From Lentisphaeria bacterium (GTDB lineage: Bacteria > Verrucomicrobiota > Lentisphaeria > JABSQK01 > JAWLHB01): DNA of 64,000 nt. Location of the stretch: positions 1 to 64,000 of the forward strand of contig JAWLHB010000009.1 in assembly GCA_041690595.1 (NCBI GenBank), written 5' to 3'. Shown here piece by piece: positions 1 through 64,000 of this stretch. Below the pieces are notes generated by a model that was not told where the DNA came from, did not search any database, and saw only the letters and a program-made list of their open reading frames with translations. Position numbers and translations under genes: made by a program. Positions within the stretch are counted from its first letter, which is position 1. Each line of letters opens with the position of its first letter.

Positions 1-1
1 G

Positions 2-296
2 TTACCTTCATCTCACGGGGCGGTGTGCATTGATTCTATTATGGCTATCGGTGTTGGAGCTACCAGCAACAAGGCAGAAAAGGCTTTCTGACTAGCCTCC
101 TTTTATGGGGAGACGTGGTCTCCCCATATGGGTGGACTTCGGCTATTCATCACGAGGCTTGGCCAAGAGCTGGGAAAAGTCCCCAAGGTGGAAGGTGAAG
201 ATCGCGAAAAGGTTATCGCTGATTGCATCGCCCTGGCGGAAAGGATCGAGCAGAGACTCGCCGACCTGAACAAGGCGGAGCAGGACAACCCGTAAC
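2..296 (+). CDS. 5'-truncated hypothetical protein with one in-frame TGA (89-91); candidate selenoprotein, or two short ORFs/pseudogene
   Basis: Frame 2 reads ...SNKAEKAF*LASFYGETWSPHMGG...LADLNKAEQDNP* with coding-like codons on both sides of the TGA; an 11-bp hairpin lies at 104-128. Not in the ORF track. Confidence 0.45.
104..128 (+). promoter_or_regulatory. SECIS-like hairpin
   Basis: TATGGGGAGAC-GTG-GTCTCCCCATA is a perfect 11-bp stem starting 12 nt after the in-frame TGA, with a G-first loop and no U-tract after it on either strand. Confidence 0.45.
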
Positions 297-366
297 CCGC
301 CGTCCAAGCTCCACTGCCATCAGCCGCTGCCGGACCTTCCCCGCCAGCCACACCAAGGAAACCAGG

Positions 367-627
367 ATGGATATCGACCAGGACGTCATCCCCACCGAGC
401 GATGCGCAGATGCATTCAGTCGCATCTTCTGGGCAATCTTCTTCTTGCTCGATATTCGACTTGGCATCGGCAATGTCCATATCGACATCTTGCCGGACGT
501 CATCGGCTGGATCATGATCGCCTCCGCATTCAAAACCATTCTCGACCTTTCTCCATTCCCGATGGGCAAATCCAGAGGTAGCCGCAATCCTCCCAGATTT
601 GCGAAAACTGCCTTCGCCCTCTGGTAA
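367..627 (+). pseudogene. Truncated membrane protein fragment
   Basis: ATG at 367 after AAGGA. Two hydrophobic segments (IFWAIFFLLDI; DILPDVIGWIMIASAF) are followed by an abrupt non-membrane tail and stop. Confidence 0.4.
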
Positions 628-800
628 CCAAGGATGCCCGCCGCCAACCTCGGGCCGCATTCTCACCTCTTTCACTATTTGCTTTACAACGCAGCCATCA
701 ACCACTATCTTGAGGTTGTAACCACACTGCGGGACGCCGCAAGTTACCCGCCGCTGGGACGATCAGTGGCGTATACTTCAGAATAATCAGGTAGCAGATC

Positions 801-1361
801 ATGCGCACCCTTTCCCGACATCTTCCCTCGCCTGAAGCTCTCGACGGCAAGATGCCATTCGTCGGGAAGATCATTGTTACCTCGTTCTTTGCGGCAATCG
901 GATGCTGGATAGTCGTTGCTCCGTACGAAGCACTGATCATTCTGGGCTCGCTGACTGGCCTCATCGCCATCTCGATGCTCCGTCAACGCCGCTGGATCGC
1001 CAGATTTCGTCAGGAACGAGCTGACACAATCTGTGATTTTCGGAAGTCGTTCAACTTGCGGGAAGTGGATCCATGGATAATTCGGGCCACCCACGAAGCC
1101 TTCGGAGCTTGGTTGGACCCGAAGCAACCTTGTTTTCCCCTCCGCGCAAGTGATTCAATTGGGGGTGATCTGAAGATTCATCCAGAGGATATGGGGGACC
1201 TTGTCTTCGAAGTTGCTGAACGAGCGGGATATGATCTCTCGCATTGTGATGCTAACCCTCTTTTCGGTAAGGTTCAGACGGTCGAGGACTTTGTTCTCTT
1301 CATCAACATGGAACCCAGAACACGAGAAGCCGAACAAGCCCGCTCATCCGATGGCGGGTAG
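801..1361 (+). CDS. Hypothetical membrane-anchored protein with acyl-carrier-like C-terminal domain
   Basis: Two N-terminal TM helices; C-terminal pattern LRASDSIGGDLKIHPEDMGDL...VQTVEDFVLFI. Confidence 0.6.
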   Translation: MRTLSRHLPSPEALDGKMPFVGKIIVTSFFAAIGCWIVVAPYEALIILGSLTGLIAISMLRQRRWIARFRQERADTICDFRKSFNLREVDPWIIRATHEAFGAWLDPKQPCFPLRASDSIGGDLKIHPEDMGDLVFEVAERAGYDLSHCDANPLFGKVQTVEDFVLFINMEPRTREAEQARSSDGG

Positions 1362-1606
1362 CGTCTCAGAATGAATGCTCCTGAAGTACGCGACTCCCAC
1401 ATTTCAGGCCTGTCGAGGCTAACGCCAGTGGAATTGAACTCACGCGTTGGATGGAGATGGCTTGCCCTCGTCGCTTCTGCGTCCCCTGTGGTTACTATCC
1501 GCTACCATCGCTCTTCTTTGCGCTCTTTGCGTTCTTTGTGGTTACGTTGCGCCCCCCTCTCCCCTTCAGATGGCATGCTGCCGTCAGGCCGCAATTCCAG
1601 ATGCCG

Positions 1607-1655
1607 CTTGAAACATCAGGCAAAAGCCACGATAGTGAGGCTGTGCGCGTAGCGC
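1607..1655 (+). promoter_or_regulatory. Duplicated sigma70-type promoter/leader module, copy 1
   Basis: TTGAAA(1608-1613)-17 nt-GATAGT(1631-1636); 45/49 nt identical to 2642-2690. Confidence 0.65.
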
Positions 1656-1746
1656 TCCATTCGGGTGGCGGCTCCCCCAGGTGGACACACTCACTGGACC
1701 TCATGCGTGAAGACAAGTATCAGGCGTGGCAGAGAGAGGAATGAGG

Positions 1747-1938
1747 ATGAGGATGAAACTGAAGATTACGACTCACGCAGAACAGGCGAAGCAAGATCGG
1801 TCCTACTGGCGCAGCCGAACGCCTGAGGAGCGTCTGAGCGAAGTCGAGAGGCTGCGGATGGAGGCAGGAAAGTTTCTGTATGAATATCCTTCCCGACTTC
1901 GAAGAACTGTTTCGATTACTGGAAGATCACCACGTTGA
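1747..1938 (+). CDS. Small basic protein, partner of the downstream nucleotidyltransferase (putative antitoxin-like)
   Basis: YWRSRTPEERLSEVERLR motif; overlaps the NTase start. Start is ambiguous (1741/1747/1753). Confidence 0.65.
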   Translation: MRMKLKITTHAEQAKQDRSYWRSRTPEERLSEVERLRMEAGKFLYEYPSRLRRTVSITGRSPR

Positions 1939-2350
1939 TTACATGATCGTGGGCGGGTACGCCGTGGCGTATCACGGGTATCCACGATTCACAAAGGATA
2001 TCGACGTCTTCTTCCGGCTGACCGGAGAGAATGCCGAGCGCCTTCGACTTGCGCTCACGGCGTTCGGTTTCCGCGATGAGGAGCTGCCTCTCGACGCTTT
2101 CATGACTCCTGGCAACGTCCTGACCTTTGGGGTCGTCCCAGTCCGTGTGGATCTGCTCAACGAGATCGACGGTATCAGCTACGAGGAGGCACGTCCCAAC
2201 GCCGTCAGGGCCAGCTATGGTGGCGTGGAAGTTACTTTCATCGGTCTCGACGACCTGATCAGAAACAAGAAAGCAACGCCACGTGCCCGGGACAAAGGTG
2301 ACGTCGAGGAACTGACACAACAAGAGGATGGTGGCGACCCGGTCACCTGA
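1880..2350 (+). CDS. Nucleotidyltransferase-fold protein (DUF6036-like)
   Basis: IVGGYAVAYHGYPRFTKDIDVF motif; C-terminal DLIRNKKATPRARDKGDVEEL. Confidence 0.8.
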   Translation: MNILPDFEELFRLLEDHHVDYMIVGGYAVAYHGYPRFTKDIDVFFRLTGENAERLRLALTAFGFRDEELPLDAFMTPGNVLTFGVVPVRVDLLNEIDGISYEEARPNAVRASYGGVEVTFIGLDDLIRNKKATPRARDKGDVEELTQQEDGGDPVT

Positions 2351-2477
2351 GATACCAACTCCATGCAGTGTCTCGCATCTTCGGCAAGGGGCGCAAAGCA
2401 GGCCCCGAGACGCGGAGACGCCAACATCAGGCAGCCGAGACGGCTCGATCTCGACGGTTTCGACAGAATCGATTGTC

Positions 2478-2520
2478 TCGATTCATTCGATTCATTCGAT
2501 TCATTCGATTCATTCGATCA
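2478..2520. repeat. 9-bp tandem repeat (TCGATTCAT)x4 plus partial copy
   Basis: Read directly from the sequence. Confidence 0.95.
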
Positions 2521-2641
2521 CCTCGACAACCTCCCAGAAGCAGCAGGCTTCGCCGCTCGCTGAGCGACATCGGGGCTTTCGAGGCTAACTCTCCGTGAAA
2601 TTGAGCTGTTAATCATCGCCCCCGTCAGATTCGGAGTTCCT

Positions 2642-2690
2642 CTTGAAACATCAGGCACGAACCACCATAGTGAGGCTGTGCGCGTAGCGC
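2642..2690 (+). promoter_or_regulatory. Duplicated sigma70-type promoter/leader module, copy 2
   Basis: TTGAAA(2643-2648)-17 nt-CATAGT(2666-2671) followed by GAGGCTGTGCGCGTAGCGC, identical to copy 1. Confidence 0.65.
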
Positions 2691-2779
2691 GCCACAGTGA
2701 CGGCGCTCCCTCACTTTCGTCGCGCACCGATTTTGATATTCAATACCTAGACGATTGGCGAGATTGGCAGGAGACTCTT

Positions 2780-3706
2780 ATGGCAAAGATTGGGAGAAAT
2801 GAACCATGCCCGTGCGGCAGCGGTAAGAAGTACAAGAAGTGCTGCATAGACAAGGTCCTTGAAACTCCCAGAGTCACTCATTGGCGGCTGGAAGAAATCA
2901 ATGTGTTATCGACAGAGAAGATCATCGCCAAACTACGTGATTTCGGCGTTGAGTTCGATGAAGACGAGTTCTTGAAAGATGTAGAGCATTTTCATTCCGC
3001 CTGCGAGTTGGCTGACGATTGGCAAGACAGGTACACAATTACAGCCGTGCGATTCGATGTGGATTTTATTTGGATGGCCTGCATCGAGCTATGGCGGCGA
3101 TTGGCTCCTGATGTGGTAAATACCGAGCACCTTGATGCCCTGATGCAGGTAGGATACGAGCTGACCGACAATGAAGGCGAAGATTTGACGGAAGGTTGCG
3201 ACGTATGGCTACAGGTATGGGGTCACTTGAAAGATAGGTTTGCCGGTGACATGACATCCATTCATGATGCTGAAGCGGTTTTTTCTGGAATGCGATGCTT
3301 AACCAATTGGTGTCAGGATTTAGAGGAGGCTCTTCACAAAGCAGGAAAGAACGATCCAGCCTACTATCACAAGAGGCTTGAGTATTGCACGGAATTTTGT
3401 AGCCTTTTTCCGGATTCGGAAAGATTGATCATAATCAACATGAAAAGGGCGGCAGCTGAATGCTATTTTTCTCTTGGCAGGATCGACGAAGGCGATCGGG
3501 CATTCGAACGAATGGCCAATGAATTACCGAACAGCGTTTGGCCATATATCGGATGGGGAGATATGTATTGCGTTTTCACGGAACCAGGGGTTGCCGCGGA
3601 TAAGGAGAAGGCAAAGAGAATCTACCAAATGGGGTTGGCTATCGACTCATACGAGAAGCGGTATCTACTTGAACGGCTTGAATCTTTGGATGAAAATCAG
3701 GACTGA
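2780..3706 (+). CDS. SEC-C metal-binding motif protein with helical/TPR-like C-terminus
   Basis: [22 protein letters not shown] at the N-terminus; GGAG RBS before ATG 2780; lower GC than the flanks. Confidence 0.85.
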
Positions 3707-4122
3707 TTGATGTGTTGTTCCGTCATGGCAGTCACCCTCTGTCGTGTCGCGTCGTCTCGTTACGTTAAAAGGTTCCGTTGGTCCTACTACCGTGCTCATT
3801 TTTTGAACAGCATAAAGTAGCAGGGGTTTGACTAGAGGTCCAATGTATAGCGGAGACGAGTTCTGATGTTCGGAACATGGGTTGATAAGGATTTATCGGG
3901 GCGGATCTGACGACTGGAAAGCTGAACGTCGAGGCAGGACTGTAGTATTGTCGCCGACTTAAGTGAGGGCGCACTGAAGGTATTATTAAGAAAGTTTCCA
4001 AACATGTCTGCGTTGAATGGAACGAGAGGCAGAAACCGCTATATTGCTGGAAACTGATGGCAGCAATGCAATAGGATGGTTCGGGATTTTCTTCGGAACT
4101 AAGCAGTGCGTCGGGAGCAACA

Positions 4123-7100
4123 GTGCCAGATCAAGATTCGTTCGACTTCGGCCAAAGCCTACGCAAGGAGATTAGTGGCGGAGCAAGCTTTTTGCCACTC
4201 ATCGGCAGTGGACTCTCCGTGCCATCCGGTATCCCCAGCGGCCGCGCGCTCAAGAGCTACCTGCAGCTCTGTTTGTCTCGCGTCTTAGGGACGGATAGGA
4301 CGTTGCCATTGTGGTCGCCCCAGCGGTGTCAATGGCCTCCATTGCACGAATGTCGTCATCAGGTAGATGCCGTTGCTTGGATCACGCAGCAGGTAGATGC
4401 AATCTCATCAGGCAATCATGACGCGGGAGAGTCTGAGTTTAGGGTTTCCAATGCGATCCGACAGGAAGCGGTAGGAGCTCTGGCCAACTGGCGAACAGCC
4501 CTGCAGTTCCTCTCCAGGCTTATGCTGAGAGCCAAGCCCAATGGCGTGACGGAACTCGTGTTGGGAGCCCCCAACCCCCGCGTGATCGACTCGTTCTTCT
4601 TCCATGTCACCAAGGGACGCGAGCCCAATGTTGGTCACTCCATGCTTGCGCATTTGTCCAGCCTGCTCAGCGCGACCACCATTCTGACCACCAACTTCGA
4701 TGACCTGATCGAGGAGGCTTTCGACAGCGCCGATCTGCCGCTCACCAAGTTTGATGTCCACCAGAAAGCAGCGCTGCCGGATGCGTCATTGGTTCTGGTC
4801 GGTCATTCCATCGTGAAACTGCATGGCGGACGCTTCGGCCTGCGCGCCGACTTCACTCTGGACGAAGAGCCGAGCGAGGCAGATAAGGAGACCTTCAAGG
4901 CCTACCTCGGCAAACAGCTACTCTCTGTACCCCGTCATCTCCTCGTTATTGGCATGTCGGGCGACGATGCACGCATGATCTCCCTGATTCGGAGCGCCTT
5001 GAAGGACCCCGAGTTGAATGAAATGAAGGTCTTCTGGTTGTGCTACCGACCCGATGACAGGATGTACGTGCAGGACCTCTTTGGCCCTCAGCCAGGCTGT
5101 GACAAGACCAACTACTACCACAAGAACTTCGTCACTACCGTTCACTCGGACCCATGCCTATTTCTCTACGAACTGCACCAGCAGTTATCGCATTCGTTGC
5201 CGGGCAGTGGCACCGCGTTTCCGGCTTTCTGGCCCGTTGCCCCACGGCCGTATACGAACAACGACAAATTAATCAAGCGGCGACAGAAAACAAAGACAAA
5301 GAAACTCAAGGAAGCAATAACTACGATTTTGAAAGCAGCAAAAACTAAACCTTCGGATTGCCATTGGAACGTGATCGTCGCCTACGGGGCACCTGGGGTT
5401 ACTTCTGTTGCCGCACGCGCTATCGATTCCCTGTATCAGGAGTATACGTGCTGCTGGATCGACCTTGATATGTACAGTGGTTGGCATGATTTCTTCGTGA
5501 CGCTTTCCGATACGATCAGGTGGAAGCTCGGCGCACCGTCTCTGGTGCTGCCAGTCGTCACGAATGAACTCGAAACCTGCAGACGGTCTCTCGCGCATTT
5601 GCTTGAACGCTCTGAGCGAGACGTCGTGGTCTTCCTTAACGCCCGGGAAGGATTTGGTCGTGATGCCGGCTGGTGCGAGAATGCCCCAAAGTCCGACCAG
5701 AACTACTGGAAAGACAAAGACATCGAGGCGCTGTATGGATTCCTGAACCAAAACAAGATCGACGGCGTTGTGTTTGTACTCATGCACAAAGATCCATTGC
5801 CGAAGGAAACTAATCTGCAGTGTCTCTTCGATACAAGTAAACCTTTCCCGATCAAGCTGAAGACCATTGATCATACTGCCGAGAGCATCGTGGAGTCGGT
5901 TATCGGCCTCCTCTCGTCCGAGAAGTGCCCGAAGCCAGAGACGAAGAATGATCCGGTGATCGTCAATTATCGATTCCTGTACGCGATGACTCTGTTCCGT
6001 TGTTCGCGGCACCTCACATCACTGTGTTCCTGGGGCCTCCTCAATGCTTTCCAGCCAGGCAGTACGTCGGGCAAGGACAACGATTCGGTGCGAGCCAATT
6101 ACCGCGATGAATGGCTTCGTGTTTTGCGCGACAAGGGTGCGATACGCTATGACCGGGGCGGCTTCATTTGGATGCACGCTGAAGTTCGCGACAGGCTCAG
6201 GCAACGTCTCATCGAGGAGTTCAAGGAAACCGAACAAGAGCCTGCTGACTTGCAATCTTTTGCCGCCGAGTGCCATCAGGGCATAGCCGACTGGTACGTT
6301 AAGCTGTTCCGCTCCTCCGACGATCCACGCGCCGCACTCGAGTCGCTTTACCACCGCTTCTGCTGCATCGCCGCCGCGCCGAAGACGGGAGGCGCTTCGG
6401 GCAGCGCCGATTACCTTATCCGAAGCAGCCAGATAGAATCTATTGTCACACTGAAGCTGGCTCACGAGAGACTTGTCATGGGCGGGGATTTCAATTCTGC
6501 ATTGGGTCTAATAGATAAGATCAGAACACATATCTCTAGCTTCAATTTCGACGATCGGATGGACATCAAAAGCTGGAAAGACAGACTTGTGCAGACCTGT
6601 ACGCAACTCTACTGCCGTCTTCTGCGGGAGACAGGTGACTACCCAGTCGCGCTGACCGCCGGTCAAAGCCTCAGTGCTGACTGTTGGCAACCTCCAATCA
6701 AAGGCATAGCCACTGATCGCTGGCCCGACTATGAGCGATACGTGCTCTATACAGAGTTCCGTGCCTACAAAGATGCGGATGAAGGATTCGTTACTATCTT
6801 GAAAGACTTCCACCTGCTCACCACGTGGCCTTCTTCCACCAAGCAAGCACGCGACTGGGCCAGAGACTGGATCTTGCATGATCCACCCCCTGCGCAAGAT
6901 GACCTGAAACTCGCCATCAAGACCCTCCGCCGGGCAATGTTTCTGACGATGCTCATGGCACAGGCAAAAGCGTTCAGCCTCGCGTCAGTAGGACAGCTTT
7001 CTCCTGATTGCCAGAAACTTGTCTGCCTCCAGAAACGTGCAGAGGCCCTATATGCACTTGCTACAGAGCTGATGCGAAGTCTTGACGATGTCGAGTTCCT

Positions 7101-7830
7101 GCAGATAGAGAACTGCTATATTCGCACGAACTATGCCGCGTTGCTGGCGAATATGCAGCGCTTCCGCGAGGCCCACCGACGCCTGAACGAGGCCTCCGGT
7201 TACCTCGCCCACTCAAAGCGGCGAACCGATCCTGTATCATGGGCCGTAATCGACCTGCGCAGGGCGGAAGTCTTGTTGACCGAGTCACACCACAAACTCG
7301 AACTCGAACGGCCTAAGTCGCGTTCCGCGGCATTGGCCCTCGAGCACGACGCGCACACTTCTCTGCTACGAGCACAGCGGCGCCTCATGGATAGCCGGAG
7401 GAATGTCTGGTGGTGGACCTGGCTCTATGAGCTGCAGATGATCGAATGCGTGCATTTCTCGCAGATCCGGGGGCAGGAGCAGCACTGCCTCAACAGCCCC
7501 ACCAATGGAGCACTTCCTGCTGCCGGTTTGCCGTGCCGCGAGTGCACCGTGGACGGGCAGCGATGCATCGAGCTGATGCAGCACGCGATGAGAGTCAACA
7601 AACTCGACCCATACCGGCAGGCCCGTCTGGTTGCCCTTTTCAGAATCTTCATCACATCCAGTGGCGAAAAAAAACAGAATATAGCTGATGTGCTCAAGGA
7701 AGCAGAGGAACATCTTTCTGCCGTTCTGGAAGCACGAAAATTAAAACAACCGCCATTATCTGCCGATGTCCTGAAATATATCGAGAGGGTTCGCATGAAG
7801 GAGCGCGTGAGATCTGAGAAGAGTTCGTGA
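4123..7830 (+). CDS. SIR2-like NADase domain + degenerate STAND NTPase + TPR-like protein (putative antiphage defence)
   Basis: Sir2 motifs LIGSGLSVPSGIP, ILTTNFDDLIE, VKLHG, LLVIGMSGDD; P-loop remnant VAYGAPGVTS; winged-helix WMHAEVRD; helical C-terminus. Confidence 0.8.
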   Translation: MPDQDSFDFGQSLRKEISGGASFLPLIGSGLSVPSGIPSGRALKSYLQLCLSRVLGTDRTLPLWSPQRCQWPPLHECRHQVDAVAWITQQVDAISSGNHDAGESEFRVSNAIRQEAVGALANWRTALQFLSRLMLRAKPNGVTELVLGAPNPRVIDSFFFHVTKGREPNVGHSMLAHLSSLLSATTILTTNFDDLIEEAFDSADLPLTKFDVHQKAALPDASLVLVGHSIVKLHGGRFGLRADFTLDEEPSEADKETFKAYLGKQLLSVPRHLLVIGMSGDDARMISLIRSALKDPELNEMKVFWLCYRPDDRMYVQDLFGPQPGCDKTNYYHKNFVTTVHSDPCLFLYELHQQLSHSLPGSGTAFPAFWPVAPRPYTNNDKLIKRRQKTKTKKLKEAITTILKAAKTKPSDCHWNVIVAYGAPGVTSVAARAIDSLYQEYTCCWIDLDMYSGWHDFFVTLSDTIRWKLGAPSLVLPVVTNELETCRRSLAHLLERSERDVVVFLNAREGFGRDAGWCENAPKSDQNYWKDKDIEALYGFLNQNKIDGVVFVLMHKDPLPKETNLQCLFDTSKPFPIKLKTIDHTAESIVESVIGLLSSEKCPKPETKNDPVIVNYRFLYAMTLFRCSRHLTSLCSWGLLNAFQPGSTSGKDNDSVRANYRDEWLRVLRDKGAIRYDRGGFIWMHAEVRDRLRQRLIEEFKETEQEPADLQSFAAECHQGIADWYVKLFRSSDDPRAALESLYHRFCCIAAAPKTGGASGSADYLIRSSQIESIVTLKLAHERLVMGGDFNSALGLIDKIRTHISSFNFDDRMDIKSWKDRLVQTCTQLYCRLLRETGDYPVALTAGQSLSADCWQPPIKGIATDRWPDYERYVLYTEFRAYKDADEGFVTILKDFHLLTTWPSSTKQARDWARDWILHDPPPAQDDLKLAIKTLRRAMFLTMLMAQAKAFSLASVGQLSPDCQKLVCLQKRAEALYALATELMRSLDDVEFLQIENCYIRTNYAALLANMQRFREAHRRLNEASGYLAHSKRRTDPVSWAVIDLRRAEVLLTESHHKLELERPKSRSAALALEHDAHTSLLRAQRRLMDSRRNVWWWTWLYELQMIECVHFSQIRGQEQHCLNSPTNGALPAAGLPCRECTVDGQRCIELMQHAMRVNKLDPYRQARLVALFRIFITSSGEKKQNIADVLKEAEEHLSAVLEARKLKQPPLSADVLKYIERVRMKERVRSEKSS

Positions 7831-7921
7831 CTCGGTAGAAAGTGGGGCGTTGGGGAGGGGCGACGCGAATAGTGGGCACTCGGGAGAGTGGCGTTCGCGG
7901 GATGCGGGGGGCAGGGGGGAT

Positions 7922-8011
7922 TGGCGGAGGGAGTGGGATTCGAACCCACGGCACCCTGACGGGTACGCCGGTTTTCAAGACCGGAGCCTTCAACCACTCA
8001 GCCATCCCTCC
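7922..8011 (-). tRNA. tRNA-Ser (anticodon TGA), 90 nt, encoded CCA
   Basis: Reverse complement GGAGGGATGGCTGAGTGGTTGAAGGCTCCGGTCTTGAAAACCGG...GGGTTCGAATCCCACTCCCTCCGCCA; long variable arm. Confidence 0.97.
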
Positions 8012-8197
8012 GCGGAATGGGCAATGGGTGGTAATGTACGGGGCCGGTGGCAGCGTGGCAAGCAGTCCTGACGAGGAGATTCGGGGTGACAGCTTTTTTG
8101 AGCTCAGGGCAGGCAATTGGAGTTGCGTAAAGTGGTTGCAGCCTTTACCTGTAAGCAAGTCTTGAGGGAAGTCGCGGCACCTAACTGGAGGTCTGGA

Positions 8198-9865
8198 GTG
8201 AATCAACGAGGTCCTACACTTGGGATCGTAGGAGCGCTGGCGGTGCTTCTGGTGATCCTGGTGGTGAATTGGCAGGTGCTGAATCGCCATCACGAGCGCG
8301 ACGCGATGAACCGGATGATGCAGGCGGATGATGTCCCGCCGTCACTCGCGCTGGTAACCTTTGCGGTGGGTCCGATGCGTGGGCTGATCGCCGATGTGCT
8401 TTGGTGGCGGGCGGTGCAGATGCAGGATCGGGGCAATTTCTTCGAATCGATCCAGTTGGCGGAGTGGATAACGAAGCTGCAGCCGACCTTTGCCACCGTG
8501 TGGGCGTATCACGGCTGGAACATGAGTTCGAACATCGTGAACGAGGTGGAGGATCCGGACGAGCGCTGGAAGTGGGTCCTGCAGGGGATCGAGCTGCTGC
8601 GGGACGAGGGGTTGCGCTACAATCCGGGTAACGAGATCATCCGCCGGGAGTTGGCGGGCATCTTCCGCAACCGCATTGGCCGTTCGCTCGACTCGCACCA
8701 TCAGCACTACAAGCAGCAGTGGGTGCGGCTGGTTATTCCCTTCATTCAGGACGGCAATCGCGCGGAGTTGGAGGGACTGGCGTCGGCAGCGCGTACGCGT
8801 CGCGAGTTGGTGGCTCGACCTGGGGTGAATGATCTGGTAGAGAGCGCGCAGCGCTTCGGGGTGAATCTGCTAACCTTCGAGGGCTACTACCAGCGGGACG
8901 GGTGGACGGACGAGTTGTGGCAGCAGGTATCCTCGGAAGCGGGTGCAGCGGCGATGCGCGAGATCCGCCTGTATCATTCCGTGCAGGGGGTGACGACGAA
9001 GCTCGGGATGGATCCGGAGCGCATGCTGCTGATCGACGAGCATTACGGACCGCTCGACTGGCGGTTGTGGCAGGCACAGACGATTTACTGGGCGGCAGCG
9101 GATGGTCTACCGGGTTACGAAGGGGTGCCGTACGGCAGCGGTGCCATGGAGAACACTTTTATCCAGCAGGCGATGTATTCGAGTTTCCGCGAGGGGCGGC
9201 TCGTCTTCCTGAAAGACGACCAGATGCTGTTGACCAACAATCTGGAGATCATGCCGAAGGTCGATGTGTTCCTCCATGAGGTGGTGCATGGCTACGAAGA
9301 GAAGGGCCTGGAGCCACCGGCTGGGCCCGTGGCGCTCTTCAAGTCCTTCCATGAGACAGCCGCGGTCATCTTCTACAGCTATCAGGAAGAGCACCTGGCG
9401 CACGAGATGTACGAGACGTATGTGGAGGAGTTCATGTCACCCGAAGAGCGTCAGCGGACGACCTTCGAGTCGTTCATCGCAAGCCGGGCGGAGTTGATGC
9501 TGCGGGAGCGGAATCAGGATTCGGCGGGGCTGGTGATCTCGTCGCTCTACCAGGCCTACACCTGGCTGGCGCTGGGGGACGGATGGAAGGCGCAGGCCTT
9601 CGAGCGATTCGCGGAGCTGCTGCATCGCCGCCATCAGCAGCGGTACGAGGAGCAGCCGGAGCAACAGCTGCAACCGCTGGGGGCATATCGCCAGGTGGCG
9701 CTCGACATGGCGCTGGATCCGGAGCGGAGCACGCTGCCGGTCCCCGTGCAGGGGGTCCTGCGCCGCCTGCGGGGCGAGCAGCCCGTGCTTTCGATTCAGA
9801 CGCAAGGAGAACGCCCCGCGTTTGACTGGGCGGAGACAATACACGATCGCAAGCACGATCATTGA
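8198..9865 (+). CDS. Membrane-anchored helical-repeat hypothetical protein (PVC-type, often annotated IRE-like)
   Basis: N-terminal TM helix; GPMRGLIADVLWWRA...WITKLQP...VWAYHGWNMSSNI motif; GGAGG RBS before GTG 8198. Confidence 0.7.
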   Translation: MNQRGPTLGIVGALAVLLVILVVNWQVLNRHHERDAMNRMMQADDVPPSLALVTFAVGPMRGLIADVLWWRAVQMQDRGNFFESIQLAEWITKLQPTFATVWAYHGWNMSSNIVNEVEDPDERWKWVLQGIELLRDEGLRYNPGNEIIRRELAGIFRNRIGRSLDSHHQHYKQQWVRLVIPFIQDGNRAELEGLASAARTRRELVARPGVNDLVESAQRFGVNLLTFEGYYQRDGWTDELWQQVSSEAGAAAMREIRLYHSVQGVTTKLGMDPERMLLIDEHYGPLDWRLWQAQTIYWAAADGLPGYEGVPYGSGAMENTFIQQAMYSSFREGRLVFLKDDQMLLTNNLEIMPKVDVFLHEVVHGYEEKGLEPPAGPVALFKSFHETAAVIFYSYQEEHLAHEMYETYVEEFMSPEERQRTTFESFIASRAELMLRERNQDSAGLVISSLYQAYTWLALGDGWKAQAFERFAELLHRRHQQRYEEQPEQQLQPLGAYRQVALDMALDPERSTLPVPVQGVLRRLRGEQPVLSIQTQGERPAFDWAETIHDRKHDH

Positions 9866-11145
9866 GCGGGCGCGAAGCGGCCGAAGCGATTTCGATGGCG
9901 GTAGCTGCGCGAGCAATCCGGCAGGGCCAATCCGCGCTTGAGCAGGTGCAGGTTGAGGTGGGTGCGGTTGGGCAAGTAGAGGTAGCCATACTCCTCCGCT
10001 CCCTCCGAATTCAAGGCGGGATCCACTTCAATGCTCACGTTCTGCCGGAGCGTCTGCTCGCGAAGGAACTGGACGGCGGCATCGCGCTGGCTGACGATCG
10101 GCACAATACCCGCCAGGCGGATGGTTCGGCCATCATCGAGCAGGACGCGATCCGGCTCGATGACGTCGCGGATACGTAAGGTCTGCTCTCTTGGCTGCTC
10201 CGCGTGATCGATCCGGGAACCATAGCGGCGCACCTTCGGATCCATCGTGCGCTCGACTATGAGCGGGTCGTGGAAGTGATAGGGAAGCGCGGCGCGGCCC
10301 GCTTCGAGGTCGCGGGGCGGTGCCTGCGAAATCTGGACATCGGTGCGCGTTTCGCTGAAAAGGTCATCGTTTTCGAGCCCGAGGCGACGGCGGATGACGG
10401 GCATGTAGTCGGGGTTGATCTCGTAGCCGACGCCGCGACGGCCGAGACGGCGAGCGGCATCGATGGTGGTCCCACTGCCGAGGAAAGGATCGAGCACGGT
10501 TTCGCCGGGGAAGCTGAACATGCGAATGAGGCGATGCGGCAGTTCGATGGGGAAGGCGGCGAGGTGTTCACCCTGCTTCACGCCGGGAAAGCTCCAGTGA
10601 CCGGAGAAATAGTCGTTCCATTCTTCGGTGGTCATGGCCGCAGCGGCTTTGGTTTCCTTGTCGACCTTCGGTTGCGGGCCCTGCTTCTTGAAGATGAGGA
10701 TGAACTCGTAATCGAGCTTGATGATGCCGTTTCGGGGGTGAGGGAAGGAGCCCATGATGCTGGCGCCGCCGCTGGTGTTGCAGGTGGTGACCTTGCGCCA
10801 GATGATGGCCCCCATGTAGTCGAGCCCGAGCGTCTCACAGCAGCGAATGATCTCGGTGCGGATCGGGATCACCTTGTAGCGCCCGTAGTAGGAGGAGCGC
10901 GCGAACTGATCGCCGATGTTGATGCACAGGCGGCAACCGGAGTGGAGGACGCGGGCGCATTCCTGCCAGACGAGGTTCAGGTCGTTGATGTAGGTCTCGT
11001 AACTATCGTGGTAGCCGAGTTGGTCGGAGCTGCCATAGTCCTTGAGCTGCCAGTACGGGGGGGAAGTGACGATCAGGTGAACGGCGTCATCCGCAAGTTC
11101 CGGCATGGCGCGAGCATCGCCAAGATGGATGTGGTGCTGCATCAT
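9859..11145 (-). CDS. Site-specific DNA methyltransferase (N4C/N6A, beta class) fused to a C-terminal thermonuclease (SNase)-like domain
   Basis: VTSPPY precedes DPFLGSGTT; C-terminal VIEPDRVLLDDGRTIRLAGI...YLYLPNRTHLNLHLLKRGLA. Confidence 0.85.
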   Translation of the reverse strand: MMQHHIHLGDARAMPELADDAVHLIVTSPPYWQLKDYGSSDQLGYHDSYETYINDLNLVWQECARVLHSGCRLCINIGDQFARSSYYGRYKVIPIRTEIIRCCETLGLDYMGAIIWRKVTTCNTSGGASIMGSFPHPRNGIIKLDYEFILIFKKQGPQPKVDKETKAAAAMTTEEWNDYFSGHWSFPGVKQGEHLAAFPIELPHRLIRMFSFPGETVLDPFLGSGTTIDAARRLGRRGVGYEINPDYMPVIRRRLGLENDDLFSETRTDVQISQAPPRDLEAGRAALPYHFHDPLIVERTMDPKVRRYGSRIDHAEQPREQTLRIRDVIEPDRVLLDDGRTIRLAGIVPIVSQRDAAVQFLREQTLRQNVSIEVDPALNSEGAEEYGYLYLPNRTHLNLHLLKRGLALPDCSRSYRHRNRFGRFAPAQ

Positions 11146-11288
11146 GGGGCCTTTGTCGTGGTGAAGGGTGATGGGCTCAAACCCTATCACACCCGCGGAA
11201 TGAAACAAGCCCGCATGATACGAGATCATGCGGGCAGTTCATCGCGATGGGGATGCTCTACAAAAGGCCGAAGCTCGCGAAGCTCCGG

Positions 11289-11903
11289 TTACTTCTTCGG
11301 ATGCTTGATCTTCTCGGCAGCCTGGGCGAAGTCGAAGTCGACGGTTTCGCCATTGGGCAGTTTGTACCGGGTCGGATCGTAGGTTGGGTTGGTCTCGTTG
11401 TGGCACCGGTAGCAGGTATTTTCGGCGGTGGGCTTGATCATGCCCAGCTCATAGCCGAGTTCGATGTTGTTGCGGTGCTTGGTCTTGTAGTCATTTCCGG
11501 GGCCGTGACAGGTCTGGCAGCTGATGGCTTCCTTGGCGGTGATCTCTTTGGTCACGGGTTCCTGGGTGAAACCGTAAGAGGTCGCGTGGCACTGCAGACA
11601 AGCGCCGCTGGTCTGAGGATCGTCGATGCCCATTTTGGCGGCAACTTCCTTGGCCTTGGCCGTGCCGAGGGTTTCGAAGGCGCGGGCATGTGGGCCGTCC
11701 TTCATGGCCTCCACCTGGTTGCCGGTGTTGTCCTTACCGTGGCAGAGCTGGCACGTTTTTTCCTTTACCAGCTTGTCGGGGTTCCAAGGGGCGAACTTGG
11801 AGCTATCGACGGGAGCCACTTTGGCGGTCATCGTCCAGAGGACGATCACAGAGGCGATAATGGCAACTTTCCAGATTGGGCGCAATGTCGTCTGTTTCAA
11901 CAT
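11289..11903 (-). CDS. Periplasmic tetraheme cytochrome c (c554-like)
   Basis: Signal/TM segment plus CQLCH, CLQCH, CQTCH, CYRCH. Confidence 0.88.
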   Translation of the reverse strand: MLKQTTLRPIWKVAIIASVIVLWTMTAKVAPVDSSKFAPWNPDKLVKEKTCQLCHGKDNTGNQVEAMKDGPHARAFETLGTAKAKEVAAKMGIDDPQTSGACLQCHATSYGFTQEPVTKEITAKEAISCQTCHGPGNDYKTKHRNNIELGYELGMIKPTAENTCYRCHNETNPTYDPTRYKLPNGETVDFDFAQAAEKIKHPKK

Positions 11904-11968
11904 GTCGGTGTCCTTTGTAATGAGGCGGTTTCAGCCTGCCGGGCAGGCGGGTGGTCTTAACTACAGGT

Positions 11969-13534
11969 TCAGAACGAAGCGCCGCCGCCATCGTGGCAGT
12001 CGGTGCAGAGACTTTCTTTCCACAGCTCCATGATATCTTCGGGGTGAACGAACTCCTGCGGCTCCGTCAGCCTCAACGGTTCATTGCCTCTGCTTTGAGC
12101 CACGATGTCATGGCAGGTTTCGCAACGATGCGAAATTGCCTTTCCTTCGCTGCTCTTCATGTTTCCACCGTGACAACGGAAACAGCCCTTGAAGAAGGTG
12201 TGCCCGATGTTGTCCGGGTGGGTCTTCCAGTCTACCATCATGGTGGGGAAGATATTGTTGTCGAAGAGTTCACCGATGGCGGTGGCCGAGGCGCGGATTG
12301 CCGGCTCGCGTTCGGCAAAGAGATCGGGGTACTCTTCCTTGTAGAAGTCATGGAGGCTCACGGCAATCGCCTCCTTTGCCTCTTCACGATCAGTGTACTT
12401 CTCCTTGAGGACACGCAGTCCTTCCCGCTTGATGAAGGGAAGTGAGCGATCGACCTTGCCCTGCAGCATGGCGCTGTTGAGCAGCCGTTGGGGGGGCTTG
12501 AACTGGTGAACGGAGCGATTGTGGCAGTCGATGCAATCCATCTCGTGTACCTTGTGTGTCGCCACGAGTTCGGCTTCGGTCATACCGATATCTTCCTTGG
12601 TGTAGGTAACCTCGCGTCCGTGCGCATCGACCAGCTTGACCCAGATGATATCCTGTCGTTGGCTATCGGATGCCATGTAGTAGACCTTGCTTGGGCTGGT
12701 GACATGCCAGTGAATGCTCGGTTGCGCGTCTTCGGTACTCAACACATCCAATTCCCCGCCGCCGACATGGACATGCAGGGCAGTCTGCACATGGGTGTTC
12801 TCTTCGTCGGGGAGAAAGTAATCATGCTTCTGTAAGATAGTACCGATAAATTTCTCAGGCCAATGGCACTGTTCGCAGATCTCATGCGCCGGGCGCAGGT
12901 GCTCGAGGGGTGTGGCGATGGGCCGATTGAAATTGCCGGTGGTGATCGCGACAAGCTGGTGCATGCCTCGCAGCTTATCGCGCACGTGGTGGGTGATTCC
13001 GGGGCCGGTGTGGCATTGGGTGCAATCGACGCGAGCGTGAGGCGAATTGGAATGGGCGATGAATTCCGGGTGCATCACCGTGTGGCAGATCTCGCCGCAG
13101 AACTCGCGGCTCTCGGCGAAGAGTACCGTACGATAGCTGCCATACGTCGATGCCACCAGGAAGACGATCAGGATGACGGCATAGAGGGGCAACCAGCGCC
13201 GTTGCTTGCGCGGGTCGAACCAGAGGATGCTCCGTTCGCCGGTCCGCTTCACATGCATGACCTGGATGACGAAGCCCAGCACTCCGATGCCGACGCCAAT
13301 ACCAATCATCGTCGGTACGACGGCGAAGGTGATGATGGAGAGATAGATGTTGCTATCCTCGCTACGGAACTCCACCATCAGCAGAAAGAGCCCGACGGCG
13401 AAACCGCAGAGTGCAATGAGCAGGCCCAGCATGGTGAGCCAGTTCCACCAGTGCCGGTGCCGCGATGGTTCGGGTGCCACGGTTGCTCCGTTCCCCACTT
13501 CCGGATTCTTGTCCCCGTGGTCCGTAACGCTCAT
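11969..13534 (-). CDS. NapC/NirT-like membrane-anchored multiheme cytochrome c (about 7 hemes)
   Basis: Three TM helices; CGEICH (CX3CH), CTQCH, CEQCH, CIDCH, CFRCH, CETCH, CTDCH; GGAGGAG RBS before ATG 13534. Confidence 0.88.
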   Translation of the reverse strand: MSVTDHGDKNPEVGNGATVAPEPSRHRHWWNWLTMLGLLIALCGFAVGLFLLMVEFRSEDSNIYLSIITFAVVPTMIGIGVGIGVLGFVIQVMHVKRTGERSILWFDPRKQRRWLPLYAVILIVFLVASTYGSYRTVLFAESREFCGEICHTVMHPEFIAHSNSPHARVDCTQCHTGPGITHHVRDKLRGMHQLVAITTGNFNRPIATPLEHLRPAHEICEQCHWPEKFIGTILQKHDYFLPDEENTHVQTALHVHVGGGELDVLSTEDAQPSIHWHVTSPSKVYYMASDSQRQDIIWVKLVDAHGREVTYTKEDIGMTEAELVATHKVHEMDCIDCHNRSVHQFKPPQRLLNSAMLQGKVDRSLPFIKREGLRVLKEKYTDREEAKEAIAVSLHDFYKEEYPDLFAEREPAIRASATAIGELFDNNIFPTMMVDWKTHPDNIGHTFFKGCFRCHGGNMKSSEGKAISHRCETCHDIVAQSRGNEPLRLTEPQEFVHPEDIMELWKESLCTDCHDGGGASF

Positions 13535-13627
13535 GAAATCTCTCCTCCGACCTGCTGTACCCGCATCCATTTCAAAATCTGGCTGGCGCTGAAGAAGCGG
13601 CCAAAAACCGTGAGTGGCTTTCATTGT

Positions 13628-13643
13628 AGCAAGGCGTGTGCCA
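13628..13643 (-). promoter_or_regulatory. sigma54 -24/-12 promoter for the cytochrome operon
   Basis: Minus strand TGGCAC-ACGCC-TTGCT is an exact consensus match; an enhancer-binding protein gene is adjacent. Confidence 0.8.
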
Positions 13644-13811
13644 TATCCGAACTTCCTGCTTGCAGCCAGTCGTGGCATTTCTCACAGTCCGTTGACTGAC
13701 GAATTTTGGTTAATAGGTAACGAAGCTCCGCCAATCCATTTGGATAGAGAAGAAGCAGGGGTGGACGCCAGACCGCCGTCGCTTGCGTCGCACGGGGAGC
13801 AGCACCGTCAT

Positions 13812-13827
13812 TGGCATGGCTCCTGCT
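13812..13827 (+). promoter_or_regulatory. Possible sigma54 promoter for the kinase/regulator operon
   Basis: TGGCAT-GGCTC-CTGCT with GG/GC at the correct spacing. Confidence 0.5.
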
Positions 13828-13925
13828 CCTTAGCGCAACTGCACTGGAAGGGAGCTTTCAGCGGTTCTATTCTCCGCCATGCCGGCGGGAGCAGATGACC
13901 AGAGTGCAGGACCAAGGGCGGTGCG

Positions 13926-15419
13926 GTGAACATCATTCAACTAATACGACGAAGTGTGGCGAGCAAATTGATCCTGGCGGTCGTCGCCACCCTGCTCTTC
14001 GTGATCGCTTTCTACACCTATCTGGTGATGGACATGCGCGGCAACTGGCTGCAGGAACGTCTCACGCTTTCGCGATCGCTGGTGCATGCCAGTGTTTTCG
14101 AGTATTTCGTGCACACTCGCGGCACGCATCCGCCCGACCAGAACGAGCGTTTTCTTGCCCAGCTTGCCAAGCAGGCCGGCGCTACCTCCATGCATCTGGC
14201 ATCCCCCGATGCACTCGCGGAGACGCCCGAAGGCAGTGCCGGCGAAGCTCCTGCTCTGGCCGAGATCACCCTTTCCAGCTTCGGGCTTCTTGGCCGCCCC
14301 GCCGCCATCGCTCCCCCGCCCCCCGCGGAAGCGGAGCACTGGCGCGTTCAGGTGCCGCTGCGTGGCGGTCAGTACTGCGCCGATTGCCACGACGTTCCGA
14401 AGGATCGCCTCATGGCCTCCATCATGATCGACTATCCGCAGACCCTGCTGCGGCAGCTCCAGGGGAACGACCGGCTTCGCCTCGTCAAGTACGCGGCCCT
14501 CCTTCTCCTCGCGGTACTCGTGATTCTTATCGCCATCACCTGGCGCGTAGTGCTCGATCCTCTCTACCGGCTCACCCACGCTTTCGCGCGAGTGCAGCAG
14601 GGCGATCAGGATGCTGTCTGCACCATTGAGACCGACGATCAGTTCGGCCAGCTTGCCTCGGGTTTCAATGGCATGCTCACCGACATCCGGGCTCGTCAGC
14701 GCGACATGCGTCATGGCTATGAGAACCAGATTGCCCACGCGGATCGGCTGGCCACGGTGGGGCAGCTCGCCTCGGGCCTGGCGCATGAGATCAAGAACCC
14801 GCTGCACAGCGTTTCCGCGGCTCTCGCGATCCTCTGCAAGCGCATGAACGACCCGACGATGCGCGAAGTGGGCAACGAGATGAATGATCAGATCAAGCGG
14901 GTCACGCGCATCATCAACGACCTTCTTCGCTATGCGCGGCCGACGGAGCCCTGTTGCACGGCGCTGGATCTTGCACCGCTGATCGAAAAGACGCTCTGCC
15001 TACTGCGCCCGCAGGCCGGCAAGCAGGAGGTCAACCTGCAGGCAGTCCTGGATGCGCCCGGGACGCTGGTCTGGGGGGACGGTGAGAAGCTCACGCAGAT
15101 CCTGCTCAATCTTGCCTTGAACGGCATTCAGGCATGCCCATCCGGCGGCAACCTTTGCATCCATCTTCATGCCGAGGGCGACACCTGCATTCTCGATGTT
15201 GAGGATACCGGTCCGGGCATTCCCGCCGAGCTGCGCGAACGGATCTTCCAACCCTTCTTTACCACGAAGCACGACGGCAATGGCCTGGGCCTGGCCATCA
15301 CCCGTACGCTGGTCGAGCAGAATGGCGGCCAGATCGAAGTCTTGAGCCGCCCGGCCGGCGGGGGTACCTGTTTCCGCATCCGCCTTCCCGTTCACCGCCT
15401 TCCAGACACCCCGCATTGA
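13926..15419 (+). CDS. HAMP-HisKA-HATPase sensor histidine kinase with a periplasmic heme-c motif
   Basis: Two TMs; YCADCH between them; LAHEIKNPL H-box; N, G1 (DTGPGIP), F (PFFTTK) and G2 (GNGLGL) boxes. Confidence 0.92.
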   Translation: MNIIQLIRRSVASKLILAVVATLLFVIAFYTYLVMDMRGNWLQERLTLSRSLVHASVFEYFVHTRGTHPPDQNERFLAQLAKQAGATSMHLASPDALAETPEGSAGEAPALAEITLSSFGLLGRPAAIAPPPPAEAEHWRVQVPLRGGQYCADCHDVPKDRLMASIMIDYPQTLLRQLQGNDRLRLVKYAALLLLAVLVILIAITWRVVLDPLYRLTHAFARVQQGDQDAVCTIETDDQFGQLASGFNGMLTDIRARQRDMRHGYENQIAHADRLATVGQLASGLAHEIKNPLHSVSAALAILCKRMNDPTMREVGNEMNDQIKRVTRIINDLLRYARPTEPCCTALDLAPLIEKTLCLLRPQAGKQEVNLQAVLDAPGTLVWGDGEKLTQILLNLALNGIQACPSGGNLCIHLHAEGDTCILDVEDTGPGIPAELRERIFQPFFTTKHDGNGLGLAITRTLVEQNGGQIEVLSRPAGGGTCFRIRLPVHRLPDTPH

Positions 15420-15427
15420 GAGAAGCC

Positions 15428-16816
15428 ATGCATCAGTCTCCCCGCATCCTCGTGGTCGACGACGAGAAACTGACCCGCTGGGCCGTCATGGAGGAGCTGC
15501 GTGGCTCCGGTTACACCGAGATTCAGGAGGCGCCCAGCGCCGAATCCATGCTCGAGGCGCTTGCCAGCCAGAGCTTCGACCTCGTCCTTCTGGACATCGG
15601 CCTCCCCGGCATCTCCGGCGTCGACGGTCTGGTAGAGATGCGCCGCCGCAACCACGATGTCAATGTCGTCATGGTGACGGCCAACGACGATCCCGACGAT
15701 ATTCTGAAGTGTCTGCGCCATGGCGCCGTCGACTACCTCTGCAAGCCTTTCGACATTGCCGCGGTCTCCCAGTTGATCGAGCGCCACTGCGGGGGCTCGC
15801 AGCCGGCCGAACCACCTCCGGATGACGATGACCCTCTCGGTGCCTTCGTCGGCCAGTCGGAACCGATCCGGCTGTTGCGTCAGCAGGTTCGCAAGATAGC
15901 CGCGAGTGCGGCGCAGACCATCCTGATTCAGGGGGCCAGCGGCAGCGGCAAGAGCATTCTGGCACGTACGATTCATGCGCGGGGCCGCCGGGCCAAGCGC
16001 CCCTTCCTCGAAATCAACTGTGCCGCCCTGCCCGCGGCGCTTTTGGAAAGTGAGCTTTTCGGACACGAGAAGGGAGCTTTTACCGACGCGAAGGCGGCCA
16101 AGCAGGGGCTCTTCGAGCTGGCCAACGGCGGCGTCCTTCTTCTGGATGAGATCGGGGACATGGAAGCGCCGCTGCAGGCGAAGCTGCTCTCGGCGATCGA
16201 GGAGCGGCGCTTCAAGCGGGTGGGAGGGGTCACGGACATCGCCGTCGACGTCTGCCTCATCGCGACCACCAACGTGGATCTTGCGAGCGCCGTCGAAGAG
16301 GGGCGCTTCCGGCTGGATCTGTACTACCGGCTGAACATCGTGCCGCTGCATGTTCCCCCTCTGCGCGAGCACAGCTCCGACATTCCGCTCCTGGTGACCC
16401 ACCTGATCGAGCGGCTCAATAGCGACCTCGGCACGGAGATGCACGACATCAGCAAGGGGGCGCTGAGCCTCCTGCAGCGTTACGACTGGCCCGGCAACGT
16501 GCGGGAGCTCCGCAATGTCCTCGAACAGATCATGGTGCTGAACAGCGGCCCCCGCCTTATGGTGGACCATCTGCCCGCCGATCTGGTAAAATCGGTCATG
16601 GGGGCGAATGCACCCGTGATTCCCGTTCAATCATCGCCGCGAAGCCCCGTCACGGAGCTTCTCGAACAAGGTCTCAGCCTCGACGAAGTGGAGCAGGAGC
16701 TTATTCGGCAGGCGCTTGCCCAGAATGACGGCAATCTCAGCCAGGCGGGGCAGAAGCTCGGCCTTCACCGGGATACCCTTCGCTACCGCGCCCGCAAGTA
16801 CGGCCTCATCGATTGA
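15428..16816 (+). CDS. NtrC-family sigma54-dependent response regulator
   Basis: REC domain (ILVVDDE, LLDIGLP), GASGSGKS, ESELFGHEKGAFTDA, WPGNVRELRN, Fis-type HTH. Confidence 0.95.
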   Translation: MHQSPRILVVDDEKLTRWAVMEELRGSGYTEIQEAPSAESMLEALASQSFDLVLLDIGLPGISGVDGLVEMRRRNHDVNVVMVTANDDPDDILKCLRHGAVDYLCKPFDIAAVSQLIERHCGGSQPAEPPPDDDDPLGAFVGQSEPIRLLRQQVRKIAASAAQTILIQGASGSGKSILARTIHARGRRAKRPFLEINCAALPAALLESELFGHEKGAFTDAKAAKQGLFELANGGVLLLDEIGDMEAPLQAKLLSAIEERRFKRVGGVTDIAVDVCLIATTNVDLASAVEEGRFRLDLYYRLNIVPLHVPPLREHSSDIPLLVTHLIERLNSDLGTEMHDISKGALSLLQRYDWPGNVRELRNVLEQIMVLNSGPRLMVDHLPADLVKSVMGANAPVIPVQSSPRSPVTELLEQGLSLDEVEQELIRQALAQNDGNLSQAGQKLGLHRDTLRYRARKYGLID

Positions 16817-18148
16817 CTATTCCGTGGCGCGGGTGCCGTGTCGGGTGGTGAGGGTGTAGGAGAAGCGGCTCGTGGTGCGTGGTGAAAGATCGAGGGTGTG
16901 GCGGAAGGTGTCCATGTCGACCTTGCTATAGTCGCCGAACTCTCCCTGATGGGTAACCTCCCAAACGGTGCTTTCGGTGACATTACGGGTGAACTCCAGG
17001 CGAATGGGAAGGGGGCGAGTGTTCTTGATTTCGACCTCGACGGTACGGATTTCATCCCAACCGACGATGTTCTCCTGCTGGTTGAAGCGATAGTTGACGG
17101 TGCGATACTCCATGAGGGTTGGCTCGACGAGAATCGTGTCAACGGGGCCGAGATTGAGTTCGACTTCTTCGTCGACGGGGATGTACTGGAAGGAGGAGCG
17201 ACCTTCGTAGGAGAGGTGAGCGTCCTTGCCGGTGTCGCGGTAGACCATGAGGGCGCCGCCGGGGATGGGCGTCTCGCCCAGGTGGTGATCGCGGTCGTTG
17301 AGGAAACTGAGGAAGCGAACGGGGCGGCTTCCCCACCGCTCCGCTTCGAACTTGTAGAGGTTGACGACGGGAATGGCGTCGGCTTCGAAGCTGGGAAGGC
17401 GTTTGGACCAGCCGTCGGGGATGGTCTCGGTGCCTTCGATGGTATAGAGGAAGTATTCGCTGAGCCCCTCCTTGACGATCTTCTTCTCTTCCATGTTCAT
17501 CACTACGGGGGCGGGCGCCGCCGCGTCGTAGAAACCGGCCATGACCTTTGGCTTAGCGGACGGCCTCGGCGCCTGTGGAGGAGGGGGCACGGGACTGCCG
17601 TACGGGGGATATCGGCGGGCCAGGTTGGCGATCTGGTCGAGCAGATGAACCTTGCCGACAATGAGACGCGTCTGGGCGTTGGCGTACTCCTCGCCGCTGG
17701 CGTTGGTGACGACGACGTAGCCCCGCAGGTGCATGGTCGACTCGTCGGGAGTCAGGGTACCCATGTAGAAGGCGCGCCAGGAGATGCCGCTGGTGAAGCA
17801 GGTGATCTCCATGGGGACGCCGCCGGCATGGCGACTGTCAATGCTCCAGATGCCCAGATCCCGTAAGCGGGGAGGAAAGACGAGGGCGTGAACATCAATC
17901 CGGTCGGCATGATCGAGGGGAAGCATGCTGAGACTGGTGGGGTCGATGAGGGTGTTGGCCCAGGAGAACTGGAGGCGGTTGAGCCCCTCCCGCAGGGTCA
18001 GCATCCGGCGTTCGCGGACGAGAGTGAGGTCGGCGGAGTTGTAGATGGTGAGCTGCACGGAGTCGCGCTCGGGCAGGGTCACGAGATCGATGCCGGCCTG
18101 GGCGGTCGTGGCCAGGGCGAGCAGGATGAGGAAGAGGGGCCGTTTCAT
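16817..18148 (-). CDS. Secreted DUF4139-like protein (paralogue 4)
   Basis: Signal peptide (..ATTAQA); QLTIYNSADLTLVRE, FSWANTLIDPTS, KEGLSEYFLYTIEG. Confidence 0.8.
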   Translation of the reverse strand: MKRPLFLILLALATTAQAGIDLVTLPERDSVQLTIYNSADLTLVRERRMLTLREGLNRLQFSWANTLIDPTSLSMLPLDHADRIDVHALVFPPRLRDLGIWSIDSRHAGGVPMEITCFTSGISWRAFYMGTLTPDESTMHLRGYVVVTNASGEEYANAQTRLIVGKVHLLDQIANLARRYPPYGSPVPPPPQAPRPSAKPKVMAGFYDAAAPAPVVMNMEEKKIVKEGLSEYFLYTIEGTETIPDGWSKRLPSFEADAIPVVNLYKFEAERWGSRPVRFLSFLNDRDHHLGETPIPGGALMVYRDTGKDAHLSYEGRSSFQYIPVDEEVELNLGPVDTILVEPTLMEYRTVNYRFNQQENIVGWDEIRTVEVEIKNTRPLPIRLEFTRNVTESTVWEVTHQGEFGDYSKVDMDTFRHTLDLSPRTTSRFSYTLTTRHGTRATE

Positions 18149-19470
18149 TCCGCTCTCCGTCCGTTATGCTGGGTGTGGGTGTAGATGAACTCGATGGAGG
18201 AACGGGGCTTGAGTTCCAGCTCATAGCGCACGGTATCGAGGTCGATTTTGGTGTACTTGCCATAGTCGCCGGAGCTGGCGATATCCCACGAGGGGGAGGG
18301 GAAGTTGCGGGTGATGTGAAGGCTGACGGGGAGGTCGCGGGTGTTCTTGACCTCGACCTTCCAGGTGCGGATTTCGTCGAAGCCGTCAATGTTGCCGAAG
18401 CGATCGAAGAGGTAGCGAGCGGTGCGGTACTCCATGAGGGTGGGCTTGACGATGACGTTGGCTACCTGGCCGAGGTTAAGTTCGACATCTTCGTCGACGG
18501 GGATGTACTGAAAGGAGGAGCGGCCTTCGTAGGAGAGGTGGGCGGCTTCGCCGGTGTCGCGATAGACCATGAGGGAACCGCCGGGGATGGGGGTCTCCCC
18601 GAGCTTGTGACGGGTGTCGTTGGCGAAACTGACGAAGCGCACCGGCAGAGCCCCCCAGCGCTCTTCCTCGTACTTGTAGAGATTGGCGACGGGGACATCG
18701 CCGACGGTGAAGCTGGGGAGGCGCTTGGACCAGCCGGTGGGGATCGTCTCTTCGCCCTCGATGGTGTAGAGGAAGTACTCGCTGAGCCCTTCCTTGCGGA
18801 TTTCCTTGCGGAGAAGCACTTCGCTGGCAGCCATTTCCTTGCGGACCTCGCGTCCGGCGCGGCGGCGTGCATCCATATCGACCCGATCCTGGGCGCCGAC
18901 ATCACTTGGAGCAGGTTGGCCATAGGGTGGCTGGCGCTGGGCGAGGGCGGCGATTTCGTCGAGAAGGTGAACCTTGCCGACGATGAGGCGGACCTGGGCA
19001 CGGTCGTAGTCTTCGCCACTGGTGTTGGTGACGCGGACGTAGCCCTGCAGGCGCATGGTGGTCTCGTCGGTGGAGAGGGTGCCCATGTAAAAGGCACGCC
19101 ATGCGATGCCGCTGGTGAAGTAGGAGATCTCCATGGGGACTTCGCCCCCGATCTGACTGTCGATCTTCCAGATGCCGAGGTTCTGAACGCGGGGCGGGTA
19201 GTCGAGGCTGAAGATCTCGAGTTGCGCAGCGTGATCGCGAGGAGTCATGTCGAGGCTGGTAGGATCGATGAGGGTGTTGGCCCAGGAGAACTGCAGGCGG
19301 TTGATGCCCTGGCGCATGGTGAGGGCGCGCCGGTCTCGTACCAGGGTGAGATCGGCGGAGTTGTAGATGGTGAGCTGGGTGCTTTCGCGGTTCGGCAGGA
19401 TGACGAGGTCGATGTTGGCCAGCGCGGGAAGCGCCAGCAGCATGGCGAGACAGAGAGATGGGATTTTCAT
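18145..19470 (-). CDS. Secreted DUF4139-like protein (paralogue 3)
   Basis: Signal peptide MKIPSLCLAMLLALPALA; same conserved blocks; AGGAG RBS. Confidence 0.8.
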   Translation of the reverse strand: MKIPSLCLAMLLALPALANIDLVILPNRESTQLTIYNSADLTLVRDRRALTMRQGINRLQFSWANTLIDPTSLDMTPRDHAAQLEIFSLDYPPRVQNLGIWKIDSQIGGEVPMEISYFTSGIAWRAFYMGTLSTDETTMRLQGYVRVTNTSGEDYDRAQVRLIVGKVHLLDEIAALAQRQPPYGQPAPSDVGAQDRVDMDARRRAGREVRKEMAASEVLLRKEIRKEGLSEYFLYTIEGEETIPTGWSKRLPSFTVGDVPVANLYKYEEERWGALPVRFVSFANDTRHKLGETPIPGGSLMVYRDTGEAAHLSYEGRSSFQYIPVDEDVELNLGQVANVIVKPTLMEYRTARYLFDRFGNIDGFDEIRTWKVEVKNTRDLPVSLHITRNFPSPSWDIASSGDYGKYTKIDLDTVRYELELKPRSSIEFIYTHTQHNGRRAE

Positions 19471-19490
19471 GGGGGTCATGCTCCTGTGCT

Positions 19491-20609
19491 TCAGCGTACG
19501 TTGCGGCGGTGGTATTGCATCATCAGCTTCTGCTTGGCCTTGGGAGCGAGATGAATCTCGAACTCGAGGGTGTTCGCATCCTTTTTGGTGAAGTCGAGGC
19601 TGCACTCGATCATCTCCCATTCGCCGGGGATGCGCTGGATCATGGTGAGGGTGGCGGGCGAATCCTTGAAGTTCTCGATCTCGGCCTCGATCAGCTCATC
19701 GGTGTCGTAGAGGATGATGGTATTGGCGTTGTTGCGACGGATGTTGATATGCTTTTCGCGCATCTTGCGTTGGGTGACGACGATGTCGCGGCTGTCGCCG
19801 ATGTAGACTTCCATCTTCTCGCCGACGGGGACGAGTGCGGTGTTGTCTTCGCCGAGGAAGATGGTACTGCCGTGGCCATCGTGCTGAAAGACGCGCATCT
19901 TGCCCCCCCAGAGGGCATTTTCGCCAAGGCGGCCATCGGTAGTGTTGGGGATGCGGTAGGAGACGGGAATGCCGATGTTGCCGTCCACCTTTTCGGGATC
20001 CCACGGCAGGGTGGCGGCGTCCCAGGTCCAGACTTTTTCGATGGGCAGTTCGCTCTTGTTGAAGAAGAGGAGCTGCTTGGTTTCCTCATGCTGGATGCCC
20101 TGTTCGAAGGCGGCGCCATAGTCGAGAAGGACCTGGGCCTCGGCGAAGTCCTCACCGGAGAAGTTGCGGAGGATGAGGTACGAGCGGAGGTCGAGCTTTT
20201 CTTCCGCCTTGTCGGCAACGCCTTTGTAGGTGATCAGGCGGTCGATATTGCTGAGCAGATAGCTGATGCGCACACGCTCTTCGTAGGGCTCCGGGCTGGC
20301 GATTTCCCAGATGAGGGCTGCTTCGTTGGGGGGATAGCTGACGTTGAGCAGCTTGACCTCGTCGGGATGGCCGAGGACGGTGAGGCGGATGGAGTCGCTG
20401 TCGATGCTGACGCCCTTCCAGGAGAAGTCGACCTGATTGAGTCCTTTCTGGAGGGTAAGGGTGCGTTCCTCCTCGATGAGGGTGGCCGTGGGATTGTCGA
20501 GGCGAATGACGGTGGCGGCACGTTCAGGCAGAGCGACCAGTTTGACGCGCGCCTGAACGGCGAGAGACGAGGTGAGCAGGGCGAGCAGGAGGGGGATGGT
20601 GCGGTTCAT
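19491..20609 (-). CDS. Secreted DUF4139-like protein (short divergent paralogue 2)
   Basis: Signal peptide; VKLVALPER, EERTLTLQKGLNQVDFSW, NFSGEDF; lacks the KEGLSEYFLY block. Confidence 0.75.
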   Translation of the reverse strand: MNRTIPLLLALLTSSLAVQARVKLVALPERAATVIRLDNPTATLIEEERTLTLQKGLNQVDFSWKGVSIDSDSIRLTVLGHPDEVKLLNVSYPPNEAALIWEIASPEPYEERVRISYLLSNIDRLITYKGVADKAEEKLDLRSYLILRNFSGEDFAEAQVLLDYGAAFEQGIQHEETKQLLFFNKSELPIEKVWTWDAATLPWDPEKVDGNIGIPVSYRIPNTTDGRLGENALWGGKMRVFQHDGHGSTIFLGEDNTALVPVGEKMEVYIGDSRDIVVTQRKMREKHINIRRNNANTIILYDTDELIEAEIENFKDSPATLTMIQRIPGEWEMIECSLDFTKKDANTLEFEIHLAPKAKQKLMMQYHRRNVR

Positions 20610-20623
20610 GGTATGGTCTCGGT

Positions 20624-22294
20624 TCAGCGGTTTTCGGCGTTGATGCCGTGGTAGGTGCGAAGGGTGCAGGTGATGATAGTTTCAGATTGAGGAGAGACAT
20701 CGAGCGTCCAGCGCAGGTGGCTGGCATCGTGTTTGACGGGATTGATGCTGGCGGTCTCGATTTGCCAGTGAGGGGTGCCGATATTGAAGGTAGATTCGAG
20801 GCGAACGGGGAGGCCGCGACGGTTGCCGAGGGTGAGCTTCCAGCTCTTGACCTCGTCCCATCCGGCGATGTTGCCTCCCCGATCGAACCGGTAGTTTTCG
20901 CTGCGCTGGTCCATCAGGAGCCTCTCGACCGAGACCTTTTTCGCGGGACCAAGCTCGAGTTCGACCTTGTCGTCGACGGGAATGTACTTGAGGTCGGCGC
21001 GGCCCTCGTAGGTGAGGTGATCGGGGGCGGGCTGATCGACGCGGCGGAAGATGCGGGTCTGGCCTTCGGGCAGGGGAGTCTGACCGAGATTGTGGTCCGA
21101 ATCGTTGGCGAAATAGAGGAAGCGCATGGTTGCGTCGCCCCAGCGATCGGGGTCGTGCTTGTAGAGGTTGCGAACGGGAATATCGGCGACGGAGAAGGAG
21201 GGGAGGCGCTTGCCCCAGCCGTCCGGAATGGTATCGCGCCCCTCGATGGTGTAGAGGAAGTATTCGCTGAGACCTTCCTTGAGGATTTCCCTGGGGAATG
21301 CCTTCTGCCGATCATGGTCGCGGTAATCCTCCACATGGCCATCGATAAACAAGGCGTATGGCCAATCACTCACCGGGGGCCTCCGGGATACAGGCACGGA
21401 GTCGAGCGGGGAGCCATAGGCGGGCTGGCGCTGGGCGAGTTGGGCAATCTGCTCCTTGAGGCGGACTTCGCCGACGACGAGACGCACCTGGGCGTTGTCG
21501 TACTCTTCGCCGCTGCCGTTGGTCACGCGCACATGGCCATCGAGCTGGAGATGGCTTTCATCCTGGCTGAGGGTGGCGAAATAGACGGCATTCCAGCGCA
21601 GGCCACTGGTGAAATAGGTGACATTGAAGGGTACCTGACCGCTGACGTGCGAGTACATCAACCAGCGACCGACACCCGGCAGACGCGGGGGATAGACAAG
21701 CTGCCGCACCTCGACACGCCCCTCGCCATCCTGGGGCAGCAGTTCGAGCGAGGTGGGATCGATGAGGGTGTTGGCCCACATGAACTGCAGCCAGTTCCAG
21801 CCCTGCTTCATGGTCAGTTGGCGGGTTTCGCGCACCAGGGTGAGATCGGCGGCGTTGTAGATGGTGAGTTGCACGTCGTCCCGGCGGGGGAGGACGTTGA
21901 GTTCGATGTTGCTGGCCGGCGCGAACGGCGGCTTGGCATCGGGGGAGATGCCGTAGGCCGGAGGCGGCGGTGCCGAAGCCGGCGCCAAGAACTGCCGGAG
22001 CACCAGTGCCAGGACCAGCGCGGCGGCCGCCGCGCCAACCAGCAAGGGGAGGATGCGGAGTGCACGACGGGGGCGGCTCGCGGCGGCAATGGCGGCGGCG
22101 ACCAGTGGCTCCGGTGGGGTGGGATCTTCGCGCAGGAGTTCCAGGTGCGCCAGACGTAGACGCAGGTCGGCCAGGCGTTCACGGCAGGCTTCGCATTCGG
22201 CAAGATGGGCGTCTGTTGCCAGGCGCAGCGGCTCGTCGAGGACGCCGATCTGGTAATCGACAAGCCGATCCTGACTGAGGTGCTGGCTGGTCAT
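20624..22294 (-). CDS. Zinc-finger (ZAS) anti-sigma factor fused via a TM helix to a DUF4139-like extracytoplasmic domain
   Basis: H-x24-HLAECEAC motif; TM ILPLLVGAAAAALVLALVL; Pro-rich linker; then QLTIYNAADLTLVRE...KEGLSEYFLYTIEG. ATGA overlap with the sigma gene. Confidence 0.85.
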   Translation of the reverse strand: MTSQHLSQDRLVDYQIGVLDEPLRLATDAHLAECEACRERLADLRLRLAHLELLREDPTPPEPLVAAAIAAASRPRRALRILPLLVGAAAAALVLALVLRQFLAPASAPPPPAYGISPDAKPPFAPASNIELNVLPRRDDVQLTIYNAADLTLVRETRQLTMKQGWNWLQFMWANTLIDPTSLELLPQDGEGRVEVRQLVYPPRLPGVGRWLMYSHVSGQVPFNVTYFTSGLRWNAVYFATLSQDESHLQLDGHVRVTNGSGEEYDNAQVRLVVGEVRLKEQIAQLAQRQPAYGSPLDSVPVSRRPPVSDWPYALFIDGHVEDYRDHDRQKAFPREILKEGLSEYFLYTIEGRDTIPDGWGKRLPSFSVADIPVRNLYKHDPDRWGDATMRFLYFANDSDHNLGQTPLPEGQTRIFRRVDQPAPDHLTYEGRADLKYIPVDDKVELELGPAKKVSVERLLMDQRSENYRFDRGGNIAGWDEVKSWKLTLGNRRGLPVRLESTFNIGTPHWQIETASINPVKHDASHLRWTLDVSPQSETIITCTLRTYHGINAENR

Positions 22295-22842
22295 GTGAGA
22301 ACTCCATCGGGGAGACGTTGGGCGAGGGTGCGCATGGCTCGGGACATCTGGGTCTTGACGGTACCAAGCGAACAGCCGAGACATTCGGCGGCTTCGGGGT
22401 ACGTCATCTGCTGGTAGTAAACGAGGATAAGGGTGGCGCGCTGTCGCGGGGGCAGGGAGTCGATGGCGGCCCGCACCAGCCGCTTGAGGTCGCCGCTCTG
22501 GGCGGCTTCGTCGGGAGAAGGATCGTCACCGAGAATGGGGTCGGCCTCGTCGACCCCGACCAGTGTGGGACGTCGTCGCGCCCAGCGGAATCGGTCGGTG
22601 GCGAGGTGACTGGCGATGCCATAGAGCCACGGCTTGAAGGGGCGCCCATCGCGGTACTGATGGCGGCGGCTGGCCACGCGCTCAAAGGTCTCCTGAAAGA
22701 GATCCTCGGCTTCCTGACGATTGCCGCAGAGGCGCAGGAGATAGCCGTAGAGCGGCGAGCTGTAGCGGCGGACCAGGTCGCCGAAGGCGGTCGCATCGCC
22801 ATGTTGCCAGCTTTTCATGAGGGTTTCGTCCGTGGGATCCAT
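22291..22842 (-). CDS. ECF-type RNA polymerase sigma-70 factor
   Basis: AEDLFQETF, FKPWLYGIA, LPPRQRATLILVYY..TYPEAAECLGCSLGTVKTQMSRA. Confidence 0.95.
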   Translation of the reverse strand: MDPTDETLMKSWQHGDATAFGDLVRRYSSPLYGYLLRLCGNRQEAEDLFQETFERVASRRHQYRDGRPFKPWLYGIASHLATDRFRWARRRPTLVGVDEADPILGDDPSPDEAAQSGDLKRLVRAAIDSLPPRQRATLILVYYQQMTYPEAAECLGCSLGTVKTQMSRAMRTLAQRLPDGVLT

Positions 22843-22869
22843 CTTCGCCTGTTGTCCTTCTGATGGCTG

Positions 22870-22898
22870 TTACGCCAGAAGAGCTCATCCGGTTGACA
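22870..22898 (-). promoter_or_regulatory. Putative autoregulatory ECF promoter
   Basis: Minus strand TGTCAAC-N17-CGTAA fits the generic ECF AAC...CGT pattern, 27 nt upstream of the sigma ATG. Confidence 0.5.
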
Positions 22899-22995
22899 TG
22901 CCATCGAGAAATAGTGGCGCCCGTTGTACAACTATGATGCACCAACGGCATATTTCTTAGGATGCGCGCAAAGATCGCGAGAGGACAACCGGAAA

Positions 22996-25296
22996 TCAGG
23001 GCAGCGGGAGGATGCGGACGGGGATACCGGGAGCGAGCTGAAAGCGCAGCCGGTGTCCATCGGCAGTGGCGGTAACAGGCTGATCCTGGCCGGAGACGAT
23101 GCGATAGCTTCCGGCGGCATGCAGAAGGGTGCAGGTGCACGCTTGCGCGGCGGTGACGGTGGCTTCGGTGAGGTTGCCGTCCTTCCACGCGATGTCGACC
23201 GTCAGGCCGCCCCGCGCACGCAGACCGGTGACGGTGCCCCCTGGCCAGGCCGTGGGCAAGGCCGGGAGAAGGTGGAGTTCGTCGTGGTAGCTCTGCAGGA
23301 GCATCTCGAGAACAGCCGCGGTGCCGCCGAAGTTGCCGTCGATCTGAAAGATGCGTGGCGGATGAAGGTCAAGGAGGCTATCGGTGGCAAAGTCGGTGAT
23401 GAGGTGACAGAGATGCTCCCAGGCCGGCTCGGATTCGCCGAGGCGGGCCATCAGGCAGGCGACCCACGAGCGACTCCAGCCGGTGTGGCCGCCGCCGGCC
23501 GCCAGGCGTCGCTCCAGCGAAGTCCGTGCCGCCAGCCACAGCTCCGGTGTCCGTTCCGGATCGAAGGCATCGCCGGGGAAGAGGCCGATCAGGTGCGAGA
23601 AGTGCCGATGCTGGGGCTCCAACTCCTCGAACTCCTCGTTCCATTCGAGCAGTTGCCCATGGGAGCCGATCTTGAGTTCGGGAAGGCGGGCGATCATGTC
23701 GTCCCAGGTCGCTTGCAGATCGTGGTCGATATCGAGGAGTCGGGCGGAGCGCAGGGCGTACTCGAGGGCGTTGCGGGCGAGTTGCACATCCATGGCGCTG
23801 TTGACGCAGAGGGTGACCGGCAGAGAGCCGCCGCCGGCAAAGCGGTTTTCGGGGCTCTGCGAGGGGACAATGACCAAACCGCCATCGGCATTCTTGATGC
23901 AGTAGGATTGGTAGAAGGCGGCGACTTCCTTGAAATAGGGATAGGCGCGGCGGGCCAGAAAGTCGCGGTCGCGTCCAAATTCCCAGTGCCACCAGAGATG
24001 CTGTGCGAGCCATGCGGCGGCGCCGATCCAGGCGGCCCAGCCATGGGATTCGGCGGTGGAGCGTCCCCAGGCATCGGTCTGTATAGGAAGCCAGATGCCA
24101 TCACAGCCGTAGTAGTCGCGGGCGGCTTTTCGGGCATGGGGGACAAAGCGCTCCAGGTACCGGAAGAGCGCCTCGGTGGTGTACTGGAGGGCGCCGGCCT
24201 CGGCGGGCCAGAAGTTCATCTGGAGATTGATGTCGTGGTGGTAATCGCATTGCCATGGCGGATCGAGCTCTTCGTTCCACTTGCCCTGCAGGTTGGGCGG
24301 CAGTTCGCCGGTGGCGGTGGAGGCGACCAGCAGGTAGCGGCCATAGAGGAAATAGAGCAGCGGCAGGGTAGGATCGGCAGCGGCGTCCTGCCTGAGGCGC
24401 GCCAGCCGCTCATCGGTGGGGCAGTCTCCGGCTTCGTCGCCGGCAAGCTCCATGATCAGGTCGCCGGAGAAACGCCGATAGGCATCGACATGGCTGCTGA
24501 CCAGCTCCAGCCAATCGGCATGGGGAAGGTGGTGACGCGCGCACTCCGCCGCGGGAGCTTCCATCTTTGCGCTGGTGCCGACATCGAGAGCCACGAGGAT
24601 CGCGGTGGCGCCGGCAATGCGCACCTGCGTTCCCGAAAGGGTCGCATGGCCGTCATGTGAGACGACTCGCGCCTGGGTACGGAAGCCGATACCGTGGTGG
24701 AATTGCCCGTCCATGATCAGCAGGTCGGCGCTCGTCTCGAAGCGCAGATGACAGTCGGGATCGTCGACACGGGAGAGCTGGAGCGTGGCGGCAAAGGGGC
24801 GGTCAGCGCAGATGCGGACGAGGATGAGATCATGGTCGATGTGGGCCAGATACTCGTGACGGTAGCGCGCCCCGTCCGCCTGGTAGGATATCGTCACGAT
24901 TGCCTGCTCGAGATCGAGTTCGCGCCGGTAGTCGTTTGCGGCGCCGTGATCGAGAGAGATTGTGAAGTCGCCGGCGGGCTGATAGGGATCGACCTGGCAT
25001 GGTGCCTCCTGCCGCCGGGTGCCGCCGCCCCCTCCGAAAGCGTCATTGCCGGCAATGGTGCCCTGTTGGTAGTCACCGGCGAGCAGCAGCTCTCGCACCT
25101 CGTCCAGCCGGTGGGCGGCGGGCTTCGGTTCGCGGCAGCGATTGGCGCCACGCCAGAGCCACTCGTGATTGAGGGCAAGCCGCTCGCTGTCGGGAGGGCC
25201 GATGACCATGGCGGCCAGGCGGCCGGTGCCGATGGGAAGTCCATTGAGAAAGGAATCGGACGGATGGGTGTACCAGAGCTTTGCTGCCATGATCAT
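22996..25296 (-). CDS. GH95 family alpha-L-fucosidase-like glycoside hydrolase
   Basis: [57 protein letters not shown]. Confidence 0.92.
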
Positions 25297-25307
25297 TGGC
25301 CCCGAGA

Positions 25308-26141
25308 CTAGCGTTGAAGAGGAAGAACCCGATGAAAAAAGGTGCGAATGACGCCGGCGACAACCGGCCAGTTCCAGGAGTCGCGGCCGTGGTCGCCGCC
25401 GGGCTCCTCATGATACTCGATATCGGCGCCGACCGCGCGCATGGCGGCGACAAAGGTACGCGACTGGGAGATATCGATAGTGGAGTCGTCGGTGCCATGG
25501 ATAATAAGGGTGGGCGGCAGGTGGGCGCCCACCCAGTTGAGGGGGCTGAGTGCCTGGGCAAGCGACATGTCTTCGCCATAGGGCTGCCCGAAGAGGCAGC
25601 TGAGCATGGCGACGTATTCGGCCGCGCGTGGGTGGCCGTGGATCTCTTCCGCGCAGGAGAGGTCGGTCGGTCCGGAAAGGGCACATACTGCTTTCAAGGG
25701 GGGGACGGGTTGACCGTCGAAGGCCGGATCGCGCCAGAGTTCGTGGGGAGGAGAGGCGGCGGCAAGGAGGGCCAGGTGGGCCCCCGCGGAACCGCCGGAG
25801 AGGGCCATGCGGCGGCTGTCGATGCCATACCTGGCCCCGTGGCAGCTCAACCAGCGCAAGGCGGCCAGGCAGTCGTGGAGATTTCCGGGTGCCGGGCATT
25901 CTTCCGTCAGCCGGTAGGCGACATCGGCGATGGCATAGCCTTCGTTTGCCAGAAAGCTGACATAGGGATTGCCTTTATCGCCTTTGAGCCAGCCGCCGCC
26001 ATGCAGCCAGACAATGACGGGGGCGGGACGCCGCTCCGGCAGGTAGAGATCCAGGCAGAGCGATCGCTCTGGGCGCCGCACGTAGACGAGGTCCGCCACG
26101 GTCGGCCGCGGCCCCTCAATTGGATGTAGAAGTTCTGGCAT
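25308..26141 (-). CDS. Alpha/beta hydrolase (HSL-like esterase)
   Basis: HGGGW oxyanion motif, GGSAG nucleophile, HGTDD and GDHG. Confidence 0.9.
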
Positions 26142-26222
26142 GTGCTTAAGCTACTTCGCATCCGCGCGCATCGCTACCCTGCGGCCGCACCGCCGGTTAG
26201 AAAGTTGTCCGGCATCATCGAG

Positions 26223-26251
26223 TTGCGAAAGGTTGGTTGAGTCGGTATTAT
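26223..26251 (+). promoter_or_regulatory. Putative sigma70 promoter
   Basis: TTGCGA-N17-TATTAT upstream of the lipoprotein gene. Confidence 0.45.
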
Positions 26252-26295
26252 GAAGCTGGTGCCGCCTATCGTCAACAATGGAGAGCGAGGGATGT

Positions 26296-26874
26296 ATGAT
26301 GCGGAGAATGTGGTTGCCGTTGGTCATCGTGGTGCTGGGACTTGTCACGGGTTGCACACGCTCACTGCATCCACTGTATACGGAAAAGGAGCTGATCTTC
26401 GATTCGTCCCTGCTGGGCTGCTGGATGAATGACGAGCAGACGGAGAGGTGGCAGGTGACGAAGGGGGAGAATCAGCAGTATGACATTCTCTTCACAGACG
26501 AGAACGGGGCGACCGGCACGTTCGTGGCCCATCTGCTGAAGCTGGATGACAAGCTCTTCCTTGACCTTTTTCCGGCGGAAGTGGATGCCGGAACCGTGAA
26601 CACCTTCCACTATTTTCACATGGTGCCGGTCCACACCTTCGCCCACGTGCGGCAGACGGCGCCCGACCTGATCCTGCTGCTGCCGAATCCGGAGTGGTTG
26701 GAGAAGCTACTGGAGGAGAAACCCGAGGCGATACGCCACGACGTCTCTGGCGGCGGCTTTCTGCTCACCGCCACGACCAGCGAGCTGCAGGCCTTCTGGC
26801 TGGAGCATCTGGGGACGGAAGATGCCTATCGCGAGACCGTGGTCCTGACGCGATGTACCGCGGGCGGACGCTGA
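26296..26874 (+). CDS. Hypothetical lipoprotein
   Basis: Lipobox LVTGC followed by SLHPLYT..FDSSLLG.W. Confidence 0.8.
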   Translation: MMRRMWLPLVIVVLGLVTGCTRSLHPLYTEKELIFDSSLLGCWMNDEQTERWQVTKGENQQYDILFTDENGATGTFVAHLLKLDDKLFLDLFPAEVDAGTVNTFHYFHMVPVHTFAHVRQTAPDLILLLPNPEWLEKLLEEKPEAIRHDVSGGGFLLTATTSELQAFWLEHLGTEDAYRETVVLTRCTAGGR

Positions 26875-26936
26875 CGCCGTGGACGCAACCCCGAAATGAG
26901 GTTGATGCGTGGGCGGGACCCAGGATAGTCCCGCAA

Positions 26937-27127
26937 GTCGGACGAGGTCGGACGAGGTCGGACAAGGTCTGACGGGTCTGACGAGGTCTGACGGGTCGGA
27001 CAAGTCTGACGGGTCGGACGGCAGACGCAGGGCCGTTGGGGGCAACGGCGGGAACGGGACCGATGGGGTGGCGAGGGGATATGAGGGGAGCCAGGCGTCA
27101 GTGGACGAAGTGGACGGCAATGGACTT
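26937..27127. repeat. Imperfect 9/10-bp GTCGGACGA tandem tract plus a segment shared with the 34.2-34.9 kb array
   Basis: gtcggacgag/gtctgacgg units; TCGGACGGCAGA(C/A)GCAGGGC(C/T)GTTGGGG also occurs in the array. Lies between convergent genes. Confidence 0.85.
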
Positions 27128-27215
27128 CCACATTGAGCTCACACAGGGGGCGGAGAAAAATGTCCGGGCAAGGGCCGGAGGGGGACTCCCGCTTTGTCGG
27201 GCGGTTGGTACGGAT

Positions 27216-28262
27216 TCAGTGCTTTTCGAGCTTGTCGATGGCCCATCGGGCATGTTCGCGCAGCATTGGATCCTCTTCGCGATCGTGTAGAGCCTGGAGA
27301 TGTGGAATCAGCTCGGGATCGCCGGAATTGCCGGCCACGACGCAGGCATTGCGAAGGAGGCCGCGGCGTTTGGCGCGCATGATGGGGGTGCCGGCAAAGA
27401 CTGCGACCATCCGCTCATGGTCGGCGATGGCGAGGATGTCGCGCAGGTCGAGCGTACGATCGCCGATGCGCACCTGCTGGAAGTCGTCAAGCCGCGCGGG
27501 CACAGCGCGGGCGTTGTGGGGGCAGACCTCCTGGCAGATGTCGCAGCCGAAGAGCCAGTTGCCGATGCCGTCACGCAGTTCTTCGGGGATGCCCTCGCGG
27601 TTCTCGATGGTGAGGTAAGAGATGCAGCGGCGGGCGTCGATGGTATGATCCTCGCGAATGGCGCGCGTCGGGCAGGCGTCGATGCAGCGTCGACAGGTGC
27701 CGCAACGGATGGTGAGGTTCTTCTGGTCGGGGGGCAGTTCGAGGTCGGTGACGATTGCCGCCAGGAAGACCCATGATCCGAAGGGCTTCGTGATCAGGCA
27801 GCTGTTGCGGCCGATGTAGCCAAGGCCACTGACCTCGGCATAGGCACGTTCGAGGACGGGCCCGGTATCGACATAGTAGCGCGTGGCGGCCTGCCAGTTC
27901 GTCTCGATGAAGCGGGAGAAGGCCTTCAGGCGCGCCTCGATCACCTTGTGGTAGTCGCGGGTGACGGCATAGCGGCTTATTTGTCCCCCCCTGGTGCCTT
28001 GGCCCTTGCCTTCATCGGGATGGAAATAGTTGATGGCGAGCATGATGACGCTGCGCGCTCCGGGCACCACCGTCTCCGCGTTGCGATCATCGCGGAGGCG
28101 GCGGGCCAGGTAGTCCATGTTGCCGTGCAGGCCGTCTTGCAGCCAGCGGCGAAAGGTATCGCGGTAATGCGCCGGCAAGAGGGCGGGCGCCACGGCCGCC
28201 AGATCGAAGCCCAGCTCGCGCGCCTTCAGGAGGATCTCGTTTCTGATTTCGTCGGTTTCCAT
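27216..28262 (-). CDS. queG: tRNA epoxyqueuosine(34) reductase
   Basis: ISRYA..RDYH, VDTGPVLER, FGSWVFL, CGTCRRCIDACPT, CISYLTIE, FGCDICQEVCPHN. Confidence 0.95.
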   Translation of the reverse strand: METDEIRNEILLKARELGFDLAAVAPALLPAHYRDTFRRWLQDGLHGNMDYLARRLRDDRNAETVVPGARSVIMLAINYFHPDEGKGQGTRGGQISRYAVTRDYHKVIEARLKAFSRFIETNWQAATRYYVDTGPVLERAYAEVSGLGYIGRNSCLITKPFGSWVFLAAIVTDLELPPDQKNLTIRCGTCRRCIDACPTRAIREDHTIDARRCISYLTIENREGIPEELRDGIGNWLFGCDICQEVCPHNARAVPARLDDFQQVRIGDRTLDLRDILAIADHERMVAVFAGTPIMRAKRRGLLRNACVVAGNSGDPELIPHLQALHDREEDPMLREHARWAIDKLEKH

Positions 28263-28376
28263 GCCGTACGGTATCACGCCACCGCGAGGAAGGCGAGACG
28301 AAGGCGTAGAGGGGATCGGGCGGATCTGACGGATCTGACGGATCAGCGAAGGGGGGCGGACGATTGGGGGGAACGT

Positions 28377-29258
28377 TCAGGGGCGACCGATGCGATAGGC
28401 TTCCTGAAGGTCGTCCGCGGAGAGAGCCCGGCGATAGACGACCAACTCATCGAGGCGGCCCTTGAAGGGGTTCTCGGGGATCTTGCGTCGGCTGCTGCCG
28501 ACGAGAAAGGCGCTTGATGCCTCTGCCGGTGCATTGGTATGCATCTGACCGTCGCCGACCCGCCGGCTGAGGATATCGTCATCCGCCATGCGCCAGAGGG
28601 TAATGCCGTCGCGCGTCTGGACCATGGCGACCATGGTCCAGACATCGGTACCGACGCTCAGGGGGCTTACCTGCAGACCATCTTCGGTCCGCGTCACCAG
28701 GCGATTGTGCGCATCCAGTGAGAGATTGACGGTGCCATGGCCGACAGTGTCGGTGCAGGTGCTTGCCACCAGCGTCTGGGCGCCGGCGCTCGCCGCCTTG
28801 ATCCAGGTGATCAGGGTGTACTCGCCGCTGTCGGCGGCGACCATGTCCAGCCGGTCTGAGATGACTCGCCCGGAGAGACCGTCAAACTCAAGGGCCTTCT
28901 TGCTGTACCAGCGTCCCGCTGCCCAGGCGACGCCGCCATGAAGGGTGCCGAAATGCGCTTCGCGCCGGTAGTCCTCGATCTGGTTGCCCTGGGCATAGTT
29001 CCGCACAATCTCGGTGCCGATGCTGTCGACCATCATCCACTGGAGGACCATCTGCTCGCGAACGCGCTGACTGCGCATGTATCCTTCCCAGCGATCGACC
29101 TTCGCCTGCTCACGCGAGCGATGGATAGCGGGCAGCATAATGGTCACGATCAGAAGAACTGAGAGGAGGACCACCAGCAGTTCCACCAAGGCGAACCTGC
29201 GGACGCGGGCAGGGCATTGGCGGCGGGGAAAGTTAAAGCAGAACGGAAGTCGGCGCAT
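28377..29258 (-). CDS. Prepilin-type N-terminal helix + LamG/concanavalin-A-like domain protein
   Basis: RRFALVELLVVL...LPAIHRSREQAK; ALEFDG, TLITWIK, WTMVAMV, FKGRLDELVVYRRALSADD. Confidence 0.8.
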   Translation of the reverse strand: MRRLPFCFNFPRRQCPARVRRFALVELLVVLLSVLLIVTIMLPAIHRSREQAKVDRWEGYMRSQRVREQMVLQWMMVDSIGTEIVRNYAQGNQIEDYRREAHFGTLHGGVAWAAGRWYSKKALEFDGLSGRVISDRLDMVAADSGEYTLITWIKAASAGAQTLVASTCTDTVGHGTVNLSLDAHNRLVTRTEDGLQVSPLSVGTDVWTMVAMVQTRDGITLWRMADDDILSRRVGDGQMHTNAPAEASSAFLVGSSRRKIPENPFKGRLDELVVYRRALSADDLQEAYRIGRP

Positions 29259-29505
29259 AGCAATATTGGTATCGATCAGGGATGGGCGAGAGAGATGCAG
29301 CGCGCCTCCGGCTACCAGGACACTCGCATAACTGATGGGCATACGCTAATGCGCATCGTTTGGCTTTTCCATAGCCCTGTCTCCAGAACAAACGCTATAT
29401 CTGAATCCCAACGATAGCGGGTCTGGTGGGGGCCGGCAGGGGATTGTCCCTGCGTCGGGGGATGATGGGTGGTGGGCGAGGCTGTTCTTTTTCACTAGTA
29501 AAGGT

Positions 29506-29533
29506 TTGCCATCTGAATCATGAAGCGTATATT
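29506..29533 (+). promoter_or_regulatory. Putative sigma70 promoter of the mutagenesis cassette
   Basis: TTGCCA-N16-TATATT in an AT-rich patch. Confidence 0.45.
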
Positions 29534-29551
29534 TATCAGTATGGTGAGATT

Positions 29552-29803
29552 ATGGAAATTGTCAAGATCAATGAACCGATCCGGGTATTGGCGGCGTTCG
29601 CCCGGGGAGGAATTCAGCCGCTGAGGTTCAAGTGGGAGAACCGTAGCTACACGATCGAGCGCATCAATGGTGAATGGCTGGATCGTGCGGACGAGGCGGA
29701 TGCCTGGCATTTCAGCGTGCAGGTGGGTACGACCACGTATTTTCTGCACTATGCGAGCCGGGATCTTCAATGGTGGCTCGACGAATTGATCAACGAAGGA
29801 TAA
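29552..29803 (+). CDS. Small beta-rich protein (DUF6504-like), first gene of the mutagenesis cassette
   Basis: PLRFKWENRSYTIERINGEW...HFSV....YFLHY.....WWL; 4 nt upstream of the Y-family gene. Confidence 0.65.
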   Translation: MEIVKINEPIRVLAAFARGGIQPLRFKWENRSYTIERINGEWLDRADEADAWHFSVQVGTTTYFLHYASRDLQWWLDELINEG

Positions 29804-29807
29804 CGCG

Positions 29808-30995
29808 ATGAACGCGCATGAACACCTTATCCTGCATCTTCGGCTGGACGACTTTCACGCTTCGGTGGAGCAGCGGCTGATTCCGGCACTGCGGCAGCGA
29901 CCGGTGGTGGTGGGGAAGGAGATTGTCATTTCCTGTTCACGGGAAGCCCGCCAGCTTGGGGTGCGGGTGGGGATGAAGACGCTGAAGGTGCGGCGCCGGT
30001 GTCCGGCGGCGGTGGTGATGCAGGGGCATCGGGATGCCTGCGCCAGCTTGAGCGAGGCGGCGTGGGCGTGCGCCCGCCATTACACGACGGCTCTGGACAG
30101 CCATGCCGGGGATGCTTATGGCGACGCGACGGGGATGGCGTACGTGCACGGCTCGCCGCTGGCGATGGGGCAGAAACTGCAGGAGGAGGTCATCGCCTGC
30201 ACGGGGCTGCCGGTGACCATCGGGCTGGGCAGCAACCGGCTGCTTGCCTGGATGGCGTCGCGGCAGGTGCGCGCCGGCTGCATCGGGTGGATCCGTCCTT
30301 ATGCCGAGGCACGCACCATCAATGGCTTTCCTCTGGTGCAGTTGCCTGGCCTGAGCTACCGCGCGCTGACCACCCTGCGGGAGATGAATGTGGAGCGTCT
30401 GGGGGAATTGCTGAATTTTTCGCGCGACCAGTTGCGGGCGCTGTGCGGGACGGACGGTGACCTGCTTTATGAACGTTGCCGGGGCCTCGACCGGCACACG
30501 ATCGACGCAGCACAGCAGGTCGAATCCATCCATCGCAGCGAATCGCTTACCAGTCCACAGGGGGAGCTGACGGTATTGCACAGTCACCTGCAGGGGTTGA
30601 TCGAGGAGGCGATGCAGGAGGTGCGGAAGGCAACCCTGCACGCGGGACGCTGTGAAGTGGCGCTTCTTTACGATGACGGCAAGCGTGCCACCCGTCGCCG
30701 CTGCCTTCCCGTCCCCACGGCCGCGGATCGGCGGGTTCAGGATCTCGCCGAGGAGTTGCTCGCCGCGCTGATGACCCGCCGCGTCGCGGTGCGACGCCTG
30801 AGTTTGACCATCGACCGCCTGACGACGGCGTCAGGAGCCGACGATCTCTTCGGCGGGGACGAGCCGCTGAGCGATCGGGGCATGTATCACACCATCGACA
30901 CCATCCGTCGCCGCTACGGGCAGGAAGCGATCCTGACCGGCAGTCGGCTCGACATGCTGCGCCCGCGAAACGGCGCGCCAGGAGATTACCCATGA
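29808..30995 (+). CDS. Y-family (DinB/ImuB-like) polymerase, predicted catalytically inactive
   Basis: HLRLDDFHASVEQ (canonical HVDMDAFYASVE); SIDE motif replaced; C-terminal DLF and IDTIRRRYG. Confidence 0.85.
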   Translation: MNAHEHLILHLRLDDFHASVEQRLIPALRQRPVVVGKEIVISCSREARQLGVRVGMKTLKVRRRCPAAVVMQGHRDACASLSEAAWACARHYTTALDSHAGDAYGDATGMAYVHGSPLAMGQKLQEEVIACTGLPVTIGLGSNRLLAWMASRQVRAGCIGWIRPYAEARTINGFPLVQLPGLSYRALTTLREMNVERLGELLNFSRDQLRALCGTDGDLLYERCRGLDRHTIDAAQQVESIHRSESLTSPQGELTVLHSHLQGLIEEAMQEVRKATLHAGRCEVALLYDDGKRATRRRCLPVPTAADRRVQDLAEELLAALMTRRVAVRRLSLTIDRLTTASGADDLFGGDEPLSDRGMYHTIDTIRRRYGQEAILTGSRLDMLRPRNGAPGDYP

Positions 30996-33961
30996 TATCG
31001 TCTTTCACGCCGCTTCACGTACGCAGCGCCTATTCCCTGTTGCGCGGCACAACCCTGCCCGAGGAGCTGCTCGACATCGCCGCGCAAGGCCAGTATGGGG
31101 CGCTTGCGCTCACGGATACGAACAACCTGTATGCGGCGCCGACCTTTTACCAGGCAGCGGAGGCGCGGGGTCTGCGTCCCATTCTCGGGGCGGAGTTGCG
31201 GCAGGGTGAGCAACGGCTCCTCGCGCTGGTCCGGTCGCAGACCGGCTACGAGAATCTCTGCCAGTTGATCACTCGCCTGCAGTACGAGGAAGATCGCCCG
31301 CTGACAGCGATGGCGGCGCGCTTCGGCGAAGGTCTGCATCTGGTCGCCGACGATGCGGCCACCGCACGGCAGGTGCGGGCCGGCGGGGCGGCTCCCGAGA
31401 GCATCTGGCTGGCGCTCGAAAGCGTGATGCAAAAGCGCGCGACGGATGGCGGCGATTTTCCGCTGCTGGCGACGGGTCGGGTGCTGATGGGGAGCAAGAC
31501 GGACCGCGATCTGGCGCGCCTGATGGCGGCGATGCGCCTGGGAACCGTCTACGAACGGGTTTCCGCGGCGGAGGTGCCGCCGGGTGCGGCCTGCCTGCAG
31601 CCGCGCGCCTACTATGAAGCGCGGTATGCGGATTATCCGGATGCGTTGGCTAACAATCGAGCCGTCGCGAGTGAATGCGGCGACTTTCATTTTTTGCCGC
31701 GTGAGGCGGTTTTTCCTGGTTACGAGTGCCCCCGCGGACTTTCGGCGCTCCGCTTCCTGCAGCAGCTCTGCGATGAGGGGCTGCGGCGCCGCTATGGGCT
31801 GCAAGCGCCGACCGGGGCAAAGCGTCGGCTGGAGCGGGAGCTATCGCTGATCGCCCGCATGGGTTTTGTGGAGTACTTCCTGGTGGTGTGGGACATCGTG
31901 CAGTATGCGCGGCGGCGGCGGGCGCCGGTGGCTGGCCGGGGAAGCGGCGCGAGCAGCCTGGTCGCCTATCTTCTGGAGATCACTAATGTGTGCCCGCTTC
32001 ACTATGAGCTTCCCTTCGAGCGTTTTCTGCATGAGGAGCGGGAGGATTTTCCGGATCTGGACATCGATTTCTGCTGGCGCATTCGCGACGAGGTGATCGA
32101 CTATGCCTTTCGGCGGTGGGGGAACGAGAATGTGGCGATGGTCTCGATGCATTGCACCTTCCAGCAGCGGGCGGCTGTCCGGGAGACGCTGAAGGCCTTC
32201 GGTTTTTCCAACGAGCAGATCTCGGAGTTGGGCGACGGCGCGCCGCGGAACGATCCACGCCTGGCCCAGATCCAGCAGCTTGCGGCGCGGCTGGTGGGGC
32301 TGCCGCACACGCTTTCCGTTCACCCGGGCGGCATCGTCATCGGGCGTCAGCCGATCGATCGTTACGTGCCGATCCAGCCGGCGCCGAAGGGGGTGGGCAT
32401 CACGCAGTACGACAAGCGCGGGATCGAGTCTATCGGGCTGGTGAAGATCGACCTGCTGGGCAACCGCAATCTCTCCACGGTGCGTGCGGCCTGCGCGCTG
32501 ATCGAGCAGCGCCGGGGGCAGCATGTGGATATCGAGCGCCTGCCGGTGGACGATCCAGCGACGGTGGCGCGCCTGCAGGCGGGGGATACGATCGGGTGCA
32601 ATCAATTGGAATCTCCGGCCATGCGGCAGTTGCTGACCATGGTACGTCCACGCCATACGCACGATGTCATGCAGGTGATGGCGCTGATTCGTCCTGGAGC
32701 GGCGAGCATCGGGATGAAGGAGGTCTTCATCCGCCGCCACCGCGGGCTGGACCATCCGCCGAAGGGTCATCCGAAGGTGGATGCGATTCTGGCGGAATCG
32801 AACGGGATCATGGTTTACCAGGACGACGTGATGCGGGTGGCCGCGGCGATGCTGAACACGACGCTGGTGGAGGGGGATCATTTTCGCCGCTCGGTCGAAA
32901 AGTGCCGCGACGATGCGAAGCGGGAGGAATTGTCGCGGCTCTTTCTGACCCGGGCGGCCGCCAACGGGATCGACCTGGAGTTTGCCAAGCACATGTGGGT
33001 GCAGATGGCCAAGTACAACAGCTACTCCTTCTGCCGGGCGCATGCGGCCAGTTATGGTCTGCTCTCCTATGGCGGAGTCTGGCTGAAGAGCCATTATCCG
33101 CTGGAGTTCTGGACCGCCTCGCTCAACAACAACCAGAGCATGTATCCGTTGCGCGTGTATATCGAGGAAGCCAAGCGGATGGGGATTCGCTTTCTCTTGC
33201 CGGAGATCAACGGATCGGAGGAAGATTTCACGATCGAAGGCAATGCCATCCGGCTGGGGCTGCGGCTGGTTCAGGGGCTCGGCGAGACGGGTATCGCGAC
33301 GATTCTGCGTGCCCGCCGCGGCGGCGCTTTCACCAGCGTCCGCGATTTTCTCGCCCGTACCCGGTTATCCATCGCCGCCACCAAGGCGCTGATTCTCTGC
33401 GGCGCCTTCGACACGCTTGCCGCCAACCGGCCGAGCCTGATCATGGCGCTCAACCTGTGCGCGGGAGAGCGGCCTCGGGCGACGGGCCCGCAGGACGAAC
33501 TATTTGCGGTGGAGCCGCAGCTGCATGGGGGGTTCAGTCGGGACTTCCCGCCACAACGCAAGTACATCGATGAGTGGCGGGTTCTGGGGCTTTCGGTGCG
33601 CCAGCATATCCTGGCGCTCTTCCGCGGGCAGTTCACCGATCGCGTGGATCTGGACAGCCGTCACCTGCGTGACTGGGTTGGGCGTGACGTGACGCTCGTC
33701 GGCATGCTGGAGACGCGCCAGGCCGCATATACGCGGCAGAACGACGAGATGATGTTCGCGACTTTCTCGGATGAACATGGGCTCTTCGAGGTGAATATCT
33801 TTCCGGAGCTCTGCCGCCGGCTGCACGGAAGTTTGAGTTTCTACGGTCCGTACCTGATCACTGGGCGCGTGGGCACCAAGTACGACACCTACAGCATCGA
33901 TGCCACGGCCGTGAGCCTGGCGCGATCGCCTGACGCGGCGATCTTCCGCGAAAGCGCCTGA
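30992..33961 (+). CDS. dnaE2: Error-prone DNA polymerase III alpha subunit (DnaE2/ImuC)
   Basis: PHP domain LHVRSAYSLL; GRGSGASSLVAY, FERFL, PDLDIDF, HPGG, KIDLLG; OB fold; short C-terminus; coupled to the Y-family gene. Confidence 0.9.
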   Translation: MISSFTPLHVRSAYSLLRGTTLPEELLDIAAQGQYGALALTDTNNLYAAPTFYQAAEARGLRPILGAELRQGEQRLLALVRSQTGYENLCQLITRLQYEEDRPLTAMAARFGEGLHLVADDAATARQVRAGGAAPESIWLALESVMQKRATDGGDFPLLATGRVLMGSKTDRDLARLMAAMRLGTVYERVSAAEVPPGAACLQPRAYYEARYADYPDALANNRAVASECGDFHFLPREAVFPGYECPRGLSALRFLQQLCDEGLRRRYGLQAPTGAKRRLERELSLIARMGFVEYFLVVWDIVQYARRRRAPVAGRGSGASSLVAYLLEITNVCPLHYELPFERFLHEEREDFPDLDIDFCWRIRDEVIDYAFRRWGNENVAMVSMHCTFQQRAAVRETLKAFGFSNEQISELGDGAPRNDPRLAQIQQLAARLVGLPHTLSVHPGGIVIGRQPIDRYVPIQPAPKGVGITQYDKRGIESIGLVKIDLLGNRNLSTVRAACALIEQRRGQHVDIERLPVDDPATVARLQAGDTIGCNQLESPAMRQLLTMVRPRHTHDVMQVMALIRPGAASIGMKEVFIRRHRGLDHPPKGHPKVDAILAESNGIMVYQDDVMRVAAAMLNTTLVEGDHFRRSVEKCRDDAKREELSRLFLTRAAANGIDLEFAKHMWVQMAKYNSYSFCRAHAASYGLLSYGGVWLKSHYPLEFWTASLNNNQSMYPLRVYIEEAKRMGIRFLLPEINGSEEDFTIEGNAIRLGLRLVQGLGETGIATILRARRGGAFTSVRDFLARTRLSIAATKALILCGAFDTLAANRPSLIMALNLCAGERPRATGPQDELFAVEPQLHGGFSRDFPPQRKYIDEWRVLGLSVRQHILALFRGQFTDRVDLDSRHLRDWVGRDVTLVGMLETRQAAYTRQNDEMMFATFSDEHGLFEVNIFPELCRRLHGSLSFYGPYLITGRVGTKYDTYSIDATAVSLARSPDAAIFRESA

Positions 33962-34148
33962 GCCGCCGCCATGGAGGATAGGACGGGATAGGACGCATAG
34001 GACGGGAAGTGCCTGACCGGTGGTTGGGGGCACCGCAGTGGACGAAGTGGGCCGTGGGGGCTATGGATAAATAGCGCGGTACCGCTTGACTTTTGAGTTA
34101 TATGTAGCATATTGAATGGCTATGGAAGAATGTTTTTTCGGGGATTGC

Positions 34149-34161
34149 GGGGGGGGGGGGG
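34149..34161 (+). repeat. Poly-G homopolymer (13 G)
   Basis: Read directly from the sequence. Confidence 0.85.
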
Positions 34162-34202
34162 ATATGGCAAGACGGCATGAACGCATACACGACGGCAGGT
34201 AC

Positions 34203-34863
34203 TTGGACCGAGGTTTTGGTGGACGGACCGAGGTTTCGACCGAGGTTCTTGGGAAGGACGTCGCGCGGGAAGGGGGCAATGGCAATGGCAGGGCTGTTGG
34301 GCAAGGGGCGGAAGAGAGACAAGTCGGACGAGTCGGACGAGTCGGACGGGTCGGACGGCAGAAGCAGGGCTGTTGGGGCAACAGTAGGGACGACCTTGGA
34401 ACCGAGGTTTCGACCGAGGTTCTTGGGAAGGACATCGCGCGGGAAGGGGGCGATGGCAATGGCAGGGCTGTTGGGCAAGGGGCGGAAGAGAGACGGGTCG
34501 GACGAGTCGGACGAGTCGGACGGGTCGGACGGCAGAAGCAGGGCTGTTGGGGCAACAGTAGGGACGACCTTGGAACCGAGGTTTCGACCGAGGTTTTTGG
34601 GAAGGACATCGCGCGGGAAGGGGGCGATGGCAATGGCATGGCTGTTGGGCAAGGGGCGGAAGAGAGACAAGTCGGACAAGTCGGACGAGTCAGACAAGTC
34701 GGACGTGTCGGACGGCAGAAAGGGCGACCTTGGAACCGAGGTTTCGACCGAGGTTTTCGGGAAGGACATCACGCGGGGGAGGCGATGGGGCAAGGGGCGG
34801 AAGAGAGACAAGTCGGACGGACGACCTTGGAACCGAGGTTTCGACCGAGGTTTTCGGGAAGGG
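34203..34863. repeat. Composite tandem repeat array with 174-bp unit and nested 12-bp and 9-bp repeats
   Basis: Core ACCGAGGTTTCGACCGAGG at 34227, 34401, 34575, 34735, 34832 (periods 174, 174, 160, 97). Confidence 0.95.
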
Positions 34864-34960
34864 CGTCGCTCGGAGAGGGGGCTCCCACATTTGGGGGACG
34901 GCCTTTCGACTTATGTTATTTTGATATATAGTGGTGGGCATCAACAAGCGGGAGGGGGTC

Positions 34961-37234
34961 ATGGAGCTGAGTGGACAAGGTTGGGCAGCGTCGGTGAGCG
35001 AGGCGGGGCATCTTCAATGGCTGGATGCGGGCGAGCGGCGGATCGGCTTTCGGGAGGATCGATGGGCGGGGCCGGCCTGGTATGGGGAATGGGAGTCGCA
35101 CACTCACGAGGTGGCGTTGAGGTGGGCGGGGGATGGCGAATTTTCCGGGGAGGCGGATGGTTTGAGCTTTCGGCTGCGCTATCGGGCGGCGGGAGAGGCG
35201 CTGGCGGTGACGGCGACGATTGACAATAGGCGCGGGAGCCCTTTTCGTCCGGTGCGGGCGGGTCTTCGCCTCGGGGTGGACAGCTTGATGGAACGGTATC
35301 CGGATTGGAATCAGCAGCTTTTCCCGACGCTGCTGCGTTGCGAATCGAGCCACTTCTGGGGCTACTTCATGAGCCCGGAGGGGGCGGTGCTGGGGATTGC
35401 CTCACCGGATCCGGTTGCGTCGTGGAGCCTCAACTACAACCGGGCGAGCTACGGGGACTACGGGCATCGCATTCATACGGCGAATCTGGACCTGCTCCAG
35501 GCGCTGCCGCTGCCGTCGCGGCATCCGCATATCGATGAGCTGCAGGCGGGGGAAGAGCGGAGCTGGACGATCTTCCTGCAACCGCTGGAGGGACTGGGGG
35601 AGGTCAAGCCGGTGCTGGCGAGGCTGTGCGAGGCGCCCATGCTGGAGATCGACCGCTTGACGCTGCTACCGGGGGAGCGGGCGACGCTGACGGTATATGG
35701 CGAGGAGTCGGTGACGCTCGCTGGGATTCCGCATGTGGCGCTTGGCGGGGGACGCTACGAGCTGCTGCCGGGGGATGCGGTCAGGGAGCGGCGGCTGGTG
35801 GTGACGGGGAAGAATGGGAAGGCCGCGGAGGCGCGGCTTTATGTGCGTCCGGCGTGGTCGTGGTACCTGGAGAATGCGCGGCGGGAGTCGTTGCGGATAC
35901 CGCAGAAGGCGAGTACGCATGTGGAGGGTTGGCTCGGGCTGTATACGCAGACGCTGGCGCGGCTGCATGTTCCGGAAGCGGAAGCGGACGAGGCGGGGGA
36001 GGCGAAGTATAGGGAGATCGTGCCGCAGATGATGGATCTGGAGGCGGCGGCGCCGCGCTACTGCAAGACGCGGGTGCTCAACCCGGCGTATATGGCGGGT
36101 CTGCATGCGGCGCGCTGGCGCGCGACGGGAGATCCGCGGGAGTTGCGGATTGCCGGGGGGCTGGCGGATTACGTGCTGAGCTTTCAGGCACCCAACGGAT
36201 CGATCTATGGGGATGCGGGAAAGGGGATTCATCGGGTGGACTACACGTCGGTCGCCTATCCGATCAAGTCGGTGCTGGAGGTTTGCCTGGCGGAGCGAGC
36301 GGCGGGGTTGGAGGAGTCGGCGGAGCGTCATTGGCGGGGCGTGAAGGGGGCGATGGATGCGCTGGTGCGTCAGCGGGACAATATCGAGACGGAGGGGGAG
36401 ATCACCTTCGAGGATGGGATGATCGCGTGCAGCGCGGCGCAATTGGGCTTCTTTGCGCTGCAGCAGGAGGATCCGGAGGAACGGCGGATCTACGGGGAGG
36501 CGGCGCTGGGCTTCCTGAAGGGGCATCGCTGCCTGCAGCAGCTGCTGATACCGGACTGCCGCATGCATGGCTGCACGTTGCGCTTCTGGGAATCGCAGTA
36601 CGACGTGCTGCTCACACCCAACATGCTCAATTCGCCGCATGGCTGGAGTTCGTGGAAGAGCTATGCGACCTGGTACGCGTATCAACTGACGGGGGATGAG
36701 GAGTGGCTGCGGCTGACGATGAATACGCTGGGTGCCTGCATGCAGGTGCTGGAGGCGCCAAGTGGTCGCCTGCGCTGGGGTTTTGTGCCCGATCCTTACG
36801 TACGGGCCGATCAGTTTGGCCCCCGCACGCACTGGAGTATCGATCTGAAGCCGGAGCGGGTCTTCATCGAGGATCCGGCGCGACCGGGCTGCGGTGAAGG
36901 GGCGAAGCGGATCATCGGGGAGCAGTATGTGGAGATGATCAGCGATGTGTACGAGGGCTGGTGCTGCGACAACGATGTGCACGAGCACTTCAAGTGCCTG
37001 GAGGAGGTGGCGCTGACCTCTGCTTATGTGGTGGAGCGTGCCGATGGCACGATCGCGGCGTGGAATGGGCGGGTCGCGGTGGAGGACGGGTTGGTGCGGG
37101 TGGAGCCGGCGGACGAGATTGTTTCGGCGGTACACCTGAATCTGCGCCAGCCGCATCGGCTGAGGATCGGCTTTGGCGGTGGCGCGCGAGAGGTCGATGC
37201 CGGGGCCGGCCTGCAGTGGGTGACGTGCGGCTGA
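34961..37234 (+). CDS. Hypothetical glycoside hydrolase-like protein (beta-sandwich + six-hairpin-like alpha/alpha barrel)
   Basis: Long ORF with GGAGG RBS; conserved-looking FEDGMIACSA, RFWESQYDV, NSPHGWSSW, CCDNDVHEHFKCLEE. Confidence 0.6.
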   Translation: MELSGQGWAASVSEAGHLQWLDAGERRIGFREDRWAGPAWYGEWESHTHEVALRWAGDGEFSGEADGLSFRLRYRAAGEALAVTATIDNRRGSPFRPVRAGLRLGVDSLMERYPDWNQQLFPTLLRCESSHFWGYFMSPEGAVLGIASPDPVASWSLNYNRASYGDYGHRIHTANLDLLQALPLPSRHPHIDELQAGEERSWTIFLQPLEGLGEVKPVLARLCEAPMLEIDRLTLLPGERATLTVYGEESVTLAGIPHVALGGGRYELLPGDAVRERRLVVTGKNGKAAEARLYVRPAWSWYLENARRESLRIPQKASTHVEGWLGLYTQTLARLHVPEAEADEAGEAKYREIVPQMMDLEAAAPRYCKTRVLNPAYMAGLHAARWRATGDPRELRIAGGLADYVLSFQAPNGSIYGDAGKGIHRVDYTSVAYPIKSVLEVCLAERAAGLEESAERHWRGVKGAMDALVRQRDNIETEGEITFEDGMIACSAAQLGFFALQQEDPEERRIYGEAALGFLKGHRCLQQLLIPDCRMHGCTLRFWESQYDVLLTPNMLNSPHGWSSWKSYATWYAYQLTGDEEWLRLTMNTLGACMQVLEAPSGRLRWGFVPDPYVRADQFGPRTHWSIDLKPERVFIEDPARPGCGEGAKRIIGEQYVEMISDVYEGWCCDNDVHEHFKCLEEVALTSAYVVERADGTIAAWNGRVAVEDGLVRVEPADEIVSAVHLNLRQPHRLRIGFGGGAREVDAGAGLQWVTCG

Positions 37235-37350
37235 AGGGGAGAGCAGAAGAATGGTCACGGAGAAAAGCTTGTAATAGGGGTCGCGGACTATTATACTTTC
37301 TTTATCGAGATTGATGTATGCCATTCAAGCACATGCATTGGAGCATTGCC

Positions 37351-38211
37351 ATGAGAGATCAACAGTGGGTTGAGAGAGAGAGCCGTTTCACGCTGATAGA
37401 GCTGCTGGTGGTGGTATCGATAATCGCGATTCTGGCCTCGATGCTGCTGCCGGCGCTGACCCAGGCGCGGGCGAAGGCCCGGCGGATCAGCTGCCTGGGC
37501 AACTTGAAGCAGATCGGCACGGCGAGCCTGATGTATGCGGGAGATCACGACGACGTTCTGTCGGAGATGGGGCGGTTTTCCGGGATGTACACCGGTGACT
37601 ACAACTGGAACGGGGTGGTCTATTCGTTTGCGTCCATGTACACGGACTACCTTCAGGGGAACCTGGCGGTGAGCGGGCAGACGGCGGCGGGTTCCCTGCG
37701 TTTCTGGACAGCCAAGGTTTTCGTGTGCCCGGACAGCCGGCGGCTGACCAGCACGACCCCGTACAACTTCTACCGTCTTCCCTATGGGCAGATGGGGGGC
37801 AGCGTGCACGACAGCGCGGTACGCGTGTCCAAACAGCAGGCCATGTTCGACAATAATGTGAAGCGCGGCAGGACGACGGGGAGTTCGCCGGCGCTGTGGA
37901 TGGACCGGGTCAACGACTACTACGTAAACTATGGCAACAACGGCGGGCCGATGGAGACGAATCATCGGAGCGAGCATGTTCCGCCCGAAGGTGGGAATGT
38001 GGTGAATCTGGACGGCAGTGCCAGATGGTTTGCGTACCGGCCCGGCTATGCCAACGTCAAAAGCGAAAACATGATCTGGACGTATAGCAGCATGAATTAC
38101 GTGGGCCATCCGACGAATGCGTTGTATCTGCGTTCGGACGGCACGGGCAACCTCTCCGCCTCTAACAGCATCTGGGCCAACGGCATCTGGGAAGCACGCT
38201 ATTTCTATTGA
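37351..38211 (+). CDS. Prepilin-type N-terminal cleavage/methylation domain protein (DUF1559/H-X9-DG type)
   Basis: [54 protein letters not shown]. Confidence 0.9.
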
Positions 38212-38260
38212 TGCGCGACCAGCGAATCCTACGATCATCTCCATTTCAGGGAAACCGCAC

Positions 38261-41200
38261 ATGATCCGATTCTCGTCTCTCCTTCTTCTTGTTCTGCTCC
38301 TTCTGGGTAGCGATAGCGCGCGGGCGCAGAACGACAATGGCCGCGGGCGGCACAAGCAGATCTACGCGGTGCCGGCGCCTGGAGCAGTGACGATCGATGG
38401 CAGTCACGATGAGTGGGATCTTTCGGCTGAGATCGAGATGTTTGTGATCGAGCCGACGCGCAGTACGCAGAGTGCGACTTTCGCGCTGATGTACGATGCG
38501 GAGGCGCTGTACCTGGGGGCGAAGGTCAACGATCCGTCGCCGATGATGAACCGGCACGATCCGAAGACGGAAGCGAACCGGGCGTGGGACGCGGATTCGT
38601 GCCAGTTCCGGCTGACGATCGACCCGGCGGTCGGGTATCCGATCAGCGAGAGCACCTTCAAGTACAAGGTGAAGGATGCTCCGGAAGACACGCGCAACGA
38701 CATCCAGCACCTGCTGCTGTGGCATTATACAGATGCCGACCAGGCGAATCTGCAGATGCATACAGGGATGACGTATCGCTCGCCGCGACCGGAGTGGGAG
38801 CCGCATGGGCTGGTGCCGCACGAGCATTTCACGGCGAAATACCTGAAGCGCGAAGATGGCACAGGCTACACCTTCGAGTACAGGATTCCCTGGAGCACAC
38901 TGGGAGCGGAGGCGCCCTTGAAGGGGGGCGACATCGTGGCGGGGACGGTGCAGTTCAACTGGTCGCGGCCGGACGGGCTGTCGACAGCGGGCGGATCGGC
39001 GTGGGCGTACGATGTATTGGGCAAGCCTGGCTTTGCTTTCCAGAGCACCGAATGCTGGGGAAAGATCATCTTTTCGGAGAGTGGCAATGTGCCGGCGGAG
39101 TTGGTTTCGGCGGGAGTGCCTCCCGAGCGGCCGCTGCCCCTGGAGTTCAGCTACGAGCTTCCGGAGGACAGTGAGTGCACCATTCAGTTGTTCAACGGGA
39201 ATGGAGAGTCCGTGCGCATTCTGGTGGCGCAGCAGCAGCGGCTTGGCGGCAGGAACATCGAGCGCTGGGATGGACTTGACGACCAAGGCAAGCCGCTGGC
39301 CGAGGGGGATTACGCATGGAAGGGCATTTATCACCAGCCGATCACGGCGGCATACCGCTTCAGCGCCCACAATTCCGGCAATCCCCCCCACCCCACCGAT
39401 GACAACAAGGGCGGATGGGGCGGCGATCATGGCAACCCGCAGACGGTCTGCGCTTTGCCGGACGGGATGCTGATGGCGTGGGAATCCTGCGAATACGGTT
39501 GGGGCATTATCCGCACCGATCTGAACGGGAAGAAACTGTGGGGCTCCAATCAGAGCGCGACCTTCATGGCCACGGACGGGAAGCTGATCTACACGGCGGG
39601 CGATCACGGCTTTCTTGCCGCGCCTGAAGTGAAGATGCTGGAGGTGAAGGATGCTCGGCCGGCGCGGCTGGCCAATGGGATCGCGGTGCTGGCCGCTCCT
39701 CCCGGAGGAGATGAGGCAACGGATGCCATCAGCGGTCTGGCGTATGGGGATGGCAAGCTCTACGTCTCCTACGGAAAGCGTAACCTGATCGGGGTCTTTT
39801 CGACAAAGGACGGATCGTTGCTGGCGACCTGGACGGTGGCGGAGCCGGGCCGGCTGGCGGTTCGTGCGGATGGCAGCGTGGCGGTCATCAGCCAGGGGAA
39901 GGTGGTGCTGGTGAGCGATGGCGTGGTGACGCCGTGGATCGGAGAACGGCTGGATGCGCCGCAAGGGATCGCGATTGGGGCAGACGGAACGACGTATGTG
40001 GCCAATCGGGGGAGCCTGCAGAATGTGAGCGTCTTCGACGCACAAGGCAAGTATCTGCGGAGCATCGGACGCGCGGGCGGGCGTCCGGCGATGGGGACGT
40101 ACGACGCGAGCGGGATGTATGAGGCGGGGGGGATCGCGCTGGATACGCAGGGGCGGCTGTGGGTGGCGGAGACGACGGATGGCCCCAAGCGCATCAGCGC
40201 CTGGGATGCGACGAGTGGCAGCAATCTGCTGGAGTTCTTCGGCAGCTCGGGATACTTCGGGTATGGAGCGATCGATCCGGCGCGGCCGAACGAGTTGTAT
40301 GCGCATCACGTGTTGTGGGGCATCGACTGGGAGACGTATTCGGTTCGCCCGTTGACGACGATCTGGCGGGATATCGAGCCGAACATGATGGCGGCGCCCG
40401 GGCCGGATGCGTATCAGAACCATCCGCGCATGGTGACGACGCCCGGCGGGCAGCAGTACATGTGGGGGGCCGCGCGCAAGACGCTGACGATTCTGCTGCG
40501 GCGGGAGAGCGATCTTTTCAAGCCGTTCGCGGCCGTGATGCGGGTTGGGGATCGGGATGGGCGCTATTATCACGCCACGGGGATCGCGAGTGTGGATGCG
40601 GATCGGGAACGCTTCCCGACCGGCTTCTACTTCTGGCAGGATGCGAACGACGACCAGACCGTACAGGCGGATGAGTGCGTGCGCATGAGCAAGGAGCTGG
40701 AGCGGGGCAGCGTCCTGTGGCTGGGGAAGGATCTGAGCGTACGGCTGGCATCGGGTCACGTTCTGACGCCACTGGAGACGAAGGCGAACGGGCAGCCTGT
40801 CTACGATATGACGCAGGCCGAGAAGAGCTTTTTCGGTAGCCCCAGCTATCTGGCCGCGGAGGAGGATGGAAAGGTTTATACGTATACGGCGAAGAAGGGG
40901 CCGTCACTGGTTGGCTGGTCGGCTGACGGTACGCAGCGCTGGAGCTACAACAACATCACGCGCTGGCACGACGCGTTGAACCTGCCGGTGGTGAAGGCCG
41001 GGCGGCTGTGGGGGATGACGGGCATTATGGGCGTGGCCGGCGATTACCTCGCCAACCAGACCTATTTCGGCCTGAATCACATCTTCCGGACGGATGGCAT
41101 CTATGTAGCGGGGGTGCTGAAGGATGGGCGCATGGGCGGGCGCGGTCCGTATGAAGGGCAGCCCGAGGGGCAGAACGGCAGCTTCGTGAAGTTGAAGCTG

Positions 41201-42043
41201 GGTGATGCCGAGCGGTTCTTCCTCATCCACGGCGGTCAGGACAGCCGGGTATGGGAGGTGATGAACCTGGATACGGTGAAGGATCTGGAGGGTGGCGTTT
41301 ACCAGCATGCGGGGGCGATGGTCGCCAAGGCGGAGAGCGCGCAACAGGCGTACCTGGCGGCGTTGAGCGGGGCCAGGAAGCTGACGATTGCGCGGGGCCG
41401 TAAGGCGCTTGACGTGGCGGAGCCGGTGAAGCGGGCGCTGGAGGATGAACGCGGCTTCGAGGCGCGCGCCGCCTATGACAGCGACAATCTTTACGTGCGT
41501 TATGAGGTGACGGCTCCCAATGAGCTGGCTAACGGCATCAGCGACCCGCAGGTGATCTTCCGCGGGGGCAACCTGCTGGACATTCAGCTGGGGAGCGACA
41601 GCACCGCGGATCCGGAGCGGAAAACACCCGCGCCGGGCGATCTTCGCCTGCTGGTCACGCGCCAGGGCGGGAAGCCGCACGCGGTGCTCTTCCGGCCAAA
41701 GGTGGCCGGCTTCACGGGGGAAGCGATCGTGCTGAAATCGCCGACCGGGACGGAGAGTTTCGACAGCATCGAGGTGGTGGAAAGTATTGGGCTGGAGTAC
41801 CGGAAGAACGCCACGGGCTTCACCGCCACGGTTATCGTGCCATTGTCGCAACTGGGGTTGACGCTGCAGCCGGGGCAGCGCATGAAGGCGGATCTCGGGT
41901 ACATCTTCGGCAACAAGGGGGGGACCCGTACGGCGGTCCGGGCCTACGTGAACAACAACAGCTTCACGGCGAACGTGGTCGACGACATTCCTCATGAGAG
42001 TCGGCTTGAACCTGCCGAATGGGGCGAAGCCGTGGTGGAATGA
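38261..42043 (+). CDS. Large secreted protein: CBM9-like + FlgD Ig-like + NHL/beta-propeller + C-terminal sugar-binding-like domain
   Basis: Signal peptide; IDGSHDEW..MYDAEALY; WDGLDDQGKPLAEGDYAWK; NHL-like PQGIAIGADGTTYVAN; WQDANDDQ; AAYDSDNLYVRYEV. Confidence 0.75.
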   Translation: MIRFSSLLLLVLLLLGSDSARAQNDNGRGRHKQIYAVPAPGAVTIDGSHDEWDLSAEIEMFVIEPTRSTQSATFALMYDAEALYLGAKVNDPSPMMNRHDPKTEANRAWDADSCQFRLTIDPAVGYPISESTFKYKVKDAPEDTRNDIQHLLLWHYTDADQANLQMHTGMTYRSPRPEWEPHGLVPHEHFTAKYLKREDGTGYTFEYRIPWSTLGAEAPLKGGDIVAGTVQFNWSRPDGLSTAGGSAWAYDVLGKPGFAFQSTECWGKIIFSESGNVPAELVSAGVPPERPLPLEFSYELPEDSECTIQLFNGNGESVRILVAQQQRLGGRNIERWDGLDDQGKPLAEGDYAWKGIYHQPITAAYRFSAHNSGNPPHPTDDNKGGWGGDHGNPQTVCALPDGMLMAWESCEYGWGIIRTDLNGKKLWGSNQSATFMATDGKLIYTAGDHGFLAAPEVKMLEVKDARPARLANGIAVLAAPPGGDEATDAISGLAYGDGKLYVSYGKRNLIGVFSTKDGSLLATWTVAEPGRLAVRADGSVAVISQGKVVLVSDGVVTPWIGERLDAPQGIAIGADGTTYVANRGSLQNVSVFDAQGKYLRSIGRAGGRPAMGTYDASGMYEAGGIALDTQGRLWVAETTDGPKRISAWDATSGSNLLEFFGSSGYFGYGAIDPARPNELYAHHVLWGIDWETYSVRPLTTIWRDIEPNMMAAPGPDAYQNHPRMVTTPGGQQYMWGAARKTLTILLRRESDLFKPFAAVMRVGDRDGRYYHATGIASVDADRERFPTGFYFWQDANDDQTVQADECVRMSKELERGSVLWLGKDLSVRLASGHVLTPLETKANGQPVYDMTQAEKSFFGSPSYLAAEEDGKVYTYTAKKGPSLVGWSADGTQRWSYNNITRWHDALNLPVVKAGRLWGMTGIMGVAGDYLANQTYFGLNHIFRTDGIYVAGVLKDGRMGGRGPYEGQPEGQNGSFVKLKLGDAERFFLIHGGQDSRVWEVMNLDTVKDLEGGVYQHAGAMVAKAESAQQAYLAALSGARKLTIARGRKALDVAEPVKRALEDERGFEARAAYDSDNLYVRYEVTAPNELANGISDPQVIFRGGNLLDIQLGSDSTADPERKTPAPGDLRLLVTRQGGKPHAVLFRPKVAGFTGEAIVLKSPTGTESFDSIEVVESIGLEYRKNATGFTATVIVPLSQLGLTLQPGQRMKADLGYIFGNKGGTRTAVRAYVNNNSFTANVVDDIPHESRLEPAEWGEAVVE

Positions 42044-45000
42044 TGAAGGCACGGGGATTCCTCATGCGGTTGGGGCGCTGGATTCTGAGCGCGATCCTGG
42101 CTGGATTGTCGCTGGTCGCGGTGGCTAACGAGATTACCTTCGAGCTGGCGGAGAGCGGCAACGTCTCGGCGGCGATCTATGATGCCGGGGGCAGGATGGT
42201 GCGGGAGGTGTGGCGCGCCGAGCCGCGACCGGCGGGCCGACAGGTGCTCTCCTGGGATGGACTCGACCAGAGCGGAGCGCCAGTATCGGCGGGGGAGTAC
42301 GAATGGCGGGTGCTGCGGACGCAGGGGTTGCGCAGCGAGTTCGTGATGAGCGTGGGCACAAGCGTGGGAAAGCGCTGGTGGCCGGGGAATCACGATGGGC
42401 CGCAGGTGCTGACGGTGGCGGAGGGGTCGCTGATTGTGGGGGCCAATCCGGAAGGGCCGCCGCTGCTGACCCGCTGCACGCTGGAGGGCGGGGTGATCTG
42501 GGAACGGCAGCAGTTCGAGGCGGCACGCGCGCCGTACGATGTGGCGGCGGCCGGCGAGCGGGTATTCTACCTTCAGGATAATGGCAAGGTCTTTGTGCTG
42601 GATTTTGCGACGGGGCAGCCGGTGGCAGCGCCTCTGCCGGCGCTTTTTCCGGTGAAGAGCTTTGACTTTGTGGGGGTCGCGCCGCACCTCTACGATGAGG
42701 ATCGCGGCTTCGGCTGGGATACGCTGGAGGGGTTGCGGCAGAGTGAGACGGGCATCGTCAGTGATTCACCTGAGCCGCGCACCTTCACGGCTGATCTGCC
42801 CAATGGTATCTACCTGCTGCGATTCACGCAGGGGCGCGTGGAGCAGGCGACCACAGTGACGGAGGTGCATCCGGGAGGGATGAAGCCTTATCCGGGCCAC
42901 TACACGCTGGCGGACAAGATGGCCTGGTGGCAACTGCCGACGAGCGAGGAGGCCACGGAACGGCCGCCATTCTTCCTGCCCCAGCTCTACGGGCTGCCAC
43001 GGCCGGTCGAGGTCAAGGATGGCAAGCTGATGGTCGCCTTCACGCCGGGCAGTCCGCGCGAGAAACCGGCGACGGCGCGCTGGCAACTTGCCCGACTGGA
43101 GGTTATTGCCATGGCGGATCATATCACGGCGCTTGGGGACGAGCTGGTGCTTTCAAGCAAGAGCGCCGGCAAGGTCATGTGGGTGTCCCCGGAGAATGGC
43201 GTGGTGCTTGACGAGGTGGAGCTTCCTGGGGTACTCGACGTGGCGCTGGGGGGTGAGGGGGAGCTTTTCGCCCTGCTGCCGGATCGGGTGGTGGCTATCG
43301 ATCGCAGGGAGAAGGTGGTGAAGGTGCGGGTGAGCGGCTTGATCGGTCCGGTGGCGCTGGATGTGGACAGGATGACGGGCGGCATTCTTGTGGCAGAGGG
43401 AGGCAAGGTGCAGCAGGTGAAGTGCTTTGCGGCTGACGGTACGCTGGTGGCAAGTCGAGGTCGGCTGGGTGGACGGCAGTTGGGCGAGTACGAGGCGAAC
43501 GATTATGGGGATCTTGCCGGAATCGCGGCTGACGGGCGGGGCGGCTATGTCGCGATCGAACGGCGGGCAGTGCCCAGGCGCACGGTACACGTCAATGCGC
43601 AGGGCGAGGTGCGGCGGGAATGGTTCGGTGGCATGGACTTCTATTCGCAGACGGAGATCGATCCAGCCGATCCGACCATCGCGTGGATCCGCCAGGACGA
43701 TACGCATCTGATCCGCGCCCGATTGGATTATGCTCGGGGCGAGTGGTATCCGCTGTCGACGTATCGCTGGACGGAGCTGTGGGATCCGGACGGCCCCGGA
43801 AGCATCTTCAGCCATGGACCCTGGCTGCAGCGGAACCCCACCTTTAACCGGATGCGGGTGCTGCGCCGGGATCTGACCGGATCCGGCACGACGCAGTTGC
43901 TTATCGAGTTCACGGCGCTGCCGATGCTGCTGGTGCACGACGAAGCGATGAACCGTCTGCGTCCGCTGGCGGCGCTGGGCATGCTCAACCGCGAATATTG
44001 GGCTGACAGTACGACGGCGGTAGATGAGTTGCCGGCAGCATGGGCGGAAGCAATGCGCCTGGCCGGGGCTGATCCCGCGGATGAGAGGAGCCGAAATGCC
44101 CATGCGCGCTATGCATGGGCGGACGAGAATGGCGACGGGCTTATCGACGCCAGTGAGCTTCGTCTCGGCGAGGTCCATCGGCATGCCAGCTCGCCGGTGC
44201 AGGGGAATGGCGGCTACTGCCTGGGGATCGACGATGACCTCACGTGCTGGGTGAGCAATGGGGACACGCGTCAAGGCGGGTTGTGCCGGGTCTATCGGCC
44301 GGAAAGTTTCACCGGGTGCGGCGCGCCAGTGTGGCCGCTGGAGGGGACCCTGCTGGGACCGACGACGGAAGGACGCGGCACCAGCACGGCGCTGGTTGCG
44401 GCTCGGGATGGAGGCGTCTTCGTGGTCATGCACGGCAACGGAGATGGTACCCGCCCATCCTTCACCTACGATACGGCGGTGCATGGCTGGAGTTGGCCAT
44501 CCGTGATGACCGACGGCGTGGCGCTGATGCGGCTGGATGCCGATGGTCTGCCTCTCTGGCGCACCTCGTCGAAGGCCGCACGCTGGCCGCATCCGCGAGG
44601 GCAGTTGCATGGCCCCTGGCACCTGGGGGGCCCGATCCGCGACTGCGTGGCCGTATTCGACTGGCTGGAGCAGCCCTGCGAGTTCTGGACAACCGACGGT
44701 CTCTATGTCGGTGGCCTCTTCGATGGGCGCGATCCGCATGATGGCCGCGACTTGAGCCGACCGGGCAGTAAGCCGGATCCGCTTTATACCTGGCACGGGA
44801 TCCGCGCCAAACGCATCGGCGGGAATCGCTATTTCCACGAGAATTCGCTGCTCGCGGCGGACGACTTTCGAACCGGTGGCGAGGTGGCCTTGCTGCCGGA
44901 CGGTTCGGTCGCCTTCTTCGGCCAGGGGGCGAACAACAATCCCTGCTACCGGATTACGGGCTGGGACGGGTGGCATCGGCAGAGCGGCATCATCACGCTC

Positions 45001-45507
45001 GCGGAAGCCGCCCATGCTGGAGCTGTGGGCGAAGGGCGCGGGCTGCGCGCCGAGATCTTCCCCAATGTGGAGCTTTCCGGGGAAGCGGTCAGCCGCATCG
45101 ACGAGCGGTTGTGGTTCGGCATCGACAAACCGTGGCCGGCGGGTACGCCGGAGAGCGATTTCAGCGTCCGCTGGAGTGGTTTTCTGGAACCGCGCTTCAG
45201 TGAGTCATACTGCCTTAGCATCTACGCGCGTGGAGAGTTCACCCTGTGGGTGGGTGGAGAGCAGGTGGCGTGGGCGCCCCAGGATTATCCGCGCGACCGG
45301 GAGATTCGCAAGGGGCATTCGCCGGCGATCCATCTGGAAGCTGGCCATCGAGTTCCGATCATGATCGAGTACCGCGCCACGATGACGACCAAAGCGCCGC
45401 ATCCCGATCCCTCCTTCCACCTGAACTGGGAAAGCATCAGCCAGCCCGTGGAGCATGTCCCAATGGCTTACCTCTATCCGAGCGTGAAAGAAGCGGTGGA
45501 CGAATAG
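42040..45507 (+). CDS. Large secreted protein: FlgD Ig-like + beta-propeller + PA14 domain
   Basis: Signal peptide; WDGLDQSGAPVSAGEYEW; WADENGDGLID; GLRAEIF...DFSVRWSGFLEP; ATGA overlap with the upstream gene. Confidence 0.75.
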   Translation: MMKARGFLMRLGRWILSAILAGLSLVAVANEITFELAESGNVSAAIYDAGGRMVREVWRAEPRPAGRQVLSWDGLDQSGAPVSAGEYEWRVLRTQGLRSEFVMSVGTSVGKRWWPGNHDGPQVLTVAEGSLIVGANPEGPPLLTRCTLEGGVIWERQQFEAARAPYDVAAAGERVFYLQDNGKVFVLDFATGQPVAAPLPALFPVKSFDFVGVAPHLYDEDRGFGWDTLEGLRQSETGIVSDSPEPRTFTADLPNGIYLLRFTQGRVEQATTVTEVHPGGMKPYPGHYTLADKMAWWQLPTSEEATERPPFFLPQLYGLPRPVEVKDGKLMVAFTPGSPREKPATARWQLARLEVIAMADHITALGDELVLSSKSAGKVMWVSPENGVVLDEVELPGVLDVALGGEGELFALLPDRVVAIDRREKVVKVRVSGLIGPVALDVDRMTGGILVAEGGKVQQVKCFAADGTLVASRGRLGGRQLGEYEANDYGDLAGIAADGRGGYVAIERRAVPRRTVHVNAQGEVRREWFGGMDFYSQTEIDPADPTIAWIRQDDTHLIRARLDYARGEWYPLSTYRWTELWDPDGPGSIFSHGPWLQRNPTFNRMRVLRRDLTGSGTTQLLIEFTALPMLLVHDEAMNRLRPLAALGMLNREYWADSTTAVDELPAAWAEAMRLAGADPADERSRNAHARYAWADENGDGLIDASELRLGEVHRHASSPVQGNGGYCLGIDDDLTCWVSNGDTRQGGLCRVYRPESFTGCGAPVWPLEGTLLGPTTEGRGTSTALVAARDGGVFVVMHGNGDGTRPSFTYDTAVHGWSWPSVMTDGVALMRLDADGLPLWRTSSKAARWPHPRGQLHGPWHLGGPIRDCVAVFDWLEQPCEFWTTDGLYVGGLFDGRDPHDGRDLSRPGSKPDPLYTWHGIRAKRIGGNRYFHENSLLAADDFRTGGEVALLPDGSVAFFGQGANNNPCYRITGWDGWHRQSGIITLAEAAHAGAVGEGRGLRAEIFPNVELSGEAVSRIDERLWFGIDKPWPAGTPESDFSVRWSGFLEPRFSESYCLSIYARGEFTLWVGGEQVAWAPQDYPRDREIRKGHSPAIHLEAGHRVPIMIEYRATMTTKAPHPDPSFHLNWESISQPVEHVPMAYLYPSVKEAVDE

Positions 45508-45585
45508 AATTGCGCTGAGCGCTCTCGTCATGAAGGAGATGCGCGGCTATGTTGAGGGGAAACCAACGAGGAGGGAGGAGCGATC

Positions 45586-46839
45586 ATGACGCGACGGGAA
45601 GTAGTGAGGCGGGCGCTGAATCATGAGGCGCCGGAGCGCATCCCCATGGACTTCGGCAGCACGGCGGTGACGGGTATGCATGTGAGCTGCGTGGCGGCAC
45701 TGCGACACGTATACGGGTTGGCCGACGGGCCGGTGAAGGTGACGGAACCTTACCAGATGCTGGGTGAATTGGACGAGGAGTTGCTGGATGCACTGGGGAT
45801 CGACACGGTGGGGCTGCCGCCGAGGTCGACCCTCTTCGGCTTCGCAAATGAAGGGTGGCGGGAGTTCCGGATGCCATGGGGGCAGGAGGTGCTGGTGCCG
45901 GAGGGTTTCCGCACCACCACCGATGCCAATGGGGACCTGCTGATCTATCCGGGAGGCGATACCAGCGTGCCGCCAAGCGGCCGAATGCCGGTGAGCGGCT
46001 ACTTTTTCGACACCATCATCCGACAGGAGCCGGTGAACGAGGCGGCGCTCGATCCGGCGGACAATCTGGAGGAATTCGGGCCGATATCGGCGGAGGATCT
46101 GGCCTACTTCGCCAGGGAAGCGGCGCGGTTGTCGACGAGTGGCCGGGCCGTGGTGGCGACCTTCGGGGGGACGGCCTTCGGGGATATCGCGCTGGTACCG
46201 GCGCCCTTCCTGAAGCATCCGAAGGGGATCCGCGATGTGGCGGAATGGTACATCAGCACCGCGACGCGGCAAGAGTACGTCCACGCAATCTTCTCGCGGC
46301 AATGCGAGGTGGCGCTGGCGAATCTGGAGCAGCTCCACAAGGCGGTGGGCGAATCCGTCGACGCCGTCTTTATCTGCGGGACGGACTTCGGCACGCAGAA
46401 CTCGACCTTCTGTTCGCCACGCGCCTTTGACGAGCTGTACGCTCCTTACTACACGAAAGTGAACGCGTGGATTCACCGGCATACGGGGTGGAAGTGCTTC
46501 AAGCATTCGTGCGGTGCGGTGGAGCCCCTGCTGACGCGTTTCATCGACTGCGGTTTCGACATTCTGAATCCGGTGCAGTGTTCGGCAACGGGCATGGCGG
46601 CCGAGGGGTTGAAGGAGCGGTACGGGGAGCGTCTGGTCTTCTGGGGAGGCGGCGTGGATACACAGAAGACACTCCCCTTCGGCACTCCAGCGGAGGTTCG
46701 CGAGCAGGTGAAGCAGCGTTGCGACATCTTCTCGACAAGCGGCGGTTTTGTCTTCAACAGCATTCACAATGTGCAGGCTCAGACGCCTGTGGCAAATATC
46801 GTGGCGATGGTCGAGGCAGTGCGCGACTGGCGTCATTAG
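45586..46839 (+). CDS. Uroporphyrinogen decarboxylase (URO-D)/MtaA-like family protein
   Basis: MTRRE..ALNH..PERIPMDFG; TDFGTQ; KHSCG; LNPVQ; FWGGGVDTQKTLPFGT; HNVQA. Confidence 0.88.
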   Translation: MTRREVVRRALNHEAPERIPMDFGSTAVTGMHVSCVAALRHVYGLADGPVKVTEPYQMLGELDEELLDALGIDTVGLPPRSTLFGFANEGWREFRMPWGQEVLVPEGFRTTTDANGDLLIYPGGDTSVPPSGRMPVSGYFFDTIIRQEPVNEAALDPADNLEEFGPISAEDLAYFAREAARLSTSGRAVVATFGGTAFGDIALVPAPFLKHPKGIRDVAEWYISTATRQEYVHAIFSRQCEVALANLEQLHKAVGESVDAVFICGTDFGTQNSTFCSPRAFDELYAPYYTKVNAWIHRHTGWKCFKHSCGAVEPLLTRFIDCGFDILNPVQCSATGMAAEGLKERYGERLVFWGGGVDTQKTLPFGTPAEVREQVKQRCDIFSTSGGFVFNSIHNVQAQTPVANIVAMVEAVRDWRH

Positions 46840-46849
46840 AAGGACTGGC

Positions 46850-48547
46850 ATGCGGCTATTCACGGTGCATCGGCGGCGGCGGACGCAGTCGCTGGATGGT
46901 TTCTGGCACTTTGCCTTTCTGGGCGATGTGGCGGTGGACGAGGTGGCGCTGGAGTCGATCCGTTATACGGAGTTGATGGCGGTGCCCTGCTGCTTCGACG
47001 CGACGCCGAAGTACGCGGGGAAGCGAGGCCTGACGGCATATCGTCGGACGATCGAGGCGTGGGACGACAGCCTGCATCGGCTGATTTTTCACAGCGTCCA
47101 CCATTGGGCGCGGATTTATGTGAACGGGAGACCGCTGGGGGAACATCGGTGGGGGAATACGCGCTTCGAGATCGACTTCAGGCCGGAGACGACCGGATGC
47201 CTGGATCTGGTGGTGCTGGTAGACAATCGCTTCGACTTTCCCCGGGTGCCGATCCATTTTGCGGGCTATGACTGGTATCAGTACGGGGGGATTACCAGGC
47301 CAGTGGAGCTGCAGCGCCTGGGCGAGAACTGGCTGAATAGGATGCTGGTGGAGACGCTGGATCACGCGCGGCGACAGGTGCGAATCGTCATTCGGTATGG
47401 ATCGAGGCGCGGCGCCGAATCGATGCCGCTAAGGCTTCTTCTCGATGAGCGGGAGGTGGCAAGCGAGACGGTGACCCTGGCAGCCGGCGGCGGGACGATC
47501 GAACGGCTCCTCGAGCTGCCGGAGGCGGAATGCTGGTCGCCCGAGGCGCCGAATCTGTACCTGCTGCGGGCCGAGCTGGGCGATGACGATCTGACGGAGC
47601 GCATCGGCATCCGGCAGGTTCGGGTGGAGGGGCGCCAGCTTCTGCTGAACGACGAACCGCTGCGCTTGCTGGGGGTCTGCCGTCACGAGGCGCATCCGCA
47701 GTTCGGCGGAGCCCTGCCGGAGTCGCTGATGCTGAGCGACCTGCAGCAGATACAGGAGCTTGGCTGCAACTACGTGCGGGCAGGACATTATACATGCGAC
47801 GCGCGCTTCATCGACCTCTGCGACGAAGCGGGGATCCTCGTCTGGGCGGAAGCGAACAGCTGGGGACTCCTGGAGCCGGAGCTGAAGGATGCGGATATCG
47901 TGGAGGCCGTCCGCGGCAATATCCGCGAGATGGTGGATGAACAGCGGAATCATCCCTCCATCATCATCTGGGGCCTGCTCAACGAATGCGCCAGTGAGCT
48001 GGCATCGAGCCGCCCTGCCTACGAGACGCTGGTGAATGAATATCGGCAGCTCGATGGGAGCCGACCGATTGCCTTCGCGAGCAACCGGGTGCTGCGTGAG
48101 GACGCGTGCCTCGACCTGTCGGACATCATCGCGATCAACGACTATCCCGGCTGGTATCATGTCAGCATCGAGGAGATCGGCAAGCGCGTCGACGCGGTCT
48201 ATGAGTGGCTGGACGGGCTGGGCCTGGGGGATCGGCCGATCATCCACAGCGAGATCGGCGGGGGTGCAATCTATGGATGCCGCGATGCGCATGGCGAGCG
48301 GTGGAGCGAGCAGTACCAGGCGCGCCTGCTGGACGAGGTCATCCGGCAGCTTTTCGTGAATCGGGAGCGTGCCATCGGCGTGAGCATCTGGCAGTTCTGC
48401 GATGTCCGCACGAGCACACATGCCCGCATGGCCATGATCCGGCCACGGTGCTTCAACAACAAGGGCATCGTGGATGAGTACCGCCGGCCGAAGCTGGCGT
48501 GGGATGGCATTCGCCGGCTCTACCGCGAGCTGGGCAGTAAGCCATGA
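46850..48547 (+). CDS. GH2 beta-glucuronidase/beta-galactosidase-like glycoside hydrolase
   Basis: SLDGFWHF, YGGITRPV, LGVCRHE, RAGHY, DLCDEAGILVW, NHPSIIIWGLLNE, HSEIGG, NNKGIVD. Confidence 0.92.
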   Translation: MRLFTVHRRRRTQSLDGFWHFAFLGDVAVDEVALESIRYTELMAVPCCFDATPKYAGKRGLTAYRRTIEAWDDSLHRLIFHSVHHWARIYVNGRPLGEHRWGNTRFEIDFRPETTGCLDLVVLVDNRFDFPRVPIHFAGYDWYQYGGITRPVELQRLGENWLNRMLVETLDHARRQVRIVIRYGSRRGAESMPLRLLLDEREVASETVTLAAGGGTIERLLELPEAECWSPEAPNLYLLRAELGDDDLTERIGIRQVRVEGRQLLLNDEPLRLLGVCRHEAHPQFGGALPESLMLSDLQQIQELGCNYVRAGHYTCDARFIDLCDEAGILVWAEANSWGLLEPELKDADIVEAVRGNIREMVDEQRNHPSIIIWGLLNECASELASSRPAYETLVNEYRQLDGSRPIAFASNRVLREDACLDLSDIIAINDYPGWYHVSIEEIGKRVDAVYEWLDGLGLGDRPIIHSEIGGGAIYGCRDAHGERWSEQYQARLLDEVIRQLFVNRERAIGVSIWQFCDVRTSTHARMAMIRPRCFNNKGIVDEYRRPKLAWDGIRRLYRELGSKP

Positions 48548-49857
48548 GCGACACGGCCAACTATGACGTGGTGGTGGCGGGCGGTGGCCTGGCGGGGTGC
48601 TTTGCCGCGATTGCCGCCGCGAGGGAAGGTGCCCGCACGGCGCTGGTCGAGCAGTATGGGTTCCTGGGAGGAACGGCAACGACGGCGCCGGTGGCGGTCT
48701 TCATGCAGTACCACGTAGCGGGCCAGGGAAAGGAGATCCACCCGCTGGTGGGCGGGCTGTTTGCCGAAATGGTGGAGCGGCTGCGCGGGGAGTCGGCGAT
48801 GCTGGAGACCCCCTTTTCCTTCGACGACATGGTGCTGCGCGGCATCCTGGACGACTTGCTCGGCGAGGCCGGGGTGGAGGTCTATTTCCATTGCACCTTG
48901 ATGCAGGCGGCAACGAAAAGGGAACGGGTTTCGGAAGCGCTCTTCTGCACCAAGGGAGGGCTGTTGAGGCTGGGGGCAAAGGTTTTTGTCGACGCGACCG
49001 GCGATGGCGATCTCATGGCCATGAGCGGAGCGCCCTTTACGATCGGACGCGAAAAAGATGGACGGGTCCAACCCCTGACGTCGACCTTCTGCCTCGCGGG
49101 CGTGGATGCGGCAACGTTGACAGATGGCGGGCGTCGCAGCCTCGCGGAGGTGAGACGGGAGGTGAATCGATGCTTGCGCGAGGCCCATGCGGCTGGGCAG
49201 GCGAGCGTGTCGGGAGTCGGTTTCTGGCCGACACCGAGAGCGGACATGCTTTTTTTCAATACCTCGCATGTGTGGGTGGAATCGCCACTGTCTGTGAGGG
49301 AGCTGTCCCAGGCAGAGATCGAGGGGCGGCGTCAGGTACGTGCGATAGTCGGCGATCTTCAGCGATTCGCGCCGGGGTTTGCGCAGGCTTATGTGGCTCG
49401 GGCGGGGGTGCATATCGGAGTGCGGGAGTCGCGCCGCCTGATGGGGAGGTACACGTTGAGCAGGGAGGATATTGTCACAGGACGTCATTTTACAGATGGG
49501 ATAGCCCGTTGCGCCTACGAGATCGACATACACGGGCTGGAACCCGGAGAGGCAACGGAGCACGTGGTGCTGGAGCGCGGTGTCTATTACGAGGTACCCT
49601 ACCGCTGCCTGACACCCGCGGCTGGACCGGAGAATCTGCTGGTGGCTTGCCGGGCGCTCAGCGCCAGTCACGAGGCGCTGGGAAGTGTGCGGATCATGCC
49701 GACGCTGGCGGCGATCGGTGAAGCGGCCGGGCTGGCCTGCGTGCGGGCTCTGCCCGGGGGTCAGGTTGCATGCGTCGATGGAGCGGCGTTGAAGGCAGAA
49801 CTGCTTCGCCGGCTGATCATGCCGCCAGTACCGGACGAAGCTCGGGTCGTCGGTTGA
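48544..49857 (+). CDS. FAD-dependent oxidoreductase
   Basis: DVVVAGGGLAG, LGGTAT, FVDATGDGDL, GVRESRR, YEVPYRCL, GEAAG. Confidence 0.9.
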   Translation: MSDTANYDVVVAGGGLAGCFAAIAAAREGARTALVEQYGFLGGTATTAPVAVFMQYHVAGQGKEIHPLVGGLFAEMVERLRGESAMLETPFSFDDMVLRGILDDLLGEAGVEVYFHCTLMQAATKRERVSEALFCTKGGLLRLGAKVFVDATGDGDLMAMSGAPFTIGREKDGRVQPLTSTFCLAGVDAATLTDGGRRSLAEVRREVNRCLREAHAAGQASVSGVGFWPTPRADMLFFNTSHVWVESPLSVRELSQAEIEGRRQVRAIVGDLQRFAPGFAQAYVARAGVHIGVRESRRLMGRYTLSREDIVTGRHFTDGIARCAYEIDIHGLEPGEATEHVVLERGVYYEVPYRCLTPAAGPENLLVACRALSASHEALGSVRIMPTLAAIGEAAGLACVRALPGGQVACVDGAALKAELLRRLIMPPVPDEARVVG

Positions 49858-49863
49858 TTGCCC

Positions 49864-50739
49864 TCAGACGCTGAAGAAGATGATGCAGCCGACCGCGATA
49901 GCGAGAGCGGCTTCGAGGAAGCCGGCATTGGTGTTGCGAACGCGGGCAATTTCGTCACTGAGTCGTGAGCGCGGGAGAAAGATACGGTCATTGATCAGGC
50001 GGACAAGCGGGAGGAGGATGACACCAAAGAGCGCGTAGTAGAGGAAGTGGTAGAAACGGTGGGACAGGGGCATGTCCATGGGTATCGCGGCGGCCATGGT
50101 ACCGCGCATCAGGACGATGGCGTAGGCGATCATGTTGCCGCCAAAAGCGATGCCACACGCGAGGTTCTGGTTGTCGACGAGTTCTTCGCGGTCATCGTAG
50201 CTGGTCGCAAGTTGGCCCACCAGAGCGTAAATGGCGAGAGCGATCTGGCCGAGAAGATAGGCGCCCAGAATGTAGAGGAGGGAGGCTCGTCCATGGATCG
50301 CTCCGGCGACAATGAGACCTGACCCGGCAAACATGCATCCCATGATGACGCCAACGCTGATATTGCGCTTCCCAACGATTTCTGGAGTGTTGCGGATGCC
50401 GCGGAGGATGATGGTGTCATTCAGCCAGCCGCTGAAGAGGACGAGCAGGAGACCGTAGATTGCGGTGGAAACAGCCGGGCGAAGATTGATCATGAACTGT
50501 GTGAAGGTAAGCTCGGCGACCACCGCATGGCCAGAGAAAGCGCCGCAGAGGACGGCGACAACGCCAAAGACGTATCCGATCAGGACAGCCCCAAGGGCGG
50601 GATTGTCTCTTTCGGTTACCTGCACAGTCACGGAATATGGCGTGATATGATCAAAGGTCTTCTTTGCCAAAGCCAGAAAAGCCAGAGCCACGGCGATGAA
50701 GCCAAGGCTATATGCTGCCCCACCAATCCAAGTCCCCAT
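49864..50739 (-). CDS. DUF350 family membrane protein (duplicated domain)
   Basis: Many TMs with repeated (D/R)NxAxG motifs (DNPALG, RNISVG, QNLACG, RNTNAG); AAGGAG RBS. Confidence 0.8.
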   Translation of the reverse strand: MGTWIGGAAYSLGFIAVALAFLALAKKTFDHITPYSVTVQVTERDNPALGAVLIGYVFGVVAVLCGAFSGHAVVAELTFTQFMINLRPAVSTAIYGLLLVLFSGWLNDTIILRGIRNTPEIVGKRNISVGVIMGCMFAGSGLIVAGAIHGRASLLYILGAYLLGQIALAIYALVGQLATSYDDREELVDNQNLACGIAFGGNMIAYAIVLMRGTMAAAIPMDMPLSHRFYHFLYYALFGVILLPLVRLINDRIFLPRSRLSDEIARVRNTNAGFLEAALAIAVGCIIFFSV

Positions 50740-51242
50740 TCTTACCTCTCCCTTGCGGAGAACAACGTACGTGTCCGGGCACTCCATTGCAAGTGTCGTC
50801 GGGCGAAAGTGAACAGGCAGCACGGACATCTGGCCGCATCTTCGTGAGGCGAATTCCTGCGATCGCCCCTCCGGCGGGTCATCGCTGTAACCCATCATGG
50901 ATGGCGGCGTCCACGCCCACACAGCCTCATCAACCCGGCAGCCCAATTCCCCCTGCCCCATTCGATCATGACGAAAGTTCTTAGACTCTCGTCTGCACGT
51001 TGACTCTGGACTTCAAATCCCCCTTCACCGCAGCCTCTACAGCATGATCATCGTCGGCGAGCGTGAAGCGCCCGACAAAAGCCCCCACCGCCAATCAGCC
51101 ACTCCGTCCGAAGATAGAACGAGCATCCGTCACTCGCGCCTCCTTCCGGAATCCTCCAGATCAATAGTGCCGTTCCCCATCCGCCGCACGTCACAAGGTC
51201 GTGACGCACCCGAGCCGTGAGCGGTGCCTCCTGTGCGGCTGC

Positions 51243-51270
51243 TTGACAAACGTGCGGCACTGCTTAGCTT
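51243..51270 (+). promoter_or_regulatory. Putative sigma70 promoter of the MoxR operon
   Basis: TTGACA-N16-TAGCTT. Confidence 0.5.
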
Positions 51271-51312
51271 TTGGTGTTGCCGACGCACCTCAACTGCCGA
51301 AGGAAACCGCCC

Positions 51313-52689
51313 ATGCCAAGCCAGCTGGATCATATCGAGATCGTCCTGACCGACCCGAATGGTCAATCGAAGTCCATGAATCTGCCGCTCGGCACCTATG
51401 TGCTCGGCCGCGAGGATGACTGCGACATCCGCTTTCCACCGGCTGCGAAGATGGTGTCACGGCACCATGCGCGACTTCTGGTGGAGCCCGATCGCGTCCA
51501 ACTGGAGGACCTCGAGTCTCACTGCGGAACGCGCGTCAACGGACAGGTCGTGCGCCGGCAGGAACTCCAGGACGATGACGTGATGGGGCTCGCCAACTAC
51601 TTTGTGCGGATACGCTTTCCGGCCAAGGAAGGCGCCGAAGGCCCCCCCGAGAGTGGCGGCACGGCCATCGTCGTGGGAGAGAACGGGGCCGATGCGCGGG
51701 AAGTCCAGAATCTCGATGCCGACCTGCTGGCCGTCTCAGCGGCGACCCATCGCCTGAATCGGGAAATCGCCAAGCGCATCGTCGGCCAGGAGTCGATCGT
51801 GCGCGCGGTGTGGGCCGCAATCCTCGCCAATGCGCATTGCCTGATGATCGGCGTCCCGGGGCTGGCGAAGACCTACATGGTGACCACCTTTGCCGACGCG
51901 TTGGGCCTCCAGTTCCAGAGGATCCAGTTCACCCCCGACCTGATGCCGTCCGACATCATCGGCAGCAATGTCATCCAAGAGTCGGAGGATGGGCGCCGCA
52001 CCTTTGAATTCGTCCAAGGCCCCATCTTCACCCAACTGCTCCTGGCGGACGAGATCAACAGAACCCCGCCCAAGACGCAGGCGGCGCTGCTCGAGGCGAT
52101 GCAGGAGCGGCAGGTGACCGTGGCGAATCGCTCCCTCAGCCTGGCATCGCCCTTCTGCGTCATCGCTTCACAGAATCCCATCGAGCAGGAAGGAACCTAT
52201 CCCCTCCCGGAAGCGCAGCAGGATCGCTTCATGCTCTGTCTCGTCTTGGATTATCCCAATCGCGACGAGGAGATCGACATCCTCAAGCGAACGACGCATG
52301 GCGGCGAAGTCGAAGTGGAGGCCGTGCTCGACTACCAGGAGATCCTGCGCTTTCAGAAGATTGTCGATGACATCTCCGTACCGGCCGAAGTGGCGACCTA
52401 TGCGGCGGATCTCGTGCGGGCAAGTCGGCCCGGGCGTCCCGAGAGCCTGCCGTGGATCAACGAGATGCTGGACTGGGGGGCGGGTCCACGGGCGGGCCAG
52501 TCGCTGCTGCGATCGGCCAAGGCGCTGGCGGCGATGGATGGCCGGCCGGCCGTTTCCCACGGGGACCTGCGAGAGTTGGCCATCCCCGTCATGCGTCACC
52601 GCATCCTGTGCAACTATCGCGCCCGCACGGAAGGCTACACCGAAGAGACCATCATCAAGCGCCTCCTGGAGGAGGTCAAGGAATCGTAA
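51313..52689 (+). CDS. FHA domain-MoxR family AAA+ ATPase fusion
   Basis: FHA LGRE..VSRHHA..EDLES..GTRVNG; GVPGLAKT, RIQFTPDLMPSD, LLADEINRTPPKTQAALLEAMQE, QNPIEQEGTYPLPEAQQDRF. Confidence 0.92.
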   Translation: MPSQLDHIEIVLTDPNGQSKSMNLPLGTYVLGREDDCDIRFPPAAKMVSRHHARLLVEPDRVQLEDLESHCGTRVNGQVVRRQELQDDDVMGLANYFVRIRFPAKEGAEGPPESGGTAIVVGENGADAREVQNLDADLLAVSAATHRLNREIAKRIVGQESIVRAVWAAILANAHCLMIGVPGLAKTYMVTTFADALGLQFQRIQFTPDLMPSDIIGSNVIQESEDGRRTFEFVQGPIFTQLLLADEINRTPPKTQAALLEAMQERQVTVANRSLSLASPFCVIASQNPIEQEGTYPLPEAQQDRFMLCLVLDYPNRDEEIDILKRTTHGGEVEVEAVLDYQEILRFQKIVDDISVPAEVATYAADLVRASRPGRPESLPWINEMLDWGAGPRAGQSLLRSAKALAAMDGRPAVSHGDLRELAIPVMRHRILCNYRARTEGYTEETIIKRLLEEVKES

Positions 52690-54905
52690 TGCAGCGCCTT
52701 TCGCCCCTCCTGCCGATCCTCCTCCTGGCATTCGGGTGCGTGACGCCAACCCGCGCTGAGGTGACCGATGCGCAGGTCACCGCGCATATCGAGATACTGC
52801 AGAGGCAATTGCTGCGAAGTCAGCAGAGCGACGGCTTGTGGTTCAATCCACAATACCCCGTTGGACTGACCGCACTGGTCGTGCAGGCGCTGCTGCGTTC
52901 AGGGCTGAAGCCCGATCATCCGGAATTGGCCAGAGCAATCGCGCATCTTGCCGACAACACCGATGAGAAAGTCTATTCCGAAGGCTTGGTGCCGCCAGCC
53001 CTTGCCATGGCCGATGGCCGGAAGTACCGGCGGCGCATCTCGGAGGCGGTCAATTTCCTCCGCATGTCGCAATTGGCGGGCGGGAACTGGACGTATGGCA
53101 TACGCCAAGGCGGGGGAGGCGACAACTCGAATACACAGTTCGCCGTGCTCGGGCTGGCGGCTGCCATGGATGCAGGGGTGGCGATCCCGGAGCAGACACG
53201 CCAGGCCGCCATCGACCACTGGAGCCGAACGCAGAATGCGGATGGCGGCTGGGGCTACACCGTCAATGGCGGTTCAACGATGAGCATGACCTGCGCGGGC
53301 ATCGCCAGCCTCAACATGCTCGGCCTGAAACTGGCGACGAAGCAGGACTGCTGCGGTGAATACACGTACCGTCGCGAACTGGTCAACGGCTTGCGGTGGC
53401 TGGGGCAGGCGCTGGTTCGCGATCCCCGGGAGGTATTCGGGGCAAGCAACCAACCGTTGTACACGCTGTACGCGCTGGAACGGGTGGGTATTGCGCTCGG
53501 AGTCAAGGAGATCAGCGGGGTAGACTGGTATCGGTGGGGAGCAGACGCCATCGTCAGCCACAACATCGGCGGCAGAAACACCGTGGATCAGGCCTTTGCA
53601 CTCCTCTTTCTGAGCCGAGGCTCAGCCCCCATAGCCTTGGCCAAATGGCGCTGGCAGGGAGACTGGAATAACCAGTATGACGACGCGCGCAACTGGACGA
53701 TCCATGCCGGGGAGGAGCTGGGCCTGGAACTCGATTTCGTGGAATCCCGCCTCAACCGCATGGATTCCCCCGCGGCCAAGGCCAGCCTTATCTACCTGAA
53801 CGGTTCAAAGCCTTTCAAAATGACGGACGACGAGTTGGACTTTCTGCGCGCCTTCCTCGACAACGACGGCACGCTTGTCGCCGAACCCACCTGCGACGGC
53901 ACCGCCTTCTACGATTCCTTCCGCAAGGAGATCCTCGTCCGGCTATGCCCCGAGTACGGCTCCAATTTCGTGCCGCTCGATATCGATCACCCGGTGCTGA
54001 CGGCGAAGTACCAGCTGATACCCGAAGAGGTCGGAGCCCTGCAGTTTCAGGCCGGCTGCAAGCAGTACCGCATCATCCTCCTGACCCGCGGCATCTCCTG
54101 CGCATTGAACGGCGACGTGAACAGCCGAGCGGACCTGCCGCGAGCACGCAAAGTGGCGACCAACCTGCTCGCCTGGGCCATGGAAGCCAAGGGTGCCGAA
54201 CGCAAGCTCGACGAGCTGACGCTGCTGCCCGAAACACGAAACGAAGTCCTTACCCTCGACCAGATCGAGCGTCGCGCCACACGATCCGGCCGCCGCTTTC
54301 ATCAGCCGACCGGCCGCCTTCGCCATCGGGGACAGTGGCTGGCCGCCCCCGGCTTCCTCGCCACGCTGCGCACCAGCCTGGAAAGCGAGCCCAACCTTCC
54401 CCGGTTCGATGGTGAGATGTATCTCAATGCCACCGATGAAGACCTTTTCCACGCGGCGGTCCTCTTCATGAGCGGCTATGACTACCCCACCTTGCCCGAA
54501 GCCGACATCGTCAGCCTGCGAGGCTACCTGCAGAATGGCGGCTTCCTGCTGGCGACGAGCGCTTGCAGCAACGACAGCTTCGATAAGGGCTTCCGGGAGA
54601 TCGTCCGAAAGCTGCTGCCCAACGACAACCTGGAGCCGATCCCCCCGGAAGATCCCCTCTGGAAGAGCGCCTATCCCCTCCTCCAGGGAGCGCCCACGAC
54701 CACGCGCGCCTACCAGACGAAGTATGATCAGCGTTGGGCACCACTGTACGGCATCCGTCGCGAAGGGCGTTGGATTCTGGTCTATTCACCAGTCGATTTC
54801 TGCAGCGACATGGTCGATCCCCTTGGCGAGGCAGTGATCGGCTACCGCCGCGAAAGCGCCTTCAAGTTGATCGCCAACATCTTGCGGCAAGCCTTCACCC
54901 CATGA
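52689..54905 (+). CDS. Secreted prenyltransferase/squalene-cyclase-repeat protein with tandem DUF4159-like domains
   Basis: Signal peptide; QLAGGNWTY, DNSNTQFAVLGL, QNADGGWGY, YALERVG, DWYRWGA; two LR.(F/Y)L.N.G.L blocks. Confidence 0.8.
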   Translation: MQRLSPLLPILLLAFGCVTPTRAEVTDAQVTAHIEILQRQLLRSQQSDGLWFNPQYPVGLTALVVQALLRSGLKPDHPELARAIAHLADNTDEKVYSEGLVPPALAMADGRKYRRRISEAVNFLRMSQLAGGNWTYGIRQGGGGDNSNTQFAVLGLAAAMDAGVAIPEQTRQAAIDHWSRTQNADGGWGYTVNGGSTMSMTCAGIASLNMLGLKLATKQDCCGEYTYRRELVNGLRWLGQALVRDPREVFGASNQPLYTLYALERVGIALGVKEISGVDWYRWGADAIVSHNIGGRNTVDQAFALLFLSRGSAPIALAKWRWQGDWNNQYDDARNWTIHAGEELGLELDFVESRLNRMDSPAAKASLIYLNGSKPFKMTDDELDFLRAFLDNDGTLVAEPTCDGTAFYDSFRKEILVRLCPEYGSNFVPLDIDHPVLTAKYQLIPEEVGALQFQAGCKQYRIILLTRGISCALNGDVNSRADLPRARKVATNLLAWAMEAKGAERKLDELTLLPETRNEVLTLDQIERRATRSGRRFHQPTGRLRHRGQWLAAPGFLATLRTSLESEPNLPRFDGEMYLNATDEDLFHAAVLFMSGYDYPTLPEADIVSLRGYLQNGGFLLATSACSNDSFDKGFREIVRKLLPNDNLEPIPPEDPLWKSAYPLLQGAPTTTRAYQTKYDQRWAPLYGIRREGRWILVYSPVDFCSDMVDPLGEAVIGYRRESAFKLIANILRQAFTP

Positions 54906-55801
54906 AAAGCGACGACCCGCATCGTTTCGATCCCGCGGTGCTCCAGACACTGGGGCGCCTTGACCTCATTGCCAAGGTGATCGTCAACGGCCTGCGCCAA
55001 GGACAGCACCGTTCGCACCGCCGTGGCTTCAGCACCGAGTTCAGCGACTTCAATCCCTACACGCCCGGCGACGATCTCCGCTTTCTCGATTGGCGCCTCT
55101 ATGCGCGAACCGATCGACTCTTCACCAAACGCTTCGAGGCAGAGACCAACCTCGAGGTGACCCTCATGCTGGATGCCACGGCCTCCATGGCGTGGAGCTG
55201 GCAACAGAGCATCGACAAGCTGCGGTACGGGATCAACCTGCTGGCCGCGCTCGCCTGCCTGCACATGCGCCAGAACGATCTCGTGGGGCTTTTGGTGCAC
55301 GACGCGCGCGACCTCCATCACCTGCCGCCCCGCTCCCGGCGCAGCCACCTCGACGCCATGTTCGCCACCCTGGACGGCGTGCAGCCGGGGCATGCGGAAG
55401 CCTTCCCCCGGATGATCGACTCGCTGGCCCAGTTTCGCCGTCATCGGGGACGTCTGATCATCTGCTCCGATCTGGAGGAAGACGAAGGGCGCATCGGTAA
55501 ATCGCTGGAGGCGGTGGCCGGCCATCAGGACGAAGTCATCATGCTGCACCTGCTTCATCAGGCCGAGATCGACTTACCCTTCGACGACGGTGCCACCCAT
55601 CTTCGCGACAGCGAGACCGGCCAGCTCCTGCGCGTGAACATGACCCAACTCCGCCGCGAGCAGGCGGAGCAGGTGGCCGAGTTCCGCGAGAACTGGCGGC
55701 AGCGTTGCCTCACCCACGGCATGATCTATCGGCCGGTTCATACGGGTCAGTCGTACGTCGAAGTGATCCATGAACTCTTCGAAGCGCTGCACGGCGAGTG
55801 A
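54902..55801 (+). CDS. DUF58 (vWA-like) protein
   Basis: GQHRSHRRGFSTEFSDF..YTPGDDLRFLDWRLYARTD; LDATASM. Confidence 0.92.
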   Translation: MKSDDPHRFDPAVLQTLGRLDLIAKVIVNGLRQGQHRSHRRGFSTEFSDFNPYTPGDDLRFLDWRLYARTDRLFTKRFEAETNLEVTLMLDATASMAWSWQQSIDKLRYGINLLAALACLHMRQNDLVGLLVHDARDLHHLPPRSRRSHLDAMFATLDGVQPGHAEAFPRMIDSLAQFRRHRGRLIICSDLEEDEGRIGKSLEAVAGHQDEVIMLHLLHQAEIDLPFDDGATHLRDSETGQLLRVNMTQLRREQAEQVAEFRENWRQRCLTHGMIYRPVHTGQSYVEVIHELFEALHGE

Positions 55802-55836
55802 TCCGCGGAGGCCCGAGAAACGGAACTCCCGAATCC

Positions 55837-56817
55837 TTACTGAGCCGCGAGCTGCGCGATGAACGCCTTCCAAGTCACCTCGAGAGCGGCAACATCACCG
55901 AAGAAGTCGGTGATCTCGGCGGCGATCAGGCGACTGCCGCGGGGGCCGAAGTCGGCTTCATGCAGATGGGCGAGGTAGCGGCGCAGTTGATCGGGCTTTT
56001 CCTGCATCAGCATCACATAGACGGCCCAAGCCTGGGCGTAGACGATGCGGGCCTGCCGTGCATCCTCCGGCGAGCGCGAAAGCGTCAGAAACTCCTGCAG
56101 GGGCAGGAGGTTGCGATCTTCGTGAGCCTGGATGAGGCGCTGGCGGCGCAAGGGATTGGCTGTAGCCAGATCGGCATCAGGGGCAGGAAGATTCTCAAGC
56201 GCCGTCGCCATCCCCTCCGTGACCCAAATGGGATAATTGACGCCACGACTCAGCAGCTTGCGATTATACGCCAGCTGATGGATGGCCTCGTGGGTGGCAA
56301 TCCGCATGGCCGTACTCATCTGGGGATCATGCTCGTGCAGATTACTCGCGAAGGCTGCCTCTTTGTCGGCGGCCTGCGCGGCACTGCGGCGGGCCGAGGC
56401 ACCCACCAGCGCTACACGATTGCTCCACTCCGAGTAATAACCGTCAAGGTGGGGCAAACGAACCAGGTCCGTGTTGTAGGAGTAAAACTCAAAATCCTCA
56501 CGCCGGTCAAAGCACACCCAGTTCAATGTACCTTCGGGCGCATCCAGAGAAAAGCCATGGCGGGAGAAGCGTTCCTCGAACTGCCGATTGGCCAGTTCAA
56601 GCCGCGGTCCAAGCCACTTTGGCGCGTCGTTCGCACCGATATGGAGAATGCGATAGTGCGTAGTCTCGTGGACACGGGCCTGAAGCCCGCGCTCAGCGGC
56701 ATACGCCTCGCTGATCTCCGTTTTTTCCCAATCCAACTCCGCCTCATGTGCGTAACCATGCAGCACAACAAGCAGGAGCAAGGCGATACCAAACCTCAAC
56801 CAGTTAAATCTTCCCAC
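55837..56817 (-). CDS. DUF1570-like secreted zinc metallopeptidase-like protein
   Basis: HEAIHQLAYN..PIWVTEGMATALE; YAQAWA. Start uncertain (ORF extends to 56865). Confidence 0.75.
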   Translation of the reverse strand: MGRFNWLRFGIALLLLVVLHGYAHEAELDWEKTEISEAYAAERGLQARVHETTHYRILHIGANDAPKWLGPRLELANRQFEERFSRHGFSLDAPEGTLNWVCFDRREDFEFYSYNTDLVRLPHLDGYYSEWSNRVALVGASARRSAAQAADKEAAFASNLHEHDPQMSTAMRIATHEAIHQLAYNRKLLSRGVNYPIWVTEGMATALENLPAPDADLATANPLRRQRLIQAHEDRNLLPLQEFLTLSRSPEDARQARIVYAQAWAVYVMLMQEKPDQLRRYLAHLHEADFGPRGSRLIAAEITDFFGDVAALEVTWKAFIAQLAAQ

Positions 56818-57180
56818 GGATCCATCCGTGGCCCGTCCCCCGGGCCGGCAAGCGAAGCATTTCAAGTGCAGTGATTGTGCCGGAGTTGTCCCTCACCGGC
56901 AGGCATAGTGTAGGACATAATCTGACATAATGCCAGGCCTGATCACCCAAAAAAATGGTTCCGAGGCTGAATTTGCGGAGGATTTGCGCCTTGCTGAGCG
57001 TTGGCTTTAGGGGCGCATCGTTTGTTTTTGCGGATCTGAGCATGGGTACATCCCCTTGCTCATCCGACAGCCGCGTTCAGAAAAACGGGCTGCCTCCCAT
57101 TCTTCCTTTGCCCCTTTTTCGCCTATAGTAGTGGATCACATCAACACGACCCGCACCGCCCGCGGAAAGGCATCTCCATC

Positions 57181-58179
57181 ATGATTGACTCGGATTTTTA
57201 TCTCTCGCGACGGGAATTTCTCGAAAGAATGACGCTGGCGGCACTGGGGACATCCTTTGCGGCGATGACTCTGCATGCCGCCGCTCCGGGAGGCGGAGGC
57301 GTCTCGCCACGCGCGGAGTTGCCGCGACGGCGGTATGGCCGAGGCGGAGAGCAACTGTCGGTTGTGGGATTCGGCGGCATCGTCGTGATGAACGCCGAGC
57401 AGGAGCATGCCAACCGCACCGTGGCACGAGCTGTGGAGCAGGGAGTCAATTATTTCGACGTGGCGCCAACCTACGGCAACTCGGAAGAGCGACTCGGCCC
57501 AGCCTTGGAACCTTACCGCAAGGCGTGCTTCCTAGCCTGCAAGAGTCACGAGCGAAGCGCGGAAAAGGTTCGCGAAGAGCTGCAAAGATCCTTGAAGTTA
57601 TTGCGGACGGACTACTTCGATCTCTACCAGCTGCATGCGCTGAACGACATCGAAAAGGATGTAGACGTGGTTTTCGGAAAAGGTGGCGCGATGGAGCCGA
57701 TTCTCGAGGCCAAGGCAGACGGCAGAATCCGCCATGTCGGCTTCTCCGCCCACTCGGCCGAGGCGGCCCTCGTCGCCATGGATCGCTATGATTTCGACTC
57801 GATCCTCTTTCCGGTCAGCTTCACCACCTGGTACAAGGGCAACTTCGGCCCCCAAGTTCTGGCGAAGGCACTGGAGAAGCAGGTCGCCGTCCTCGCGCTG
57901 AAGAGCCTGGCGCGGCAGAAGTGGTCGAAGGGACGGGACGATCCCGAGCGCAAGCGTTTCGCCAAGTGCTGGTACGAGCCCGTTACCGATGCGCGGGAGC
58001 AGGAGCTTGCCTTGCGCTGGACGCTGAGTCAGCCGGTAGTGGCCGCGGTCTCCCCGGGCGAGGAGGAGCTTTTCTGGCGCGCGGTGGAGCTGGCGCGCGA
58101 GCTGCGGCCAATCACGGAAGCGGAGAGCGAGCAACTGCGCCAACTGGCGGATTCTCTTGATCCCCTCTTCCAGGCTTAG
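57181..58179 (+). CDS. Aldo/keto reductase with Tat-like signal
   Basis: SRREFL; GFGG, NYFDVAPTYGNSEE, SLKLLRTDYFDLYQLH, GFSAH. Confidence 0.9.
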   Translation: MIDSDFYLSRREFLERMTLAALGTSFAAMTLHAAAPGGGGVSPRAELPRRRYGRGGEQLSVVGFGGIVVMNAEQEHANRTVARAVEQGVNYFDVAPTYGNSEERLGPALEPYRKACFLACKSHERSAEKVREELQRSLKLLRTDYFDLYQLHALNDIEKDVDVVFGKGGAMEPILEAKADGRIRHVGFSAHSAEAALVAMDRYDFDSILFPVSFTTWYKGNFGPQVLAKALEKQVAVLALKSLARQKWSKGRDDPERKRFAKCWYEPVTDAREQELALRWTLSQPVVAAVSPGEEELFWRAVELARELRPITEAESEQLRQLADSLDPLFQA

Positions 58180-58182
58180 GAC

Positions 58183-59220
58183 ATGCAGGAGCTGGCCCAC
58201 TCCATCCTGAGCACCCTCCCCATTCCCCCGGATACCGGTGGCCAGATCCTTGGACATTCGCGCCAGGGGAGAGCCATCCGCGGCTTTCGCCTCGGCCGCG
58301 GCACCTTGCGGATCAGCCTCATCGGCGGTGCCCATGCCGACGAGCCGGTGGGCCCCTGGATGCTGCGCCGGCTGGTGGCGTGGCTCCAGGCGCGGGAACC
58401 CGGTCATCCCCTCCTCCAACGTTACCAGTGGTGGATCGTGCCCCACGTGAACCCGGATGGCGAGGTCACGAATGCTCACTGGTTCGATCCCCTCGCGGAA
58501 TGCTGCGACTTGGCGACCTACCTGCGCCATGTGGAGCGGGAACCACCCGGTGATGACATGGAGTTCGGCTTTCCCAAAAATGAGGACGATGACGGATCGC
58601 GGCCGGAAAACCAGGCACTCTGGCAATGGTGGCGAAGTGCAGCTGGCGCTTTCGCCCTGCATGCTTCCCTGCACGGCATGGCTGTCGCCAACGGGCCATG
58701 GTTTCTCATCGACCGCGCCTGGAGTCATCGCACCCAGCAGCTGCAGCAGACCTGCCGCGACGCGACAAAGCGCCTGGGATACCGACTCTTCGACTGGGAT
58801 CGGGGTGGAGAGAAAGGCTTTACCCGCCTTGCTCCCGGCTTCTGCACCCGCCCCGACTCCCTCGCCATGCGCGAACACTTCCTCGCTCTCGGCGACTCCG
58901 CCACGGCGACACGATTTCGCCCCAGCAGCATGGAAACCATCCGCGACCTCGGCGGCGACTGCCTCACTCTCGTCTCGGAGATGCCCATCTTCATCGCCGA
59001 CGCCCTGCCGGACCGGCTGACGCGAGACGATCCCGCATGGTTGCGACTGCGCGAAGAACTGAGTGCCTGGCGAGAACGCGGCCGCCTCGCGAATGCCGAT
59101 TTCGCCGAGCTGTCGGAACTTGCGGATCGCCTGCGCCTTCGCCCCATGCCCCTCCTCGACCAGATGACCCTGCAGTGGACCTTCATCGCCTCCGGACTTG
59201 CTGCCGTTAATGGCGCATGA
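58183..59220 (+). CDS. M14 family zinc carboxypeptidase-like protein
   Basis: GHSRQGR, GAHADEPVG, PHVNPDG, SLHG. Confidence 0.85.
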   Translation: MQELAHSILSTLPIPPDTGGQILGHSRQGRAIRGFRLGRGTLRISLIGGAHADEPVGPWMLRRLVAWLQAREPGHPLLQRYQWWIVPHVNPDGEVTNAHWFDPLAECCDLATYLRHVEREPPGDDMEFGFPKNEDDDGSRPENQALWQWWRSAAGAFALHASLHGMAVANGPWFLIDRAWSHRTQQLQQTCRDATKRLGYRLFDWDRGGEKGFTRLAPGFCTRPDSLAMREHFLALGDSATATRFRPSSMETIRDLGGDCLTLVSEMPIFIADALPDRLTRDDPAWLRLREELSAWRERGRLANADFAELSELADRLRLRPMPLLDQMTLQWTFIASGLAAVNGA

Positions 59221-59302
59221 AGAGCGATCCGCAAGGCTGGATACCTGCCCGCGGCATGCTACTGTACAGGCTCAACCATGAACCCGAGGGGAGTGAGAAG
59301 CC

Positions 59303-60400
59303 ATGAGCGTACTGGACAAGCTGAACCCGAATGTCAACGCCATCATGCCATACGAGCCGGGGCGCCCCATCGAAGAAGTCGCCCGCGAGCTGGGCCTGGA
59401 TCCAGACAGCATCATCAAGCTCGCCTCAAACGAATCCGCCATCGGCGCTTCGCCAAAAGCCATCGAAGCCATGCGCCAGGCGCTCGACACCGTATACCTC
59501 TATCCAGATGGGGGCTCCTGGCTGCTGAACAACCGGCTGGCCGACTTCCACGGCGTCGATCGTCGGCAGGTCATTGTCGGCAACGGCTCCAACGAGATCC
59601 TCGAGCTGGTCGGACACTGCTTCCTCAATGAGTCGACATCGGCCGTCTTCAGTGCCCATGCCTTCGTCGTCTACAAGCTCGTATCGGTCCTCTTCGGCGC
59701 GCGGCAGATCGAAGTGCCGATGGCCCCGGGCCTGCTCCACGACCTCGATGCCATGCTCGCTGCCATTGCCGACGATACCACCGTCGTCTTTGTCTGCAAT
59801 CCCAACAACCCCACCGGCACCATCCTCGACGTGGAGGCGCTGGAGCGCTTCGTCAGGCAGGTCCCCGAGCATATCCTCATTGTCCTCGACGAAGCGTATG
59901 CCGAAATCGCCCTGCGCCCCATGCCCAGAAGCATCAACTTGATCCGCGAGCGCCCCAATGTCCTGGTCTGCCGAACCTTCTCCAAGGCCTACGGTCTGGC
60001 GGGGCTCCGCATGGGATATGGCCTCGGCGCTCCCGAGGTCGTGACCGCCTTGCAGAAGGCCCGCCAGCCCTTCAACACCAATCTCCTGGCACAGGTCGCG
60101 GCCACCGCCGCGCTGGACGATGCCGCCTTCGTCGAGGAAGGACGACGCATCTATGCCGCGGGAAAGGAACAACTCGAGAACGGCCTGCGCGAACTCGGGC
60201 TCGACTTCGTCCCCGGCTTTGCCAACTTCATGCTGGTGAAGGTCGGCGACGGCGGTGGCATGACGCGCAGGCTCCAGGAAGCGGGGGTCATCGTCCGCCC
60301 GATGGGGGGCTATCAACTGCCGGAGTACCTCCGGGTCACCTTCGGCACGCTCGCCCAGAATGACCGATTCCTCAAAACACTGGCCAGCCTGCTTTCCTGA
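59303..60400 (+). CDS. hisC: Histidinol-phosphate aminotransferase
   Basis: YEPG, IKLASNE, YPD, GNGSNE, CNPNNPTG, DEAYAE, RTFSKAYGLAGLRMGY. Confidence 0.95.
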   Translation: MSVLDKLNPNVNAIMPYEPGRPIEEVARELGLDPDSIIKLASNESAIGASPKAIEAMRQALDTVYLYPDGGSWLLNNRLADFHGVDRRQVIVGNGSNEILELVGHCFLNESTSAVFSAHAFVVYKLVSVLFGARQIEVPMAPGLLHDLDAMLAAIADDTTVVFVCNPNNPTGTILDVEALERFVRQVPEHILIVLDEAYAEIALRPMPRSINLIRERPNVLVCRTFSKAYGLAGLRMGYGLGAPEVVTALQKARQPFNTNLLAQVAATAALDDAAFVEEGRRIYAAGKEQLENGLRELGLDFVPGFANFMLVKVGDGGGMTRRLQEAGVIVRPMGGYQLPEYLRVTFGTLAQNDRFLKTLASLLS

Positions 60401-60434
60401 GCGAAGGTCATCGGGGGGAGGGTAGATAGCGGCT

Positions 60435-61238
60435 GTGGTACGAGATTTACGCTTGAGCGAGCATTTTCGCGAACAGGACCATGTGGTGGTGATTGCCCAT
60501 CGGGGCTTTTCCGCCCAGTATCCCGAGAACACCATGCTCGCCTTCCAGAAAGCCGTGGACCAGAAGGTCGACGTCATCGAGCTGGACGTGCGCGCCAGCC
60601 GCGAAGACATCCCCATCATCCTACACGACGCAACCCTCGATCGCACGACCAATGCTACGGGCTCCCCCAACGACTATTCGCTGGAGGAGCTGCGCTGCAT
60701 CAACGCGTCCCACTGGCGCGGCGGTCAGACAGACGGCTATCGCACCACGCAGCCGGCCTATCCACGTATGCCCATACCTTCCCTGGAAGAGGTGCTGCAC
60801 AAGCTTGCCCATCAGGTCTGCTTCGACCTCCATGTGCATGAAACCCAGCCCGCCTTTCTGGATCGCATCTCGCGTCTCTACGATGAATTCGACCTTTACG
60901 AGCAGGCGATCGTCTCCGTACGCAGCTTCCGGCAGGCGGAGCAGATTCGGAAGATCAATCCGTATGTCGAGTTGTGCGTGCGCGAGTGGCGCGGCAGCGA
61001 GGAGCGGGAGGTCGTCTCAGCTTGGCGGGACTTCGGTTGCCGCTATGCCTCCCTGCGTACCGCGGAGGTCACGCCCAAGCTGCACGAGGCGTTGCGCGAC
61101 TTCGGCATCCACGTGAGTGTGGGGGCAGTCAACGACCGCCCGGCGGTCTCCGAACTCTTGCGCGCCGGCGTGCGGGGCATCGTCACCGATCATCCCGACA
61201 TGGCCACCAGCGTAGCCCAGGCCCTCGGCCTGGAGTGA
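60435..61238 (+). CDS. Glycerophosphodiester phosphodiesterase family protein
   Basis: IAHRGFSAQYPENT, IELDV, ILHDATLDRTT, GIVTDHP. Confidence 0.88.
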   Translation: MVRDLRLSEHFREQDHVVVIAHRGFSAQYPENTMLAFQKAVDQKVDVIELDVRASREDIPIILHDATLDRTTNATGSPNDYSLEELRCINASHWRGGQTDGYRTTQPAYPRMPIPSLEEVLHKLAHQVCFDLHVHETQPAFLDRISRLYDEFDLYEQAIVSVRSFRQAEQIRKINPYVELCVREWRGSEEREVVSAWRDFGCRYASLRTAEVTPKLHEALRDFGIHVSVGAVNDRPAVSELLRAGVRGIVTDHPDMATSVAQALGLE

Positions 61239-61353
61239 AGCACCCCCCGATCCGTCCGATCCGCCTGATCCCCTTCCCCTTATTCCCATACTTCCCAGCG
61301 TGTGCTTGCTCATACTCATTGCCGAAGCGAGCCCGAAAGGCTACATTGCCGGC

Positions 61354-62517
61354 ATGAACGCAGAGCAAGACAAGTTGCGGGTGCTCCATTGCCTGAGCCG
61401 GAGCCAGATCGGCGGCGCCCAACGGCGCGTCGTCTGGATCGCGGAGCCGCTGCGCCGGCACGGCATCGACTCCATCGTGCTTTTCCCGAAAGACGGCGAC
61501 CGGGAGTACGCGGACTGGCTGGAGAGCATGGGGCTCCCGTATCATCGGCTCCCCTTCGCCTACCTGCGCGGCCTTCGACGGATTTGGAACAATGCCCGCT
61601 TCGGCTTGACCATGCCAAGAGTAGTAAGGCGCATCCAACGCCTGCTTCGCGAGGAGCGAATCGACCTCCTCCACGTCAATGGCGTGACCAATCTGCAGCC
61701 GGTCCTGGCGGGCTTGCGCAGCGGCGTGCCACTGGTGTGGAATCTCAACGACCTGCTGGCGCCGCGAGCGTACGTGCGGCTGGTGCGCCCATTGATGGAG
61801 CGGCCCGGCGTGCGCATAGCCGTGGCGACGGAAGCGATCATCGACAATTACCACCTGCACGATCTGCCCGGGTGGCAGTACCTGCCGGAGATCAGCAGCC
61901 CCACCCCGCCCCGCACCGGCCGGAACGAGCTTCGCGCGGCGCTCGGCATTCCCGTGGATGCACCGGTCCTTGGCTGCGTGAGCAACCTGGTCCCGCTCAA
62001 GGGCTGCGTCGATTTCGTCGCCGTCGCGGAGCGGCTGCTGGCGCAGAATCCACGCCTGCACGCCGTGCTGGTCGGTGGCGAGGCGGAATCGCAGGCAGGC
62101 TACGCGGCCCGGGTTCGCGCCATGGTGGCGGCCTCGCCCCACGCGTCCCGCATCCATCTCCCCGGCTTTCAGAATGATGTACCCGCCTGGCTGCGCACCT
62201 TCGACGCCCTCCTTTACCCGTCCCATACGGAAGCCTGTCCCATTCTCGTCCTCGAAGCCATGGAGGCCGGATTGCCGATGGTCCTGACCGCGGTAGGAGA
62301 AATCCCCAGAATGGTTGACGGCATCGACGTCCCCCTCGTCCGGCCAATGGATCTCGACGCCATGGAGCAGGGCGCGCGAAGCATGCTCGCCCTCGATGAA
62401 GCGACCAGAATCAGTTTGGCCCGTGACCTGCGGAAGCAAGTTGCCCAGCATTATAGCCTTGAGGCAATGATCGAGCGACATCTGGCCATGTACCGCCAGT
62501 TGACCGAACCGGTTTGA
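61354..62517 (+). CDS. Glycosyltransferase family 4 (GT-B)
   Basis: IGGAQR, PLKG, PSHTEACPILVLEAMEAGLP. Confidence 0.9.
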   Translation: MNAEQDKLRVLHCLSRSQIGGAQRRVVWIAEPLRRHGIDSIVLFPKDGDREYADWLESMGLPYHRLPFAYLRGLRRIWNNARFGLTMPRVVRRIQRLLREERIDLLHVNGVTNLQPVLAGLRSGVPLVWNLNDLLAPRAYVRLVRPLMERPGVRIAVATEAIIDNYHLHDLPGWQYLPEISSPTPPRTGRNELRAALGIPVDAPVLGCVSNLVPLKGCVDFVAVAERLLAQNPRLHAVLVGGEAESQAGYAARVRAMVAASPHASRIHLPGFQNDVPAWLRTFDALLYPSHTEACPILVLEAMEAGLPMVLTAVGEIPRMVDGIDVPLVRPMDLDAMEQGARSMLALDEATRISLARDLRKQVAQHYSLEAMIERHLAMYRQLTEPV

Positions 62518-62553
62518 CCGCGCAACTGTCCAACCTGCCATACAGATCCGACT

Positions 62554-63204
62554 ATGAAACTGACGGCATTTCTCGACCAGCTTTACGACCGGGGCGATGT
62601 CTTGGTCGAGCACGGCCTGGTCGAACTTGACGAGCGGGATCGCGAGGAATCGACGGCTTATCTGGAACGTACCTACCACGAGGACCGTCTAACCCTTGCA
62701 GGCGAGGCCCCTCCATTCGCACCGGAGGCGGCGGTATGGGCTGCTACCGTACTCTATCGCGCCTGCCAGTGCCTCGTCCAGAGACAGATACCCGCCCGCG
62801 AGGTGCGCCAACTCCTCCAACCCGAGTATCCGATGGTGACCCCGGCTGTTGCCTACAGCGCCGATCTGACCTTCCGCTCCCTGCGTGAGCTGCTGCGCCT
62901 CGCCCGCGGCCTTGCGCCCAGCGACGCGCTCGTCGAAGCCCTCCTCGATCTTGGGTCCCATTGGCCATTCTCCTCCACCGGCATCGACCATCTGCCCAAG
63001 CTGCGCAACCTGGGGACGATTCTGGAACATCCCGGCCTCCTTGCGGCCTATGCGGATCGGATCATCCTGGCGAAGGACGCCACCCGGCTGGAACCGCCCG
63101 AGGTAAGGAGCGCCATAGCAGGCGCACTCGGGGATCATGCGGAGCACTACTGGCCGGAGTATTCAGCCATCGTCTCGAACCTGAAGGAGAACCCGCATGC
63201 GTGA
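62554..63204 (+). CDS. bpX4-like protein of MoxR-vWA-beta-propeller ternary systems
   Basis: AAVWAATVLYRACQ, YSADLTFRSL, WPFSSTG, YADRII; overlaps the MoxR ATPase start. Family recalled, not searched. Confidence 0.6.
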   Translation: MKLTAFLDQLYDRGDVLVEHGLVELDERDREESTAYLERTYHEDRLTLAGEAPPFAPEAAVWAATVLYRACQCLVQRQIPAREVRQLLQPEYPMVTPAVAYSADLTFRSLRELLRLARGLAPSDALVEALLDLGSHWPFSSTGIDHLPKLRNLGTILEHPGLLAAYADRIILAKDATRLEPPEVRSAIAGALGDHAEHYWPEYSAIVSNLKENPHA

Positions 63205-64000
63205 CACCGCCCGTCAGCCATCCACTCTGCCGCGGCTCCAAGGCCATGTTCTCGACGCCATGAAGCGCACCTTTGTCGGCAAGGACGAGATTATCGATCT
63301 GCTCGGAATCTGCCTCGTCGGCGGCGAAAACCTCTTCATGCTGGGGCCGCCCGGAACCGCCAAGAGTGCCCTCGTCCAGGAACTCGGCAGGCTGATCGAT
63401 GGCCGCACCTTCGACTACCTGCTCACCCGCTTCACCGAACCCAACGAACTCTTCGGCCCCTTCGATATCCGCCGCCTCCGCGAAGGAGAACTCGTCACCA
63501 ACACCGAAGGTATGCTTCCCGAAGCGCACCTCATCTTTCTCGATGAGCTGCTCAACGCCAACAGCGCCATCCTCAACAGCCTCCTCCTCGTGCTCAACGA
63601 GCGGATCTTTCGCCGCGGCCGCGAAACTCGCCCCCTCCCCACCCTGATGGTCGTCGGCGCCAGCAATCGCCTCCCCGATGATGAGGCCCTGCGAGCCCTC
63701 TTCGATCGCTTCCTCATCCGCGTTCACTGCGACAACGTCGCGCCCGACCTGTTGGCCGACGTCCTCTCCGCCGGCTGGGCGCTCGAACAGCGCCAGGGCC
63801 TTCCCGAGATGCCCATCTCCGCCGCCGACGTGCAGGAGCTTCAGCGCCAGTTGCCGGAGGTCGAGCTGACCTCCGTGCGGGACGCCTACCTCTCGCTGGT
63901 CCAGCATCTGCGCAACGCCGGCATCGCCATCTCCGACCGGCGCGCCGTCAAGCTGCAGCGGCTCATGGCCGCAAGCGCCCTCCTCTGCGGGCGACGGCAG
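63197..64000 (+). CDS. MoxR/RavA-type AAA+ ATPase (3'-truncated by window end)
   Basis: Translated by hand from ATG 63197 (AAGGAG RBS): LGPPGTAKS, FDYLLTRFTEPNELFGP, FLDELLNANSAILNSLL, ALFDRF. Not in the ORF track. Confidence 0.92.
   Translation, partial: MRDTARQPSTLPRLQGHVLDAMKRTFVGKDEIIDLLGICLVGGENLFMLGPPGTAKSALVQELGRLIDGRTFDYLLTRFTEPNELFGPFDIRRLREGELVTNTEGMLPEAHLIFLDELLNANSAILNSLLLVLNERIFRRGRETRPLPTLMVVGASNRLPDDEALRALFDRFLIRVHCDNVAPDLLADVLSAGWALEQRQGLPEMPISAADVQELQRQLPEVELTSVRDAYLSLVQHLRNAGIAISDRRAVKLQRLMAASALLCGRRQ

Follow-up and report, generated by a model that had tools for sequence, protein, structure and literature searches.

The window, i.e. the whole stretch of 64,000 nucleotides that was analysed, contains an operon of five genes on the minus strand, in which the gene of an ECF sigma factor is followed by that of an anti-sigma factor whose extracytoplasmic part is a paralogue of the proteins secreted by the same operon. 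With moderate confidence, we interpret this locus as a self-contained module for envelope signalling in PVC-group bacteria, which would regulate its own expression and whose products would bind to its sensor.

The minus-strand genes follow each other in the order sigma (22291-22842; ORF of 183 aa), anti-sigma fusion (20624-22294; ORF of 556 aa), g3, g4, and g5. The short (s-type) secreted paralogue g3 (19491-20609; 372 aa) has a signal peptide ending in ...VQA. The two long (L-type) secreted paralogues are g4 (18145-19470; 441 aa) and g5 (16817-18148; 443 aa), the latter with a signal peptide ending in ...AQA. The length of g4 is counted from the second ATG, which has an AGGAG 10 nt before it; an earlier ATG at 19479 would give 444 aa. 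The sigma and the fusion gene overlap by 4 nt in an ATGA (22291-22294), and an ATGA is also shared by g4 and g5 (18145-18148). The gap between the fusion gene and g3 comprises 14 nt (20610-20623), and that between g3 and g4 20 nt, provided that g4 begins at its second ATG. The tightly coupled five-gene operon of the first-pass annotation, with these ORFs, overlaps and gaps, was thus reproduced. Directly upstream of the operon, the window encodes GH95 and an esterase.

Judged from its sequence, the product of the first gene is an ECF (group IV) sigma-70 factor that consists of the sigma-2 and sigma-4 domains only. It scored 61.9 bits for Sigma70_r2 (cut-off 24) and 61.6 bits for Sigma70_r4_2 (cut-off 25.7) in Pfam, and 109 bits for TIGR02937 (cut-off 42.9) in NCBIfam. 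The restriction to these two domains and a length of about 180-200 aa define group IV, and the protein has both properties. The best NCBIfam equivalog, PRK12513, reached 132 bits and stayed under its cut-off of 206. The nearest solved structures were SigE and SigW.

An ECF-type promoter (22872-22897, minus strand) with a GTCAACC element at -35, a CGT element at -10 and a spacing of 16 nt was identified by sequence and pattern match; its predicted 3' end lies 29 nt upstream of the sigma start codon. This agrees with the AAC-N17-CGT promoter that had been noticed ahead of the sigma gene. In related loci, the consensus TGTCAACC-N16-CGTCT occurs approximately 53 nt upstream of the sigma gene, and the strict form AAC-N15-18-CGT was present in 65 of 74 loci. 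This conservation is compatible with autoregulation. A search of the genome for further targets, which the first-pass annotation had suggested, added none: the pattern GTCAACC-N15-17-CGT gave 62 matches versus 108 for the reversed control. When a PWM built from 47 related promoters was applied, the operon's own promoter ranked 11th among 68 matches above 14 bits, and neither the pattern nor the PWM scan of the genome yielded a convincing further target. A possible site was noted on contig C23, 122 nt upstream of a gene whose secreted product has at least 1000 aa. Of the sequencing runs, only five DNA runs contained small shares (0.05-0.13) of the words, and no RNA run was listed.

The anti-sigma fusion consists of a ZAS domain, one membrane helix, a Pro-rich linker and a DUF4139-like ectodomain. 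At the N-terminus, H5-x24-H30-x3-C34-x2-C37 satisfies the class-I ZAS motif H/C-x23-26-H-x3-C-x2-C. The predicted zinc ligands, H5 (22280-22282, minus strand) and H30-x3-C34-x2-C37 (22184-22207, minus strand), were invariant in all 44 aligned fusions, and the H-x24-HxxxCxxC motif was found exactly where it had been placed beforehand. The Pfam domain zf-HC2 reached 21.1 bits, just below the gathering cut-off of 22.2, and matched 20 of the 44 fusions at E <= 0.01; the model is short and was missed narrowly, and no residue of the motif is lacking. A profile of the N-terminal part of the fusions matched the solved structures of ChrR (E = 1.1e-3, with H and HxxxCxxC in register) and RsiW (E = 8.5e-3); RslA was matched too. 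The ZAS part of the fusion would be expected to hold the sigma factor encoded immediately upstream. The single membrane-spanning segment (residues about 81-99; 21998-22054, minus strand) was recognised by eye as a hydrophobic stretch of the translation; its residues A90 and A91 are conserved across the alignment of 44 fusions. Immediately N-terminal to the ectodomain lies a PPFAPAS junction (residues 122-128; 21911-21931, minus strand), of which P123, F124, P126, and S128 were invariant in the 44 fusions. The linker that precedes it varies in length and sequence among the same proteins. The free paralogues lack this junction, which may have a role of its own, for example as a protease site.

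The ectodomain (residues 129-556; 20627-21910, minus strand) is all-beta and DUF4139-like. Its Pfam score for DUF4139 (PF13598, cut-off 31.8) was 41.3 bits, and those of g4 and g5 were 39.6 and 36.9 bits; DUF4139 was also matched in 44/44 fusions. The family assignment of the first-pass annotation was therefore upheld in Pfam for these three proteins but not for g3 (18.2 bits), and its zf-HC2 domain stayed just under the cut-off. The homology of g3 to the family is indicated by the alignment and by phmmer cross-scores. Identity to the fusion domain is 49-50% for g4 and g5, and 23% for g3. Three shared motifs are common to the fusion, g4 and g5, which agrees with the earlier view that the ectodomain is a copy of the domain of the free paralogues. 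The protein g3 had been described as a divergent copy. It does lack the middle block, but it is not degenerate: it shares 63-73% identity with 42 orthologues, and in a family tree calculated by means of FastTree its type forms a clade of its own with 100% support. For comparison, g5 and 52 relatives share 54-63% identity, and g4 and g5 cluster together with 99% support. On these sequence grounds, g3 represents a distinct and the best conserved subfamily rather than a decayed copy. The sensor domain clusters with L-type proteins in L006, L041, and L069, three fusions that belong to one lineage, so that the subfamily used as sensor is not strictly the same throughout.

The AF2 models of g3 and g5 had pLDDT values of 73 and 75, respectively; the g5 model is all-beta with a disordered middle (residues 158-239). 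A Foldseek search against the PDB gave no match at E <= 0.001, the best being the mu-homology domain of mu2-adaptin (2.5e-3). In a wide fold search, the best matches were a GH51 accessory sandwich for g5 (Z 8.3) and a mu-homology domain for g3 (Z 7.4). Since such matches are at the level of a generic beta sandwich, the fold is uninformative on function. A sequence profile of g5 relatives found nothing under E 0.07 in the PDB, and in the protein atlas only DUF4139 clusters of Planctomycetota were matched.

The arrangement recurs in other genomes and is shared by hundreds of uncultured bacteria. In species-representative genomes, 213 relatives were found and 80 loci were retained, which belong to Planctomycetota (by record title Phycisphaerae), Kiritimatiellales/Pontiella, and Lentisphaerae. 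Recurrence on this scale places the arrangement beyond chance. The sigma gene lies directly upstream of the fusion gene in 74 of the 80 loci. An operon end was counted as visible if at least 1 kb followed the last family gene, and 40 loci qualified. An s-type paralogue was present in 38 of these, and s- and L-types occurred together in 37. With S denoting sigma and A the fusion, the commonest order was S-A-s-L (n = 20), followed by S-A-s-L-L (n = 7), which is the layout in the window. The gene order proposed for inspection is hence well conserved. At one locus (L057), no recognisable paralogue was present in 7 kb of downstream sequence. Full-length relatives of the fusion were aligned with a coverage of 99-100%, and all 12 that were fetched contain the N-terminal H...HxxxCxxC.

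These data also bear on the suspicion that an assembly chimera or a frameshift had merged the genes of an anti-sigma factor and a DUF4139 protein. Forty-four aligned proteins, which come from independent assemblies, share this fusion together with its junction motif, and the fusion is also seen among the full-length matches, so that an artefact has a negligible probability and was ruled out. The fusion is genuine and conserved in related genomes.

Outside the S-A-s-L core, neighbouring genes were not conserved across lineages. Among 99 neighbour ORFs scanned out of 115 candidates (16 were dropped, mostly because they were cut by a contig end), 16 were upstream ThuA/isochorismatase-like genes and 12 were downstream DUF7544 genes. 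As both kinds are confined to some of the loci, and different genes flank those of Pontiella and Lentisphaerae, they are read as lineage synteny rather than as a component of the system. Some loci contain accessory genes for a serpin, AhpC/TSA-type fusions or CarboxypepD_reg proteins. Genes of the Site-2 protease family were seen at three places in the genome.

The first-pass annotation had envisaged a hetero-oligomeric periplasmic assembly, and one contact of such an assembly is now predicted. For the ectodomain and g3, the one pair that was covered, complex prediction gave a median score of 0.80, whereas the best of three controls scored 0.00. Of 157 solved complexes, 116 reached the mark applied to this score, as did 2 of 215 mismatched pairs; these counts hold only roughly here, since alignments compiled in this analysis were used. 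The runs agreed in at least 93% of the contacts, and partner pLDDT was at least 87. According to the model, the contacts of g3 fall on motifs of the anti-sigma factor that are common to the long paralogues: 42 of the 66 anti-sigma contact residues are identical in g4, compared to 166 of 361 in the rest of the domain, and the corresponding values for g5 are 41 of 66 and 175 of 361. The predicted interface is asymmetric, as only one of the 67 contact residues of g3 aligns with a contact position of the anti-sigma factor. Conservation of the g3 contact residues does not exceed that of the remaining protein (0.84 versus 0.85), and on the anti-sigma side the contact residues are only slightly better conserved (0.77 versus 0.70). 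Because close cousins of a true partner can pass the test as well, the real partner may be another protein, or g3 may be one of several.

It is plausible to combine these observations as follows. Sequence and comparison establish the order of the genes, their domains, the conservation of both, the zinc ligands and the promoter. The ECF sigma factor would be kept at the membrane by the anti-sigma factor's class-I zinc domain. A short paralogue of the g3 type would dock on an ectodomain surface built from motifs shared with the L-type proteins, and the stability of the anti-sigma factor would be set by the occupancy of the sensor with operon products. Alternatively, free L-type proteins might compete with the sensor for g3 and thereby set this stability. 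The sigma factor would most likely be released via regulated proteolysis. We infer both this release and the direction of the feedback, by which anti-sigma stability would determine the level of transcription from the operon's own promoter.

A more specific version is conceivable, which we regard as doubtful. Anchored in the membrane, the ectodomain might serve as the first subunit of a hetero-oligomer in which DUF4139-like proteins join head-to-tail, and its proteolysis would depend on whether it is capped, extended or bare. The long paralogues, which would have both contact surfaces, could extend the chain, and the short paralogue would cap it, as its missing middle block would provide one of the surfaces. 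If this were true, the cell would use a mimic of a subunit to gauge how its own secreted structure is assembled. Such a principle of sensing would be new for ECF systems and would give a first mechanistic access to the MuiA/DUF4139 superfamily.

Among known systems, SbrI/SbrR-MuiA of P. aeruginosa (ECF35), with McGuffie et al. 2016 as the primary paper, is the closest. According to a review, in its passages on this system, muiA is driven by the ECF sigma factor SbrI (PMC10418997). Both systems combine an ECF sigma factor with a single-pass anti-sigma factor, and SbrI is linked to a MuiA-family target and to envelope stress (PMC10418997; PMC7826278, relevant parts). In contrast, muiA is a target of SbrI, and these passages mention neither an anti-sigma fusion nor sets of paralogues (PMC10418997). 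The group description in the ECF supplement lists ECF35 as 100% proteobacterial, with anti-sigma factors that have one TM segment and in some cases periplasmic TPRs (PMC7826278); by this description, the window differs in taxonomy and in the ectodomain. When the proteins of the window were compared to the MuiA family TIGR02231 (cut-off 112.6), the best was g4 with 28 bits (E = 8.5e-7), and nothing in the whole genome exceeded the cut-off. They are therefore distant relatives and not members of the family. The earlier statement that DUF4139 is functionally uncharacterised needs context, because relatives carry the NCBIfam name MuiA and muiA, according to the review, is driven by SbrI in P. aeruginosa.

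Other systems resemble the module in parts. SigW-RsiW of B. subtilis and SigE-ChrR of Rhodobacter share the class-I zinc anti-sigma domain with its H...HxxxCxxC motif. However, RsiW has a short, unrelated ectodomain, ChrR is soluble with an unrelated cupin as its C-terminal part, and neither is known to have paralogous secreted partners. In RpoE-RseA-RseB of E. coli and AlgU-MucA-MucB (ECF02), a sigma factor and a single-pass anti-sigma factor are accompanied by a periplasmic protein that binds the outer domain of the latter and governs its proteolysis. The operon order is similar, and g3, by its predicted contact with the ectodomain, would fill the role of RseB. RseA differs in that it is no zinc anti-sigma factor and that its periplasmic domain is not paralogous to RseB. 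Moreover, g3 has no match to an RseB/MucB family in Pfam, and no RseB-like chain was among the fold-search matches listed for the g5 and g3 models; the likeness is one of proposed role only. In its logic, the proposed module is similar to RseB guarding RseA or to CpxP feeding back on CpxA. In SigI-RsgI of Clostridium thermocellum, the outer sensor of the anti-sigma factor copies a module of the secreted proteins under its control. The logic of a sensor that copies a product is the same, whereas the sigma family and the N-terminal domain of the anti-sigma factor are different, and the sensors are known carbohydrate-binding modules. We know of no proposal that sensor and product bind each other directly in SigI-RsgI.

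An RsgI-like function is possible for the operon, albeit in our view tentative: the ectodomain and the paralogues might bind the same polysaccharide or envelope component, which would then induce its own binding proteins, and the predicted contact with g3 would arise because members of the family generally tend to self-associate. The weak structural neighbours include CBM2, chitin-binding modules and accessory sandwiches of glycoside hydrolases (Z 6-8), yet these matches are of a quality that any beta sandwich would attain. The host lineages Phycisphaerae, Kiritimatiellales/Pontiella, and Lentisphaerae are reportedly polysaccharide degraders, and GH95 and esterase genes are the immediate upstream neighbours in the window; beyond the S-A-s-L core, however, the neighbours differ among lineages. 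Furthermore, no ligand site was identified, and the complex prediction passed strongly with controls at 0.00.

It is rather unlikely that the operon is a simple envelope-stress module like SigW/RsiW or SbrI/SbrR-MuiA, in which an insult would trigger proteolysis of the anti-sigma factor and the paralogues would be protective effectors. The similarity of sensor and effectors would then reflect only the origin of the fusion and have no role in signalling. A single-pass zinc anti-sigma factor beside an autoregulated ECF sigma factor is the commonest ECF layout according to the pertinent part of the supplement (PMC7826278), and SbrI and MuiA reportedly respond to osmotic shock and cell-wall inhibition, as stated in the review's passages on them (PMC10418997). 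The serpin, AhpC/TSA-type and CarboxypepD_reg genes of some loci would also suit such a function. However, the ectodomain is full-length and well conserved in 44/44 fusions, which would hardly be expected of a domain without a role. In addition, its family motifs make up the predicted contact surface, and most loci have an s-type gene after the fusion. We therefore favour the autoregulated module, in which products of the operon would bind to the sensor.

The first-pass annotation knew of no description of this arrangement, and none in which an ECF sigma factor occurs alongside a ZAS-DUF4139 fusion and its paralogues was found in the literature searched. DUF4139/PF13598 is not mentioned in the first 357,196 characters of the ECF supplement (PMC7826278). 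Literature matches for DUF4139, PF13598, DUF4140, and PA1494 were unrelated or unhelpful.

ECF sigma systems constitute the third great mode of bacterial signalling, and to our knowledge the sensed signal is not known for most of them. Here, the anatomy of the operon suggests a physiological signal, as the sensor is paralogous to the operon's own secreted products, one of which is predicted to sit on it. The finding thus bears on the question by which means an ECF system could monitor what it produces and on the role of DUF4139/MuiA-like proteins. The system occurs widely among Planctomycetota, Kiritimatiellia, and Lentisphaeria, in all of which few regulators have been studied.

Five open reading frames on the minus strand occupy positions 16817-22842 of the window. 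They encode a sigma factor (22291-22842, 183 aa), the anti-sigma fusion (20624-22294, 556 aa), the short, s-type protein g3 (19491-20609, 372 aa), and the long, L-type proteins g4 (18145-19470, 441 aa, or 444 aa from an earlier ATG at 19479) and g5 (16817-18148, 443 aa). The stop codon of sigma and the start codon of the anti-sigma gene share an ATGA, as do the corresponding codons of g4 and g5. The fusion and g3 are separated by 14 nt, and g3 and g4 by 20 nt, provided that g4 starts at the ATG located 10 nt after AGGAG. These junctions are those read in the first-pass annotation, whose observed features (reading frames, junctions, domains, motifs and promoter-like site) were all recovered.

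Pfam assigns Sigma70_r2 and Sigma70_r4_2 to the sigma factor; among solved proteins, SigE and SigW are closest to it. The suspected DUF4139 domain scored above its cut-off in the fusion, g4 and g5, and below it in g3 (18.2 versus 31.8). The fusion, g4 and g5 carry the three shared motifs; in the alignment of the window proteins the middle block is absent from g3, as had been claimed. In the fusion, the zinc motif H5-x24-H30-x3-C34-x2-C37 is complete and is followed by a single hydrophobic segment (residues about 81-99) and a Pro-rich linker, although the zf-HC2 score of 21.1 bits falls short of the Pfam cut-off of 22.2. A profile built from residues 1-90 of the fusions, compared with solved proteins, matched ChrR (E 1.1e-3, zinc ligands aligned), RsiW (E 8.5e-3) and RslA (E 0.013).

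A histidine kinase (13926-15419, plus strand) and a sigma-54-dependent response regulator (15416-16816, plus strand) converge on the operon; the last base of the regulator, 16816, touches that of g5, 16817, leaving zero intergenic bases. Directly upstream and on the same strand as the operon are genes for a GH95 glycosidase (22996-25296, minus strand), which ends 98 nt before the operon's -35 element, and a BD-FAE-type esterase (25308-26141, minus strand); no such neighbours were seen among the related loci scanned. The G+C content of positions 1-12000 is 0.51-0.56, versus about 0.62-0.65 elsewhere. This left end encodes a SEC-C motif protein (2678-3706, plus strand), a 1235-aa SIR2_2-domain protein (4123-7830, plus strand) and an N6/N4 DNA methylase (9859-11229, minus strand), and could represent a defence or mobile island.

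The fusion, used as a protein query, retrieved 7372 proteins at E <= 0.001 among 8000 candidates scored, and many of the best 120 matches cover 98-100% of the query. All 12 relatives fetched share the architecture of the fusion: an N-terminal H...HxxxCxxC domain, then a hydrophobic segment, a variable linker, and the ectodomain. Across 44 aligned fusions H5, H30, C34 and C37 are unchanged, and so is PPFAPAS, a motif that immediately precedes the ectodomain and that the free paralogues lack; the linker differs greatly in both length and sequence. The common layout and the invariant junction exclude a chimera.

With one genome per species, 213 stretches coding for a relative were found. For the best 80 of these, reading frames were called and scored against the five window proteins; these loci are labelled Sedimentisphaerales, Phycisphaerae, Kiritimatiellales/Pontiella and Lentisphaerae/Victivallales, and some come from bins labelled Pirellulales. 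The gene order sought in relatives is conserved: the fusion is directly preceded by sigma in 74 of the 80 loci. Among the other six, one shows a gap of 678 nt, a second lacks a recognisable fusion, and in four no sigma gene was recognised; three of these four start at, or at most 220 nt before, the fusion gene, and the fourth (L071) offers 870 nt before it. An s-type gene is present in 61 of the 80 loci, and 17 of the 19 loci without one stop no more than 330 nt beyond the last family gene. When the comparison was confined to the 40 loci with at least 1 kb beyond the last family gene, 38 contained an s-type gene and 37 both s- and L-type genes. The order sigma-fusion-s-L is most frequent (20/40), followed by that of the window with two L-type genes (7/40); an exception is locus L057, which has no paralogue despite 7 kb downstream.

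In about 14 loci the fusion and s-type genes are separated by additional secreted-protein genes (for example L014:8914-10359, L039:5308-6915, L041:7498-8772 and L050:9167-10129). Their products are a serpin, whose gene in L041 begins 15 nt past the fusion gene, a DUF2330 protein, CarboxypepD_reg-repeat proteins, and proteins of about 535 aa that have an AhpC/TSA domain at the C-terminus; these genes may give a clue to the target of the system.

No second DUF4139 match was found in the window's own genome (8.1 Mb, 99 contigs). Within its phylum, g3-type genes occur in 16 of 301 sampled genomes, this one included, and in none of the 2 genomes of the same order or the 69 of the two listed families of the same class; the system thus has a patchy distribution in the phylum.

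The first-pass annotation had called g3 the divergent copy. This holds for its identity to the fusion (23%, versus 49 and 50% for g4 and g5), yet g3 shares 63-73% identity with other s-type proteins, compared with 54-63% for g5 and other L-type proteins, which marks g3, by sequence identity, as the most constrained member. A FastTree phylogeny was calculated from 139 domains, one fusion being left out for want of the cut motif. The s-type proteins form a single clade on a long branch (100% support), and 40 of 43 fusion domains fall into one clade (99%). The fusions of L006, L041 and L069, which belong to one lineage, fall among the L-type proteins, with the L gene of L041 itself as neighbour; this placement suggests that their domain was replaced or that a fusion occurred a second time. 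Five free proteins (L003:10119-11510, L013:10251-11645, L016:10220-11608, L052:13987-15381 and L066:8454-9785) branch just outside the main fusion clade. By this topology they are a fourth free subfamily, termed A-like, beside the fusion ectodomains and apart from other L-type proteins, which occurs only in loci with several L copies. Window g4 and g5 pair as sisters (99%), pointing to a local duplication.

The ECF-type promoter noted before sigma is present in the window as a promoter-like GTCAACC-N16-CGT (22872-22897). In related loci, TGTCAACC-N16-CGTCT lies about 53 nt before the sigma start, and a strict AAC-N15-18-CGT was found in 65 of the 74 loci with enough upstream sequence; most others have GGT or TGT instead of CGT. 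The -10 region of the window reads CGTAAC, versus CGTCTA. Such conservation before sigma fits autoregulation. Genome-wide pattern and PWM scans added no further targets. One PWM match in the same genome (contig C23:1034-1072; 18.7 bits versus 17.8 for the operon's own site) lies 122 nt before a reading frame of at least 1000 aa with a signal-peptide-like start, and may represent either a further target or a coincidence. Many Planctomycetota loci (L010, L023, L036, L046, L058 and others) contain a conserved A/T-rich element with a consensus near ATTTTACAAAAAATTTAC some 20-40 nt ahead of the -35 element. It is missing from the window, Pontiella and Lentisphaerae loci and could be an UP-like element or the site of a second regulator.

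AF2 models of g5 (pLDDT 75, with a disordered middle at residues 158-239) and g3 (pLDDT 73) are all-beta, and fold searches returned generic sandwich matches alone (mu-homology domains, CBM2-type modules and glycosidase accessory domains; Z at most 8.3). The first-pass annotation proposed a hetero-oligomeric periplasmic assembly; complex prediction supports one pair of it, the ectodomain (fusion residues 118-556) with g3 (residues 22-372). The median score was 0.80, compared with 0.00 for the best of three controls. Of 157 solved complexes 116 attain that mark, as do 2 of 215 mismatched pairs; this calibration is only roughly valid here, as own alignments were used, and the test can be passed also by cousins of the true partner. 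Contact agreement between runs was at least 93% and partner pLDDT at least 87. The predicted anti-sigma contact surface draws on family signature motifs, including the QLTIY strand, LVYPPR, VGxVxL, PYGSP and LSEY; the middle block absent from g3 forms part of it in the fusion and the L-type proteins. The ectodomain has the g4 residue at 42 of 66 contact positions, versus 166 of 361 elsewhere in the domain. The predicted interface is not symmetric: of the 67 contact residues of g3, a single one aligns with an anti-sigma contact position. From the shared motifs and this asymmetry we infer that g3 could dock on L-type proteins as it does on the ectodomain in the model, and chains ending in g3 are conceivable.

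The best overall reading, to which we attach an evenly balanced confidence, is that occupancy of the sensor by the operon's own products controls the anti-sigma factor and thereby the operon's promoter. The ZAS domain would hold sigma while g3 occupies the ectodomain, with L-type proteins perhaps competing or joining. Loss or change of occupancy would open the anti-sigma factor to proteolysis, for which the conserved PPFAPAS junction is a candidate site; genes of the site-2 protease family lie at three places in the genome. Freed sigma would then transcribe the operon from its own promoter and restore the product pool. It is rather doubtful that the system instead senses a shared ligand in the manner of RsgI, and less probable still that it is an ordinary envelope-stress module whose sensor resembles its products for historical reasons only.

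The nearest described system to this putative occupancy sensor is SbrI/SbrR of P. aeruginosa, which is reported to drive muiA (PMC10418997). According to the PMC7826278 supplement, SbrI belongs to group ECF35, which is 100% proteobacterial and whose anti-sigma factor carries periplasmic TPRs in some cases. The MuiA family is TIGR02231 by NCBIfam naming; the window proteins match it weakly, at 28 bits at most for a cut-off of 112.6, and are distant relatives and not members. DUF4139 is unmentioned in the 357,196 characters of the supplement that were covered, and a later ECF group could still describe the context. Full-text literature searches found no paper linking DUF4139 to a sigma factor, in agreement with the first-pass annotation, which knew of no description. 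The system, real and conserved, is an undescribed variant of the theme of ECF sigma and zinc anti-sigma factors, and it comes with a specific, testable idea of sensing.
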